A stretch of 39,322 nt of DNA from a virus. Positions 1-39,322 of this stretch are shown here, piece after piece. The first letter of the stretch is position 1, and each line of letters begins with the position of its first letter. Location: IMG/VR virus record IMGVR_UViG_3300022661_000031; one strand, written 5' to 3'. The notes under the pieces are model-generated. The model was not told the DNA's origin. It worked only from the letters and a program-made list of their open reading frames with translations, and did not search any database. A program made the translations under genes and the position numbers.

Positions 1-101
1 GCACAAGTTTTTCAACCTTCAGCTCCTGGACGACGGCGGCCAGGGCGGCGCTGGCAATGGCCAGGGCGGCAACGCCGGATCTGGCAACGGCGGCCAGGCA
101 G
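1..101. repeat. Terminal overlap, identical to 39222..39322
   Basis: Read directly: gcacaagtttttcaacc...ggcggccaggcag is present at both ends. Confidence 0.97.
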
Positions 102-625
102 GAAACGCCGGGAACAATGGCGGCAACAACGGCGCCAGCTACAGCTTCCAGCAGGCCGAAGAAATTGCAAACGCCCGCGCCTCTCGTGCTGAGAGGGCTG
201 CGCTCGCTTCCTACTTCCAGCAGCAGGGACTCAGCGAGGAGCAGATCAACCAGGCAATCGCAGACTATAAGGCCCAGCAGGCAGCGCAGAGGCCCAACGT
301 GGACGCCATCACCAAGGAGCGCGACGACGCTCGCGCTGAACTGGCCGCTCTGAAGAATGGCCAGAAGCTCACCCAGCTGGGAGTCCGTCCTGAGTTCTCT
401 CGCTTCGTTCTCTCTGAGATCGACGCCCTGATGAAAGAGGACAGCAAGCTGGACTTCGACAAGGCTGCGGCCAAGTTCCTGAAGGACAACCCGCAGTATA
501 AGACTGGGAACAGTTCCTACCGCGTAAAAACTGGCACTGATGGCTCCGGAGCTGGCAGCTCCGGCGATAAGGGCAACGCCTTCATCAACGACGCCATCCG
601 CAGAGCTGCGCGGAAATCTTTCTAA
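2..625 (+). CDS. Scaffolding protein, 3' part
   Basis: Frame is open from nt 2 with no stop before the listed 299..625 ORF. Gly/Asn/Gln-rich stretch followed by a charged helical region. Lies directly upstream of the major capsid gene. Confidence 0.75.
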   Translation, partial: HKFFNLQLLDDGGQGGAGNGQGGNAGSGNGGQAGNAGNNGGNNGASYSFQQAEEIANARASRAERAALASYFQQQGLSEEQINQAIADYKAQQAAQRPNVDAITKERDDARAELAALKNGQKLTQLGVRPEFSRFVLSEIDALMKEDSKLDFDKAAAKFLKDNPQYKTGNSSYRVKTGTDGSGAGSSGDKGNAFINDAIRRAARKSF

Positions 626-646
626 ACATTATGGAGGTACAACCAC

Positions 647-1618
647 ATGAAAAAGTTTTTCAATCTTCAGCTGTTTGACACTGACGTCAACATCATCGAC
701 CGCTCCGGCGCGGAGTCTCTGATCCCCGACGACCGTGCGGCCGAAATCATCCAGGGCGCCATCGCCCAGTCCACCGTCCTGTCCATGGGCCGCCGTCTGG
801 CTAACATGACCGCAGCCCAGAGCCGTCTGCCTGTTCTGGACGCTCTGCCTGTCGCTTACTTCGTGAACGGCGACGCCGGTCAGAAGAAGACCACCAAGCA
901 GGCCTGGGACAAGAAGGTCATCTACGCCGAGGAGATCGCGGTCATCGTTCCCATCCCCGAGGCAGTTCTGGACGACGCTGACTATGACATCTGGGGCGAG
1001 GTCCGTCCTCGTCTTCAGGAGGCCTTCGGCCAGGTCATCGACGCCGCTGTCCTGTTCGGCACTGACAAGCCTGCAACCTGGCGCGAGGGCCTGGTGCCTT
1101 CCGCTGTCGCTGCCGGCGCCACTAAGGCTCTGACCGCTGACCTCTACACCGACCTGCTCGGCGAGGGCGGCGTGATCTCCAAGGTCGAGGAGTCCGGCTA
1201 CTTCGTCACCGGCCACGCCGCTGACATTTCCATGCGTGCGAAGCTGCGCGGCCTGAAGGACGGCAACGAGCGTCCTCTGTTCCTCAGCTCCATGCAGAAC
1301 ACTGGCAACTACAGCCTGGACGGCTCTGCCATCAACTTCCCTCGCAACGGCTCCTTCGACAAGGCTCAGGCCCTTCTGATCTCCGGCGACTTCTCTCAGC
1401 TGGTTTACAGCATCCGCCAGGACATCACCTTCAAGCTGTTCACCGAGGGCGTGGTGCAGAACACCGACGGCTCCATCGCCTACAACCTGATGCAGAACGA
1501 CATGGTCGCTCTCCGTGCCGTAATGCGTCTGGGCTGGGAGATCCCCAACCCTGTCAACGCCATGGCCAAGGACAAGGCGAAGCGCTTCCCGTTCGCTGTT
1601 CTGACTCCTGGCGCCTAA
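647..1618 (+). CDS. Major capsid protein (HK97-fold type by position and size) with an L27-like N-terminal propeptide motif
   Basis: 323 aa with RBS ggaggt. N-terminus MKKFFNLQLFD. Sits between the scaffold and head-tail genes. Confidence 0.85.
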   Translation: MKKFFNLQLFDTDVNIIDRSGAESLIPDDRAAEIIQGAIAQSTVLSMGRRLANMTAAQSRLPVLDALPVAYFVNGDAGQKKTTKQAWDKKVIYAEEIAVIVPIPEAVLDDADYDIWGEVRPRLQEAFGQVIDAAVLFGTDKPATWREGLVPSAVAAGATKALTADLYTDLLGEGGVISKVEESGYFVTGHAADISMRAKLRGLKDGNERPLFLSSMQNTGNYSLDGSAINFPRNGSFDKAQALLISGDFSQLVYSIRQDITFKLFTEGVVQNTDGSIAYNLMQNDMVALRAVMRLGWEIPNPVNAMAKDKAKRFPFAVLTPGA

Positions 1619-1637
1619 GTAAAGGAGGTGCAGCCTG

Positions 1638-2063
1638 ATGTACGTCTCCTATGATTTTTACAAGCAGACCTTCGGGGACACGATCCCCGAGGCTGACTTC
1701 TCCAAAGTCGAGGCCAAGGCGGAGGCGGTCATCGGCTACCTGACCTATATCAACGGGGACATCTTCGCCAAAGAGGACAACCGCGTCAAGCTCGCGGTCT
1801 GCGCTGCGGCGGAGGTCGTCCATTATCACAACAACCAGGCCAGCGCAAACGGCAACCAGGCTGCAGGTGTGAAAAGCGAGACCAACGACGGCTACTCCGT
1901 GACCTACATCACGGAGGGCCAGGATGGCCAGACCGCTGAGGAGCTGCTCCGCAAGAAGATCCTCGAAGCGATCCGCGTCTACCTGCTGCCGACCGGATGG
2001 CTGAGCCGATCCCTGAAGGGAGGCTGCCGCCATGTATGTGCAGACTGCGATAACAGTCTTTAA
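1638..2063 (+). CDS. Head-tail connector (gp6-like DNA-packaging/adaptor protein)
   Basis: 141 aa with RBS aaggagg. First gene after the capsid gene, and the N-terminus MYVSYDFYKQTFGD...EADF is typical of gp6-like adaptors. Confidence 0.6.
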   Translation: MYVSYDFYKQTFGDTIPEADFSKVEAKAEAVIGYLTYINGDIFAKEDNRVKLAVCAAAEVVHYHNNQASANGNQAAGVKSETNDGYSVTYITEGQDGQTAEELLRKKILEAIRVYLLPTGWLSRSLKGGCRHVCADCDNSL

Positions 2064-2457
2064 CAAACGCCTGGGCGCTGATCGGCGCGAGGTCTACTTC
2101 CCGACCTGCATCCGCAGCGCGTCCTTCCTGGAGAACAAGAGCTCCGGCCACTCTACGGACGGAGCTCACTCCCAGAGCCTCGCCTACAAGCTGAGGATCC
2201 CGCTGGGAGCGAAGATCCAGGACGGCCGGAGCTACGTCCCGGCGGAGAAGTTCCGCCAGCTGGACGAGGATGCAGCCGCCAAGGCGTGGACGCTCCAGAC
2301 CGGCGACTATGTGCTGCCTATGGCGACCGAGCTGACGGCTCCGGTCGATCAGAAGCAGATGGAGGCGCTCGGCCAGCTGATCTACGTCAAGGAGTACGCG
2401 GACAACACCATCAGAGGCTCGGCCGCCGTGAAGCACTGGCGGATCGGAGGCGAATAA
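2032..2457 (+). CDS. Head-tail joining / minor capsid-family protein (exact family uncertain)
   Basis: 141 aa. Synteny supports the call. The start overlaps the upstream gene by 32 nt. Confidence 0.5.
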   Translation: MYVQTAITVFNKRLGADRREVYFPTCIRSASFLENKSSGHSTDGAHSQSLAYKLRIPLGAKIQDGRSYVPAEKFRQLDEDAAAKAWTLQTGDYVLPMATELTAPVDQKQMEALGQLIYVKEYADNTIRGSAAVKHWRIGGE

Positions 2458-2831
2458 TGGCGTTTAAGCCCATCACCAACCCCAGGGGCGCCATCATCCA
2501 GGGAAAGAACGGCAAGGCCGAGCTGATCTGGAACGCCGGCTGCGCCCCGAGAATGAACGAAGTGCTCAGCAAGAAGCAGGAGATCATCGACAGCGAAGTG
2601 CTCAGGCTCTGCGCTCCGATGGTCCCTAAGCGCACCGGCGCCCTGGAGCGATCCGGCACGCTGGGCACCGTCATCGGCTCCGGCGAGGTGCAGTACATCG
2701 CACCATACGCCCGCAAGCAGTATTACAACACCAGCCAGACCCGCAGCTACGACTCCAGGCGTGGCGGTATGTGGTTTGAGCGAATGAAAACCGCACACAG
2801 GACGCAGATCCTGAAGCTGGTCAACAAGTAA
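2457..2831 (+). CDS. Minor capsid / tail-completion protein (HK97 gp10-like)
   Basis: Internal ATG at 2457 overlaps the upstream TAA. Product starts MAFKPITNPRG and contains YARKQYY...GGMWFERMK. The track ORF's 5' extension from 2286 overlaps the previous gene and is not used. Confidence 0.6.
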   Translation: MAFKPITNPRGAIIQGKNGKAELIWNAGCAPRMNEVLSKKQEIIDSEVLRLCAPMVPKRTGALERSGTLGTVIGSGEVQYIAPYARKQYYNTSQTRSYDSRRGGMWFERMKTAHRTQILKLVNK

Positions 2832-2843
2832 AGGAGGCCCGAA

Positions 2844-3269
2844 ATGGTCAAGTCAATCATCGAGGGCGTCGCTGACTTCTTCAAGGACTGCCCTCTCCTC
2901 AGTGCCGGAGTGTTCCGCGTGGACGCCCTGGGAGACGAGCCGCAGGAGTACACCATCGAGACCGGGATCTTCAACCCGATCATCGAGACGTACATCGACG
3001 GCAGCTCCGACCGGCGCTACCAGTTCAACTTCGGCAGCCGGGAGTATTACAGCATGGACCGGCTCCAGAACATCGCCAACAGCACCTTCTACGAGGACTT
3101 CGCCAACTGGGTCGAAGCTCAGGAGGCTGCCGGCAATTTCCCGGAGCTGCCGGAAGGTATGCACCCGGAACAGCTCAGCGTGCTCTCGTCTGGCTATATG
3201 TTCGACGAGTCCATGAGGAACGCACGCTACCAGATCCAGTTAGAACTCATCTATCACAAGGAGGCATAA
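2844..3269 (+). CDS. Head-tail joining / tail terminator-like protein
   Basis: 141 aa with RBS aaggagg. Last gene before the tail tube gene. Confidence 0.5.
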   Translation: MVKSIIEGVADFFKDCPLLSAGVFRVDALGDEPQEYTIETGIFNPIIETYIDGSSDRRYQFNFGSREYYSMDRLQNIANSTFYEDFANWVEAQEAAGNFPELPEGMHPEQLSVLSSGYMFDESMRNARYQIQLELIYHKEA

Positions 3270-3273
3270 GCAC

Positions 3274-3840
3274 ATGAAAAAGTTCAATCTCCAGCTCTTT
3301 GACGAGAGCCGTGCCGCCCTGCTTCGCAACGCCATCGCGGACTATGCCGAGATCGACGGCGTCTTCGAGCTCATGGGCACCGGCTTCACGACTCTGGATG
3401 AGAGCCCCAACGCACAGACCGACAGCGAGACCTACATCAACGAGAGTACCGCGTCCACTGACATCACCGGCTACGAGACGGAGTTCTCCTATGAGTCCCG
3501 TCTGATCCCTTCCCAGAAGGCGATCTACAAGCTCTGGAAGATGGGCCGCGACCATGCGACCGGCACTGACGCCCAGCTGAAGTACGTCCGCGTCGAGCTG
3601 TTCAACCCTGTCGGCGAGCCCTCTGAGGCTGCTGCCGAATACACCGCCCGCCTGTTCACCGTGGCCAATGAGGTCAGCGACAACTCCGGCGCCGGCGGCG
3701 AGAAGATCAGCGTCTCCGGCGTGCTGCACGCTGTCGGCGATCCTATCCAGGGCAAGTTCGACACCGTGGCCAAGAAGTTCACGGCCGGCGACTTCAAGGG
3801 CAAGTACGACACCGCAGCAACTCCTGCGGCTCAGTCCTAA
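3274..3840 (+). CDS. Major tail (tube) protein carrying an L27-like N-terminal motif
   Basis: 188 aa. Lies between the head-tail genes and the chaperone/tape-measure genes. N-terminus MKKFNLQLFDE. Followed by a strong terminator. Confidence 0.7.
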   Translation: MKKFNLQLFDESRAALLRNAIADYAEIDGVFELMGTGFTTLDESPNAQTDSETYINESTASTDITGYETEFSYESRLIPSQKAIYKLWKMGRDHATGTDAQLKYVRVELFNPVGEPSEAAAEYTARLFTVANEVSDNSGAGGEKISVSGVLHAVGDPIQGKFDTVAKKFTAGDFKGKYDTAATPAAQS

Positions 3841-3894
3841 ACAACGCAACAACTGGCTCCGCGCGACTGGCCTGATCAGGCAGTGAGCGACCAG

Positions 3895-3935
3895 GCACCA
3901 GCAGGCCGAACGGTGCAGCCTGCTGGTGCTTTTTA
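3895..3935 (+). terminator. Rho-independent terminator after the tail tube gene
   Basis: 12-bp perfect stem gcaccagcaggc / gcctgctggtgc (3895-3906 / 3918-3929) followed by ttttt. Confidence 0.8.
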
Positions 3936-3966
3936 ATAACACCGACCAATGGAGGAAAACAGAATA

Positions 3967-4371
3967 ATGGAATTGATCATTAACAACGTCAAGCTCGAAG
4001 GCGACCTGATGGACGCCGACTTCATGGAGAAGTTCGAGACCGCGATGATTAAAATGCGCGACACGGCTCAGCAGAAAAGAAGCGAGAACTTCCCGACCGC
4101 TGCGGCCAACTACCGCGCACAGTGCGAGGTGGTCAACACCTGCTTCGACGAGATCTTCGGCGCCGGCACGGCTGCCAAGCTGTTCGGCGGCAAGATGAAC
4201 GTCATGGAGCACCTGAAGGCCATCGAGAAGGTGAGCGACTGGGCTGCCGGAGAACGCAAGACCCTGAACGACTTCACCAACCGCTACACCCAGCGCCAGC
4301 AGAACGCCGTCCGTAATATGCAGACCGCGCAGTTCGTCTCTCAGAAGCACGGCAAGGGTAAAAAGCACTGA
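3967..4371 (+). CDS. Tail assembly chaperone (gpG-like)
   Basis: ATG at 3967 sits 9 nt after ggagga. The track start at 3949 lies inside that RBS. Position is immediately upstream of the tape measure module. Confidence 0.6.
   Translation: MELIINNVKLEGDLMDADFMEKFETAMIKMRDTAQQKRSENFPTAAANYRAQCEVVNTCFDEIFGAGTAAKLFGGKMNVMEHLKAIEKVSDWAAGERKTLNDFTNRYTQRQQNAVRNMQTAQFVSQKHGKGKKH
4357..4365 (+). promoter_or_regulatory. Candidate -1 slippery site GGU AAA AAG for a chaperone G-T fusion
   Basis: The -1 frame opens only at 4362, after TAA at 4359-4361, and the 0 frame stops at 4369-4371. Any fusion must therefore form within the AAAAAG run. Confidence 0.4.
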
Positions 4372-4376
4372 ATTTA

Positions 4377-5012
4377 TTGATCGACGGCCTGCCGGAACAG
4401 GTCGAGATCGCGGGCCAGATGGTCCCGATCAGCAGTGACTTCCGGACGGGGATCCTGTTCGAGGAAGTGCTGCAAGACCCAGGGCTCGATGATCTGGAGA
4501 AGCTCCAGACCGCCCTGCACCTGTATTTCCCCGGCGTCGTCTTCGATTATGACGTGCTCGATGAAGCACTCGGCAAGCTGGTCTGGTTTTATCGCTGCGG
4601 CACGGATCCCGCAGAGACGACGGGCGAAACGTCCGGCGCCGCCGACGAGGACCCGCCCTTCTCCTACGAGCACGACGCTGATTATATTTATTCCGCGTTT
4701 ATGCAGGCCTACGGCCTGGATCTGGCGCGGCATCCCCTCCACTGGTGGCAGTTCCGAGCCCTCTTTAGATCGCTCCCTGAAGACACGCAGCTGGTCAAAA
4801 TCATCGGCTACCGCACGATGAAGATCCCGGCCAAGATCTCCAAGGAGCAGCGGCAGCACTATGAGCATCTGAAGCGCGTCTATGCGCTCCCTCAGTCGGC
4901 TGACCGTCAGCAGCTCGAAAGTGACCTTAACAAACTACTTATGAACGGCGGCAACCCTGCCGCACTTTTGAATGGTAGCGAGGTACGGTCATGGCATCAG
5001 ATGGAACCCTAA
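4377..5012 (+). CDS. Gp15-like tail protein, possibly the T part of a gpGT-like frameshift product
   Basis: 211 aa. Has only a TTG start and no Shine-Dalgarno sequence. Product starts IDGLPEQVEIAGQMVPISSDFRTGILFEE. Lies in the -1 frame relative to the upstream chaperone. Confidence 0.6.
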   Translation: MIDGLPEQVEIAGQMVPISSDFRTGILFEEVLQDPGLDDLEKLQTALHLYFPGVVFDYDVLDEALGKLVWFYRCGTDPAETTGETSGAADEDPPFSYEHDADYIYSAFMQAYGLDLARHPLHWWQFRALFRSLPEDTQLVKIIGYRTMKIPAKISKEQRQHYEHLKRVYALPQSADRQQLESDLNKLLMNGGNPAALLNGSEVRSWHQMEP

Positions 5013-7660
5013 AATTTGATACAAGCCTGGACTCCGGCGGTCTACAGTCGGGGATGGGCAAGGTCGCGAGCATCGCCCAGCAGGCGCTGGGCGTGTTCAG
5101 CGGCCAGATGATGACCAGGGCAGTCGATAGCCTGGTCAACCTCGGGAAGACAGCCCTCGACAGCGTGGGCGCTCTCGAACAGAATGTGGGCGGCGTCGAG
5201 ACGCTGTTCGGCGACACGGCTGACGCTGTCATCGCCGCAGCTGATCGCGCCTACCAGACGGCGGGAATGTCCGCCAACGACTACATGAGCACGGTCACGA
5301 GCTTCTCGGCGTCCCTGCTCCAGTCCCTCAGCGGAAACACTGAGGAAGCCGCCAAAGTGGCGGATATGGCCATCATCGACATGGCCGACAATGCGAACAA
5401 GATGGGCACGTCCATGGATATGATCCAGAACGCGTACCAGGGCTTCGCAAAACAGAACTACACCATGCTGGACAACCTGAAGCTGGGCTACGGCGGCACG
5501 AAGACCGAGATGGAGCGACTGCTGGCCGACGCTCAGGAGCTGACGGGCGTCAAGTATGACATCAACAACCTGAATGACGTCTACCAGGCGATCCACGTGA
5601 TCCAGGAGGAAATGGGGATCACCGGCACGACTGCCAAGGAAGCCTCCGAGACTCTGGAGGGCTCCATGGCTGCGGCCAAGGCTGCCTGGGACAACTTTAT
5701 GAACGGATCGAGCGACGCCGACCAGCTGGCCGACGCCTTCGCTACGGCTGCGGACAACATCGTCAACAACCTGGCCGAGATCGTCCCGCGCTTCGCTGAA
5801 ACGCTGCCGGCTCTGGCTGGCGCCATCGTGTCGCAGATCCCGGATCTGGCCGCTGCCATTGTGCCGGCCGTTCTCTCTGCTGGCCAGAGTATTCTGGAGC
5901 AGGCCCGTGACGCCGTCCTCGACTTTGACTTCGAGGGCATGGCCGAGATGGTCGTGGAGTCCATCACGGACTTCATCAACGGCGACGGCCTCCGCTCCTT
6001 CCTGGGCTGCCTGGTGGATATTTTCACCGGCATCGTCAACGGTATCAGCTCCATGCTGCCGACGCTCCTGCCGGCTCTCGTCGAGCTGATCGCCTACACC
6101 GTGACCACCCTGATCGACCAGCTGCCGGCGCTTCTGGACTGCGCTCTCCAGCTGATCATGGGCCTGGCCGATGGCATCCTCGCCGCGCTTCCCGTTCTGA
6201 TCGAGGCGCTGCCGGAGGTCATCAGCTCCATCGTGCAGTTCCTGATCTCGGCCGTCCCGCAGATCATTGACGCCGGCATCGAGCTCCTGATGGCACTGGT
6301 GGACGCCCTGCCCGTCATCATCGACGCGCTGGTAGACGCCCTGCCTCAGATCATCGAGGCCACCGTGACGGCTCTGATCGCCGCAGCGCCTCAGATCGTC
6401 GAGGCTGGCATCAAGCTCCTGGGCGCCCTGGTCGAAGCCATCCCGGTCATCGTGGTCGATCTGGCGAAGGCCGTGCCGGACATCATCACGGCCATCATCG
6501 ACGTGCTGGCCGAGCTCCCGGATCTGATCGGTGAAGTCTTCGCCGAGATCGTGACGGACCTCGTCGAGTGGGGCACGGATATGGGCAGCAAGGCCCAGAA
6601 GCTGATCAGCGACCTCTGCACAAAGGTCTCCAACGTGCTGAGAAACCTGCCGGGGCAGATCTGGACGCACCTGGTCAACGCGGTCACGAGAGTGGTGCAG
6701 TGGGGCCAGCAGATGCTCAGCAATGCCTCCACGGCCATGAGCAACCTGCTCAGCAAGGTCAACAGCATCATCCAGCAGCTGCCTGGCAAGATCTGGACGC
6801 ACCTGGTCAACGCAGTGACCAAGGTCGTGCAGTGGGGCCAGCAGATGCTCAGCAACGCCTCGACCGCAATGAGCAATATGCTCAGCAAGGTCAACAGCAT
6901 CATCCAGGAGCTGCCCGGAAAGATCTGGACGCACCTGGTCAATGCCGTCAATAAGGTGGTGGCGTGGGGCCAGCAGATGGTCTCCAACGCTTCGACCGCT
7001 GCGAGCAATATGCTCAGCAAGGTCGCCAGCACGCTCCAGCAGCTCCCGGGCAAGGTCTGGGACTATCTGAGCCAGGCGGCCCAGAAGGTCGTCACCTGGG
7101 GCACTCAGCTGGCTCAGAAGGGCGCCGCAGCGGCGACCCAGCTGTTCAACTCCATCGTCAACGGCCTGGCAAGCCTGCCGAGCAAGATGGCGGAGATCGG
7201 CAGCAACATCATCAGCGGCATCTGGAACGGCATCAGCTCCGGCTGGAGCTGGCTGACGAATAAGGTCAGCAGCCTGGCCAGCAGCCTGCTGGACGCTGCG
7301 AAGAACGCCCTCGGCATCAACTCCCCGTCCAAAGAGTTCGCGGACGAGGTCGGCCGCTGGATCATGCCCGGCGTGGGCAAGGGCCTGGACAAGACCATGC
7401 CTGCAACGCTGAAGGACATGGAAGCCAAGGCCGGCGAGCTCGTCAGCGCCATGCGGGCCGAGATGTCGGCAAGCGCCGGACAGCTCTCCGTCGGAGCTTC
7501 GCACGCTGCGGGGCTGAGGATGGCAGGCGCCGGCACTACCGTCTACTATGACAATCGCATGGAGCAGAGCAACACCTACAACGTGCCCGTGGCTACTCCT
7601 TCCGAGGTGGCCAAGAAGCAGCGCGAGGCTCTGCGGAACATGGTCGGAGGTGTGAAATGA
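4991..7660 (+). CDS. Tape measure protein
   Basis: 889 aa, Ala/Leu/Ile-rich helical protein with internal repeats. Canonical position. Confidence 0.9.
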   Translation: MASDGTLKFDTSLDSGGLQSGMGKVASIAQQALGVFSGQMMTRAVDSLVNLGKTALDSVGALEQNVGGVETLFGDTADAVIAAADRAYQTAGMSANDYMSTVTSFSASLLQSLSGNTEEAAKVADMAIIDMADNANKMGTSMDMIQNAYQGFAKQNYTMLDNLKLGYGGTKTEMERLLADAQELTGVKYDINNLNDVYQAIHVIQEEMGITGTTAKEASETLEGSMAAAKAAWDNFMNGSSDADQLADAFATAADNIVNNLAEIVPRFAETLPALAGAIVSQIPDLAAAIVPAVLSAGQSILEQARDAVLDFDFEGMAEMVVESITDFINGDGLRSFLGCLVDIFTGIVNGISSMLPTLLPALVELIAYTVTTLIDQLPALLDCALQLIMGLADGILAALPVLIEALPEVISSIVQFLISAVPQIIDAGIELLMALVDALPVIIDALVDALPQIIEATVTALIAAAPQIVEAGIKLLGALVEAIPVIVVDLAKAVPDIITAIIDVLAELPDLIGEVFAEIVTDLVEWGTDMGSKAQKLISDLCTKVSNVLRNLPGQIWTHLVNAVTRVVQWGQQMLSNASTAMSNLLSKVNSIIQQLPGKIWTHLVNAVTKVVQWGQQMLSNASTAMSNMLSKVNSIIQELPGKIWTHLVNAVNKVVAWGQQMVSNASTAASNMLSKVASTLQQLPGKVWDYLSQAAQKVVTWGTQLAQKGAAAATQLFNSIVNGLASLPSKMAEIGSNIISGIWNGISSGWSWLTNKVSSLASSLLDAAKNALGINSPSKEFADEVGRWIMPGVGKGLDKTMPATLKDMEAKAGELVSAMRAEMSASAGQLSVGASHAAGLRMAGAGTTVYYDNRMEQSNTYNVPVATPSEVAKKQREALRNMVGGVK
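6647..7174 (+). repeat. Four tandem 132-bp (44-codon) repeats inside the tape measure gene
   Basis: Units start at 6647, 6779, 6911 and 7043 (LPG[QK]IWTHLVNAV..WGQQM.SNAST). The fourth unit is diverged. Confidence 0.9.
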
Positions 7661-8577
7661 CAGTAAACACATTAACCATCGAGCTGACCTGCAACGGCAA
7701 GACCCTCAGAATGGGCCCGGGCGAGGACATTGACATCACTGCCGTGTCCGGCCTGGAGTCCTCCGAGGTGGAGATCAGCACATCAGACAACGCCCTGGTG
7801 GACGGGGCGTCTGTCGATGGCAAGAAGATCAAACCGAGGCCGATCCACATCGAGGCCAGCTTCAGAAGCAACAAGAACAACCCGGAAAACCGGGCCAAAG
7901 TAATCAAGTTTTTCAATCCGAAGTACACCGGCAAGGCGCTCATCACCAACATGGGCGTCAGCCGCAACATCGAGTACGAGCTGGAGGGCTGGACCTTCGC
8001 AGCATCGAAGAACATGGACAGCAAGCTGAAGATCCTGGTGGATCTGATCTGTCCGGACCCTTATATGCTCAATGTGGACAACTTCGGCAAGAACATGGCG
8101 AACATCACGCCGTTGTTCTCTTTCCCCTGGATCTCCCTCAGCAAGAGGATGGAGACGGGCAAGCTGGACTACAAGCCGGAAGCCCGTGGCCTTCTCCTGG
8201 GCGGCAACACTGCCGGCTATAGAACGCTGAAGAAGGAGGTCGTGCTGAGCAACGACGGAGACGTCCCGACTGGCGTCCAGATCCAGTTCATCGCGACCAG
8301 GGGCACCGTGGTCAACCCTAAGATCACAAACACCGGCACGGGCCAGTTCATGCGCGTGAATGTCACGATGCAGACCGGCGACGTGCTTCTCATCGACACC
8401 AACGACCGGCACCAGGTCATCACTCTGAACGGCGTCAACTACTACCAGCACATCGACCGCCGGAGTGAGCCCTTCAAGCTGGACGTGGGCGACAACTATC
8501 TGGAGTACGACGCGGATGGGAACTACACCAACCTGGACGTCAATCTGTTCTACACTCCGAAATATCTGGGGGTGTAA
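7657..8577 (+). CDS. Distal tail protein (Dit-like)
   Basis: 306 aa. ATGA overlap with the tape measure stop. First gene after the tape measure gene. Confidence 0.65.
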   Translation: MTVNTLTIELTCNGKTLRMGPGEDIDITAVSGLESSEVEISTSDNALVDGASVDGKKIKPRPIHIEASFRSNKNNPENRAKVIKFFNPKYTGKALITNMGVSRNIEYELEGWTFAASKNMDSKLKILVDLICPDPYMLNVDNFGKNMANITPLFSFPWISLSKRMETGKLDYKPEARGLLLGGNTAGYRTLKKEVVLSNDGDVPTGVQIQFIATRGTVVNPKITNTGTGQFMRVNVTMQTGDVLLIDTNDRHQVITLNGVNYYQHIDRRSEPFKLDVGDNYLEYDADGNYTNLDVNLFYTPKYLGV

Positions 8578-8580
8578 AGC

Positions 8581-9690
8581 ATGAATTTGATCATCCTCGA
8601 CCAGAACTTCGACACGCTGGGCGTCGTCAGCGTGTTCAATACCCTCATCTGGGACCGCCGGTATTATGCCTCGGGCCTTTTTGAATTACACACTCCCGCC
8701 GAGTTTTTCGCGCTGATGAACACCGGCCGCTATCTCTACCGGAACGACCGGGACGAGCTGGGCGTGATCCGCGAGGTCAACTTCGCGAGAGACGCCAAGG
8801 GCGCCCGGACGGCCTACTGCAAGGGCTACTTCTCCGAGGAGCTCCTGAACGGCCGCGTGCTCAACACGCAGATCAGCCTCACCGGCACGCCGGAGGTCAT
8901 CGGCCGGAAGATGGTGGACCGCTACGTGATCAACCCGACCGACGCCGACCGGAAGATCCCCCAGGTCAAACTGGGCGAGCTGAAGGGCATCGGCACGAGC
9001 GTCACGGTCACGGCCACCGGCGACAACCTGGGCGACAAGCTCTACGAGATAGAGAAGACCCAGGAGCTCAGCCACCGGCTGCGCTACGACTACCTGAACA
9101 ACGACCTCATCTTCGAGGTGTGGAAGGGCAAGGACAGAACGGACGACCAGACGGAGAACAGCTGGGCCATCTTCTCGGATAGCTTCTACAACGTCAAGAA
9201 CGCCGTCTACGACCGGGACGAGTCCGAGTATAAGAACTTCGCCTACGTCGCCGGCGAGGGAGAAGGCTCCGCCCGTGTCATCGTGGAGGTGGATCTCCGC
9301 AGCAGTGCGGACGAGGAGCGTCGGGAGCTCTACGTGGACGCCCGGGATCTCCAGAGCACCTACCAGGACGACGCCGGCAACGAGCACACGTACACGGCCG
9401 ACCAGTACAGGGCGCTGCTCCGTCAGCGTGGTCTGGAGAAGCTGGCCGAGTACCAGAAGATCGAGACCGTCAACAGCGACGTGGATCCCAACGCCAACCT
9501 GACCTATGGCGTGGACTTCGACCTGGGCGACCTCTGCACCTACCGCTACGCAGACGTCGGCATCGAGACCACCAAGCGGATCACCGAGATCCAGGAGGTC
9601 TACGAGGGCAGCAAGCAGACCCTCTCCGTCGTCTTCGGCAATGACCAGATGACCAGCATCACGAAAATCATCCAAAGGGAGGTATTTTAA
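8581..9690 (+). CDS. Tail-associated protein (Sipho Gp37-like / Tal)
   Basis: 369 aa. N-terminus MNLIILDQNFDTLGVVSVFNTLIWDRRYYASGLFELH resembles the Gp37-like tail family, as recalled from memory. Confidence 0.6.
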   Translation: MNLIILDQNFDTLGVVSVFNTLIWDRRYYASGLFELHTPAEFFALMNTGRYLYRNDRDELGVIREVNFARDAKGARTAYCKGYFSEELLNGRVLNTQISLTGTPEVIGRKMVDRYVINPTDADRKIPQVKLGELKGIGTSVTVTATGDNLGDKLYEIEKTQELSHRLRYDYLNNDLIFEVWKGKDRTDDQTENSWAIFSDSFYNVKNAVYDRDESEYKNFAYVAGEGEGSARVIVEVDLRSSADEERRELYVDARDLQSTYQDDAGNEHTYTADQYRALLRQRGLEKLAEYQKIETVNSDVDPNANLTYGVDFDLGDLCTYRYADVGIETTKRITEIQEVYEGSKQTLSVVFGNDQMTSITKIIQREVF

Positions 9691-9691
9691 C

Positions 9692-10669
9692 ATGGCCATG
9701 AGATACGGCTATTTTGACTCGGAGATCACCGGCGTGGACTCCGAGGGTATGCCTATTTTTGACAGAGCAGAGACGTCGGAACTGTTCCGCCTGCTCTTTT
9801 CCAAACTGCTGACCAATGGCGTGCTGGCCAAGCCTGCCGACTGCTTCAAAGTCGTGGCAGGCGACACCGGCCTGAGCGTTACGGTCCGCCCTGGCTTCGG
9901 CCTGATCAACGGCGCCTTCGCCTACGATCCCGCCCCTGCCACCTTCCAGCTGGCCGCAGCTCCCACGAGCTACAGCCGCATCGACCGCGTCGTGCTGCGC
10001 TGCAACTACCTGGAGCGCCTCTGCGAGATCATCGTGAAGACCGGCACGGCAGCGGCAACGCCCCAGGCTCCGGAGCTCATCCAGCCCGTCAGCGGCGACT
10101 ACTACGAGCTGGGCCTGGCGAATGTGACGATCAGCGCCAACCAGACCGTCATCACCCAGAGCTCCATCAGCGACACCCGCCCCAACAGCGCAGTCTGCGG
10201 CTACATCACCCAGTTCATCGACAGCATCGACACCGAGGCCTTCTATGACCAGTTCAATGCCTTCTATGCTGAATTTGTGGCCAAGTCCAACGCCAGCTAC
10301 TCCCAGTTCGAGCAGATGGCCAGGGCAGCCTATGACGGCTACACGGCCGCCATCGACGAGTACATCGAGGCGCTGGAGAACAAGGGCAACGCAGACCTGA
10401 CCGCCATCACGGAGGATCTGAAAGAGTTCCAGCGCACCAGCCAGAACGCCTTCAATGAGTGGTTTGCCACCGTGCAGGGCCTTCTGGACGAGGACGTGGC
10501 CGGCGAGCTCATCAACAAGACGAGCAACCTGGACGAGCGCCTGACCGCGCTGGAGTACATGATCATCCACAACGATCTGTTCACTCACATCGTTGACGAT
10601 GACGGCAACCCGATCCTGGACGACGATGGCAACGCGATCATCGGCGACTGGAAATATAAAACCGCATAA
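9692..10669 (+). CDS. Tail fibre / baseplate upper protein-like structural protein
   Basis: 325 aa with RBS agggagg. Contains a coiled-coil middle region and a C-terminal DDDGNPILDDDGNAIIGDW repeat. Synteny supports the call. Confidence 0.5.
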   Translation: MAMRYGYFDSEITGVDSEGMPIFDRAETSELFRLLFSKLLTNGVLAKPADCFKVVAGDTGLSVTVRPGFGLINGAFAYDPAPATFQLAAAPTSYSRIDRVVLRCNYLERLCEIIVKTGTAAATPQAPELIQPVSGDYYELGLANVTISANQTVITQSSISDTRPNSAVCGYITQFIDSIDTEAFYDQFNAFYAEFVAKSNASYSQFEQMARAAYDGYTAAIDEYIEALENKGNADLTAITEDLKEFQRTSQNAFNEWFATVQGLLDEDVAGELINKTSNLDERLTALEYMIIHNDLFTHIVDDDGNPILDDDGNAIIGDWKYKTA

Positions 10670-10680
10670 GGAGGAACATT

Positions 10681-11652
10681 ATGCAGATTGACGTAACAAA
10701 CGGCAAACGCTTCACCGAGTACGACGCGCTGGCTGCCGTGGCCAGCGAGGAGGACGTTCTCCTGGTACGACTCGCAGACGGCACAGGCGTCAAGAGGATC
10801 CCCCTCAGCGCCATCAAGGCCTTCATCAACGGAGACCTGACCACGCTGGAGACTGAGGACCAGACCAGCCTGATCGCCGCCATCAATGAAGTCCTCGGCC
10901 TGGCAGGCACCAACGCCGACGACATCAAAGCCCTGAAGGGGCTGACCGCAATGCTCGGCCAGACCGGTGCATCCAGAGCCAACTCCTTCATCTACGAGCA
11001 CAGCCTCGGCACCAGCTTCACCGCCGAGCAGTCCGCCGACATCCGTGCCGGCAAGTTCGAGCTGGTCCGCACCGGCGGCTACTGGACCATCAACGGCCGC
11101 AAATACTGGGCCGCCCATGCAGACTACCGTCTGAACTGCGGCGACACAGCGCTGACCACTCACCATATGCTGGTCATCCCCGACAAGTCCTTCTATAACC
11201 ACGTTATGAACGACGCCAACGACACGACCGGCTCCTACTACGGCAGCAAGATGAAGACCTCCGGCCTGGCTGATGCTCTGGCCACCATCAAGGCCGACTT
11301 CGGCGCGGATCACATCCTGACCCACAGGATCATCCTGCCCAACGCTGTCAGCAACGGCGCCAGCTCCGGCTGGGCGTGGTACGACAGCCAGATCGACCTG
11401 ATGAACGAGAAGATGGTCTACGGCTCCCACGCATGGGGTGGCGGCTCCCAGAACGGCTACGACACCGGCATCGACAAGAGCCAGCTGGCTCTGTTCCAGG
11501 CACGCCCGGACCTGATCACGAACAGAGAGAACTGGTGGCTGAGAGACGTCCAGTCCGCGGCGCCTTTCTGCGGTGTCTCCGGCCACGGCGGTGCCTACTC
11601 CTGGGCCGCCTCGACCTCCATCGGCGTCCGCCCGGCTTTCCTGATCTATTGA
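10681..11652 (+). CDS. DGR target protein 1: tail fibre / receptor-binding protein with a C-terminal variable region
   Basis: 323 aa. The C-terminus WWLRDVQSAAPFCGVSGHGGAYSWAASTSIGVRPAFLIY is encoded by VR1. Confidence 0.85.
   Translation: MQIDVTNGKRFTEYDALAAVASEEDVLLVRLADGTGVKRIPLSAIKAFINGDLTTLETEDQTSLIAAINEVLGLAGTNADDIKALKGLTAMLGQTGASRANSFIYEHSLGTSFTAEQSADIRAGKFELVRTGGYWTINGRKYWAAHADYRLNCGDTALTTHHMLVIPDKSFYNHVMNDANDTTGSYYGSKMKTSGLADALATIKADFGADHILTHRIILPNAVSNGASSGWAWYDSQIDLMNEKMVYGSHAWGGGSQNGYDTGIDKSQLALFQARPDLITNRENWWLRDVQSAAPFCGVSGHGGAYSWAASTSIGVRPAFLIY
11547..11640 (+). repeat. DGR variable region VR1
   Basis: 94 bp, aligns without gaps to TR 12265-12358. 19 mismatches, all at TR adenines. 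Confidence 0.9.
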
Positions 11653-11660
11653 TCAAAAAT

Positions 11661-11681
11661 CCCGGCCCCTTGTGGGCCGGG
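11661..11681 (+). promoter_or_regulatory. GC hairpin downstream of VR1 (candidate DGR target-recognition structure)
   Basis: Stem cccggccc / gggccggg with loop cttgt, starting 21 nt after the VR end. No U-run follows it. Confidence 0.6.
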
Positions 11682-11708
11682 TAAATCTAATCAAGGAGAT
11701 AAGATAGC

Positions 11709-12236
11709 GTGTCAGACATCCCTAAAAGTAAACGGGCCCATTCTAATCTGGAAGCGCACCACCAGGCTCTCGCAGTCCGTCGGATGATCTCCGTGGAGCT
11801 GCTCAGCAGCTTCGCCTACAGCGAGAAGAAGCTGGAGGCGGCCATCAAGAAGCAGACCGCGCACATCCAGGACCCGGAGCACAAGAAGGACGTCGCCGAG
11901 GCCATCCGCAGCCTGGAGAACGACTACGCCTGCTGGTTTATCAAGAGACACCGCGACCGAGTGGACGATCTCGCCTGCGCCATCGCTCAGCACATCAGGG
12001 CGGCCAATACCATCTGGCCCTCCTACCGTGTCGAGTACCTGGACAGACGCGACGAGCTCAACCAGGCGCTGAAGTGCTGCAACCAGCTCCAGGACGAGCT
12101 CCAGTACATCGCCGAGGCGCTGCCGGCTGACAAAAACCGGTATATGAACATCGTGCTCGAAGTCGAGAAGCTGTTCAACATGGTGAAGAAGCTCCGGCAG
12201 TCCGACAACCGCTTCCTGAAGCACCTGAAAGATTAA
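11709..12236 (+). CDS. avd: DGR accessory variability determinant (Avd-like helical bundle protein)
   Basis: 175 aa, basic and helical, with a GTG start 10 nt after aaggag. Lies between the target gene and TR, as in canonical DGRs. Confidence 0.6.
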   Translation: MSDIPKSKRAHSNLEAHHQALAVRRMISVELLSSFAYSEKKLEAAIKKQTAHIQDPEHKKDVAEAIRSLENDYACWFIKRHRDRVDDLACAIAQHIRAANTIWPSYRVEYLDRRDELNQALKCCNQLQDELQYIAEALPADKNRYMNIVLEVEKLFNMVKKLRQSDNRFLKHLKD

Positions 12237-12264
12237 CACCCTATAGGGTGGCCTCTGTTTGTGC

Positions 12265-12358
12265 CGTCCAGTCCGCGACGAATTTCTGCAATGTCAACAA
12301 CAACGGCAATGCCAACAACTGGAACGCCTCGAACTCCATCGGCGTCCGCCCGGATTTC
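12265..12358 (+). repeat. DGR template repeat (TR)
   Basis: 94 bp containing 24 adenines, many in AAC codons (would translate ...NFCNVNNNGNANNWNASNS...). It is the A-rich parent of VR1 and VR2. Confidence 0.9.
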
Positions 12359-12496
12359 ACAACCGCACTACATTCTACGGGCAAGCTCCCGCGTGCGGCT
12401 ATGGGAAAGGAGAGGCCATCCGTCCAGCGGGATCAGCTGGTAAATGCTAACCAGGACGCTCCCGGTTACGACCGATGGGGCTATCGCGTGGTTTTT

Positions 12497-13798
12497 ATGA
12501 ATGTATTTTATGATGCAAATTTAATATACGACGCCGGCACCAAGGCCATGAAAAGCAGCAAATTCAAACGCAGCACGCAGATGTTCGAGATGACGCAGCT
12601 CCTCACCACGGCCCACATCCGGCGCGACTTTATGAGCGGAGACTACCGCCCAGACCCCGGGAACAAGTTCCCGATCAACGAGCGCGGGCATCAGCGCTTT
12701 ATCACCAGCAACACCATGGTGGACAAGACCGTCAACCACCTCTTTTGTGACGAGGTCCTGACGCCGGCGATCAGCAAGTACCTGATCTACGACAACGGCG
12801 CCTCGCAGAAGGACAAGGGCGTGGCCTTCCACCGCCGGCGCTTCGAGGCTCACCTGCACCAGTATTACATGGAGCACGGATCCAACGAGGGCTACATCCT
12901 GCTGGTGGACTATTCTGGCTATTATGCCAACATCCCGCACGACAAGTGCATCGAGGTCCTCGACTACTTTCTGGAGCGCGAGGTCGAAGATCCGGAGACG
13001 CTGCTGATCTCTGAGATGCTGACGCGCCTGATCTTCAAGACCTTCGAGCAGGACGTCTCCCGCTTCTCCGACGAGGAGATCGCGGCCATGATGGCCGGCA
13101 AGGTCAACCCGATGCTCAACTGCGGCGTGGATCCGGAGCTGCTGACCGGCGAGAAGATGCTCAGGAAGGGCGTGGACATAGGCTCGCAGCCTTCCCAGAA
13201 CATCGGCATCATCTACCCGTACCGGGTGGACAACTATGCCAAGATCGTCAGAGGCATCAAACACTACGCCCGCTACACCGACGACTTCTATGCGGTCTCA
13301 GACTCCAAGGAGTTCCTGGTGAGCGTGCTGGAAGGCTTCAGGAAGGAGGCGGCAGAGTATGGGCTGATCATCAACGAAAAGAAGACCCGGATCGTGAAGC
13401 TCTCCTCTCAGTTCAGACACCTGCAGGTGTGCTACTCACTGACGGAGTCCGGCCGCCTGATCCGGAAGATCCACCCGAAGAACATCACCCGGGAACGCCG
13501 GAAGCTGAAGGCGTACAAGCGCCTGCTGGACGCCGGCCGGATCGACTACCCAACCGTCGAGAACTCGTTCAAGTCCTGGCTGGGCAGTCACTACAAAATT
13601 ATGTCACACGACCAAATCTACAACATGAGCAGCCTCTACTATGAGCTGTTCGGAAGGAGACCAAAATGGAAAAAAGGACATGGAAGATTACACTGGCTGA
13701 TGGCACATCCCTCGACGGCCTCGACCTCAACGGGAACAACTTCATCAGCTCCACCGCTGTCACCGAGGACACCTTCGCCGGCAAACTCTCCAGCGTGA
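12497..13798 (+). CDS. DGR reverse transcriptase
   Basis: Start MNVFYDANL. Contains the catalytic motif RYTDDFYAV and the DGR-type motif IGSQPSQNIG. Lies immediately downstream of TR. Confidence 0.85.
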   Translation: MNVFYDANLIYDAGTKAMKSSKFKRSTQMFEMTQLLTTAHIRRDFMSGDYRPDPGNKFPINERGHQRFITSNTMVDKTVNHLFCDEVLTPAISKYLIYDNGASQKDKGVAFHRRRFEAHLHQYYMEHGSNEGYILLVDYSGYYANIPHDKCIEVLDYFLEREVEDPETLLISEMLTRLIFKTFEQDVSRFSDEEIAAMMAGKVNPMLNCGVDPELLTGEKMLRKGVDIGSQPSQNIGIIYPYRVDNYAKIVRGIKHYARYTDDFYAVSDSKEFLVSVLEGFRKEAAEYGLIINEKKTRIVKLSSQFRHLQVCYSLTESGRLIRKIHPKNITRERRKLKAYKRLLDAGRIDYPTVENSFKSWLGSHYKIMSHDQIYNMSSLYYELFGRRPKWKKGHGRLHWLMAHPSTASTSTGTTSSAPPLSPRTPSPANSPA

Positions 13799-13989
13799 CC
13801 ATCGAGGGGCCCGACGGCACCGAGATCCACGAGGACATGAAGCTGGTGCAGATCACCAAGGTCAGCGCCAAGGCCTACTGGTTTATCCTGGCCGATAAGA
13901 CGGCCGAGGAGAAGCAGAAGGAAGCAACCGACGCCAGGATGGCAGAAATGGAGCAGGCCATGAAGGCACTGCTCACAGGGGAGGTATAA
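13666..13989 (+). CDS. Hypothetical protein
   Basis: 107 aa with RBS aaggag. Overlaps the RT 3' end by 133 nt. Confidence 0.6.
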   Translation: MEKRTWKITLADGTSLDGLDLNGNNFISSTAVTEDTFAGKLSSVTIEGPDGTEIHEDMKLVQITKVSAKAYWFILADKTAEEKQKEATDARMAEMEQAMKALLTGEV

Positions 13990-13993
13990 CACT

Positions 13994-14431
13994 ATGAACA
14001 TGACACAGACCGCACTCGAAATGCGTACCGCATTGCAGTATTTTGTGGCCAGCCTGGACGCTGAGACCCAGCTCGACCTGATGCTGGAGATCCCCTCCGT
14101 CTATCCCGCCTACACCGTGGGCAAGGCCTACAAGACGAAGGACGTCTTCTCCTACGGCATCAACGCCGTGGGCGATCCTCAGCTCTACCAGGTATTGCAG
14201 GATCACACCAGCGCCGCCGAGTGGACGCCTGACGCTGCTGTCAGTCTCTACAAGGCCATCGGCGTGACCGAGACCGGCTACCCGGTATGGGTACAGCCTC
14301 TGGGCGCGACTGACGCCTACAACACGGGCGACATCGTCAGCTACAACGACGCCCTCTACATTTCCACCATTGACGGCAATGTGTGGAGCCCCGAAGCATA
14401 CCCGGCAGGCTGGAAGGCCTACGCCGAGTAA
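13994..14431 (+). CDS. Protein with a CBM5/12-like (chitin-binding type 3-like) C-terminal motif
   Basis: The C-terminus WVQPLGATDAYNTGDIVSYNDALYISTIDGNVWSPEAYPAGW fits the W..G...Y..GD.V.YNG..Y....N.W.P pattern. Confidence 0.45.
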   Translation: MNMTQTALEMRTALQYFVASLDAETQLDLMLEIPSVYPAYTVGKAYKTKDVFSYGINAVGDPQLYQVLQDHTSAAEWTPDAAVSLYKAIGVTETGYPVWVQPLGATDAYNTGDIVSYNDALYISTIDGNVWSPEAYPAGWKAYAE

Positions 14432-14456
14432 ATAAAAACAAGGAAGGTACACAAGC

Positions 14457-14897
14457 ATGAAAACTGGAATTTGCACAGCAGTGGGAGTCGTGGGCGGCTT
14501 CATCGCCAACCTTTTCGGAGGCTGGGACGCAGCTCTGACCACGCTCCTGATCTTCATGGGCGTGGACTACGTCACCGGCCTCGTCGTCGCCGGCGTGTTC
14601 CACAAGTCCCAGAAGTCCGCAGACGGCGCCTTGGAGAGTCGCGCCGGCTGGAAGGGCCTCTGCCGTAAAGGCACGACTCTCCTGGTGGTGCTGGTAGCCT
14701 GCCGCCTCGATCTGGTCACGGGCTCCACATTCATCAGAGACGCGACGATCATCGCCTTCATCGCCAACGAGACGCTCAGCATTATCGAGAACGCCGGCCT
14801 GATGGGCGTGCCTATCCCTGCCATCGTGGTGAAAGCCATTGACATCCTGAAACAGAAGGCAGAGGGCGACGCTAACACCAGCCCCGGCAAGGAGTAA
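14457..14897 (+). CDS. Holin (phage holin family 4 / toxin-secretion holin type)
   Basis: 146 aa with several hydrophobic segments, including FMGVDYVTGLVVAG and ANETLSIIENAG. Directly upstream of the endolysin gene. Confidence 0.8.
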   Translation: MKTGICTAVGVVGGFIANLFGGWDAALTTLLIFMGVDYVTGLVVAGVFHKSQKSADGALESRAGWKGLCRKGTTLLVVLVACRLDLVTGSTFIRDATIIAFIANETLSIIENAGLMGVPIPAIVVKAIDILKQKAEGDANTSPGKE

Positions 14898-14900
14898 GCC

Positions 14901-16352
14901 ATGAAGGCGACAGGGTCCTCCACTGAGAGGACCATCTGGAACTATTTCCGCTGCAAAGGTTTCAGCCCGGCCGGTGTGGCCGGGCTGATGGGCAACCTCT
15001 ACGCCGAGAGCGGGCTCAATCCGATAAACCTCCAGAACACCTACGAGAAGCGCCTGGGCCTCACGGACGCCGAGTACACGGCCGCCGTGGACTCCGAGAG
15101 CTACTCCAACTTCGTCCGCGACAGCGCCGGCTACGGCCTCGCGCAGTGGACATACTGGAGCCGCAAGGAGGCCATGCTCAACTACGCCCGGAAGACCGGC
15201 GCGTCCATCGGCGACCTGATGATGCAGCTCGACTTCATGTTCCAGGAGCTGAAGGGCTACGTGGCCGTCTTCCAGGTGCTCCGGACAGCCCGGACCGTGA
15301 AGGAGGCGTCCGACATCGTGCTGACCAAGTACGAGCGCCCGGCCGACATGAGCAACGCCGTCAAGGTAAAGCGGGCCGGCTTCGGCCAGGCATACTATGA
15401 CGCCTACGCAAACACTACAGCAACCCCAGAGAAGGAGGAGATCACCATGAGCAACAGCCCTCTGGTAACGTACACCAACATCACCAAGAACAAGACCAGC
15501 CCCCGCAACCACGCCATCGACACCATCACGATCCACTGCATCGTGGGCCAGTGGACGGCGAAGCAGGGCTGCGACTACTTCGCCACTACCGACCGCGAGT
15601 GCTCCGCCAACTATGTCGTCGGCAAGGATGGCTCCATCGGTCTGTCCGTCGATGAGGCAGATCGCTCCTGGTGCACTTCCAGCCGCGAGAACGACAACCG
15701 CGCCATCACCATCGAAGTCGCCAGCGACACCGAGCACCCCTACGCCGTGACCGACGCAGCCTACGCCGCACTGATCAAGCTGGTGGCCGACATCTGCAAG
15801 CGCAACGGCATCAAGAAGCTGGTCTGGTCCACCAACAAGACCGACCGCGTCAACCACGCCAACGGCTGCAACATGACCGTGCACCGCGACTACGCCAACA
15901 AGGCCTGCCCGGGCCAGTACCTCTACGACCGCCACGGTGCCATCGCTGCGGCCGTCAATGAGATCCTGGGCTCCGGCACTACCCAGGCACCGGAAGCGGC
16001 TCCGGAGCCCGTCCAGGGCTTCCCTGCGACGCCCTTCACTGTCCGCGTCATCATTCCGGATCTGAACTACCGCAAGGGCCCCGGCATGAGCTACGCGGTC
16101 AGAGGCCAGACCGGCAAGGGCGTCTTCACCATCACCGAGGTGCAGGACGGCTGGGGCAAGCTGAAAAGCGGCGCCGGCTGGATCTACCTCGAAAATCCTG
16201 ACTACTGCACCATCCAGGGCGTCGCAGCAAAGCCGGCCGAGCCGGATCCTGCCGACGTGCTGGCGCAGGAGATCGCCGGCAAGGTGAAGGGCTCCGGCCT
16301 GGATCCCGCTGACGTTCTGAACAGGACCAAGAAGATCCTGGGCGTGGCATGA
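14901..16352 (+). CDS. Three-domain endolysin: N-terminal lysozyme-like domain, amidase_2 (PGRP-type) domain, C-terminal SH3-like wall-binding domain
   Basis: GLMGNLYAESGLNP...YGLAQWT at the N-terminus; ITIHC...HRDYANKACPG in the middle; FTITEVQDGWGKLKSGAGWIY at the C-terminus. Confidence 0.85.
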   Translation: MKATGSSTERTIWNYFRCKGFSPAGVAGLMGNLYAESGLNPINLQNTYEKRLGLTDAEYTAAVDSESYSNFVRDSAGYGLAQWTYWSRKEAMLNYARKTGASIGDLMMQLDFMFQELKGYVAVFQVLRTARTVKEASDIVLTKYERPADMSNAVKVKRAGFGQAYYDAYANTTATPEKEEITMSNSPLVTYTNITKNKTSPRNHAIDTITIHCIVGQWTAKQGCDYFATTDRECSANYVVGKDGSIGLSVDEADRSWCTSSRENDNRAITIEVASDTEHPYAVTDAAYAALIKLVADICKRNGIKKLVWSTNKTDRVNHANGCNMTVHRDYANKACPGQYLYDRHGAIAAAVNEILGSGTTQAPEAAPEPVQGFPATPFTVRVIIPDLNYRKGPGMSYAVRGQTGKGVFTITEVQDGWGKLKSGAGWIYLENPDYCTIQGVAAKPAEPDPADVLAQEIAGKVKGSGLDPADVLNRTKKILGVA

Positions 16353-16435
16353 TCGCCCTGATCAGCGTGGCGGCTCTCATATTCCTGGGAGCCTGCTGCG
16401 CTGTCACAACAGCCAGCAAATACATGATAGACTAA
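16349..16435 (+). CDS. 28-aa hydrophobic peptide (possible lysis accessory protein)
   Basis: ATGA overlap with the endolysin stop. Product is MIALISVAALIFLGACCAVTTASKYMID. Confidence 0.3.
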   Translation: MIALISVAALIFLGACCAVTTASKYMID

Positions 16436-16437
16436 GA

Positions 16438-16466
16438 GAGCCCCGGCACCCGCCGGGGCTCTTTTG
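16438..16466. terminator. Terminator hairpin between the lysis genes and the convergent integrase gene
   Basis: Stem gagccccgg / ccggggctc with loop cacccg, followed by ttttgcttt on the + strand. Confidence 0.75.
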
Positions 16467-16468
16467 CT

Positions 16469-17977
16469 TTATACGGCAATTCTGAGGACGACATAGTCCC
16501 GCAGCACGATGATCTTCGGGGTTCGAGTACCGTCGCGCGGGCTCCACCATTCGGGCCGTACTCGAACACGTGAGTGCGGGCCCTTTTCTCGGATATTGTA
16601 AAATATCAGCGCCTCATCGTTGCGGAGCTCGACTCGGGCGATGAACGTGTCAACCAACCGAGCGCGGAAGTCGTCATCCGTGACGTCTCCGACGCGGAAG
16701 GAGCGCAGCCAGGCCTCGACCACCTCATGGGTGAGTCGGGGCCTTTTTATTTCTGCCCGCTGGATCTCCAGCACCAGCTGCTCCTCCTCTTCCTCCAGGG
16801 CAGCCAAACGAGAGACCAGGCCACGGGCCCCGCCTTCTTCTATCGCGTCCAGCAAGTTCCGCTGGCGCTTTTTATTTGAGTCAAGACGCCGACGCAATCC
16901 CACCACGGGATCGTCGGCGTTTTCCTGTTCCTGGACTTCCAGGATCCGGACGGTCAGCTTCTCGATCATGTCATCGGTCAGCATATCGTTCACCGTGGCC
17001 AGGATGATCGCGTCCTCCAGCTGGTCCTTCGGGAACGGCTTCAGCTCGCAGGCCTTCCCGCGCTTTTTGTCTCCGCACTTGTAATACCGGTACACTTTCC
17101 CCAGCTTCCCGGTGCCGGTCTCTGCATTGATCATCGAGCCGCAATACCCGCAGAACATTTTACAGCTCAGCAAATAGTTCACCTTCGCCCTCCCCGCCGC
17201 ATTGTTACGGCTCGTTTTGAAATGCTGGGCCGCCTCCAAGAAGGTCGCCTGGTCAATGATCGGCTCCACATTCAGCTTCACGTCCTGGATGTAAAACTCG
17301 CCCAGGTATTTGTTATTCCGCAGCATACGATAGACGACCGCATTGGAGACCGGCTTCCCGCGTCTGCCCATGATCCCACGGTCGGCAAACATCTGGACGA
17401 TGTCCCGGAGCTGGCCGCCGGCGATGTGCATCCGGAAGGCCTCCCGGACAGCGGCAGCCTCTCGCTCGTCGACGATGATGTGACGCTCGGCGTCCACCTT
17501 GTAACCGATGGGCAGAGACTGGCCGCAATACTGGCCCTTCTTCGCGGTCTCCTTCATGCCTCGGATGACCTTCTGCCGGAGGTCGGCGGAGTAATACTCG
17601 GCCAGACCTTCCAGAACGCTCTCCAGGATGATCCCCTCCGGGCCCTCCGGGACGCTTTCCTTCGCATACAGCAGTTTGACGCCGGAGCGCTTCAGAGTCA
17701 GCTTGCCGAGGGCGATGTCCTGGCGATCACGGCCGAAGCGGTCGATCTTCCAGACGATGACGCAGTCAAAGCGGCCCTTCTCAGCGTCCCGCAGCATCCG
17801 CTGGAACTCGTCACGGCCGACGACACTCTTGCCGGAGACTTTCCGGTCGGCATACACTTCGATGATGTCGATCCCGTTCTCCTCTGCATAATATTTACAA
17901 TCTGCCACCTGGCCCTCGATGGACTGCTCAGTCTGCCGGGGGCCTGGTGAGTATCTGGCATAAATAACGCCACGCAT
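16469..17977 (-). CDS. int: Large serine recombinase (integrase)
   Basis: 502 aa. N-terminal resolvase domain (GVIYARYS...GQ), recombinase domain, Cys-rich zinc ribbon (CGYCGS...YYKCG) and a C-terminal coiled coil. Confidence 0.9.
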   Translation of the reverse strand: MRGVIYARYSPGPRQTEQSIEGQVADCKYYAEENGIDIIEVYADRKVSGKSVVGRDEFQRMLRDAEKGRFDCVIVWKIDRFGRDRQDIALGKLTLKRSGVKLLYAKESVPEGPEGIILESVLEGLAEYYSADLRQKVIRGMKETAKKGQYCGQSLPIGYKVDAERHIIVDEREAAAVREAFRMHIAGGQLRDIVQMFADRGIMGRRGKPVSNAVVYRMLRNNKYLGEFYIQDVKLNVEPIIDQATFLEAAQHFKTSRNNAAGRAKVNYLLSCKMFCGYCGSMINAETGTGKLGKVYRYYKCGDKKRGKACELKPFPKDQLEDAIILATVNDMLTDDMIEKLTVRILEVQEQENADDPVVGLRRRLDSNKKRQRNLLDAIEEGGARGLVSRLAALEEEEEQLVLEIQRAEIKRPRLTHEVVEAWLRSFRVGDVTDDDFRARLVDTFIARVELRNDEALIFYNIREKGPHSRVRVRPEWWSPRDGTRTPKIIVLRDYVVLRIAV

Positions 17978-18004
17978 GGCCTCACGCTCCTCTCTGGGGA
18001 TCTG

Positions 18005-18349
18005 TTAGATGTGCAGGATCGCTCTGATCGCTGCCTGAGTCTCAGCGCCGGCGTGCCGGTATGCTTCGATCAGGTCGATCTCGGCCAGCGTGACGGCCAG
18101 GAACTTATTGGCAGCGGGATCTGTCTCGTCGCCGGCCGGCTTCTCGATCTTATCGGTGAAGCCCAGCAAGTAGTTCATGTCGACGTGGAAGATCTCAGCC
18201 AGGGCCTCGATCATCTCGAAGCTCGGCTTCCGCTTTCCGTTCTCATACTGGGAAATGGTCATTTTATTCAATCCAACGCGGTCGGCCACGTCCTGCTGGG
18301 ACCAGCCCCGCTCTAATCTTAATGATTTAACAATCTGAGAAAACTCCAT
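18005..18349 (-). CDS. CI-like XRE-family repressor
   Basis: 114 aa starting at MEFSQIVKSLRLERGWSQQDVADRVGLNKMTISQYENGKR, with RBS ggggga. The track's longer start at 18484 would run through the promoter region. Confidence 0.85.
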   Translation of the reverse strand: MEFSQIVKSLRLERGWSQQDVADRVGLNKMTISQYENGKRKPSFEMIEALAEIFHVDMNYLLGFTDKIEKPAGDETDPAANKFLAVTLAEIDLIEAYRHAGAETQAAIRAILHI

Positions 18350-18385
18350 AAATCTGTCCCCCTGAAAAAAATGTTTATTTTCCTC

Positions 18386-18414
18386 TTGACAATTATAAAC
18401 TAAGAGTTTATTAT
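18386..18414 (+). promoter_or_regulatory. Early (lytic) promoter TTGACA-N17-TATTAT
   Basis: -35 at 18386-18391 and -10 at 18409-18414, read directly from the sequence. Confidence 0.7.
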
Positions 18415-18420
18415 AGTCAA
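18392..18420 (-). promoter_or_regulatory. Repressor promoter TTGACT-N17-TATAAT on the minus strand
   Basis: Plus strand reads attata at 18392-18397 and agtcaa at 18415-18420. Mirror image of the lytic promoter. Confidence 0.6.
18396..18410. promoter_or_regulatory. Operator O1, TAAACT-N3-AGTTTA
   Basis: Palindrome centred on 18403, lying inside both promoter spacers. Confidence 0.65.
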
Positions 18421-18422
18421 TG

Positions 18423-18437
18423 TAAACTATGAGTTTA
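18423..18437. promoter_or_regulatory. Operator O2, TAAACT-N3-AGTTTA
   Basis: Same 6-bp arms as O1, 27 bp away centre to centre. Confidence 0.6.
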
Positions 18438-18483
18438 CGCAAGAGAAAAGCAAAGTAAACACCACCGAACAGGAGGACACACA

Positions 18484-19095
18484 ATGAATATTTACAAGAT
18501 CACCTTCACCCGCGAGAACGGCACCCAGGGCGCTGACCACTTCACCGCTGCCACCGAGAAGCAGGCCCGCAAGGACTTCAACGAGTGCTACCGTCACGGC
18601 ACCGGCGTCATCGTCAGCGTCGAGCTCGTCCGTACCGACGCCCAGGCCACCAAGCAGCAGGAGCGCGATGCTCTGGCCAAGATCCGCCAGATCGTCGACA
18701 CCCTCGGCCCTGAGTCCTACCTGGCCACCGCCTTCGAGGGCTGCTTCGACCTCGCTGCTGAGAACATCGAGAACGACTGGGGCTGCTCCATGGCCGACCG
18801 CGTCCGCCGCGCTGAGAAGCGCGCCGCAGAGCTGGAGGACAAGCTGGCCGAGTCCGTGAAGGACTACGAGGCCGCTCATGCTGCCGCTCATGCGGTCGCT
18901 GAGGAGAAGGACGCCGAGATCGCCAAGCTGAAGGCCCGCATCCAGGAGCTGCTGGAAGACAGCAAGCGCGGCTGCGAGTCCATCGGCGACCTGGCCAACC
19001 GTGCCGGAGAGGCCCAGCGCCGAGCTGAGGCAGCCGAGGCCGAGGTCATCCGCCTGAAGGCCAAGCTCTACGACTACATGACAAGGGAGGGCTGA
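18484..19095 (+). CDS. Hypothetical early protein with a C-terminal coiled coil
   Basis: 203 aa with RBS aggagg. First gene of the rightward operon. Confidence 0.7.
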   Translation: MNIYKITFTRENGTQGADHFTAATEKQARKDFNECYRHGTGVIVSVELVRTDAQATKQQERDALAKIRQIVDTLGPESYLATAFEGCFDLAAENIENDWGCSMADRVRRAEKRAAELEDKLAESVKDYEAAHAAAHAVAEEKDAEIAKLKARIQELLEDSKRGCESIGDLANRAGEAQRRAEAAEAEVIRLKAKLYDYMTREG

Positions 19096-19097
19096 TC

Positions 19098-19436
19098 ATG
19101 AGCAAGATCTCCACCATCACCAGGATCACCAGCACCGTGCTGGACAAGTACCGCAATTCGATCCCGCGCAAGGCGTTCATCGACGCCATGGAGCGAGTGG
19201 CCGCCGAGGCCATCACCTCCGGAGAGACACAGCTGGGGGCTCCGGTCCCCGGCATCGAGCTCCTGAAGCGCTCCGACGCCACAGCTGGCGAGCTGGCCGA
19301 TCTGATCTCCGGCGCCTGCCCGCCCTTCCCCCAGGGCTTCAGCGAGGTGCGCTGCGACGAGCAGAGCTGCCGCGCCTGCTGGCTTGCATGGCTGACCACG
19401 GGAAAGTCACCCAGCTGCAAGGAGGTGGCGGACTGA
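19098..19436 (+). CDS. Hypothetical protein
   Basis: 112 aa, tightly packed against its neighbours. Confidence 0.6.
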   Translation: MSKISTITRITSTVLDKYRNSIPRKAFIDAMERVAAEAITSGETQLGAPVPGIELLKRSDATAGELADLISGACPPFPQGFSEVRCDEQSCRACWLAWLTTGKSPSCKEVAD

Positions 19437-19861
19437 TGGGCGCATATATGAGAAAGACGGGGATCCTCCCCGTCTGCACCAATAACGAGGCCCGGGACTA
19501 CTTCGCCAGCAAGGGCCTCACTTACGCCGACGTGACTGAGGGCGACATCCTCACCCTGGTCATGCTCCTGAACAAGCACATCAAGAAGGCCAACGCAGAC
19601 TGCGAGACCTCGATGGGCTCCATGTACCTGAGCCGCCGGATCGACCTCAAACGGAAGACCAACGGCACCCTGATCAGCTGCTTCCTGTATGTCAATAGCC
19701 ACTACTTCGAGCGCCGCGAGTGCATCAGCTTCAACGCTGACGGCTGGATCGGCTTCGCCGGCTGGGCAGACCAGGGCAACACCAACCCCATATTACGAGC
19801 ATTTATTGAGTGGTGCGACCTGCTGGCCACCACCGGAGAAAAGGAGGACACACAACCATGA
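19436..19861 (+). CDS. Hypothetical protein
   Basis: ATG at 19436 overlaps the upstream TGA. RBS ggagg lies about 10 nt upstream. Product starts MGAYMRKTG. Confidence 0.6.
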   Translation: MGAYMRKTGILPVCTNNEARDYFASKGLTYADVTEGDILTLVMLLNKHIKKANADCETSMGSMYLSRRIDLKRKTNGTLISCFLYVNSHYFERRECISFNADGWIGFAGWADQGNTNPILRAFIEWCDLLATTGEKEDTQP

Positions 19862-20079
19862 CCCGCTTCAAATTTTATTCCAACTACCTCGCCTGCCTGC
19901 TGGGCACCCTGGTCGCCTTCGAGCTCTGCTGGATCGGCGCCAAGTACGTCATCGAGGGCGAGGTGGTCCACACCTATCTCGACCACTTCATCGCCGTGTG
20001 CGGCTCGTTCTATCTGACCCGCGACACCATGAAGCTCTGGCTGAAGCTCCAGACCAAGAGCCAGAAGGTCCAGCACTAA
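19858..20079 (+). CDS. Small membrane protein
   Basis: 73 aa starting MTRFKFYSNYLACLLGTLVAFELCWIG, with RBS aaggaggacacacaacc. Confidence 0.55.
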   Translation: MTRFKFYSNYLACLLGTLVAFELCWIGAKYVIEGEVVHTYLDHFIAVCGSFYLTRDTMKLWLKLQTKSQKVQH

Positions 20080-20098
20080 CAAAGGAAGGAGGCAAAGC

Positions 20099-20314
20099 AT
20101 GACCGCAAAGACTATCGACGCCCAGACCATCGGTGAGAGACTCCGCGCTCTGCGCGGCTCCCGTACTCAGAAAGAGGTCGGCGAAGCCGTGGGCGTGACC
20201 GCCATGGCCATCTCTCAGTTCGAGCGCGGGGAGCGCGTACCTGCTGACAGCACCAAGATGGCCCTGGCCGCGTACTTCAAGACCACAGTGGAAGCTATTT
20301 TTTTTACATTCTAA
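20099..20314 (+). CDS. Small XRE-family HTH protein (Cro-like or Aca-like)
   Basis: 71 aa containing IGERLRALRGSRTQKEVGEAVGVTAMAISQFERGER. Confidence 0.8.
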   Translation: MTAKTIDAQTIGERLRALRGSRTQKEVGEAVGVTAMAISQFERGERVPADSTKMALAAYFKTTVEAIFFTF

Positions 20315-20315
20315 G

Positions 20316-20330
20316 TAAACTTTAAGCTTA
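20316..20330. promoter_or_regulatory. Third operator-like site, TAAACT-N3-AGCTTA
   Basis: Arms match O1/O2 at 11 of 12 positions. Starts 2 nt after the HTH gene stop. Confidence 0.35.
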
Positions 20331-20351
20331 CTTTTTCAAAGGAGGACACAC

Positions 20352-20555
20352 ATGGGAAGAAAGAACAGACAGCGCAAGCCGGAACCCTTCAAGTGCTGCG
20401 AGACCTGCGCCAATATGCAACCGATCGGCGAAGGCGACCACATCTGTGACGCCTGCTGCAGCCATGATGGCAGCCCGACCGCTCTGATCCTGGAGAGCTA
20501 CATCCCGGCCGCCGACTACTTCATCTGCAACGGCAGAAGCTGGACACCGCAATGA
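20352..20555 (+). CDS. Cys-rich small protein (possible zinc-binding)
   Basis: 67 aa, with Cys clusters CCETC and C..CC plus further Cys and His residues. RBS aaaggaggacacac. Confidence 0.6.
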   Translation: MGRKNRQRKPEPFKCCETCANMQPIGEGDHICDACCSHDGSPTALILESYIPAADYFICNGRSWTPQ

Positions 20556-20568
20556 GGAGGGCGCCATC

Positions 20569-20694
20569 ATGGGAAATGAAATTGACTTGACGATGCTGGC
20601 CCGTTCAGCCTACCGGGCGATCCTGCGGAGCATGGAGAGCGAAGACGAGGCGCCGGAAGCTCCCGAAGACAAGGAGGACACCCGTGGCAGTTAG
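20569..20694 (+). CDS. 41-aa acidic ORF
   Basis: ATG at 20569, TAG stop at 20692. No strong independent support. Confidence 0.3.
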   Translation: MGNEIDLTMLARSAYRAILRSMESEDEAPEAPEDKEDTRGS

Positions 20695-21052
20695 GCGGGG
20701 GGGGGGCATGAGCCAGGAGCCTCTGACACCGGAGGAGCAAGCCTTCGCAGTCCAGCACCATCACCTCGTCCTGGAGTACCTGCGGATCAGGCAGCTGCCG
20801 GTCGACGACTGGTATGACGTCGTGATCTTCCGCTATCTCCGCTCCGTTAGACGCTGGCACACCGAGCTGGAGCTTCACTACTACAGCTTCAAGACCATCG
20901 CCTTCAAGGCCATGCAGTCGGCCATCGGAGGCGAATATGCAAAACGCAGCCGCCGGATCCAAGCGGTCAGCCTGGAGGACCCGATCCCCGGGACCGATGG
21001 CATGACCTACGGCGACACCATCACATACGAGAACATAAGGAGGATGCTATGA
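20684..21052 (+). CDS. Sigma-70-like / phage transcription regulator-like protein (weak call)
   Basis: GTG start 5 nt after aaggaggacac. Product contains LTPEEQAFAVQHHHLVLEYL...DWYDVVIFRYL. A G10 tract lies in codons 5-8. Confidence 0.4.
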   Translation: MAVRRGGGMSQEPLTPEEQAFAVQHHHLVLEYLRIRQLPVDDWYDVVIFRYLRSVRRWHTELELHYYSFKTIAFKAMQSAIGGEYAKRSRRIQAVSLEDPIPGTDGMTYGDTITYENIRRML

Positions 21053-21354
21053 AAATCAGTTACAACGTGACGCTGCCCGAGCGCAAGACGTTCAGAGGCG
21101 GCCAGAGGAGTGAGGATCTCGTTGCCATCGAGAGCTTCCTGAAAGGAACCCAGAAAAACATGGCCATCGAGTACGACACCCCGGAAGAAGCAAAGAGACG
21201 GCTCGGCGCCATCCAGGCGTTCAGACGCAAGGATCCCCTGGGCGATCTGTTCGAGATCTACCGCAGCGGCGCCGGCCTCTACATAATCCGCCTGGACCCG
21301 AAAACGGTCAAGGCCAAGAAGGAGGCGAGAAACATGGCAGCACAAAAGAACTAA
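21049..21354 (+). CDS. Hypothetical protein
   Basis: 101 aa with RBS aaggagg and an ATGA-type overlap with the upstream gene. Confidence 0.6.
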   Translation: MKISYNVTLPERKTFRGGQRSEDLVAIESFLKGTQKNMAIEYDTPEEAKRRLGAIQAFRRKDPLGDLFEIYRSGAGLYIIRLDPKTVKAKKEARNMAAQKN

Positions 21355-21429
21355 GGCCCCGGAGACAAGCCCCGGAGCCCCAGAAGAACACACCCCAATT
21401 ATATCACAGCTAAGGAGGAAAATCAAACC

Positions 21430-21885
21430 ATGAAGATCAAAGTCGAATTTGAAAGTCTGGACGAGTTCAAGGAATACATGGGCATCGCGTCCCCTTCCCT
21501 CGTCGCAGTACCCGCTCAGGCCGAGCCTGAGATCACCCCGGAGCCTGCACCTGCTGAGGCCGTCCAGGAGGCGCCCCAGGAGGCCCAGGAAGCACCTGAA
21601 GCTCCTAAGCCTAAGAACAACACCAAGAAGACCCAGAAGGCCGCCCAGGCGGAAGCTGAGGCCGCTCCTGAGCCCGATCCGGAGCCTGAGCAGCCTGCAA
21701 AGGTGACGGAGGACTTCCGCATCGCTGTCCGCAAGCAGCTGGCCGCCCTCAATAAGAAATGCGGCCGCAACCGCGCCGCCGAACTGATCAACGAGCTCAC
21801 CGGCAAGGGCAAGCTCACCGAGGTCGATCTGGCCGACCTGCCGAAGCTCATGGAAGCAGCAAAGGAGGAAACCAATGCCGAGTAA
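21430..21885 (+). CDS. Hypothetical protein with a Pro/Glu/Ala-rich linker
   Basis: 151 aa with RBS aaggagga. Confidence 0.6.
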   Translation: MKIKVEFESLDEFKEYMGIASPSLVAVPAQAEPEITPEPAPAEAVQEAPQEAQEAPEAPKPKNNTKKTQKAAQAEAEAAPEPDPEPEQPAKVTEDFRIAVRKQLAALNKKCGRNRAAELINELTGKGKLTEVDLADLPKLMEAAKEETNAE

Positions 21886-23053
21886 ACACGCCCGCTGCTC
21901 CGCGTCGGCCGCGCATCGCTGGATCAACTGCCCCGGCTCCGTCGCTCTGTCTGATCAGTGCCCGGATCCCGGCTCCAGCAGCTACGCCGACGAGGGAACA
22001 GTCGCCCACAACCTGGCCGAGCTGAAGCTCCGCCACGTCCTGCATGAGATCACCGACGCCCAGTACAAGAAGCGCCTGGCCAAGATCCAGCAGGACGACT
22101 ACTACAACGGCGAGATGGACGAGGCCACCGACTTCTATGTGGACACCGTCCTGGAGGAGTTCGCCGCAGCCGGCGAAGGCGCCGAGCTGATGATCGAGCA
22201 GCGCCTCGATCTGACCCAGTGGATCCCGGAGGGCTTCGGCACTTCCGACGCCGTCATCATCGGCGGCAATATGATCCAGGTCATCGACCTGAAGTACGGC
22301 AAAGGCGTCAAGGTCGAGGCCAAGAACAACCCGCAGTTCCGTCTCTATGGTCTGGGCGCGGTCGCCCTGTTCGGCGATCTCTACGACTTCGACACCGTGA
22401 AGACCACGGTCGTCCAGCCCCGCCTCGACCATGTGGACAGCGAGGTCGTGATCCTGAAGGAGCTGCTGCTCTGGGGCGAGGAGGAAGTCACGCCCCGCGC
22501 CATCATGGCCATGGAGGGCTCCGACTACTTCGTGGCGGGCGACTGGTGCCGCTTCTGCCCGGCGAAGGCCCGTTGCCGCAAGCGTGCAGAGTTCAACCTG
22601 GAGCTGGCCCGGATGGAGTTCCAGAAGCCCCCGCTGCTCTCCAACGAGGAGATCGGCGAAGTGCTGGCCAAGGCCGACCACCTGAAGAAGTGGGCCGAGG
22701 AGGTCAGCGAGTACGCTCTGGAGCAGGCCCTGGCCGGTGAGCACTTCGACGGCTGGAAGCTGGTCGAAGGCCGCAGCAACCGCAAGTACGCCGACGAGAT
22801 CCAGGTGGCCGACAAGCTGAAGGCCGCCGGCTTCGACGAGGCGATGCTCTACCAGCGCAAGCTCTACGGCATCACCGAGATGGAGAAGCTCGTCGGCAAG
22901 AAGAAACTGGCCGCCACCCTGGGCGACCTGCTGATCAAACCCGCAGGCAAGCCGGTCCTCGTGCCGGAGTCTGATAAACGCGAAGCCATCAACACAACCG
23001 AAGCGGCCAAGGCCGACTTCACCACCGGCGACGACGAGGTCGCGCCGTTCTAA
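21875..23053 (+). CDS. PD-(D/E)XK nuclease, DUF2800/Cas4-like with a C-terminal Cys cluster
   Basis: Contains CSASAAHRWINCPGS, VIDLKYGKG and CRFCPAKARC. Confidence 0.75.
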   Translation: MPSKHARCSASAAHRWINCPGSVALSDQCPDPGSSSYADEGTVAHNLAELKLRHVLHEITDAQYKKRLAKIQQDDYYNGEMDEATDFYVDTVLEEFAAAGEGAELMIEQRLDLTQWIPEGFGTSDAVIIGGNMIQVIDLKYGKGVKVEAKNNPQFRLYGLGAVALFGDLYDFDTVKTTVVQPRLDHVDSEVVILKELLLWGEEEVTPRAIMAMEGSDYFVAGDWCRFCPAKARCRKRAEFNLELARMEFQKPPLLSNEEIGEVLAKADHLKKWAEEVSEYALEQALAGEHFDGWKLVEGRSNRKYADEIQVADKLKAAGFDEAMLYQRKLYGITEMEKLVGKKKLAATLGDLLIKPAGKPVLVPESDKREAINTTEAAKADFTTGDDEVAPF

Positions 23054-23071
23054 ATTAAGGAGGATTATAAA

Positions 23072-23620
23072 ATGTCTACTACCAAAGTTATCACCGGAAA
23101 AGTTCGTTTCAGCTATGTGAACATCTTCAAGAGCCGCGCCTTCCAGGCTGGCCAGGACGCCAAGTACAGCGTGTGCCTGCTGATCCCTAAAGAGGACAAG
23201 GCCACCATCAAGAAGATCAAGGCAGCCATCGACGCAGCTGTCCAGGACGGCATCAGCTCCAAGTGGGGCGGCAAGAAGCCTGCCAACCTGAAGCTGCCCC
23301 TGCGCGACGGCGACGCCGAACGTGCCGACGAGGCTCCTGAGTACGAGGGGATGTACTTCCTCAACTGCAACAGCACCCAGAAGCCCGGCATCGTGGACAA
23401 GGATCTGAACGAGATCCTGGATCCCGACGAGGTCTACTCCGGCTGCTGGGGCCGTGCCTCCATCAACTTCTTCCCCTTCAACACCAACGGCAACAAGGGC
23501 ATCGGCGTCGGCCTGAATAACATCCAGAAGCTGAAGGACGACGACCGCCTGGGCGCTGCCCGTGCTTCCGCCGAGTCCGACTTCGGCGGCGACGACTTCG
23601 AGGACGACGAGGACTTCTAA
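23072..23620 (+). CDS. DUF2815-type phage ssDNA-binding protein
   Basis: N-terminus VITGKVRFSYVNIF and acidic C-terminal tail DDFEDDEDF. Lies between the nuclease and polymerase genes. Confidence 0.7.
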   Translation: MSTTKVITGKVRFSYVNIFKSRAFQAGQDAKYSVCLLIPKEDKATIKKIKAAIDAAVQDGISSKWGGKKPANLKLPLRDGDAERADEAPEYEGMYFLNCNSTQKPGIVDKDLNEILDPDEVYSGCWGRASINFFPFNTNGNKGIGVGLNNIQKLKDDDRLGAARASAESDFGGDDFEDDEDF

Positions 23621-23633
23621 GGAGGACATACAG

Positions 23634-25607
23634 ATGCACCGAGTTATGGGCGTGGATATAGAAACCTATAGCTCCGTGGATCTGACCGAGGCGGGCGTCT
23701 ACGCCTACGTGGAGGCGCCTGACTTCGACATCCTGCTCATCTCGTACATCTTCGACGACTGGGGCGAGGACGACGTCAAGACCATCGACTGCTTCGATGC
23801 TGATCCTGACATGATGGCCGAGTTCTGCGAGGCCCTCCTCGATCCCCAGATCGTCAAGACCGCCTTCAACGCGAACTTCGAGCGCACCTGTCTGGCCAAG
23901 TGGCTCCAGAAGCCCATGCCGCCAGAGGAGTGGCGCTGCACAATGGTCAAGGCGCTGACGCTGGGCCTGCCGGGCAATCTGGCAGGCGCCGGCGAGGCGC
24001 TGGGCCTTCCTCCCGAGAAGCTAAAGGACCCCCAGGGCAAGGCCCTGATCCAGTTCTTCTCGAAGCCGTGCAAGCCGACCCGGACCAACGGCCAGAGGAC
24101 GCGCAACCTCCCGCAGCATGACCCGGCCAAGTGGCAGCTCTACAAGGGCTACAACCGGCAGGACGTCGTGACCGAGCAGGAGATCCTACGGAAGCTATCC
24201 ATCTACAAGACACCGGAGTCAGAGCAGGAGCTCTGGGCTCTGGACCAACACATGAACGACAACGGCGTGGCGCTCGACATCCCCATGGTCGAGAAGATCG
24301 TCGAGTATGACACCCGGCGCCGGCAGGAGCTCCAGGAGGAAGCCCAGGAGCTCACCGGACTGAAAAACCCGAACAGCCTGGCCCAGCTGAAGCGCTGGCT
24401 CGCAGAGCAGGGCGTGGAGATGACCAGCGTCACCAAGGACACCATCGCCGAGGCGCTGCGAGATCCGGAGCTCCCAGACGTCGTCCGGAGAGTGCTGGAG
24501 ATCCGCACCGCCCTGGGCAAGACCAGCGTGGCCAAGTACAGCACGATGCTGGTGGCACACTGCCAGGATCACCGGCTGCGAGGCATCCTTCAGTTCTACG
24601 GCGCCAACCGATCCGGGCGCTGGGCCGGCCGCCTGGTGCAGACGCACAACCTGGCCAAGAACACGCTGCCGGATCTGGCTCTGGCCCGCGAGCTGGCGGC
24701 CGAGGGAGACTTCGAGACCATGGGCACCCTGTTCGGCGAGACGGCCTTCGTCTTCTCCGAGCTGATCCGGACGGCCTTCATCCCATCCGAGGGCTGCCGC
24801 TTCATCGTCTCCGACTTCTCCGCCATCGAGGCGCGAGTCCTGGCATGGCTCGCCGGCGAGGAGTGGGTCCTGGAAGCCTTCCGCAACGGCAAGGACATCT
24901 ACTGCGAGACCGCCTCCATGATGTACCACGTGCCCGTGGAAAAGCACGGAGCCAACAGCCACCTCCGCCAGAAGGGCAAGGTCGCCGTGCTGGCCTGCGG
25001 CTACCAGGGCGGCGTCGGTGCCATGAAGCGCATGGACAAGGGCGGCAGCATACCGGAGGACGAGCTCCAGAGCGTCGTGGACCAGTGGCGGCAGGCTAAC
25101 TCCAACTCCGTGAAGCTCTGGAGGACCTGCGAGCTGGCAGCGCGGACAGCCATCGAGGAGCACCGCACCGTCCGGCTGAAGAACGGCCTGGCCTTCGGCT
25201 ACATCAACGGCAACCTGTTCATCAAGCTGCCGGGCGGCCGGAAGCTCTGCTACTGGAACACCCGGCTGAAGCTCGACCCCCGCGACGGCCGCGAGCACAT
25301 TGTCTACATGGGCGTCAACCAGGAGACGAAACAGTGGGGCGAGACCGAGACCTACGGCGGCAAGCTGGTCGAGAACATCGTCCAGGCCACCGCCAGAGAC
25401 TGCCTGGCCATCTCTATGCAGAGGGTCGCAGCTCTGGGCTACAACATCGTCATGCACGTCCATGACGAGATCATCGTGGACTGTCCCATCGAGGACACCG
25501 GCGCCATGGAGAGGATCAACGCCTGCATGGCTGAGCCTATCCCCTGGGCGCCTGGTCTGCCTCTGAAGGGCGACGGCTACGAGACACCATTCTACATGAA
25601 AGACTAA
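23634..25607 (+). CDS. Family A DNA polymerase with a 3'-5' exonuclease domain
   Basis: ATG at 23634 after ggagga. Contains GVDIETYS (Exo I motif), RQKGKVAVLACGYQGG and VHDEIIVDC (motif C). Confidence 0.9.
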   Translation: MHRVMGVDIETYSSVDLTEAGVYAYVEAPDFDILLISYIFDDWGEDDVKTIDCFDADPDMMAEFCEALLDPQIVKTAFNANFERTCLAKWLQKPMPPEEWRCTMVKALTLGLPGNLAGAGEALGLPPEKLKDPQGKALIQFFSKPCKPTRTNGQRTRNLPQHDPAKWQLYKGYNRQDVVTEQEILRKLSIYKTPESEQELWALDQHMNDNGVALDIPMVEKIVEYDTRRRQELQEEAQELTGLKNPNSLAQLKRWLAEQGVEMTSVTKDTIAEALRDPELPDVVRRVLEIRTALGKTSVAKYSTMLVAHCQDHRLRGILQFYGANRSGRWAGRLVQTHNLAKNTLPDLALARELAAEGDFETMGTLFGETAFVFSELIRTAFIPSEGCRFIVSDFSAIEARVLAWLAGEEWVLEAFRNGKDIYCETASMMYHVPVEKHGANSHLRQKGKVAVLACGYQGGVGAMKRMDKGGSIPEDELQSVVDQWRQANSNSVKLWRTCELAARTAIEEHRTVRLKNGLAFGYINGNLFIKLPGGRKLCYWNTRLKLDPRDGREHIVYMGVNQETKQWGETETYGGKLVENIVQATARDCLAISMQRVAALGYNIVMHVHDEIIVDCPIEDTGAMERINACMAEPIPWAPGLPLKGDGYETPFYMKD

Positions 25608-25620
25608 GGAGGACACACAA

Positions 25621-26178
25621 ATGAAAATCACCCGCACCATGACCATCGACACCAACGAGATCCAGATCGGCGACCGCATCGAGGTCGGCCATTATACCGC
25701 CACCTGCCAGAAGCTGGTCGGCGAGGGCCTGGCCCTGTTCCTGCTGGATCAGTACCTCGACAAGCCCATGCAGATGAACAGAAAGAACACCAACGCCGGC
25801 GGCTACGACGGCAGCGATCTCCGCAAGGACCTGAACACCGGCAAGATCCTCGACGAGTTCGCGCCCCTGGAGCTGGTGCCCTTCGAGAACGGCGACCTGC
25901 TCCGCCTGCCCTTCTATGGCGAGATGTTCGGGCACGACGACTGGTACAACTCCGGCGCCGTGGAGCCTGACAACTGCGAGCAGTGGCCTCTGATGAAGGA
26001 ACGCGCCAACCGCATCGCCGAACGCAAGGGCGAGAGCTACGAGTGGGGATGGCTCCAGAACAAGTACGTCCGGTCCGCGACGAATTTCTGCATTGTCCAC
26101 CTCGACGGCTATGCCCGCTACTGGGCCGCCTCGAACTCCATCGGCGTCCGCCCGGCTTTCCTGATCAAATTATCATAA
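25621..26178 (+). CDS. DGR target protein 2: stand-alone putative ligand-binding domain with a C-terminal variable region
   Basis: 185 aa. The C-terminus WGWLQNKYVRSATNFCIVHLDGYARYWAASNSIGVRPAFLIKLS is encoded by VR2. Confidence 0.85.
   Translation: MKITRTMTIDTNEIQIGDRIEVGHYTATCQKLVGEGLALFLLDQYLDKPMQMNRKNTNAGGYDGSDLRKDLNTGKILDEFAPLELVPFENGDLLRLPFYGEMFGHDDWYNSGAVEPDNCEQWPLMKERANRIAERKGESYEWGWLQNKYVRSATNFCIVHLDGYARYWAASNSIGVRPAFLIKLS
26067..26160 (+). repeat. DGR variable region VR2
   Basis: 94 bp, aligns without gaps to TR. 13 mismatches, all at TR adenines. Confidence 0.9.
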
Positions 26179-26182
26179 ATCC

Positions 26183-26201
26183 CGGGGGCCTCGTGCCCCC
26201 G
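26183..26201 (+). promoter_or_regulatory. GC hairpin downstream of VR2
   Basis: Stem cgggggc / gcccccg with loop ctcgt, at nearly the same offset from the VR as the VR1 hairpin (23 vs 21 nt). Confidence 0.6.
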
Positions 26202-26234
26202 CTATAGACTATCTACAAAGCAAGGAGGACAACG

Positions 26235-26723
26235 ATGGAGCCTATCACTATATGCTGGGAGACCGGCTACATGACCATCAACCCGGACGCCTTTTTCCCA
26301 ACAAGTGCAGCCAGGATCCGGAAGCTCCTCCGGGTGGTCGCCCTGGACTTTGAGCATCAGGACGACATCCGGATGCAGCTGGCCGGGGCCTGCGAGAGCC
26401 GCGCCCAGGAGATCCTGGACGGCCGCAAGAGCCTCGCCAACGAGGCAGTAAACCACCACCAAAAAGCGGCGGACCTGGAGCCGCAGATCGAGACGGCCAA
26501 GCGCCGGATCACTACCCTCCGGGCCTGCATCAAAGAGCAGCCGAAGAAGGCCCGACAGCTGGGCTACCCTGAACGGCTGCACGAGGAGCGGGAGCAGCTG
26601 AAGAAGCTGACCGCCGAGCGCTCCGGAGCCCTCTCAGCCTTCCGGAAGAAAAAGCGCGAGTTCGAGGCCGCTGAGGCCACGGCTGAGAAATTAAGACAGA
26701 ACGCGGAGGTGCTGAGACCATGA
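26235..26723 (+). CDS. Hypothetical coiled-coil protein
   Basis: 162 aa with RBS aaggagga. Confidence 0.6.
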   Translation: MEPITICWETGYMTINPDAFFPTSAARIRKLLRVVALDFEHQDDIRMQLAGACESRAQEILDGRKSLANEAVNHHQKAADLEPQIETAKRRITTLRACIKEQPKKARQLGYPERLHEEREQLKKLTAERSGALSAFRKKKREFEAAEATAEKLRQNAEVLRP

Positions 26724-29155
26724 CCAACACAGCGGAAAAACTCACCCTGCCCCTGTTCATGGTCAAGCACAACGGCGACCTCCTGATCTCGACCGGCCGC
26801 AGCCGCTTCGAGACCTCCTGGAAAAATAAGACCATGAGCTGGGCGGCTCTCCTGAATAAGCTCTCCCGCTCCATGGAGACCACGGAGACCCACGCCGAGT
26901 ACATGAAGATGAGCAAGGAGCAGCAGGACAAGATCAAGGACATCGGCGGCTTCGTCGGCGGTCATCTGAGGGATGGCCGCCGCAAGACCGGCTACGTCAC
27001 GGCCCGCCAGCTGCTCACCCTCGACCTGGACTTCCCTCCGGCCGAGTTCTGGGACAACATCATCGACAACCTGGAGATCGACAACGCCCTGGCGGTCTAC
27101 TCCACACATAAGCACACCAAGGCGAAGCCCCGCTACCGTCTGATCATGCCCCTCGACAGAGAGGTCACGCCGGACGAGTACGAGGCCATCGCCCGCAAGA
27201 TCGCCGAGAAGATCGGCATCGACTACTTCGACGACTCCACCTTCCAGCCGACCCGTCTGATGTACTGGCCGAGCCATAGCGTGGACGTCGAGCCCTTCTT
27301 CCAATACTACGACGCCCCCTTCCTGGCGGCCGACTCCATCCTGGCCGAGTACCCGGACTGGACCGACACCAGCTACTGGCCGGAGTCGTCCCGCATGGTG
27401 GGCATCAGAAAAAGAGACGCCGACCGGCAGGGCGATCCTCGTGAGAAAAAGCACATCGTCGGTATTTTCTGCCGCACCTACAGCATCACCGAGGCCATCG
27501 CCAAGTTCCTACCGGACGTCTACACCCAGACGGCCAAAGAGGACCGATACACCTACGCAGCCGGCTCAACTGCTGCCGGCCTCGTGGTCTATGACGGCGA
27601 CGTCTTCGCCTATTCCAACCATAGCACCGACCCGGCCGGCGGCCAGCTCTCCAACGCCTTCGACCTGGTCCGCATCCACAAGTTCGGACATCTGGACGAG
27701 GGCAAGGAAGGCAAGAGCGGCAAAGACCTCCCGAGCTTCAAGGCCATGGCCGACATGGCCAGAGACGACGAGGGCTGCAAACGAACAGCCGCGAGCGAAC
27801 AAGCGGCGAACGCTCGCCAAGAGTTCGCTCAGCTGGAGGAGTCCCCGGAGGACTGGGCCCTTCTGCTGGAGCGCAACGCCAAGATGGAGGTCTGCCCGAC
27901 CCTCGTCAATGCCGTGCTGATCGTGCAGCATGATGAAGGCCTCCAGAACATCGCCTACAACGATCTGAAGCAGGCCATCGAAAAGACCGGGCCGCTGCCA
28001 TGGCGAAATGACGGCGGCACCTGGAGAGACGCCGACGACGCGCAGCTCCTGGCGTACATGAACAGAGTCTACCAGTCCCGCTTCACCAACTCGGCCGTCG
28101 TCACGGCACTGACCAAGGTGGCCGACGACCGGCACTTCAATCCCCTGCGGGAATACATCCAGGCGCTGCCGGAGTGGGACGGCGTGGCCAGAGTGGACAC
28201 GCTGCTGATCGACTACCTGGGCGCCGAGGACACCGCCTACACCCGAGCCGTGACCCGCAAGACTCTGGTCGGAGCTGTCCAGCGCGTGCTGCAGCCCGGG
28301 TGCAAGTTCGACACCATGCTCGTGCTCGACGGCCCTCCGGGCATCGGCAAGAGCACCCTGCTCCGGAAGCTGGGCGGCGAATGGTTTGACGACTCCCTCA
28401 GCCTGGCCGACACCAGGGACAAGACCGCAGCCGAAAAGCTCCAGGGCAAGTGGATCATGGAGATCGGCGAGATGCAGGGCACCCGCAAGGCCGACATCGA
28501 CATCGTCAAGGGCTTCCTCAGCCGTCAGGACGACGCCTACCGTGCAGCATACGGCCGCGTGGTGCAGAGCCACCCGAGGACCTGCATCATCTGCGGCACT
28601 ACTAACAGCACCGACGGCTTCCTGAGAGATACTACCGGCAACCGGCGCTTCTGGCCCGTGCCCGTGAAGAAGGGCCGCCTCAGCGTCTGGGAGATGACCG
28701 AGGAAACCCGCGCCCAGATCTGGGCCGAGGCCATGATCTTCGTGGCTGAGGGCGAGACGACCTACCTGGACTACGAGCTGGAGCGCGAGGCAGCGAGGAT
28801 GCAGCTGAACGCCCTGGAGTTCGACGAGCGCGAGGGCGAGGTGGCCGAGTATCTGGACACCCTGCTGCCGGCGGACTGGTACAACTGGGATCTGAGTCAG
28901 CGCGTGGACTACTTCCAGCAGCGTGACGTCCTGAGCCCTACCATCGAGGGCACGATGCAGCGCACGCGAGTCAGCACCAAGGAGATCTACTGCGAGTGCC
29001 TGGGACTTCCGTGGGCCCGTTTTACGCGGCAGGATGGCGACCGGATCAAGACCATGCTGCTGAGGATCGGCGGCTGGAAAAGCGGCAGCAAGCTGGAAAA
29101 GGTGCCAGGCTATGGCCCGCAGCGTTGTTACCACCGGAGCACGGGTAACGATTAA
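26720..29155 (+). CDS. Primase-polymerase / VirE (VapE)-family P-loop helicase fusion
   Basis: 811 aa. Walker A motif LDGPPGIGKST, with an N-terminal prim-pol-like region (LTLDLDF...YRLIMPL). Confidence 0.8.
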   Translation: MTNTAEKLTLPLFMVKHNGDLLISTGRSRFETSWKNKTMSWAALLNKLSRSMETTETHAEYMKMSKEQQDKIKDIGGFVGGHLRDGRRKTGYVTARQLLTLDLDFPPAEFWDNIIDNLEIDNALAVYSTHKHTKAKPRYRLIMPLDREVTPDEYEAIARKIAEKIGIDYFDDSTFQPTRLMYWPSHSVDVEPFFQYYDAPFLAADSILAEYPDWTDTSYWPESSRMVGIRKRDADRQGDPREKKHIVGIFCRTYSITEAIAKFLPDVYTQTAKEDRYTYAAGSTAAGLVVYDGDVFAYSNHSTDPAGGQLSNAFDLVRIHKFGHLDEGKEGKSGKDLPSFKAMADMARDDEGCKRTAASEQAANARQEFAQLEESPEDWALLLERNAKMEVCPTLVNAVLIVQHDEGLQNIAYNDLKQAIEKTGPLPWRNDGGTWRDADDAQLLAYMNRVYQSRFTNSAVVTALTKVADDRHFNPLREYIQALPEWDGVARVDTLLIDYLGAEDTAYTRAVTRKTLVGAVQRVLQPGCKFDTMLVLDGPPGIGKSTLLRKLGGEWFDDSLSLADTRDKTAAEKLQGKWIMEIGEMQGTRKADIDIVKGFLSRQDDAYRAAYGRVVQSHPRTCIICGTTNSTDGFLRDTTGNRRFWPVPVKKGRLSVWEMTEETRAQIWAEAMIFVAEGETTYLDYELEREAARMQLNALEFDEREGEVAEYLDTLLPADWYNWDLSQRVDYFQQRDVLSPTIEGTMQRTRVSTKEIYCECLGLPWARFTRQDGDRIKTMLLRIGGWKSGSKLEKVPGYGPQRCYHRSTGND

Positions 29156-29362
29156 GTTGTTACCCGTGCACGGTTGGAGGCTCACAAGGTAACAACCGCT
29201 TGTTATCAAGTTGTTGTTACCACCAAAAACCTCGATATTTTCGGCAAGGTAACAAGGTAACAAAGAAAACCCTAATATTTTAATTATTTGAATATAGACA
29301 ACGAAAACCGCGCCCGAGAGCGCCCGCACAGACATATACGCGCGAGAGTGAATAGTTGTTAC
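29124..29362. repeat. Iteron cluster (GTTGTTAC / GTAACAAC) with an AT-rich core: putative replication origin
   Basis: Copies at 29124, 29156, 29189, 29213, 29249, 29257 and 29355, plus degenerate copies at 29145 and 29199. AT-rich stretch at 29268-29300. Confidence 0.55.
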
Positions 29363-29375
29363 GGAGGATCCAAAG

Positions 29376-29660
29376 ATGGAAAAACGAGAACGAGACATAG
29401 AGAGCGGCCTTCGGAGGTCGGTCGAGAGAATGGGCGGCAAGTTTATGAAGTTCACAAGCCCCGGGAACGACGGCGTGCCCGACCGGATCGCCGTCCTACC
29501 GGGTGGCCGGGTATGGTTTGTAGAGCTGAAGCGCGAGGGTGAGAAGCCCACGGCCATCCAGAAGTGGCAGATAGAGCAGCTGCGGAAGCTGGGCTGCAAC
29601 GTGGCAGTGATCGCAGGCATGAAGGAGGCGCGAGCCTGGATCTGGGAGGTGATCGGATAA
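29376..29660 (+). CDS. VRR-NUC domain nuclease
   Basis: 94 aa containing GVPDRIAVLPGGRVWFVELKREGEKPTAIQ. Confidence 0.8.
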   Translation: MEKRERDIESGLRRSVERMGGKFMKFTSPGNDGVPDRIAVLPGGRVWFVELKREGEKPTAIQKWQIEQLRKLGCNVAVIAGMKEARAWIWEVIG

Positions 29661-30115
29661 TGCCGGTATATGGAAATTGCGACCACTGCGGCGCCCCCAT
29701 AAGTATGCCGCCGAGCCACTGGGCCAGATCCCAGGAGCACTTCTGCAGTCGCCAGTGTCACATGGCAAAGATGAACGCAGAACTCAACCCGACCCGGATG
29801 ACCAAAGAGGTCCGGCAGAAGCTGGCACTGAGCCGTCTGAACACCGGCCAGACCGACAGCTACCGGAAAACCAACGGCAGGCACACGCACCGGATCGTGG
29901 CCGAGCAGATCCTGGGCCGTCCGCTGCTCCCTGGTGAAGTCGTCCACCACATCAACGGCGACAAGAGAGACAACAGACCCGAAAACCTTCGCGTGTTCAG
30001 CAGCCAAGCCGAGCACGCCAAATGGCACAAAGAAAACGACAAGGAGGTGGTGCCCGATGAAGTTCATCCCACACGAATATCAGCAGAAGGCGATAGACAG
30101 GATCGTCAACAATAA
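29660..30115 (+). CDS. HNH endonuclease
   Basis: ATG at 29660 overlaps the upstream TAA. N-terminal Cys/His cluster and VHHINGDKRDNRPENL...EHAKWH. Confidence 0.85.
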   Translation: MPVYGNCDHCGAPISMPPSHWARSQEHFCSRQCHMAKMNAELNPTRMTKEVRQKLALSRLNTGQTDSYRKTNGRHTHRIVAEQILGRPLLPGEVVHHINGDKRDNRPENLRVFSSQAEHAKWHKENDKEVVPDEVHPTRISAEGDRQDRQQ

Positions 30116-31407
30116 GCGCTTCGGCCTGTTCCTGGAGATGGGCCTCGGTTAGCAAGACCGTCATCACTCTGACAGCCATCGACGTCCTGATCAATGAGCT
30201 TTTCGAGGTGGACCGCGTCCTGGTCATCGCGCCGAAGCGAGTGGCCGAGGACACATGGACCAGAGAGCACGCCAAATGGGACCACCTCCGCCACCTTCGT
30301 GTCAGCAAGGTGCTGGGATCACCGGAGCAGCGGCGCCGGGCCCTGGCCGTGGACGCCGACATCTACGTCATCGGCCGGGACAACGTAGTCTGGCTGGTGG
30401 AACAGTGTCGGCAGGGCTGGCCCTTCGACATGGTCGTAATTGACGAGCTCTCCAGTTTCAAGAACCCGCAGGCCAAGCGCTTCCGGGCGCTGAAGAAGGT
30501 CATCCCGAAGGCCTCCAGAGTCGTCGGTCTGACCGGCACACCTTCAGCCAACGGCCTCATGGATCTCTGGGCTGAGATCTACCTGCTGGACCGTGGCGAG
30601 CGACTGGGCCACACCCTGGGCGCCTACCGCGAGAAATACTTCAGACCGGGAGCCCGGAACGGCTACGTCGTGTTCAAGTGGGAGCCCCTTCGAGGATCCC
30701 GGGAAAAGATCGAGGCGGCCATCAGCGACATCTGCATCAGCATGAGCGCCGACGACTACCTGACACTGCCGAAGCGGATCGACAACCTGATCCCGGTCAA
30801 GCTGAGCCCCCAGGAGATGAAGCAGTACAAGACCATGGAGGCCGAGCAGCTGCTTCACATTGACGACGAGGACGTGGTCGCTCTGAACGCAGCCGCCGTC
30901 ATGACCAAGCTCCTCCAGATCGCCAACGGCAGCGTCTACTCCCACGAGGGCAACGTCGTCCGGCTGCATGACGCCAAACTGGAGGCGCTGCTGGAGATCA
31001 TCGACACCACCGACAGCCCTGTCCTGATCTTCTACAGCTACAAGCACGACCTGGCTGCCATCAAGGCAGCGATCCCCGGAGCCCGGACGCTGGACGGCCC
31101 GGAGGACATCGCAGAGTGGAACGCCGGCAGGGTCCAGGTGCTCCTGGCTCACCCGGCCAGCGTGGGCTACGGACTCAACCTTCAGGAAGGCGGCCATGTG
31201 ATCGTGTGGTACGGCCTCACCTGGAGCCTGGAGCTCTACCAGCAGGCCAACGCCCGCCTCTACCGGCAGGGCCAGGACAAGCCGGTCATCATCCACCACC
31301 TGATCGCTGAGGGCACTGTGGACGAGCAGGTCATGAGAGCCCTCCAGGAGAAAGACATGAGCCAGGCGGCTCTGATGGCTGCACTGAAGGAAAGGAGAAC
31401 ACAATGA
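30057..31407 (+). pseudogene. SNF2-family helicase with its reading frame interrupted inside Walker A (GLG-TAG-frameshift-KT)
   Basis: MKFIPHEYQQKAIDRIVNNKRFGLFLEMGLG, then TAG at 30150. KTVITLTAIDVLINELFEVDRVLVIAPKR continues in the +1 frame into the 30208..31407 ORF, which carries DELSSFKN, SNF2 C-terminal motifs and QANARLYRQGQ. Confidence 0.7.
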
Positions 31408-31655
31408 AGAACACACTGACAGATCTCAACAACCACCTCTTTGAACAGCTGGAGCGTCTGAACGATGACGATCTGGACGAGGCCCAGCTGGAGAAGGAGC
31501 TGAGGCGTGCCGAGGGCATGACCAAAGTCGCCACCCAGATCATCCAGAACGCGGAGCTGGCCTACAAGACCATGGTGCACATGGCCGAGTACGGCTACGA
31601 CCGCAAGGACGCCCGGGAGGTGCTGCCGCCGATGCTGGAGGTGAAAAATGGCTAA
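31404..31655 (+). CDS. Hypothetical protein
   Basis: 83 aa with RBS aaaggaga. Confidence 0.6.
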   Translation: MKNTLTDLNNHLFEQLERLNDDDLDEAQLEKELRRAEGMTKVATQIIQNAELAYKTMVHMAEYGYDRKDAREVLPPMLEVKNG

Positions 31656-32454
31656 CAGATACCCGCCAGAGGTGCATCAGTTCATCGCGGCCAACGTCGA
31701 GGGCCGCACCTGCAAGGAGCTCGCAGAGCTGACCAATCGGGAAATGGGCACCGCCTTCACCGAGACCATGATGCACAGCTACAAACACAATCACGGACTG
31801 AAGTCCGGGACGAAATGCGGCAAGCCGAAGGGCTGGAGCCCGGTCTATCCTGAAGGGATGGAGGACTTCATCCGCAGCGTGGCAGAGGGCCGCACGGTCT
31901 ACCAGATCGCCGAACTGGTGAACGAGCGCTACGGTGCCGGCACCATTGACGCGGTCAAGGTCCGAGCCTTTAAGAAAAACCACGGCATCGTCTCCAACTT
32001 GAACACCCGCTTCAAAAAGGGATCCACACCCTGGACAAAGGGCAAGAAGCAGACCGACTACATGAGCCCGGAGGCTATCGAGCGCACCAAGGCCACCCGC
32101 TTCCAGCCTGGTCACACTCCGGCCAACCTGCTGCCAGTCGGCTCCATCGTGAAGACTACCGACGGCTATCTTCTCCGGAAGAAGCAGATGGACGGCAGCC
32201 AGTGGGATCGCTGGGAGTTCCTGCATCGAGTGATCTGGGAGGAGCACAACGGCCCCATCCCGGAGGGCATGATGGTCAGCTTCAAAAACGGCGACAAGGA
32301 GGATCTGGACATCGACAACCTGATGTTGATCAGCAACGCCGAAAACCTGGAGCTGCATCGCTCACAGCTTCGATTTACTGAGAGAGAACTCACTGAGACC
32401 GGACTGACCCTGGTCAAGTTGAAAATAAAGACCCGAGAAAGGAGAAGAAAATGA
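31648..32454 (+). CDS. HNH-type (HNH_3-like) endonuclease with a duplicated N-terminal HTH-like module
   Basis: FLHRVIWEEHNGPIPEGMMVSFKNGDKEDLDIDNLMLISNAEN. Two N-terminal repeats share the pattern YP.(E)...FI...(E)GRT...(I)AEL.N...G. Confidence 0.65.
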   Translation: MANRYPPEVHQFIAANVEGRTCKELAELTNREMGTAFTETMMHSYKHNHGLKSGTKCGKPKGWSPVYPEGMEDFIRSVAEGRTVYQIAELVNERYGAGTIDAVKVRAFKKNHGIVSNLNTRFKKGSTPWTKGKKQTDYMSPEAIERTKATRFQPGHTPANLLPVGSIVKTTDGYLLRKKQMDGSQWDRWEFLHRVIWEEHNGPIPEGMMVSFKNGDKEDLDIDNLMLISNAENLELHRSQLRFTERELTETGLTLVKLKIKTRERRRK

Positions 32455-32780
32455 TCGGATATTTAAGCGGCCCCATCACGGGCCACAAGAACTACCGGCG
32501 CCAGTTCGCTGAGGCTGCCGTCGCACTGAAGGAGCTGGGCTACGTCGTCATTAACCCCGCCGAGCTCGACCACGCCCTCCCCGTGGAGGAGATGGGCTAC
32601 GAGGGCATCATGCAGGTCGATCTGGCTCTCCTGTCTGCTGCTGACTACCTGGTGCAGCTTCCCGGATGGGAGAACTCCAGAGGCGCCAACCGCGAGCTGG
32701 GCTTCGCCCTGGGCGCTGACAAGATCGTCGTCACCCTGGAAGATCTTCTGGCGAAGGAGGTGACGCTGCCATGGAATTAA
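32451..32780 (+). CDS. DUF4406 / nucleoside 2-deoxyribosyltransferase-like protein
   Basis: MIGYLSGPITG...VINPAEL...GWENSRGANRE. Confidence 0.55.
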   Translation: MIGYLSGPITGHKNYRRQFAEAAVALKELGYVVINPAELDHALPVEEMGYEGIMQVDLALLSAADYLVQLPGWENSRGANRELGFALGADKIVVTLEDLLAKEVTLPWN

Positions 32781-33187
32781 ACGAGACTTATGACTTCCTG
32801 ATGCAGATCCGCCGCAAGGAGATCATCATCAGACGGAAAGAGATGCAGCGGGACGAGCTGAGGGCCTGCCTGCTGCCGGGCGCCGTCAGGTATGACAAGG
32901 ACCGCGTCCAGAGCTCACCGACCGACAGCATGGCCAACGTCCTGGCCAGAGTTGACGAGCTGGATCACGAGATCGAGCAGCTGAGGCATGAGAAGGCCCA
33001 GCTGATCCTGAAGATCAGCAACGCCATCGAGAAGCTGGAGGACGACACGGAGAAGGTCGTCCTGACTGAGTTCTACATCGCCCGGGCGCCGATGTCTCAG
33101 GTGGCTGAGACCATCCACTACAGCATCCGCCGGGCCTACTACTACCGCAAGAGCGGCGTCGAACATTTAGGGGAGGTGCTGGGATGA
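32771..33187 (+). CDS. Putative late-gene transcriptional activator (sigma region-4-like, DUF1492/ArpU/RinA-like)
   Basis: 138 aa. C-terminal VLTEFYIARAPMSQVAETIHYSIRRAYYYRKSG resembles an HTH. Lies upstream of the packaging genes. Confidence 0.5.
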   Translation: MELNETYDFLMQIRRKEIIIRRKEMQRDELRACLLPGAVRYDKDRVQSSPTDSMANVLARVDELDHEIEQLRHEKAQLILKISNAIEKLEDDTEKVVLTEFYIARAPMSQVAETIHYSIRRAYYYRKSGVEHLGEVLG

Positions 33188-33933
33188 TACGACTCCTGCA
33201 TGGCGACTGTCTGGCAATGCTGAAAGAGGTGGAGCCTGGCAGCGTGGACCTGGTCCTCTGCGATCCTCCCTACTCCTCCGGCGGAACTCATGCCGGCGAC
33301 CGCAAGGCCAGCACGACGGCCAAGTACACCGACAACGACTTCAACGGAGCCGCCAGGCTCCCGGCCTTCTCCGGCGATAACATGGACCAGCGGAGCTTCA
33401 CGGCCTTCATGCGATGGGTGTGCAGCGAGCTGAGGCAAAAGACCAGGGAGGGGGGGATCCTGGAGATGTTCGTGGACTGGAGAAACCTCCCCGCGATGAC
33501 GGACGCCGTGCAGATGGCCGGCTGGGTGTGGAGGGGCGTCGTCGTATGGGACAAAGGCATCAGCAGAAACCAGCCGGGACGCTTCCGGAACGACTGCGAG
33601 TTCGTGGTCTGGTGCTCCAACGGCGACCTGCCTATTGACTGGAAGGCAGCCAAAGGCACCAAGGCCATGCCGGGCGTCTACCACGTCCCCATTGTGGCGC
33701 CGAAGCAGCGCTTCCATCAGACTGAGAAGCCCGTGGAGCTGCTGGAGAGTCTTCTGACCATCTGTCCCCCGGGCGGCACTGTCCTGGACGCCTTCATGGG
33801 ATCCGGCAGCACCGGCGTGGCAGCCGTTAAAACCGGCCGGAGCTTCATCGGGATGGAACTGTCCGACCAATACTTCGAGATCGCTGAGAAACGCATCCAG
33901 GAGGCCGAGGACGAGCTTCTGAACGACTTTTAG
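33184..33933 (+). CDS. DNA methyltransferase (N6-adenine/N4-cytosine class, DPPY motif)
   Basis: VLCDPPYSSGG and DAFMGSGSTGVAAVKTGRSFIGMEL. Confidence 0.9.
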   Translation: MIRLLHGDCLAMLKEVEPGSVDLVLCDPPYSSGGTHAGDRKASTTAKYTDNDFNGAARLPAFSGDNMDQRSFTAFMRWVCSELRQKTREGGILEMFVDWRNLPAMTDAVQMAGWVWRGVVVWDKGISRNQPGRFRNDCEFVVWCSNGDLPIDWKAAKGTKAMPGVYHVPIVAPKQRFHQTEKPVELLESLLTICPPGGTVLDAFMGSGSTGVAAVKTGRSFIGMELSDQYFEIAEKRIQEAEDELLNDF

Positions 33934-33987
33934 AGAGTCGGCGAACATTGCAAACCAGAATGTGTTATACTGGTAGAGTGGAATTGT

Positions 33988-34015
33988 GAGAGCAGGCAGT
34001 GGCCTGCTCTCTTTC
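33988..34015 (+). terminator. Hairpin (weak terminator or RNA element) immediately upstream of terS
   Basis: 10-bp stem gagagcaggc / gcctgctctc with loop agtg, followed by only tttc. Confidence 0.5.
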
Positions 34016-34049
34016 TATACAAAACACCGAATAAGGAGGCGGCGAGGTC

Positions 34050-34739
34050 ATGCCCAAGGCAAGGAACTCGAAGGTAGACGAGGCCCTTGCACTCTACCAG
34101 CAGGGCCTCAAACTAATTGAAATAGCACGGAAGCTGGACATCCCGGAGGGAACTGTCCGACGATGGAAGTGCACATATAAATGGGATAGCGAGCGCTCGC
34201 AACCTGAAAAACCGAACGCTCGCAAACGAGGCGGCCAGCCCGGCAACAGAAACAGGGCCGCACCAAAGGGCAACAAGAGGGCCGAGAAGTTCGGCTTCTA
34301 CTCCAAGTATTTACCGGAGGAGACGCTGGAGATCTTCGGAGAGATCCAGGACGCCGATCCGCTGGATCTGCTCTGGGACCAGATCCGCTTCTCCTACACG
34401 GCCATCCTCCGGGCCCAGAAGATCGCCTACGTCAAGGACGCCGAAGACAAGACCATCGAGAAGATCGAGGACCGCAGCGGCGCCGAGTCCTGGGGCGAGA
34501 AGTGGGAAGTGCAGCAGGCCTGGGACAAGCAGGCCAACTTTATGAAGGCCCAGGCCCGGGCGATGGACACGCTCCGGAGCCTGATCAAGCAGTACGACGA
34601 GATGCTGCACAATGACTGGGAGGCAGCCACCGAGGAACAGAAGGCCCGTGTGCAGCTGCTGAAGTCCCGGATCAATGACGGCGCGGATCAGGTCGGAAAG
34701 GTGGTAATCATCAATGACACAAACGACCCGCATCAGTGA
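34050..34739 (+). CDS. terS: Terminase small subunit
   Basis: 229 aa with an N-terminal HTH (GLKLIEIARKLDIPEGTVRRWK). Upstream of terL. Confidence 0.8.
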   Translation: MPKARNSKVDEALALYQQGLKLIEIARKLDIPEGTVRRWKCTYKWDSERSQPEKPNARKRGGQPGNRNRAAPKGNKRAEKFGFYSKYLPEETLEIFGEIQDADPLDLLWDQIRFSYTAILRAQKIAYVKDAEDKTIEKIEDRSGAESWGEKWEVQQAWDKQANFMKAQARAMDTLRSLIKQYDEMLHNDWEAATEEQKARVQLLKSRINDGADQVGKVVIINDTNDPHQ

Positions 34740-36069
34740 CCTCATCATCCGGAAGTTCTGGCCAGTCTTCAACGATAAGGAACACACCCACAAGATCCTG
34801 ACCTCCGGCCGAGCGGGCACCAAGTCCTCAGAGGCTGCCATCGAGGTCGTGTATAAGATCGTCAGCGAGGCGGACTGCTCTGCCGTGGTCATCCGCAAGC
34901 GGCACAACAAGCTCCGGAAGACGGTCTACAAGGAAATCAAGCGAGCCATCAAGAGGCTGGGCCTCGACGAGCGGCTGTTCAAGATCACCGTGAGCCCCAT
35001 GGAAATCACCTACAAGGCCAACGGGAACACCATCTACTTCACCGGATCCGACAGCATAGACGACACCAAGGGCATCATCGACGAGAACAAGCCCATCAAG
35101 ATCGTCCTGCTGGATGAGGTCAGCGAGTTCTTCACCGACGGCGAGGGCGAGGACGAGCTCCAGAACATCGAGGCGACCTTCATCAGAGGCAACGCCGAGG
35201 GCTTCCAGATGCTCTACCTCTACAACCCGCCCAAAAACCCCAACGCGCCGGTCGTGACCTGGTGCCGGAAGATGGAGAAGCGCCCGGACTGCATCCACGT
35301 CCACGTGGACTACCGGGACGTGCCTCCGGAGTGGCTGGGCGCCAAGCTGATCGAGTCCGCCGAGATCCTCCGGGAGCTCGACGAGCGGCAGTGGCGCTGG
35401 CTCTGGCTGGGGCTCTCCATCGGCGTCGATGAATTGATCTATTATATGTTCGGCGATGCTTCCATCGCCCGACCGTCGCAGGATCGCTACCGGATCATCG
35501 GCGTCGGCGTGGACTATGGCCAGCAGAACGCCACCACCTACCAGGCGGCGGGGCTCAATGAGTCGCTGCACCGGCTGGAAGGCCTGGGCGAATATTATCA
35601 CAGCGGCCGGGAGTCCGGCACGCAGAAAAGCCCGAGCGAATACGCCAAGGACTTCGTCGAGTTCCTGGACGAGCTGCATGAGACCTACTCATGCAGCTAT
35701 TTTTATACCTTCATCGACCCCTCGGCCCGTGGTCTGATGGAGGAGATCAAGCGGGCCACCAGGGGCATCGGCTACAACGTGCTGATCCGCGACGCCGAGA
35801 ACGACGTGGCGCTGGGGATCTCCCGAGTGCAGAAGCTCCTGACCTTCAAGATGATGACCGTGTCGCCAGACCAGGAGAACGCCGTCCGGGAGTTCGGTCT
35901 CTATGAGTACGACAAGAAAAGCATCGAGAGGGGCCGCGAGGAGCCCGTGAAGCAGGACGACCATGGCATGGACGCCATCCGCTACCTGGTCATGGGAATG
36001 TGGTCGAAAATCAAGAACTACCTGCCCGTTAGGGATAAAGAGGAGGAGCCGGAAGGAGTCATAAAATGA
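34714..36069 (+). CDS. terL: Terminase large subunit (PBSX-type)
   Basis: 451 aa. Walker A-like SGRAGTKS, VLLDEVSE, and a C-terminal nuclease region with DDHGMDAIRY. Confidence 0.9.
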   Translation: MTQTTRISDLIIRKFWPVFNDKEHTHKILTSGRAGTKSSEAAIEVVYKIVSEADCSAVVIRKRHNKLRKTVYKEIKRAIKRLGLDERLFKITVSPMEITYKANGNTIYFTGSDSIDDTKGIIDENKPIKIVLLDEVSEFFTDGEGEDELQNIEATFIRGNAEGFQMLYLYNPPKNPNAPVVTWCRKMEKRPDCIHVHVDYRDVPPEWLGAKLIESAEILRELDERQWRWLWLGLSIGVDELIYYMFGDASIARPSQDRYRIIGVGVDYGQQNATTYQAAGLNESLHRLEGLGEYYHSGRESGTQKSPSEYAKDFVEFLDELHETYSCSYFYTFIDPSARGLMEEIKRATRGIGYNVLIRDAENDVALGISRVQKLLTFKMMTVSPDQENAVREFGLYEYDKKSIERGREEPVKQDDHGMDAIRYLVMGMWSKIKNYLPVRDKEEEPEGVIK

Positions 36070-37514
36070 ACATTTTCGAGTATTTCAAAAAGAAGGGCAT
36101 CGACACCATCGACAGCTCCTTCTACAGCAAGATCACCATGTGGGACAGCTGGTACAGGGCGAACGTCAAACGCTTCCACCAGTACCGCGTCTATCATGGC
36201 GCCGGGCAGTATGAGCGCTGCCATCGCAAGAGTCTCGGCATGGCCAAGAAGATCTGCGAGGACATCAGCGACCTGCTGCTCAATGAGAAGGTCCGCATCA
36301 CCATCAAGGACGCACCCACGGCCAAGTATGTCGGCAGCGTCCTGAACGCTGCGAACTTCTCCGTGCAGGGCAACGAGTACCAGGAGCGCAAGGCTGCCTG
36401 CGGCACCGTGGCCTATGTGCCCTATCTGACCAACATGGAGCTGGACGATCAGGGCCGCATCATCAGCGCCGACGTCAAAATCGACTATGTGGTAGCGAAG
36501 AACATCTTCCCGACCGCATGGGAGAACTCCAGGATCACGGAGTGCATCTTCGTGTTCGCCAAGACCTACCGCCGCAAGAAGTACGCCCAGTTCCAGCACC
36601 ACAAGCTGGAGCCCTGGCAGGACGAGAACGGCGAGGATCTGGGCTACCAGTACGTCATCGAGAACAGCGTCGTGGAGTGCAGCTCCGGCGCCGGCCGTGA
36701 GCTGACGCCTGCCGAGTGGAATGAGATCCCGCACTTCGAGGGCTTGGCTGCCAGAGTCGAGACCGGCTCCAACCTGCCCCAGTTTGTCATCGACAAGCTG
36801 AACATCGCGAACAACGTGGACGAGGACGACACCAATCCGATGGGCGTGTCGCTTTTTGCCAACAGCATCGACGTCCTGGCCAAGATCGACCTGGAGTACG
36901 ACAGCTATGCCAACGAGTTCACCCTCGGCCGCAAGCGCGTCTTCGTGGCGCCTGAGATGCTGACCGACGCCAACGGCTCCCAGGTATTTGATCCGGACGA
37001 CAGCGTCTTCTACACGCTGCCGGAGGACTACTTCAAGAACACCAAGGAAGCCATGCACGAGGTCAACATGGAGCTGAGGATCGAGGAGCATGAGACCGCC
37101 ATCAACAACGATCTCAACCTCCTGAGCTTCAAGTGTGGCTTCGGCACTCAGTATTATCGCTTCGAGAAGGGCGCGGTCGCTACGGCCACCCAGGTCATCA
37201 GCGAAAACTCCGATATGTACCGCACGATCCAGAAGCACGAGATCATCCTCCGGGATGCTCTCACCGATCTGATCCGCATCATCATCCGCCTGGGCAAAGC
37301 TGCCAACGTGGGCGAGCTGGTGGAGAACACCGACATCGTGATCGACTTCGACGACTCCATCATCGAAGACAAGCAGACGGAAAGAGCCGAGGACCGCAAG
37401 GACGTCGCCATGGGCGCCATGGGCCTGCCGGAGTACCGCGCGAAGTGGTACGGCGAGACGGAGGAGGTCGCAGCCAGCAAGCTGCCTGACCAGTCCGCCG
37501 GCGTTCTGATGTAA
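36066..37514 (+). CDS. Portal protein (SPP1 gp6-like)
   Basis: 482 aa. ATGA overlap with terL. Canonical position. Confidence 0.85.
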   Translation: MNIFEYFKKKGIDTIDSSFYSKITMWDSWYRANVKRFHQYRVYHGAGQYERCHRKSLGMAKKICEDISDLLLNEKVRITIKDAPTAKYVGSVLNAANFSVQGNEYQERKAACGTVAYVPYLTNMELDDQGRIISADVKIDYVVAKNIFPTAWENSRITECIFVFAKTYRRKKYAQFQHHKLEPWQDENGEDLGYQYVIENSVVECSSGAGRELTPAEWNEIPHFEGLAARVETGSNLPQFVIDKLNIANNVDEDDTNPMGVSLFANSIDVLAKIDLEYDSYANEFTLGRKRVFVAPEMLTDANGSQVFDPDDSVFYTLPEDYFKNTKEAMHEVNMELRIEEHETAINNDLNLLSFKCGFGTQYYRFEKGAVATATQVISENSDMYRTIQKHEIILRDALTDLIRIIIRLGKAANVGELVENTDIVIDFDDSIIEDKQTERAEDRKDVAMGAMGLPEYRAKWYGETEEVAASKLPDQSAGVLM

Positions 37515-38839
37515 TGGATCAGAGCTACCACGACCTACTGGCCGCCGGCGTCGAGAAGCGCTTCCGGGACCTGGAGATGGCGATCATGGACGACATCATC
37601 CGCCGGATCCGGAAGGCCGGCACAATCACCGACTCGGCCGACTGGCAGATCCAGCGCCTCATCATCCTGGGCAACAGCACCCAGGACATCGAGGACCTGA
37701 TCAGGAAGGCCGTGGATGGAAACGAGGAGGAAGTCCGCCGGCTCTACGCTGAGGTCATCGAGCGGGAATACACCCGCGACCGCAGCCTCTACGAGCAGAT
37801 CGGCAAGGAGTTCATCCCCTACGAGTTAAACCCCGAGCTCCAGCAAATCACGGACGCCCTGGTGCAGCAGTCCAGCGAGGAGCTCTACAACATCACCAAG
37901 AGCACCGGCTTCATGCTGGACAACGGCCACGGCGGGAAAGTTTTCACGCCCCTGGCCGATGTCTACAACGGCTACCTGGACGACGCCATCACCGGCATGG
38001 CCAACGGCGCCTACGACTACAACACGCTGGTCCGCCGTATGGTCAGCCAGATGACAGCCTCCGGGCTCCGGACCGACCACGCCTTCAGCGATGGCGGCAG
38101 CGACTACGGCGTGGACTACGCCAGCGGCTGGCACAATCGCGTGGACGTGGCCGCCCGTCGTGCTCTGCTCACTGGCTTCGGCCAGCTCACCGGTCACGTC
38201 ACGGATCTGAACGCCCAGCGGCTGGGGACCGACTACTTCGAGGTCACATGGCACGCCGGAGCTCGTCCGGATCACGCTGCATGGCAGGGCAAGGTCTACA
38301 CCAAGGAGCAGCTGACGACCAAGTGCGGCCTGGGCACCGGTCCGGGCCTGCTGGGCTGGAACTGCCGCCACACCTACTACCCCTTCATCCCCGGAGTGAG
38401 CGAGCGGCTCTACACCGACGAATGGCTGGAGGAGCAGAACGCCAGGGAGAACACTCCGCGCCGCTTCCGTGGCAAGGAGTACACCACCTACGAGGCCACC
38501 CAGAAGCAGAGGCAGATGGAGACGGCCATGAGGGCCCGGCGTGAGCAGGTGCAGCTCCTTCGTGCCGGAGGGGCTGACAAGGAAGACATCACCATCGCCC
38601 AGTGCAAGTACCAGGCCCAGCTGGAGCAGTATCGCAGCTTCTCGAAGGCGATGGGCCTGGAGGAGCAGACGGAGCGCATCTACACGGGACGCACTCCGGG
38701 CAGGATCTCACCGAGCCCGCAGGTCTACGCGCAGTGGCAAGCCGAGCAGGCAGCCAAAGCGGCCAACCGTGCGAAGGAACGCGCCGAGAAGCAGCGCAGA
38801 GCGGCCCAGGACGCCGCTCAGAAGGGAGCAAGCACATGA
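37514..38839 (+). CDS. Head morphogenesis protein (SPP1 gp7 / Mu F-like)
   Basis: 441 aa containing VTWHAGARPDHAAWQGKVY...GWNCRH. Confidence 0.8.
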   Translation: MDQSYHDLLAAGVEKRFRDLEMAIMDDIIRRIRKAGTITDSADWQIQRLIILGNSTQDIEDLIRKAVDGNEEEVRRLYAEVIEREYTRDRSLYEQIGKEFIPYELNPELQQITDALVQQSSEELYNITKSTGFMLDNGHGGKVFTPLADVYNGYLDDAITGMANGAYDYNTLVRRMVSQMTASGLRTDHAFSDGGSDYGVDYASGWHNRVDVAARRALLTGFGQLTGHVTDLNAQRLGTDYFEVTWHAGARPDHAAWQGKVYTKEQLTTKCGLGTGPGLLGWNCRHTYYPFIPGVSERLYTDEWLEEQNARENTPRRFRGKEYTTYEATQKQRQMETAMRARREQVQLLRAGGADKEDITIAQCKYQAQLEQYRSFSKAMGLEEQTERIYTGRTPGRISPSPQVYAQWQAEQAAKAANRAKERAEKQRRAAQDAAQKGAST

Positions 38840-39129
38840 TCAACATCCACGTCGATGAGAACAGCATAACCGTCACAGGGCACGCTGAGCGGCCTGCTGG
38901 CGTGCCTCCCGGCAATAACATCATCTGCGCGGCCGTGTCTTCGGTCACGCTGACACTGATCGAGGGGCTGCGGCAGATCGCCGGCCTCCAGATCGAGGCC
39001 ACCACCGAGCCCGGCGACGTCCGGATCAGCTGGTCCAGGATGAACGACATCGGCAAGGCCTTGATCGACACCTGGCTGCTGGGGATCTACGGGATCCAGG
39101 GCAGCTATGGAAATATTACAATAGTTTAA
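38836..39129 (+). CDS. prp: Prp-type cysteine protease (ribosomal-processing protease family, DUF464)
   Basis: ATG at 38836 with an ATGA overlap. 97 aa. His/Cys dyad context TGHAE...GNNIICAAVSS matches the Prp GHA...[IV]CAA[VG]S pattern. Confidence 0.8.
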   Translation: MINIHVDENSITVTGHAERPAGVPPGNNIICAAVSSVTLTLIEGLRQIAGLQIEATTEPGDVRISWSRMNDIGKALIDTWLLGIYGIQGSYGNITIV

Positions 39130-39148
39130 GCGCCGCGAGGCGCTTTTA
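39128..39148 (+). terminator. Rho-independent terminator after prp
   Basis: Stem aagcgcc / ggcgctt with loop gcga, followed by tttatt. Confidence 0.6.
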
Positions 39149-39219
39149 TTATGGGCAGACGCCGCTCCCTAAATGCGGCGGGAATGTTCACGACACATCA
39201 CAAAAACGGAGGAATAACA

Positions 39220-39322
39220 ATGCACAAGTTTTTCAACCTTCAGCTCCTGGACGACGGCGGCCAGGGCGGCGCTGGCAATGGCCAGGGCGGCAACGCCGGA
39301 TCTGGCAACGGCGGCCAGGCAG
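39220..39322 (+). CDS. Scaffolding protein, 5' part (continues at nt 2 after circular closure)
   Basis: ATG at 39220 preceded by the RBS ggagga. N-terminus is MHKFFNLQLLDDGG, and the frame is continuous with 2..625. Confidence 0.8.
   Translation, partial: MHKFFNLQLLDDGGQGGAGNGQGGNAGSGNGGQA
39222..39322. repeat. Terminal overlap, identical to 1..101
   Basis: Same 101-nt string as the window start. Confidence 0.97.

Follow-up and report, generated by a model that had tools for sequence, protein, structure and literature searches.

Evidence for a diversity-generating retroelement with two targets in a temperate gut Clostridia phage

Among prokaryotes and their viruses, the only natural means known of hypermutating chosen proteins are diversity-generating retroelements (DGRs), which abound in gut phages. 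The window analysed here, a 39,322-nucleotide stretch of DNA held as IMG/VR record IMGVR_UViG_3300022661_000031, comes from a temperate phage of gut Clostridia. A sequence-only reading had described in its tail-fibre module a complete DGR, with a target gene, an avd gene, a template repeat (TR) and a reverse transcriptase (RT) in that order. The locus raises the question of whether this is indeed a DGR, which proteins it diversifies and whether it has been at work. Our analysis leaves little doubt that the region is a canonical phage DGR with two targets, an element that rewrites the C-terminal tips of a tail protein and of a small protein of the replication module (Table 1). The defining DGR features open to computational testing are present, and 'complete' understates the element because a second, remote target also belongs to it.

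Table 1. Positions of the features of the retroelement in the window
Feature	Position	Strand	Description
Target gene 1	10681..11652	+	323 aa, last gene of tail-tip module, carries VR1
VR1 (variable repeat 1)	11547..11640	+	Mutable columns 11552-11620; 3' part 11621-11646 is IMH-like element
GC-rich hairpin after VR1	11661..11681	+	Begins some 20 nt after VR1; stem of 8 bp, loop of 5 nt, no T-run
Accessory gene	11709..12236	+	175 aa, predicted all-helical, pI 8.8; ends 28 nt before TR
TR (template repeat)	12265..12358	+	94 nt, 24 A, 23 of them mutable; 10 AAY codons
Spacer (Sp) of DGR RNA	12359..12496	+	138 nt, covarying structured RNA
Spacer stem-loop P1/P1a	12363-12398	+	Spacer nt 5-40, covarying
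Putative primer-strand motif TGGGAAA	12402-12408	+	Pairs with TR 12355-12361
Invariant GGA/TCC hairpin in spacer	12409-12421	+	
Spacer hairpin	12424-12440	+	
Invariant single-stranded TAAAT in spacer	12441-12445	+	
Long 3' stem-loop of spacer	12449-12493	+	
DGR reverse transcriptase	12497..13798	+	433 aa; RVT_1 E 1.6e-11; phrog_1423 E 2e-46
Target gene 2	25621..26178	+	185 aa, single DUF6273 domain, no signal peptide evident
VR2 (variable repeat 2)	26067..26160	+	13/13 mismatches at TR-A; IMH-like 3' end as in VR1
GC-rich hairpin after VR2	26183..26201	+	7-bp stem, 5-nt loop

Template repeat, variable repeats and target genes

Realignment of the TR with VR1, at a fixed offset of 718 nt, reproduced what had been claimed for the pair: the adenine count of the TR is as described, and the repeats align without gaps and differ at 19 positions, all of them adenines in the TR. 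Mismatches at non-adenine positions of the TR, which would have spoken against a DGR, number zero. In VR1 the adenines are replaced by G (8), C (8) or T (3), and the hypergeometric probability that 19 of 19 mismatches fall on 24 TR adenines is 1.2e-15. The homology is limited to positions 12265-12359, extension either way bringing in non-adenine mismatches, and the TR is non-coding in its own context. All 23 mutable adenines occupy codon positions 1 or 2, in the ten AAY codons together with CAG, ACG and ATC. The accompanying claim that the variable codons correspond to AAC or AAT in the TR holds for 10 of the 12 changed codons, the other two being ACG and GAT.

One of the 19 differences is of another kind. 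At the position corresponding to 12354, which is A in the TR and C in VR1, all VR1 and VR2 copies in the close-relative population set have C, as does Acutalibacter phage Fontainebleau. It is therefore a fixed difference between IMH and IMH*, and not the result of mutagenesis, so that 18 true mutagenic differences and 23 mutable adenines remain.

Upstream of target gene 1 lie genes for Dit (PF22768), a Sipho_Gp37 minor tail protein and a virion structural protein. The C-terminal segment of about 55 residues in target 1 is DUF6273-like, with a score of 18.3 bits that is under the gathering score; this domain of the distal tail protein presumably provides the ligand-binding surface for receptor binding.

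The second variable repeat, VR2, is additional to what the earlier reading had found and lies about 14 kb from the TR cassette. It too aligns with the TR without gaps, and the probability of all 13 of its mismatches falling on TR adenines is 8e-10. The C-termini of the two target proteins are homologous (BLASTP E 4e-11), and VR1 and VR2 stop 12–18 nt short of the target stop codons. Target gene 2 has DNA polymerase I on one side and, on the other, a 162-aa open reading frame (ORF) followed by a primase/helicase, a synteny kept in Fontainebleau and in the IMG/VR relatives. Its product scores 27.9 bits against DUF6273 (gathering score 23.5) and also matches phrog_21980; its homologues make up 1125 clusters and are unnamed. 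DUF6273 has been reported to be C-lectin-like (PMC10743442). The AF2 model of target 2 is poor, with a pLDDT of 62 overall and below 50 in the VR-bearing half, and a fold search with the model returned noise.

Target 2 could, although we think it unlikely, be an intracellular, early-expressed DUF6273 binder and not a virion receptor-binding protein, hypermutated so as to track variation in a host factor or defence protein. Consistent with such a role, neither a signal peptide nor a tail-attachment domain is evident in it, its position between DNA polymerase I and primase/helicase is conserved in the lineage, and in another locus (L038) a distant homologue again has a DNA polymerase gene, though a different one, on one side and the gene for a single-strand annealing protein on the other. 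If this were true, a DGR would be serving counter-defence or host takeover, and not adsorption.

Comparison of IMG/VR contigs reveals that both repeats are diversified at the population level. VR1 occurs as 19 distinct sequences in 19 distinct related loci, and VR2 as 18 in 18. The minor-allele fraction in VR1 is 0.478 in the TR-A columns, 0.025 in the non-A columns and 0.047 in the flank; the corresponding values for variability in VR2 are 0.465, 0.033 and 0.031. Across the relatives over which invariance of the TR was judged, those with RTs 94–100% identical, the TR is unchanged save for one A-to-T substitution in three loci (L006, L007 and L013), and there the substitution has been faithfully copied into the VRs. 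Among near-identical contigs, with RTs 98–100% identical, every VR differs. Since the TR is fixed and every VR1 and VR2 is different at TR-A columns, we conclude that the element has been active in this lineage.

The accessory protein in the Avd position

The ORF between target gene 1 and the TR had been described as a helical, basic, Avd-like gene. Its helical and basic character is borne out by prediction (Table 1), and the AF2 model is all-helical (pLDDT 80, pTM 0.69). Position and linkage also stand: an RT lies downstream of the accessory gene in 75 of 76 loci, at a distance of 220–390 nt, and an A-specific TR/VR pair is present in all 65 testable loci, where 938 of 993 mismatches are at A. 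There is, besides, homology to one annotated Avd, the 136-aa protein of Roseburia phage Shimadzu (LR596903.1), to which hhalign aligns the accessory protein with a probability of 98% and an E value of 1.8e-13. The part of the description that did not stand concerns the Avd Pfam models: PF22296 and PF05635 gave no hit for the window protein, and a single noise-level PF05635 hit (E 0.015) was obtained among 45 diverse members of the family. Searches of Pfam, NCBIfam and PHROGs, and phmmer and profile searches of the PDB (A1, A2), returned no match to the accessory protein. An exhaustive HMM search gave no bridge to canonical Avds, because its top 150 hits were all members of the family, which comprises 196 clusters at 90% identity and 776 at 50%.

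These results bear on whether the protein is a divergent Avd or, as we consider possible but doubtful, an unrelated helical protein recruited to the Avd position as a functional analogue. The failure of the Avd Pfam models points towards an analogue, as does the hhalign comparison with bAvd, in which the probability was below 0.2% whether a single sequence or a 26-sequence profile was used (0.16% for the profile). So do the length of the protein, 175 aa compared with about 128 aa, and a Foldseek search with its model, in which nothing had an E value below 1e-3. The family likewise gave an hhalign probability below 0.3% with the protein in the same position of phage nd12. Descent from Avd is favoured, on the other hand, by the homology to the Shimadzu protein, the difference being mainly an insertion of about 40 aa. 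The best viral Foldseek hit (BFVD), although below significance, is moreover an 'Avd-like protein' (E 0.022, probability 1.0, TM 0.66), and the equally sub-threshold PDB hits include 2rld and 2gsc (probability 0.99–1.0, but E 0.17–1), which we take to be four-helix bundles of the fold family of Avd. The position, the basic charge and the obligate linkage to an RT are all as in Avd, and a stem-loop follows the TR directly, at the place where Avd binds in the Bordetella system. Taken as a divergent Avd, the accessory protein would be expected to act as Avd does in Bordetella phage BPP-1.

The spacer RNA, the reverse transcriptase and the proposed mechanism

The spacer between the TR and the RT gene is a structured RNA with strong covariation. 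RNAalifold on 35 loci gave 35 base-pairs, with compensatory changes in 26 of them, and 95.1% of cells are paired, against 75.6% in shuffles (0/500) and 32–52% in shifted registers. Every conserved helix is retained in the window. No Rfam family was found in the whole window at the gathering threshold, or in 12150-12560, spacer RNA included, at E<=10. For the duplex between TR and spacer, an alignment-based count gave double changes in five of seven pairs, against 1.5 in shuffles, the changes tracing to no more than about five independent lineages. Automatic matching of the primer motif to its best partner in the TR was dropped, having yielded spurious sites in AT-rich relatives. In a subgroup of loci resembling L107, the GGAAA motif is duplicated and the register of the duplex is ambiguous.

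A GC-rich block, GGCGTCCGCCCGG, is common to the TR and both VRs; beyond it the two VRs continue with CTTTCCTGATC but the TR with ATTTCACAACC, the distinction between IMH and IMH*. The hairpin downstream of VR1 has a DNA folding energy of -14.3 kcal/mol (z -6.8), and that downstream of VR2 is conserved in all close relatives. Equivalent hairpins, with compensatory stems of different sequence, follow all four VRs examined, both Fontainebleau VRs included. We rejected the reading of these hairpins as intrinsic terminators because none has a T-run after it; by analogy with BPP-1, they are candidates for a target-recognition hairpin or cruciform.

The same analogy suggests how the element may work. 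A transcript running from the end of the accessory gene through the TR and the structured spacer would be bound by the RT and the accessory protein. Pairing of the spacer GGGAAA with the 3' end of the TR (TTTCAC) would place a spacer adenosine, probably around A12408, to prime cDNA synthesis in cis, the other spacer elements having the roles of their putative Bordetella counterparts. The RT would be accurate in copying the TR but could insert any base at its adenines, and in either target gene the cDNA would take the place of the homologous 3'-terminal VR. The direction of transfer would be set by the GC-rich IMH at the VRs, which differs from the IMH* of the TR, together with the downstream GC hairpin. 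As mutable adenines occur only in codon positions 1 and 2, about 4e13 protein variants could be made, with no stop codons.

The RT itself begins at the ATG at 12497, which is conserved in relatives; the program-made ORF, 12248-13798, runs through the TR. Its conserved part extends to about residue 405 (position 13711 or thereabouts), and an S/T/P-rich tail overlaps the next ORF. Its length is modal among relatives. The YTDD and IGSQPSQ motifs noted earlier were found at residues 260 and 228, respectively, and about 97 relatives share the patterns [I/L]GxxxSQ and Y[T/S/M]DD. A motif 4 of the form [I/L/V]GxxxSQ is diagnostic for DGR RTs. The best PDB match, 8ub7_A, is the Bordetella bRT, and the alignment runs end to end (19-371 against 24-328). 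The closest phage RTs belong to described DGR phages.

It might be argued that the element, a DGR by descent, is an inactive relic in this genome, with VRs that are frozen records of past mutagenesis. A single consensus sequence cannot reveal activity, and decay is seen in relatives, since in Fontainebleau the RT frame is broken twice and the VRs have 3 and 5 non-A mismatches, and in another relative (L079) a stop codon lies within motif 4 of the RT. We nevertheless consider a relic improbable, as the RT here is intact at 433 aa, with its catalytic and DGR motifs, neither VR has a single non-A mismatch in its 94 nt, the spacer helices are kept and the contigs with the most similar RTs all differ in their VRs.

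The further proposal that the repeats reflect ordinary paralogy or gene conversion of C-terminal domains, and that the RT is of group II intron, retron or defence type, draws on the best sub-threshold NCBIfam hits, which are group II and Drt models because that library has no DGR model, and on PDB scores that are close (30.8 bits for bRT, 26.1 bits for a group II maturase); it is effectively refuted already by a non-coding TR that differs from both VRs at adenines only, by an RT motif with SQ and not SP, by NCBIfam scores far under the cut-offs (TIGR04416 for group II, 50.8 bits against 300; Retron St85, 15.3 against 235; the Drt models likewise), by the lack of intron or msr/msd RNA in the Rfam search and by an alignment that is full-length with bRT and confined to palm and thumb with the maturase. 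On pairwise and profile evidence the enzyme is, as the sequence-only reading had held, a DGR RT.

Relation to known systems

DGRs of this type are already well understood and the element is not a new kind, so that the conceptual addition is small; we see four useful points. An experimentally tractable prophage lineage of the OMM12 consortium, that of Fontainebleau, has a two-target DGR that had gone unannotated. A large accessory family, with its 776 clusters at 50% identity, is missed by the standard Avd models, and DGR finders that require an Avd would therefore label such cassettes Avd-less. The covarying TR-spacer RNA, which is without an Rfam entry, makes the cis-priming model derived from Bordetella testable in a distant lineage. 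Finally, the question arises of what job a hypermutated single-domain protein does within a replication module.

The prototype of these elements is the DGR of Bordetella phage BPP-1 (mtd-avd-TR-brt). In both, the target gene is followed by the accessory gene, the TR, a spacer some 140 nt long and the RT, beyond which come small ORFs and the lysis genes. They also share adenine-only mutagenesis of AAY codons in a VR at the C-terminus of a tail protein, the GC-rich IMH with a downstream hairpin, and RTs that can be aligned end to end. The elements of the Bordetella DGR RNA come in the same order: a stem-loop that directly adjoins the TR, a primer strand that pairs with the 3' end of the TR, conserved single-stranded sequence and, last, a long stem-loop on the 3' side. 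The spacer here matches the layout of the elements of the Bordetella RNP (bioRxiv 10.1101/2023.10.23.563531). The differences lie in the RTs, which are just 22% identical and of which the one here has an inserted stretch of about 45 aa ahead of motif 4; in the accessory protein, which is not detectably related to bAvd; in the target domain, DUF6273 where BPP-1 has Mtd; in the number of targets, which is two here, with one lying 14 kb off; and in the TR, 94 nt compared with 134 nt.

Fontainebleau (ON453893.1), a prophage of A. muris KB18, is the closest cultured relative. Its genome of about 39.2 kb is syntenic with the window, and the whole cassette is present at 71% nucleotide identity, including the TR, VR1, a VR2 after DNA polymerase I and the hairpins. 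The GenBank record annotates only a 'reverse transcriptase' and hypothetical proteins, and the paper describing the phage (PMC10197239) makes no mention of a DGR. Given the twice-broken RT frame and the non-A mismatches in its VRs, the Fontainebleau element may be decaying, or the assembly may contain indel errors. Shimadzu has the same layout of tail fibre, Avd, TR and RT, the RT being 33% identical; its Avd, homologous to the accessory protein here, is without the insertion.

DGRs with two targets have been described in gut phages, namely the Faecalibacterium phages Lelie, CP11 and Lagaffe_CP (PMC11792537) and the phages nd4 and nd12, which have tentaclins (PMC10743442). As here, a single TR is the template for a pair of VRs that lie in separate proteins. 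The targets contain DUF6273, the C-terminal end of which holds the VR, they include 'large and small' pairs, and variation is seen at both VRs in population alignments. Their RTs, however, are just 25–31% identical to the RT of the window, and what nd12 encodes in the Avd position has no relation to the accessory family. The second target in nd4 and nd12 is a tentaclin with N-terminal C-lectin and Ig domains, whereas that of the present element is a 185-aa single-domain protein encoded amid replication genes.

Template and variable repeats

Realignment by script of the template repeat (TR) with VR1, the variable repeat that ends the tail-protein gene target 1, gave a constant offset of 718 nt with no gaps and 19 mismatches. 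All 19 fall at TR adenines, with G in VR1 in eight cases, C in eight and T in three, and the probability that 19 of 19 mismatches would hit A by chance, given 24 A in 94 positions, is 1.2e-15. The number of adenines, the ungapped alignment and the confinement of mismatches to adenines are exactly as the sequence-only reading had them, and no mismatch was found at a non-A position of TR. The homology has sharp limits on both sides, extending at most over 12265-12359. In the VR reading frame, each of the 24 TR adenines occupies codon position 1 or 2. The further claim that the variable codons correspond to AAC or AAT in TR holds for 10 of the 12 changed codons, the remaining two being ACG and GAT.

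A repeat search of the whole window revealed a third copy, VR2, which differs from TR at 13 positions, all of them TR adenines (P = 8e-10). The gene that it ends, target 2, is preceded directly by a DNA polymerase I gene and followed by a 162-aa ORF and then an 811-aa primase/helicase.

Eleven IMG/VR contigs encode reverse transcriptases (RTs) that are 94-100% identical to that of the window. Their TRs match the window TR save for one A-to-T change common to three contigs, and VR1 of these three carries the same T, as expected because non-A positions are copied faithfully. VR1 itself is unlike in each of the 11. Across 19 distinct loci, the mean minor-allele fraction in VR1 is 0.478 in TR-A columns, compared with 0.025 in non-A columns and 0.047 in the upstream 100 nt; for VR2 (18 loci), the corresponding values are 0.465, 0.033 and 0.031. 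Three or four bases occur in 22 of the 24 A columns, in VR1 and in VR2 alike. Column 12354, where TR has A and the VRs have C, is invariant throughout the set of VR1 and VR2 loci; it therefore belongs to the IMH/IMH* region, outside the mutagenised part, so that 23 adenines are mutable. Arithmetically, these allow 4^23 DNA variants and 15^10 x 4^3, or approximately 3.7e13, protein variants, with no stop codons. We conclude that both targets have undergone repeated diversification in this lineage, at the level of contig populations.

Past the TR homology, VR1 and VR2 have in common CTTTCCTGATC, and TR has ATTTCACAACC there. Each VR is followed by a GC-rich hairpin, the stems of which are unlike in sequence but alike in shape, as they are at both VRs of the related Acutalibacter phage Fontainebleau. 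We take this to be the layout expected of an IMH and a target-recognition hairpin, and by comparison with Bordetella, the VR ends and hairpins are candidates for these functions. A short palindrome spans the target stop codon (11642-11655, TGATCTATTGATCA, after VR1; 26162-26175, TGATCAAATTATCA, after VR2), with the IMH-like sequence on one side of it and the GC hairpin on the other; CTGATC is kept after all VRs of close relatives.

Coordinates of the features of the retroelement and its surroundings
Feature	Position	Strand	Remarks
Target 1	10681-11652		Tail-protein gene
VR1	11547-11640
Hairpin after VR1	11661-11681		GC-rich; ~20 nt downstream; 7-8 bp stem, 5-nt loop, no T-run
Accessory ORF	11709-12236		175 aa; GTG start, AGGAG 10 nt upstream, product MSDIPKS...; ends 28 nt before TR
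TR	12265-12358	+	94 nt, 24 adenines
Stem-loop directly after TR	12363-12368 with 12393-12398		Encloses 12378-12381 with 12388-12391
AAGGA motif and GGA/TCC hairpin	12409-12421		Motif invariant
Covarying hairpin	12424-12440
Single-stranded TAAAT	12441-12445		Invariant
Long stem-loop	12449-12493		Ends 3 nt before RT start codon
RT	12497-13798		433 aa
Serine recombinase	16469-17977	-	502 aa; just past lysis genes
DNA polymerase I	23562-25607
Target 2	25621-26178		185 aa; VR2 is its 3' end
VR2	26067-26160
Hairpin after VR2	26183-26201		GC-rich; ~20 nt downstream; 7-8 bp stem, 5-nt loop, no T-run

Spacer RNA

The 138 nt from TR to the start of the RT keep their pattern more than their sequence. RNAalifold analysis of 35 diverse loci yielded 35 base pairs, with compensatory double changes in 26. 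Standard pairs occupy 95.1% of cells, compared with 75.6% in column shuffles (none of 500 reached the observed value); moving the partners out of register by 1-3 columns lowers the figure to 32-52%. Covariation scores 0.61 for the observed alignment, 0.23 for the shuffles and 0.07-0.15 for the shifted registers. The RNA has no Rfam match, even at E <= 10.

The 3' end of TR, TTTCACA (12355-12361), is able to pair with TGGGAAA (12402-12408) in the spacer (Sp), and natural variants of this duplex covary (TTTCTTA/TAAGAAA, TTCACTG/CAGGGAA, TTCACTTG/CAAGAGAA and TTCGACA/TGGCGAA). Double changes affect five of its seven pairs, where shuffles give 1.5 +/- 0.9 and shifted registers 0-2; as only a few lineages contribute to the covariation, support for the putative TR:Sp duplex is moderate. 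Handa et al. (bioRxiv 10.1101/2023.10.23.563531) describe the Bordetella RNP as having an Avd-binding stem-loop just past TR, then a duplex of TR and Sp that serves as template and primer, a thumb ring of single-stranded RNA and a stem-loop bound by the RT; the spacer RNA has the same order of elements. If this comparison holds, cDNA synthesis would be primed by A12408 and would start by copying A12354. The RT start region (12487-12499) has no obvious Shine-Dalgarno sequence, and 3 nt separate the start codon from the 3' strand of the long stem in the spacer; folding of the RNA might limit translation of the RT or be coupled to it.

Reverse transcriptase and accessory protein

The mechanical RT ORF begins at 12248 and runs through TR, but the true start is the ATG at 12497, which is the same in all relatives. 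The RT matches RVT_1 (E 1.6e-11) and phrog_1423, and its top match among solved structures is 8ub7_A, which a search with bAvd, the Avd protein of Bordetella phage BPP-1, confirmed to be the Bordetella bRT-Avd complex. Residues 19-371 align end to end with 24-328 of bRT, the RT of that phage (22% identity, E 1e-9), the window protein having an insertion of ~45 residues before motif 4. IGSQPSQ aligns with IGSLTSQ of bRT, and [I/L]GxxxSQ and the catalytic Y[T/S/M]DD are kept across ~97 related RTs. The assignment as a DGR-type RT with IGSQPSQ and YTDD, made from these motifs, is thus supported. A group II intron or retron origin can effectively be dismissed, as group II, retron and Drt models scored far under their cut-offs on this protein and no intron or retron RNA was found. 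The conserved portion of the RT stops near residue 405; the last ~28 residues are S/T/P-rich and unconserved, and the length in relatives varies between 366 and 435 aa. The next ORF (13666-13989, 107 aa), which has no family match, shares 133 nt (13666-13798) with that of the RT.

The accessory protein, encoded in the Avd position, has no match in Pfam, NCBIfam, PHROGs or PDB sequences. Its family comprises 196 clusters when grouped at 90% identity and 776 (E <= 1e-3) when grouped at 50%, none of which has a Pfam domain or an informative name. An RT homologue lies 220-390 nt downstream in 75 of the 76 IMG/VR loci with a family member, the one exception being cut short by the end of its contig. 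All 65 loci having sufficient upstream sequence contain a TR/VR pair, and TR adenines account for 938 of the 993 mismatches. From this linkage, we conclude that the accessory protein is an obligate DGR component.

Its relationship to Avd is less direct. The AF2 model is all-helical, with six helices (pLDDT 80, pTM 0.69). Foldseek returned no significant match, the top viral one being an 'Avd-like protein' (E 0.022, probability 1.0, TM 0.66) and those in the PDB including the four-helix bundles 2rld and 2gsc (probability 0.99-1.0, E 0.17-1). The annotated 'Avd' of Roseburia phage Shimadzu (136 aa) is a clear homologue (hhalign probability 98%, E 1.8e-13), differing mainly in an insertion of ~40 residues in the accessory family, and was itself missed by Pfam and the bAvd profile. 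The earlier description of a helical, Avd-like gene therefore stands as regards the helical model, the DGR linkage and the Shimadzu homology, but not as regards bAvd: the family is detected by neither PF22296, of which bAvd is a member, nor PF05635, and aligning its profile with that of bAvd gave a probability of 0.16%. An unrelated analogue would account for these failed matches and is possible, if less likely; the protein is probably an Avd-type protein of Clostridia phages that has diverged and grown larger.

Targets, genome context and related elements

Target 2 matches DUF6273 over the gathering score, as well as phrog_21980; target 1 matches DUF6273 under threshold, and its final 55 residues align to target 2. 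DUF6273 has been described as a C-type-lectin-like domain that, in gut phages of which some have two targets, bears the variable regions of DGRs (PMC10743442, PMC11792537), so that two-target DUF6273 DGRs are already known. The target 2 family comprises 1125 clusters of proteins of ~185 aa, in the alignment of which the scaffold is near-invariant and variation is restricted to VR positions; the AF2 model of target 2 was too poor for use. The place of target 2 between polA and the primase/helicase is kept in close relatives. A 54% identical homologue (L038:2501-3040), in an unrelated 97-kb phage contig, has a DNA polymerase from a different family (phrog_4210) on one side and a single-strand annealing protein on the other; in further contigs, the neighbours are proteins of unknown function. 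Conservatively read, target 2 would be a second receptor-binding or adhesin protein encoded apart from the tail genes. The occurrence of a single-domain DUF6273 protein among replication genes, with the L038 homologue next to a DNA polymerase as well, hints at a non-structural role, and an intracellular binder is a possible, though less likely, reading.

A perfect direct repeat of 101 bp at the window ends (1-101 and 39222-39322) indicates that the phage genome was assembled as a circle and is complete at 39,221 bp. Since target 1 follows genes for Dit (PF22768), a Sipho_Gp37-type minor tail protein and a virion structural protein, 'tail-fibre module' was a fair term. On the 3' side of the RT are two small ORFs, a holin-like ORF, an amidase and a serine recombinase; the last indicates a temperate lifestyle, as with the Fontainebleau prophage.

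Fontainebleau (ON453893.1, 39,241 bp), an A. muris prophage from the OMM12 consortium, is the nearest annotated record, with 71% identity across the entire cassette, genome-wide synteny and TR, VR1 and VR2 at equivalent positions. Its GenBank record annotates the cassette solely as 'reverse transcriptase' and hypothetical proteins; a DGR goes unmentioned in the paper that describes the phage (PMC10197239). In contrast to the intact RT of the window, the Fontainebleau frame (L001:4760-6000, in a sub-locus of that record; ON453893.1 ~35313-36553) has two breaks, near residues 13 and 345, and non-A mismatches number three in VR1 and five in VR2, reflecting either decay of the DGR in the cultured prophage or indel errors in assembly. 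The closest genomic copy (98%) comes from a Clostridiales MAG (contig of 40.8 kb), and remoter ones are mostly from gut and rumen Clostridia. In the related locus L079 (IMGVR_UViG_3300045988_011431), an in-frame stop within the IGSxPSQ motif cuts the RT to 231 aa; this is apparently another inactivated copy in the clade.

Overall, the adenine-only TR/VR differences, the DGR-type RT and the obligate accessory gene support the interpretation as a complete DGR. What sets it apart is its presence, unannotated, in an OMM12 prophage lineage, a large family of Avd-position proteins overlooked by standard models, a well-supported spacer RNA structure and a second target inside the replication module. 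The element has the architecture of a canonical DGR and, by inference, its mechanism.

What the first reader, a model, noticed from the sequence alone, without database searches (positions are those of the whole stretch)
25621..26201. Second, remote DGR variable region in a stand-alone gene inside the replication module
A 94-bp copy of the template repeat (VR2, 26067-26160) forms the 3' end of a 185-aa ORF between the family-A DNA polymerase and the primase/helicase genes, about 13.7 kb from TR. It differs from TR at 13 positions. All 13 are TR adenines and there are no indels. The substitution pattern differs from VR1: TR encodes NFCNVNNNGNANNWNASNS, VR1 encodes PFCGVSGHGGAYSWAASTS and VR2 encodes NFCIVHLDGYARYWAASNS. 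VR2 keeps the same 3' flank and GC hairpin as VR1, so it looks like a live target rather than a relic. Phage DGR targets are canonically tail-fibre or receptor-binding proteins. This one lacks the ~110-aa N-terminal virion-attachment region of target 1 and has no hydrophobic signal sequence. It carries the early-gene RBS AAGGAGGACACACAA and sits in the early/replication operon. A hypervariable binding domain co-expressed with replication genes suggests a non-virion role, such as host factor capture, anti-defence or superinfection control, or else a soluble auxiliary adhesin. I do not recall either role being established for phage DGRs.
Basis: partly seen in the sequence, partly recalled or inferred. 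Interest (0 to 1): 0.9.

Follow-up and report, generated by a model that had tools for sequence, protein, structure and literature searches.

The report
Second, distant DGR target gene in phage
A gut-bacterium phage uses one mutagenic retroelement to keep rewriting two genes, a tail-region gene and a small binding-protein gene among its DNA-replication genes; the second target is real and active, the same design is already published for related gut phages, and what the small protein does is still unknown.

Summary
VR2 (26067-26160) is a gap-free 94-nt copy of the template repeat (TR, 12265-12358). All 13 mismatches fall on TR adenines (P about 8e-10). VR2 ends a 185-aa ORF between the family-A polymerase and a 162-aa ORF plus primase/helicase.

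VR2 is an active target. Across 17 close sequences (window plus 16 relatives), TR-adenine positions are 39% identical, against 92-95% elsewhere in the gene. Each VR2 copies its own TR's private non-adenine changes (54/54). The protein scaffold is under purifying selection (dN/dS about 0.31).

The arrangement is not new. A homolog, Roseburia phage Shimadzu orf43, is a published second target shown experimentally to diversify. Toutatisvirus, Lelie/CP11 and Quimbyvirus are further precedents, and Quimbyvirus includes the "non-structural target" idea. Wu et al. (2018) noted many prophage DGRs with one adjacent and one non-adjacent target.

What I add is a pattern. Homologs sit in early/replication regions of at least eight phage backgrounds. 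In 42 distant loci the nearest marker was replication/early in 34 and structural in none. The family lacks export signals.

Function is untested. An intracellular binder is my leading guess (about 0.4); an auxiliary virion adhesin is not excluded. Verdict: new member of a known kind, moderate interest.

The parts
25621..26178 (+). Target-2 gene: 185-aa stand-alone DUF6273 protein (21 kDa, pI 5.3), no export signal
   Evidence: ORF. PF19789 scores 27.9 bits (gathering threshold 23.5), and phrog_21980 matches full length at E 4.6e-36. The AF2 model has pTM 0.78, and its BFVD matches are DUF6273 proteins. Scaffold dN/dS is 0.31 and the ORF is intact in all 18 sequences compared, window included.
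25606..25620 (+). Shine-Dalgarno region AAGGAGGACACACAA, 13 nt after the PolA stop; there is no room for a separate promoter
26067..26160 (+). VR2, variable repeat (codons 149-180 of target 2)
   Evidence: 13 of 13 mismatches to the TR fall on TR adenines. In 17 close sequences (window plus 16 relatives), column entropy is 1.48 bits at TR-A columns and 0.11 at non-A columns. Each VR2 follows its own TR at 54 of 54 diagnostic non-A sites.
26139..26166 (+). Invariant GC-rich 3' segment (CATCGGCGTCCGCCCGG) plus the VR-specific IMH-like end (CTTTCCTGATC). Position 26156 is C in both VRs and A in the TR.
   Evidence: TR position 90 is invariant C in all VR2 copies
26183..26201 (+). GC hairpin downstream of VR2 (7-bp stem, loop CTCGT); not followed by a T-run
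   Evidence: z -2.35. Analogous hairpins with different stem sequences follow the VRs of Fontainebleau, Shimadzu and L102. The role is assigned by analogy with BPP-1 (PMC3240598).
12265..12358 (+). Template repeat (TR): 24 adenines, ten AAY codons. Its 3' end ATTTCACAACC is IMH*-like.
   Evidence: TR adenines are invariant across the 20 related TRs analysed. The theoretical repertoire is 3.7e13 peptides.
12497..13798 (+). DGR reverse transcriptase. The ORF is open from 12248 and reads through the TR, so the true start is uncertain; candidate Met codons lie at 12401 and 12497.
   Evidence: PF00078 and phrog_1423; motifs IGSQPSQ and YTDD
11709..12236 (+). Accessory ORF in the position where Avd normally lies (175 aa)
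   Evidence: Assigned by position only. No Pfam or PHROG hit. No BLASTP similarity to Toutatis Avd, and E 0.04 to Shimadzu Avd. 54% identical to the syntenic Fontainebleau ORF.
10681..11652 (+). Target-1 gene (323 aa), last gene of the tail module
   Evidence: It resembles target 2 only over the C-terminal 63 aa.
11547..11640 (+). VR1
   Evidence: 19 of 19 mismatches at TR adenines. In relatives, entropy is 1.53 bits at TR-A columns and 0.12 at non-A columns.
11661..11681 (+). GC hairpin downstream of VR1 (8-bp stem, loop TTGTG)
   Evidence: z -4.46
23562..25607 (+). Family-A DNA polymerase, immediately upstream of target 2
   Evidence: The PolA-to-T2 adjacency is conserved in 20 close loci and 6 distant ones.
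26235..26723 (+). Conserved 162-aa ORF of unknown function between target 2 and the primase/helicase
26720..29155 (+). VapE-type primase/helicase
18386..18414 (+). Early promoter-like site (11 of 12 consensus matches), divergent from the repressor-side site
   Evidence: consensus match only; repressor 18005-18484(-) and serine integrase 16469-17977(-)
33988..34011 (+). The only strong + strand terminator-like site between the early promoter and terS; it marks the early/late boundary
   Evidence: consensus match only; terS at 34050-34739

Best explanation
The 25621-26178 gene is an active second target of the phage's single diversity-generating retroelement.

How diversification most likely works (mechanism by analogy with BPP-1):
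- TR RNA (12265-12358) is reverse-transcribed by the RT (12497-13798), with misincorporation opposite template adenines.
- The cDNA replaces any genomic segment that has TR homology, the VR-specific IMH-like end and a downstream hairpin.
- VR1 and VR2 both carry these signals, so the element acts in trans on VR2, 13.8 kb away. This rewrites 13 codons (about 3.7e13 possible peptides) at the C-terminus of the protein.

What the protein is: a 21-kDa single-domain DUF6273 protein. DUF6273 is reported in the literature to be C-type-lectin-like. It has no export signal and is most likely co-transcribed with PolA in the early/replication unit.

What it does (inferred, not shown): it acts as a diversifiable binding module inside the infected cell. 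Its likely partner is a variable host or competing-element factor. It is not the primary receptor-binding protein. It is accessory, not essential.
For: Shown here:
- A-only mismatch spectrum, with exactly three repeat copies in the window.
- Population hypervariability. Mean pairwise identity is 39% at TR-A sites, against 94.9% at non-A VR sites and 91.8% upstream. Pairs that are 99.8% identical upstream are only 33% identical at TR-A sites.
- VR2 is diversified as strongly as VR1 (1.48 versus 1.53 bits), while TR adenines never vary.
- Each VR2 tracks its own TR at 54 of 54 diagnostic non-A sites, including private changes in single contigs.
- The same layout occurs in the cultured relative Acutalibacter phage Fontainebleau.
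- The RT has the DGR signature IGSQPSQ plus YTDD.
- Hairpins after VRs are conserved in shape but not in sequence.
- The scaffold is under purifying selection (dN/dS 0.31).

From the literature:
- IMH plus hairpin suffice to target a heterologous gene (PMC3240598).
- The Shimadzu homolog's VR2 diversifies experimentally (10.1101/575076).

For early, non-virion expression (circumstantial):
- A 13-nt gap after PolA. No + strand terminator-like site lies between about 18.4 kb and 33,988.
- Gene position is conserved in all 20 close loci.
- Homologs sit in the early/replication regions of Shimadzu, Toutatis, Dulem virus 34, L018, L022, L026 and L036.
- In 42 distant loci the nearest marker is replication/early in 34 and structural in 0.
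- Only 1 of 132 family representatives has a hydrophobic N-terminus or TM segment.
- In Shimadzu, VR1 alleles were selected during lytic sweeps but VR2 alleles were not.

Inference: a freely released soluble protein would lose the link between variant gene and benefit, so diversification should pay only if the protein acts in the cell or stays on the virion.
Against: - There is no direct evidence on expression timing, localisation or ligand.
- Promoter and terminator calls are consensus matches only.
- Gene position does not prove a non-structural role.
- Published authors read homologous or similar small DUF6273 targets as receptor-binding proteins.
- DUF6273 domains also occur at the ends of large tail-type proteins (BFVD hits of 661-867 aa).
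- The C-type-lectin fold was not confirmed here. Foldseek against the PDB found nothing (best E 0.85), and the VR segment of the model has pLDDT below 50.
- The marker survey uses a biased, partly self-derived marker set, and many of its prophage loci are related to one another.
- Population evidence comes from assembled consensus contigs, not from reads.
- The accessory ORF is not recognisably Avd.
Confidence: 0.45

Rival explanations
1. Target 2 is a virion-associated auxiliary adhesin or second receptor-binding module, encoded outside the structural module. It would dock non-covalently onto the tail or capsid and widen the range of surfaces the particle can bind. That would make it an ordinary second fibre-type target.
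For: - The canonical role of phage DGR targets is receptor binding.
- Authors of the Toutatis and tentaclin papers favour receptor binding for DUF6273 proteins.
- DUF6273 also occurs at the ends of large tail-type proteins.
- Virion attachment would preserve the link between variant gene and benefit.
- VR1 and VR2 share one TR, so both present chemically similar binding loops.
Against: - No N-terminal anchoring domain; the whole 185 aa is one domain.
- The gene is in the early/replication block here, and a structural gene is the nearest marker in none of 42 distant loci.
- In Shimadzu, VR2 alleles were not selected during lytic sweeps, whereas VR1 alleles were.
Confidence: 0.3
2. Target 2 is a soluble lectin released at lysis. 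It would bind mucus, glycans, immunoglobulin or decoy receptors in the gut, as a shared good for the progeny phage.
For: - No export signal, so release would need lysis.
- Gut phages are known to carry adhesive Ig-like or C-type-lectin decorations.
Against: - A freely diffusing product breaks the link between the variant gene and its benefit. That makes maintenance of an active VR with purifying selection on the scaffold hard to explain (inference).
- Early-region placement is not needed for this role.
Confidence: 0.1
3. VR2 is an inactive relic: a decayed or frozen copy of the repeat that is no longer diversified.
For: A single genome cannot distinguish live from frozen. Some prophages keep target genes without a DGR, and L102 has an unmutated 'naive' VR.
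Against: - 23 of 24 TR-A positions are polymorphic with 2-4 alleles among near-identical relatives.
- There are no non-A mismatches inside the homology region, and private TR changes are copied into the cognate VR2.
- The IMH-like end and hairpin are intact, and the ORF is intact in all relatives.
Confidence: 0.02
4. The VR2/TR/VR1 similarity reflects ordinary paralogy or recombination between two C-terminal domains, without retroelement involvement.
For: Targets 1 and 2 share a DUF6273-type C-terminus.
Against: - Nucleotide identity is confined to the TR-homologous 94 nt plus the recognition elements.
- The mismatch spectrum is exclusively at TR adenines (P 8e-10).
- The TR is non-coding in function and sits next to an RT with DGR motifs.
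- The proteins are unrelated upstream of the last 63 aa.
Confidence: 0.01

Closest known systems
Roseburia phage Shimadzu orf43 / VR2 (Cornuault et al., bioRxiv 10.1101/575076; ISME J 2020)
   Same: - Homologous protein (31.7% identity over 82% of the query, E 2e-6).
- VR at the C-terminus with A-only mismatches.
- About 13.9 kb from a TR that also serves a tail-gene VR1.
- Lies among early genes (MTase, Erf, SSB, replication initiator, DnaC).
- Followed by AATCCC plus a GC hairpin.
- Both Shimadzu VRs were shown to diversify experimentally.
   Different: - Shimadzu is a myovirus of a Lachnospiraceae host with a different replication module.
- orf43 is 209 aa with an N-terminal extension.
- The window phage is a Fontainebleau-like siphovirus in which the gene follows PolA.
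Faecalibacterium Toutatisvirus gp24 and the 'small DGR targets' of phages Lelie and CP11 (bioRxiv 10.1101/2024.10.15.618418; PMC11792537)
   Same: - A small DUF6273 second target far from the TR (about 17.5 kb).
- A core gene of the genus.
- Located in the early region, before the replication initiator and antiterminator Q.
- A-only mismatches verified here.
   Different: - Only the VR segment aligns with the target-2 profile (hhalign probability 46%), so it is a different DUF6273 subfamily.
- The adjacent target there is a Hoc-like 'tentaclin', not a tail-module protein.
Quimbyvirus distal DGR target (Benler et al. 2021, PMC8008677)
   Same: [quoted passage not shown] The authors proposed a role in phage-host conflict.
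   Different: - A Bacteroides phage.
- The target lies on the opposite strand, in a defence/counter-defence island and not in the replication module.
- Homology to target 2 was not tested here.
Bordetella phage BPP-1 Mtd and its DGR (prototype; target rules in Guo et al. 2011, PMC3240598)
   Same: - Adenine-specific TR-to-VR transfer.
- VR at the C-terminus.
- IMH versus IMH* distinction, with a downstream hairpin whose shape matters but not its sequence.
- AAY-codon design that avoids stop codons.
   Different: - Mtd is a trimeric tail-fibre tip protein encoded next to the cassette, and it is the only target.
- No fold similarity of target 2 to solved structures was detected here.
Tentaclins / two-target DGRs of phages nd4 and nd12 (Baykov et al. 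2023, PMC10743442)
   Same: Two DUF6273 targets served by one TR in gut phages. DUF6273 was interpreted there as C-type-lectin-like.
   Different: - Both targets lie within the cassette.
- The tentaclin carries its VR near the N-terminus and has Ig-like anchoring domains.
- Target 2 here is a bare domain 13.8 kb away.

Membership tests
Diversity-generating retroelement (DGR) system | Reverse transcriptase of the DGR type (RVT_1 with the [LIVM]GxxxSQ motif and YxDD) | tested here: met
   PF00078 at E 2.7e-11 and phrog_1423 at E 7e-47; IGSQPSQ at residue 311 and YTDD at residue 343 of ORF 12248-13798
Diversity-generating retroelement (DGR) system | A TR/VR pair that differs only at TR adenines | tested here: met
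   VR2 13 of 13 and VR1 19 of 19 mismatches at TR adenines, no indels. The same holds in 8 paired relatives (Fontainebleau and 7 contigs).
Diversity-generating retroelement (DGR) system | TR adjacent to the RT gene | tested here: met
   The TR ends at 12358. Candidate RT start codons lie at 12401 and 12497.
Diversity-generating retroelement (DGR) system | A VR-specific 3' recognition element (IMH) that differs from the TR (IMH*), preceded by a GC-rich stretch | tested here: met
   VR1 and VR2 both read CGGCTTTCCTGATC where the TR reads CGGATTTCACAACC, after a shared GGCGTCCGCCCGG. TR position 90 is C in every VR2 and A in every TR. The function itself was not assayed.
Diversity-generating retroelement (DGR) system | Hairpin/cruciform downstream of the VR | tested here: met
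   Predicted stems of 7 and 8 bp lie 20-22 nt after VR2 and VR1, and none at the TR. Stems are conserved in shape, not sequence, in Fontainebleau, Shimadzu and L102. The requirement is known from BPP-1.
Diversity-generating retroelement (DGR) system | Accessory protein (Avd or HRDC type) | tested here: inconclusive
   The 175-aa ORF 11709-12236 occupies the Avd position but has no Pfam or PHROG hit. It shows no significant similarity to Toutatis or Shimadzu Avd.
Diversity-generating retroelement (DGR) system | Ongoing mutagenic homing into this VR | tested here: met
   Comparative evidence only: hypervariability confined to TR-A columns and transfer of each TR's private changes to its own VR2. 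A direct assay comparing RT-positive and RT-negative phage is not possible with these tools.
DUF6273 (PF19789) / phrog_21980 protein family | Profile match above the curated threshold | tested here: met
   PF19789 at 27.9 bits against a gathering score of 23.5 (C-terminal 60 aa). phrog_21980 at E 4.6e-36 over residues 1-181. The top BFVD structural matches are DUF6273 proteins at probability 1.0 and TM 0.54-0.59.
C-type-lectin-fold DGR variable proteins (Mtd/TvpA type) | Fold similarity to solved C-type-lectin variable proteins | tested here: inconclusive
C-type-lectin-fold DGR variable proteins (Mtd/TvpA type) | VR at the C-terminal end of the domain, with an invariant scaffold around the variable residues | tested here: met
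   The VR covers residues 149-180 of 185. Invariant F/C/V/G/A/W/A/S/GVRPAF positions are interleaved with variable ones.
Phage tail fibre / receptor-binding protein | Encoded in the structural (late) module | tested here: not met
   The gene lies between PolA and the primase/helicase, 7.8 kb upstream of the terminator-like site that precedes terS. A structural gene is the nearest marker in 0 of 42 distant loci.
Phage tail fibre / receptor-binding protein | N-terminal virion-attachment domain | tested here: not met
   A single 185-aa domain. 90 of the best 150 family representatives are 160-215 aa.
Phage tail fibre / receptor-binding protein | Physical presence in the virion | not testable with these tools
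   Needs virion proteomics. None was found in the Shimadzu preprint.
Shimadzu-orf43-type non-adjacent phage DGR targets | Homology to orf43, plus a VR served by a TR that also serves a tail-module target | tested here: met
   tblastn 31.7% identity, E 2e-6. The three-copy layouts were verified in both phages.

The most novel reading that the evidence does not exclude
The phrog_21980/DUF6273 stand-alone proteins would form a widespread class of early-expressed, cytoplasmic, retroelement-diversified binders. In effect they would be phage 'intrabodies', made alongside the replication machinery to capture a rapidly varying host-defence or rival-element protein. DGR hypervariation in gut Clostridia phages would then serve intracellular conflict as well as adsorption. 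The repeated PolA-to-target adjacency could point to a replication-linked ligand.
Probability: 0.3. Interest if true: 0.8.

Novelty: new member of a known kind. Interest (0 to 1): 0.4.

Why it matters
The window adds a clean, well-populated example of a phage DGR that serves two targets, one at the tail module and one among replication genes. A cultured relative exists: Fontainebleau in Acutalibacter muris.

The architecture itself is published. Large DGR surveys use RT-centred windows and say they miss non-adjacent targets, so this class is probably under-counted.

The one point I did not find stated in the papers I read is the pattern. Homologous small targets sit in early/replication regions across many unrelated phage backbones, and the family lacks export signals.

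If these proteins act inside the cell, targeted hypermutation in phages would extend beyond receptor recognition. Two tractable phage-host pairs (Fontainebleau/A. muris and Shimadzu/R. intestinalis) make that directly testable.

Tried and rejected
- **Fold search.** Foldseek of the AF2 model against the PDB gave no meaningful match (best E 0.85). A profile search of PDB sequences also gave none. I therefore could not confirm the C-type-lectin fold myself.
- **Toutatis gp24.** hhalign of the target-2 profile against Toutatis gp24 aligned only the VR segment, so I do not call them the same subfamily.
- **Accessory ORF.** Comparisons with known Avd proteins gave nothing significant.
- **Neighbouring ORF.** Pfam and PHROGs say nothing about the conserved 162-aa neighbour.
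- **Shimadzu paper.** The journal version is not held, so I used the preprint.
- **TRs of distant homologs.** I looked for cognate TRs within the held 10-kb flanks. This succeeded only for L037. Elsewhere the second copy was a paralogous VR, or nothing was found, so I cannot say all distant homologs are DGR targets.
- **Moron hypothesis.** I considered that the gene is a moron with its own promoter and terminator. I rejected this because only 13 nt separate it from PolA and the downstream hairpin lacks a T-run.
- **Assembly chimaera.** I considered this and rejected it, because the synteny recurs in 19 independent contigs and an isolate genome.
- **Superinfection control in the lysogen.** I judged this less likely, because the gene lies in the repressor-controlled lytic early unit. 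This is inference.
Full report
**1. What the window is**

The window is a complete phage genome of about 39.2 kb. Its ends overlap: bases 1-101 are identical to 39222-39322. Nearly all genes are on the + strand, in this order:
- head and tail genes, tape measure and tail proteins;
- target 1 (10681-11652), an accessory ORF, the TR, the RT, and the lysis genes;
- a serine integrase and a repressor on the - strand;
- a long + strand block: exonuclease, Gp2.5-like SSB, family-A polymerase, the gene in question, a 162-aa ORF, a VapE-type primase/helicase, an endonuclease, an SNF2 helicase, an HNH protein, a phrog_36 regulator and a methyltransferase;
- terS, terL and portal.

Consensus scans place divergent promoter-like sites at about 18.39-18.42 kb. 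The only strong + strand terminator-like site (33988-34011) lies just before terS. These are pattern matches, not evidence of function.

The closest cultured relative is Acutalibacter phage Fontainebleau (ON453893). It is 79% identical over the replication block and syntenic throughout.

**2.

A TR-derived pattern with every A replaced by N matches exactly three places (VR1, TR, VR2), where none is expected by chance. In ungapped register, VR2 (26067-26160) differs from the TR (12265-12358) at 13 positions. All 13 are among the TR's 24 adenines (P = 8.3e-10). VR1 differs at 19 of 19 adenine positions.

The repeats share a codon phase, and the quoted peptides are correct. The TR carries ten AAY codons plus CAG, ACG and ATC. 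That gives about 3.7e13 possible peptides and no way to create a stop codon.

Both VRs end with CGGCTTTCCTGATC, where the TR has CGGATTTCACAACC. Both are followed 20-22 nt later by a GC hairpin with a different stem sequence, and the TR has none.

One omission: a conserved 162-aa ORF lies between target 2 and the primase/helicase.

**3. VR2 is a live target**

IMG/VR holds 35 loci encoding relatives of the protein. I compared the window with 16 full-length close relatives, without gaps:

| Region of the gene | Mean pairwise identity | Mean column entropy |
|---|---|---|
| 446 nt upstream of the VR | 91.8% | 0.17 bits |
| VR columns where the TR is not A | 94.9% | 0.11 bits |
| VR columns where the TR is A | 39.0% | 1.48 bits |

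- Contigs that are 99.8% identical upstream are only 33% identical at TR-A columns.
- 23 of the 24 TR-A columns carry 2-4 alleles.
- The exception, position 90, is C in every VR and A in every TR. It belongs to the recognition element, not to the mutagenised stretch.

A TR-specific pattern recovered 41 TR loci. For Fontainebleau and seven contigs I could pair each TR with its own VR2; an eighth contig's VR2 end was not recovered. Inside the homology, every mismatch is at a TR adenine. At the six non-adenine positions where TRs differ between lineages (10, 19, 28, 40, 43, 49), each VR2 carries its own TR's base. This holds at 54 of 54 sites, including changes private to a single contig. It requires TR-to-VR2 information transfer after these phages diverged.

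VR1 is equally diversified in the same population (1.53 bits at TR-A columns, 0.12 at others), while TR adenines never vary. The 5' edge of homology differs between lineages (TR position 1 or position 6). Wu et al. describe this for multi-target DGRs.

The rest of the gene is intact in all 18 sequences compared (the window included) and is under purifying selection, with a median dN/dS of 0.31.

**4. The retroelement**

- The RT matches RVT_1 and phrog_1423 and has the DGR motifs IGSQPSQ and YTDD.
- The ORF between target 1 and the TR sits where Avd normally does. It has no detectable similarity to Avd proteins, so that component is unconfirmed.
- In BPP-1, IMH plus the hairpin are sufficient to direct the machinery to a foreign gene. 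Stem shape matters there, not stem sequence (PMC3240598).
- Hairpins of 6-8 GC pairs with 5-6-nt loops follow the VRs in this window, in Fontainebleau, in Shimadzu and in a Lachnospiraceae prophage. Each has a different stem sequence.

Action in trans on VR2 therefore fits the known mechanism. That mechanism is inferred by analogy; it was not assayed.

**5. The protein**

- It matches DUF6273 above Pfam's threshold and phrog_21980 over its full length.
- An exhaustive profile search finds 909 clusters at 50% identity (433 at E <= 1e-10). Of the best 150, 90 are 160-215 aa. Only 1 of the 132 longer than 160 aa has a hydrophobic N-terminus or a TM-like segment.
- Prophage copies occur in Lachnospiraceae, Oscillospiraceae and other gut Clostridia.
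- Targets 1 and 2 resemble each other only over the last 63 residues.
- The AF2 model (pTM 0.78) is confident, apart from short loops, everywhere except the hypervariable segment. It matches predicted DUF6273 proteins of phages but no solved structure.

I therefore cannot confirm a C-type-lectin fold myself. Two papers assign DUF6273 to that fold.

**6. Where this family sits**

- In all 19 close contigs and in Fontainebleau, the order is PolA, target 2, 162-aa ORF, primase/helicase.
- In more distant backgrounds the homolog follows a Pol/primase fusion (L026), a primase and MTase (L022), or a helicase with ParA downstream (L018).
- In L027 and L033 it precedes a phrog_36-like regulator and terL.
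- In many Lachnospiraceae prophages it lies in arrays of DUF6353 paralogs, 5-7 kb upstream of a large primase-helicase.
- L037 shows that such a distant homolog (45% identity) is again a second target, with its TR about 8 kb upstream.
- In annotated phages, Shimadzu orf43 lies between an MTase and Erf/SSB/replication-initiator genes. The Dulem virus 34 homolog lies between an MTase and Rep. Toutatis gp24 lies before the replication initiator and antiterminator Q, and I verified its A-only match to the Toutatis TR.

In a marker survey of 42 distant loci, the nearest recognisable marker was a replication/early gene in 34, a packaging, structural or lysis gene in none, and nothing in 8. Six loci repeat the PolA-to-target adjacency, with gaps of 14-238 nt. 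Two caveats apply: the marker set is small and partly self-derived, and many of the loci are related to one another.

**7. What is already known**

- Wu et al. (2018) reported that many phage-associated DGRs have one adjacent and one non-adjacent target within the same prophage, and that the smallest targets are bare C-type-lectin folds.
- Cornuault et al. described Shimadzu VR2 in orf43 and showed both VRs diversify in culture and in mice. VR1 alleles were selected during lytic sweeps, while VR2 alleles were all different. The authors concluded that the VR2 gene is less essential.
- Egorov and Atkinson, and the Faecalibacterium prophage study, describe small DUF6273 second targets of unknown function.
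- Benler et al. (2021) described a Quimbyvirus DGR with a distal, probably non-structural target and proposed a role in phage-host conflict.
- Large surveys centred on the RT state that they miss non-adjacent targets.
- The paper that named Fontainebleau does not mention its DGR.

**8. Interpretation**

It is shown that this is an active second target. It is likely that the gene is transcribed with the early/replication genes and that the product stays cytoplasmic until lysis. Its function is inferred only.

A diversifying gene must itself reap the benefit of its variant product. The protein should therefore act either in the infected cell or on the virion, and a freely released lectin is the least likely option. 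Three things tilt me toward an intracellular accessory binder (about 0.4):
- consistent early-region placement;
- the absence of any anchoring domain;
- the lack of allele selection for the Shimadzu homolog during lytic sweeps.

An auxiliary virion adhesin remains a serious rival (about 0.3). Virion proteomics on Fontainebleau or Shimadzu would decide between them.

**9. Verdict**

The claim of novelty is not: this is a new member of a published kind. The recurring early/replication placement of the family is a modest new generalisation and a testable lead. Interest is moderate (0.4).

Noticed in passing
window 1-101 and 39222-39322: The two 101-nt ends are identical. The window is therefore a complete, circularly closed or terminally redundant genome with a unit length of 39,221 bp.
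   Followed up: partly
L102 9998-10555 (Lachnospiraceae bacterium 45-P1 prophage), versus L102 about 7571: A target-2 homolog carries a 'naive' VR with its AAC/AAT codons intact. It has A at 17 of 20 mismatches to a diversified paralogous VR 2.9 kb upstream. It could be an unmutated homing product or a never-diversified target; it still has the VR-type 3' end and hairpin.
   Followed up: partly
L084, L092, L093, L095, L097, L099, L101, L104, L107, L032, L028 (within 0.6-2.9 kb of the match): Many Lachnospiraceae prophages carry two small VR-bearing DUF6273 genes close together. Where the neighbours were annotated (L024, L032, L036, L037), such genes are interleaved with repeated DUF6353 (phrog_2152) paralogs plus phrog_10740 and phrog_4079 genes. 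This is an unexplained multi-target array of unknown function.
   Followed up: partly
L029 8318-9085: A microbial-type poly(ADP-ribose) glycohydrolase gene (PF10021) lies 0.9 kb upstream of a target-2 homolog, next to repressor-type regulators. This may be a counter-defence neighbourhood.
   Followed up: no
window 26235-26723: A 162-aa ORF always follows target 2 in this phage clade. It is 94-99% identical in close relatives and 44% in Fontainebleau. It overlaps the primase/helicase start by 4 nt and matches no Pfam or PHROG family.
   Followed up: partly
window 12248-12400; L111 (NC_047915) 49048-49200: The TR lies in frame inside the long ORF that runs into the RT. In FP_Toutatis the translated TR is annotated as a 'DUF6273 domain-containing protein' (gp80), which is an annotation artefact.
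   Followed up: partly
window 11709-12236: The accessory ORF at the Avd position has no detectable similarity to Avd or to any Pfam or PHROG family. It may be a divergent or different accessory factor.
   Followed up: partly
window 26190-26194, 11669-11673; L001, L002, L102 VR flanks: The loops of the VR-flanking hairpins are pyrimidine/G-rich pentamers or hexamers (CTCGT, TTGTG, CTTGC, CTTGT, TATGTG, CCCGC), and the stems are preceded by AATCCC or AATCTC. In BPP-1 the loop is sequence-dependent, so this may be a lineage-specific recognition motif.
   Followed up: no
window 5058-7051 (tape-measure gene 4991-7660): The tape-measure gene contains internal direct repeats, with copies 33-132 nt apart within the arrays (repeat families D9 and D18).
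   Followed up: no
L003-L008 and L001, versus the window, at VR2 positions 1-5: The 5' edge of TR homology in VR2 differs between sub-lineages. It starts at TR position 1 in the window and at position 6 in others. This fits homology-governed 5' cDNA integration.
   Followed up: partly
L007 6582-6792: One relative has about 200 extra nucleotides between the PolA stop and the target-2 start, where the other close relatives have about 16 (13 in the window).
   Followed up: no

Follow-up and report, generated by a model that had tools for sequence, protein, structure and literature searches.

The window, by which we mean the whole stretch of DNA analyzed here (39,322 nucleotides), is a complete circular contig of 39.2 kb with a terminal overlap of 101 bp, positions 39222-39322 being identical to positions 1-101. 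It originates from a temperate siphovirus of gut Clostridia related to the Acutalibacter phage Fontainebleau. A Firmicutes, Clostridia-like host had been proposed in a previous sequence-only reading, and this agrees with our findings, since Acutalibacter muris is the host of the nearest cultured phage and related prophages were found in Clostridia MAGs. The features discussed below are collected in Table 1. The stop codon of the minor capsid gene overlaps the ATG of prp (ATGA), and a terminator-like hairpin is located directly 3′ of the prp stop codon and 5′ of the scaffold gene; a terminator scan of positions 37400-39322 returned this single site against a shuffle mean of 0.7, which is weak evidence. 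Instead of lying between the genes for the ribosomal proteins L21 and L27, prp has the gp7-like gene for the minor capsid protein on one side and the scaffold gene on the other; the protease gene is phage-borne, in the very position where it had been read. One correction concerns the scaffold gene, which does not run off the end of the sequence but spans the circular junction.

Table 1. Features of the prp locus and of the genes for its candidate substrates (positions in the window)
Feature	Coordinates	Strand	Basis or remark
Minor capsid protein (SPP1 gp7-like, Phage_min_cap2)	37514..38839	+	PF06152 E 8e-104; phrog_581
Predicted Prp cysteine protease, 97 aa	38836..39129	+	PF04327, phrog_4478, fold match
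Terminator-like hairpin, T-rich tail	39128..39155	+	consensus scan; weak evidence
Scaffolding protein gene, 208 aa	39220..39322, continued at 102..625	+	phrog_2303 E 5e-27
Scaffold leader MHKFFNLQLL	39220-39249	+	predicted cut before Asp11
Major capsid protein, HK97 fold, 323 aa	647..1618	+	PF05065 E 3e-29; phrog_10
Capsid leader MKKFFNLQLF	647-676	+	predicted cut before Asp11
Tail completion protein	2844..3269	+	phrog_3266 E 7e-41
Putative tail tube protein, 188 aa	3274..3840	+	synteny, fold, analogy
Tube leader MKKFNLQLF	3274-3300	+	predicted cut before Asp10

The translation of prp, including its GHAE...IICAAVSS context, is as quoted in the sequence-only reading, which had assigned the protein to the Prp family and suggested a profile search as a check. 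When this search was run, the protein matched Peptidase_Prp (PF04327) with 47 bits against a gathering threshold of 27 (E 3e-12, profile positions 3-87 of 90); it also matched phrog_4478, labelled 'peptidase', with an E-value of 3e-19. A single-sequence phmmer search of the window protein against the PDB gave marginal matches only (E 0.03); it took a profile built from the phage clade to match the solved Prps 2G0I, 2IDL and 4PEO/7KLD, which come from S. mutans, S. pneumoniae and S. aureus, and in these matches the GHA and CAAVS motifs align. Particularly, His16 and Cys31 align with the catalytic dyad (His22 and Cys34 in S. aureus Prp) and are invariant in 26 phage homologs, in which Ser35, the equivalent of Ser38, is also strictly conserved. 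Gly26 corresponds to Gly29 of the S. aureus enzyme, and Asn28 occupies the position of Asp31, which is N or D across the phage clade (Gx[ND]I[VI]CAAV). Mutagenesis of S. aureus Prp tested Asp31 (D31A is inactive), Ser38 and Gly29 as supporting residues (PMC9261936). The AF2 model of the monomer has a pLDDT of 91.7, and its best 14 Foldseek matches are all Prp structures, with a TM of 0.81 to both 7KLD and 1S12. Taken together, the Pfam score, the conserved His and Cys, and the predicted Prp fold place the product among the cysteine proteases of the Prp family (MEROPS C108), as far as sequence and model can tell.

The three nearly identical N-termini that had been pointed out on structural proteins are present as claimed: MHKFFNLQLL↓DD on the scaffold, MKKFFNLQLF↓DT on the major capsid protein (MCP) and MKKFNLQLF↓DE on the tube candidate, where the arrow, here and below, marks the cut. 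A search for NLQ[LF][FL] in 78,444 six-frame residues found three copies versus 0.04 expected, all of them within residues 5-10 of one of the three products. In each of the three genes, a GGAGG ribosome-binding site precedes the start codon by 8-9 nt. The leader codons vary synonymously among the genes (TTT/TTC, AAC/AAT, CTT/CTC, CTC/CTG), and therefore the conservation is at the protein, not the RNA, level. In the scaffold, the leader is followed by a Gly/Asn/Gln-rich linker and then by a helical body. The proposed mimicry of L27 also held up, as the leader fits both the published L27 motif, MLxx(D/N)LQ(F/L)F'A (PMC9405229), and the L27 leaders found beside cellular prp genes of Clostridia (for example, MIRTFNLQLF↓ASKKG), which served as a proxy for the L27 of the host, Acutalibacter or a relative. 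P1′ is Asp in all three window substrates, versus Ala in all L27 leaders, and over the phage substrates as a whole it is varied (D 105, A 69, T 24, E 16). Two further candidate substrates were rejected, namely ..TALQYF↓V at position 13994 and ..REQVQLL inside the minor capsid protein. Both match the motif poorly and neither has a supported start codon; the Met of the second is internal and recurs in all relatives.

The 188-residue protein that bears the third leader has no Pfam match, and its family, phrog_3099, is labelled 'unknown function'. Its gene follows that of the tail completion protein and precedes a chaperone pair (3949-4371 and 4377-5012) and the tape measure gene (4991-7660, 889 aa); in homologous contigs, DUF6673 and Phage_Gp15 chaperones are likewise followed by the tape measure gene. 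The AF2 model has a core with pLDDT above 85, a loop of low confidence (residues 38-66) and an N-terminus, residues 1-19, with pLDDT below 50. Its best PDB matches in Foldseek are the tubes of NF5, SPP1, 80alpha and lambda, with probabilities of 0.87-0.99; these matches are weak (E 0.02-0.2, TM 0.3-0.38). Synteny together with these weak Foldseek E-values, and the analogy with related phages, in which PHROG families named 'major tail protein' bear the leader, suggest that the gene encodes the tail tube protein, as the sequence-only reading had presumed.

Prps of this kind occur in at least 221 viral contigs and in many Clostridia prophages. A survey of relatives had been recommended for the tube motif, and among the 62 phage-context loci having at least 5 kb downstream we found the leader on the scaffold, the MCP and a tube-sized protein too in 46, and on the scaffold and MCP only in another 12. 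Distant members carry it on major tail proteins of phrog_820 and phrog_238 and on capsids of phrog_267, 840 and 544; the leader has thus been placed on non-homologous capsid and major-tail-protein families. When leader-bearing tube homologs were sampled independently of Prp, their contigs encoded a Prp in four out of four cases, and the Prp-less phages L085-087, L174 and phiCD38-2 have none of the three leaders. Over 60 independent loci, and two cultured phages besides, show the same pattern. The record of Dorea phage DO134P1 has the prp ORF without any annotation. Cryptobacteroides, Senegalimassilia and Bacteroides are the bin labels of three contigs with a Prp, for which mis-binning, as opposed to a non-Firmicutes host, may be the explanation. 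No account of a phage-encoded Prp with L27-like leaders was found in the literature searched, although absence there is not proof of absence.

We consider it likely that the late operon of the phage is a self-contained leader-peptidase system. In such a system, Prp would be produced along with the portal and minor capsid proteins, while scaffold, capsid and tube, presumably the three most abundant self-assembling virion proteins, would be made as precursors. The leader of these precursors would comprise 9-10 N-terminal residues, M-(K/H)-K-F-(F)-N-L-Q-L-(F/L), and would be a copy of the N-terminal extension of Firmicutes L27. The phage Prp, through His16 and Cys31, would bind residues P6-P1 of the leader and cut after the last Phe or Leu, which would expose Asp11 in the scaffold, Asp11 in the capsid and Asp10 in the tube. 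By analogy with 80alpha, the leader would probably act in folding or assembly and be lost no later than the step at which the protein enters the virion. We infer the cleavage itself, the phage rather than the host Prp as its agent, and a role of the leader before its removal.

Nevertheless, the leaders could be removed by the host Prp. In S. aureus phage 80alpha, the host enzyme is reported to cleave both the capsid protein, gp47, and the scaffold, gp46 (Wall et al., 2015; Kizziah et al., 2017, PMC5744158). If the same happened here, the phage copy would be a redundant booster of dosage in the late burst or would act on something else, for instance host L27 or FlhB-like proteins. The leaders of the window do retain the L27-type P6-P1 sequence FNLQLF with the canonical P3 Gln, and are in principle host-cuttable; 80alpha, TP901-1 (scaffold MEQTELLPLNLQLF↓AEE) and phi13 have leaders without a phage Prp, and prp is reported in all Firmicutes with a long L27 (PMC12324487). 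Against this, leaders track the phage prp in the sampled lineages, where homologous phages without Prp have no leaders, and the phage Prps form a separate clade. In a neighbor-joining tree of this short protein, for which the phage profile had served to seed the sample, 71 of 71 non-redundant phage-context Prps fell into one clade without any L27-linked Prp; in cellular loci, prp is directly followed by L27 in 38 loci. Moreover, several phages shift P3 or P2 together on all their substrates (NLRMF, DLRLF, LQHF, GLQVF), so that P3 becomes Arg, Lys or His, or P2 becomes His or Val, within a single phage. S. aureus Prp fails to cleave substrates in which Ala or Glu takes the place of P3 Gln (PMC9261936), and phage substrates have Asp, Glu or Thr at P1′ instead of the invariant Ala of L27. 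Because the leaders of some phages leave the L27 consensus in concert, we favor the phage enzyme as the cognate protease and judge removal by the host enzyme to be unlikely. A search for Prp alignment columns that track a non-Gln P3 comprised five sequences from two or three lineages, and its discriminating columns are confounded by phylogeny. The Prps paired with non-Gln P3 leaders have Asp at the position equivalent to Asp31.

It is quite improbable that the leader is instead retained, whether as a permanent tag, to which Prp would dock in the role of a chaperone or which would signal assembly, or as an element for efficient translation of highly expressed late genes. In 80alpha, cleavage of capsid and scaffold is dispensable, yet the scaffold leader is essential (PMC5744158); a chaperone role of Prp towards L27 has been proposed, and the three genes, presumably highly expressed, have strong ribosome-binding sites. 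However, the phage clade strictly conserves the catalytic His and Cys as well as Ser35, the three leaders differ in synonymous codons, and residues 1-19 of the tube protein are predicted to be disordered. About 15 of the 120 tube homologs are leaderless and start 1-5 residues from the predicted cut, with MADNSRAALLRN; one of them is 80% identical, and its phage keeps both Prp and the head leaders. The predicted cut in the tube protein would expose a conserved N-arm, DESRAALLRN. Because the leaderless homologs begin at the predicted cut, the mature tube protein probably has no need of the tag. That wrong start codons or chance produced the shared N-termini is refuted, as nothing beyond the general risk of start-codon choice favors it and the excess of motif copies, the GGAGG before each ATG and the recurrence of the pattern in independent loci and cultured phages all stand against it.

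Going beyond the self-contained leader-peptidase system, we tentatively put forward a broader idea that we regard as rather doubtful: the phage Prps may have evolved apart as one large clade of 'private' leader peptidases, each in step with the tags (such as NLQLF, NLRMF, DLRLF, LQHF and GLQVF) on the virion proteins of its own phage and insulated from host Prp and L27, with removal of the tube tag as a checkpoint that licenses polymerization. If this were true, Prp would be a general assembly-control protease of head and tail, and the phages would be a natural source of orthogonal protease/tag pairs of small size (~97 aa). Prp-dependent maturation has so far been studied only in staphylococcal phages that use the host enzyme, and our results point to a self-contained version that is widespread in gut Clostridia phages, in most of which proteolytic control may extend to the tail tube. 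As the protease and its three candidate substrates come from one 39-kb genome, they could be reconstituted as a portable test system in E. coli, which is not known to have a Prp. Such a reconstitution would probe the role of the L27-like leader in assembly, a question that 80alpha left open. In gut phage genomes, the pattern also gives a rule by which many genes labelled 'hypothetical' or 'peptidase' can be annotated, and mature N-termini as well. Finally, antibiotic targeting of Prp would be affected, as prophages add extra, divergent copies of the enzyme.

The system is a variant of a known phage maturation scheme, with 80alpha, phi13 and Cp-1 as precedents, a phage protease of family C108 having been known since 1998. 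The closest relative, Fontainebleau (ON453893), shares ~80% nucleotide identity over the structural module, a Prp that is 59% identical, the same arrangement, and the leaders MKKHFNLQLF↓DD, MKKRFFNLQLF↓DT and MKKKIFDLQLF↓DE; it differs in an MCP with a C-terminal extension of ~95 aa. Its record calls the Prp a 'peptidase' and the tube hypothetical, with the leaders and the Prp identity unannotated. In phi13, the likeness is confined to an L27-like leader on the major tail protein; this phage has no Prp of its own, its capsid has no leader, its head maturation protease is conventional, and its tail protein belongs to another family than the window tube. The Prp motif on that protein was pointed out earlier (Kizziah et al., 2017, PMC5744158), and we confirmed it in the sequence (MIEKLKQAPRFLKLNLQHF↓ADTG). 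The suggestion that Prp-dependent maturation reaches beyond the head is backed by the leader on the tube protein, but phi13 is the precedent and the window phage not the first case. The protease of Streptococcus phage Cp-1 (orf13; Martin, Lopez and Garcia, 1998) is the only other C108/clan CR member cited in PMC12445089 and PMC9261936, and Prp reviews name it as the sole other family member, with phage-borne Prps absent (PMC9405229, PMC9261936). It too is a phage-encoded Prp-family cysteine protease (TGHG...SCARVS), and it is reported to trim the N-terminus of the major head protein; the differences are that Cp-1 is a phi29-like podovirus, that 48 residues are removed at ..INH↓ATV, a site unrelated to the L27 motif, and that the enzyme is not known to have a scaffold or tail substrate. 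Three phage records were matched by tblastn at E<=1e-3, Cp-1 not among them, its sequence being very divergent. With the cellular Prp/L27 pair (rplU-prp-rpmA; 4PEO/7KLD), the window system shares the fold, the dyad, the equivalents of Gly29 and Ser38, and the motif (D/N)LQ(F/L)F; unlike it, the window Prp is ~20% identical, lies outside the ribosomal context and has Asn for Asp31, and its candidate substrates, all virion proteins, have an acidic residue at P1′. The likeness to 80alpha covers the L27-like leader (..NLQFF↓A in 80alpha) on the scaffold and on an HK97-fold capsid, a Prp-family His/Cys protease, and an SPP1-like head module in which portal, gp7-like minor capsid and scaffold genes are followed by the MCP gene. 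In contrast to 80alpha, which depends on the Prp of its host, the window phage encodes its own Prp of a phage-specific clade, has Asp rather than Ala at P1′, and carries the leader on its putative tail tube as well.

The first and last 101 bases of the window are identical (1-101 = 39222-39322), which shows that it is the circularly closed assembly of a complete phage genome of ~39.2 kb (39,221 unique bases, G+C 60.7%). Three of its structural genes begin with almost the same peptide: the scaffold starts with MHKFFNLQLL↓DD, the major capsid protein (MCP) with MKKFFNLQLF↓DT and the 188-aa ORF further downstream with MKKFNLQLF↓DE (arrow, predicted cut), just as the sequence-only reading had given them, and GGAGG lies 8-9 nt upstream of the ATG in all three. 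In the six-frame translation of the window (78,444 residues), where 0.04 occurrences of NLQ[LF][FL] would be expected, we found 3, all at residues 5-10 of these proteins. Synonymous codons differ among the three leaders, which points to selection acting at the peptide level. Right after the prp stop codon there is a terminator-like hairpin (39128-39155, AAGCGCC-GCGA-GGCGCTT then TTATTATGGG), the only such site in the scanned region, with a count near shuffle expectation; it might divide the portal, minor-capsid and prp genes from those for scaffold and capsid, which are highly expressed.

Features of the window, in gene order from the prp region onward
Feature	Coordinates	Strand	Product or family	Remarks
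Phage_min_cap2 (SPP1 gp7-like)			441 aa	directly upstream of prp; stop codon overlaps prp ATG
Prp ORF	38836-39129	+	97 aa	begins MINIHVDENSITVTGHAERPAGVPPGNNIICAAVSS
Scaffold	39220 across junction to 625		208 aa, phrog_2303	start 90 bases downstream of prp
MCP, HK97-fold	647-1618		PF05065	next after scaffold
Head-tail adaptor, then DUF6751-like gene				between MCP and tail completion genes
Tail completion gene	2844-3269
Probable tail tube ORF	3274-3840		188 aa
Two chaperone-like genes, then tape measure gene			tape measure 889 aa	downstream of tail tube ORF
Variable repeat	11547-11640			at 3' end of ORF 10681-11652
Template repeat	12265-12358
Reverse transcriptase (RT) ORF	12248-13798		RVT_1, phrog_1423
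Holin	14457-14897
Endolysin/amidase	14901-16352
Large serine recombinase	16469-17977	-	Resolvase, Recombinase, Zn_ribbon_recom domains

Away from the structural genes, a diversity-generating retroelement spans 10681-13798, and 19/19 mismatches between its variable and template repeats fall at template adenines; Acutalibacter phage Fontainebleau likewise encodes an RT gene. The recombinase marks the phage as temperate. Its replication module includes a family A DNA polymerase, a VapE-like primase/helicase, an SNF2 helicase, a DUF2800 nuclease and an N6/N4 methylase.

The assignment of the 97-aa protein to the Prp family, made in the sequence-only reading, held up against the Pfam Peptidase_Prp model (47 bits, cut-off 27), and the protein also matches phrog_4478 ('peptidase'). 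A profile of 26 homologues matched Prp structures from S. mutans (E 4e-9), S. pneumoniae and S. aureus (4PEO/7KLD, E 2e-6) as well as TM1457, with the GHA and CAAVS motifs aligned in register. The best 14 PDB matches of the AlphaFold model (pLDDT 91.7) are all Prp structures, and its TM against the substrate complex 7KLD is 0.81. When the positions tested in S. aureus Prp (PMC9261936) were mapped onto the window's enzyme, His22, Gly29, Cys34 and Ser38 corresponded to His16, Gly26, Cys31 and Ser35, His16 and Cys31 being invariant in phage Prp homologues; the sole departure is Asn28 for Asp31, a position where other phage-clade members carry Asp.

The third leader-bearing protein, also a predicted substrate, is probably the tail tube protein, with a fold match that is statistically weak. 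It has no Pfam match and its PHROG family, phrog_3099, is annotated 'unknown function', and its gene occupies the canonical position of the siphovirus major tail protein. The core of its model is confident, and the structures closest to it in the PDB are tail tube proteins, those of NF5, SPP1 (gp17.1), 80alpha and lambda (gpV), with probability 0.87-0.99 but E-values of 0.02-0.2 and TM 0.3-0.38, values that reflect predicted disorder in the N-arm and a long loop. Distant Prp-encoding phages lend independent support, as their third leader-bearing protein belongs to phrog_820 or phrog_238, both expressly annotated as major tail protein, the latter of the TP901-1/80alpha/NF5 type. Among the best 120 tube homologues, ~100 carry the leader and ~15 lack it, and the leaderless ones, whose starts include MADNSRAALLRN, MASGRTALLRN and MPNTDRKALIRN, begin 1-5 residues from where the scissile bond is predicted (..LQLF↓DESRAALLRN). 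This argues for a leader that is a detachable module and would be absent from the mature tube. The segment just past the predicted cut is strongly conserved (R13, A15, L16, R18), and one leaderless tube, 80% identical, comes from a phage that retains Prp as well as the leaders on scaffold and MCP.

Fontainebleau (ON453893), the closest cultured phage, shares ~80% nucleotide identity across structural genes and encodes a Prp 59% identical to the window's, annotated in its record only as 'peptidase', together with the leaders MKKHFNLQLF↓DD, MKKRFFNLQLF↓DT and MKKKIFDLQLF↓DE. Its MCP (23224-24477) has 417 aa against 323 aa in the window; the extra ~95 C-terminal residues are Thr/Ser/Gly/Lys-rich and look like an added decoration domain, and several relatives (L016, L017, L092-094) also have the long form. 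Profile scans detected a Prp relative in at least 221 IMG/VR contigs and at least 272 matches in GTDB genomes. Among the GTDB matches listed, the nearest are prophages in Clostridia MAGs (Oscillospiraceae, Lachnospiraceae, Christensenellales, Roseburia, Lachnoclostridium) and the more distant are cellular prp genes with L27 directly after, the L27 leaders including MLNMNLQFF↓AHKKG, MIRMNLQLF↓AHKKG and MIRTFNLQLF↓ASKKG. The leader was also counted at 62 loci in phage context where the sequence runs on for at least 5 kb past prp, partly non-independent and with Prps 27% to 100% identical to the window's: 46 carry it on scaffold, MCP and, at the place of the tube, a protein of 150-280 aa, 12 on scaffold and MCP only, 3 on scaffold only and 1 on MCP together with a protein of tube size. 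In Dorea phage DO134P1 (OP172779), the second phage in culture, the prp ORF is unannotated in GenBank (7448-7711, minus strand, containing ISGHANYAACGQDIICAGVTAL), and leaders are present on the scaffold (MANLQLF↓AEG), MCP (..KLGLQVF↓TAP) and a tail protein (..MQGLQVF↓SES).

Other arrangements were also observed. The Prp-encoding contig L068 (IMGVR_UViG_3300045988_149377) reverses the usual pattern, where head proteins are tagged, as its leader is on the tail tube protein only (MKQFDLQRF↓ADPELP) and none was found on scaffold-sized or MCP-sized ORFs downstream of prp. In L104 (Lachnospiraceae MAG CALFCS010000192) the ORF directly after prp bears a leader (MYRMKKLDLQLF↓AEPVTGKKIFYL), and its post-leader sequence resembles phrog_238-type tail proteins, not scaffold. 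In L177 (Logan SRR31320896_19292, 4779-5349) prp (118 aa) is directly followed by head-tail adaptor genes, and scaffold and MCP genes are absent, an arrangement that points to deletion, misassembly or a defective prophage. In L100 (Lachnospiraceae MAG CADBNF010000089, 4019-4577) a Prp domain makes up the N-terminal part of a 185-aa protein, whose gene adjoins what resemble dnaX/recR-type genes, in neither phage nor L27 context.

The leaders could be processed by the host Prp, as residues P6-P1 are canonical in the window's own leaders and 80alpha, TP901-1 and phi13 get by with the host enzyme. Nevertheless, several comparisons favor the phage Prp, which is probably the principal protease for their predicted cleavage. 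Leader-bearing tube homologues picked independently of Prp lie in 4/4 cases on contigs where a Peptidase_Prp gene separates the minor capsid gene from the scaffold gene, and no leader was found on scaffold, MCP or tube in related phages without Prp (contigs L085-087 and L174, and C. difficile phage phiCD38-2). Neighbour-joining of 142 non-redundant Prps, which gave a crude tree from a sample seeded with the phage profile, places all 71 phage-context Prps in one clade without any L27-linked Prp. Furthermore, in several phages the leader has moved from the L27 consensus on all substrates together (NLRMF/NLRMF, DLRLF/DLRLF, NLHIF/NLRIF, LQHF/LQHF, GLQVF/GLQVF), and S. aureus Prp buries the P3 Gln, hydrogen-bonded to its Gly29 and Asp31, and leaves substrates with P3 Ala or Glu uncleaved (PMC9261936). 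Finally, the window's clade has Asp, Glu or Thr at P1', whereas every L27 leader examined, read beside cellular prp genes of other Clostridia, has Ala.

We found no published description of a large phage-specific Prp clade with L27-type leaders on scaffold, capsid and usually tail tube, and phage-encoded Prps go unmentioned in the 2022 review of Prp. The capsid and scaffold proteins of 80alpha are cleaved by host Prp, the scaffold leader being essential for assembly and cleavage itself dispensable; the motif on 'the major tail protein of phi13' was already remarked, along with an apparent association of Prp with 'ribosomes, procapsids and tails' (PMC5744158). We confirmed the phi13 leader as MIEKLKQAPRFLKLNLQHF↓ADTG. 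The scaffold Sfp of Lactococcus phage TP901-1 (2975-3637) starts MEQTELLPLNLQLF↓AEE, a leader like that of L. lactis L27; this model phage has no Prp gene of its own, and neither the major head protein nor the major tail protein bears a leader. MEROPS C108 is reported to have only one other member, the protease of phage Cp-1, which takes 48 residues off its head protein; Cp-1 orf13 has TGHG..SCARVS, and the site it targets bears no relation to the L27 motif. With 80alpha, phi13 and Cp-1, therefore, every single ingredient of the system has a precedent.
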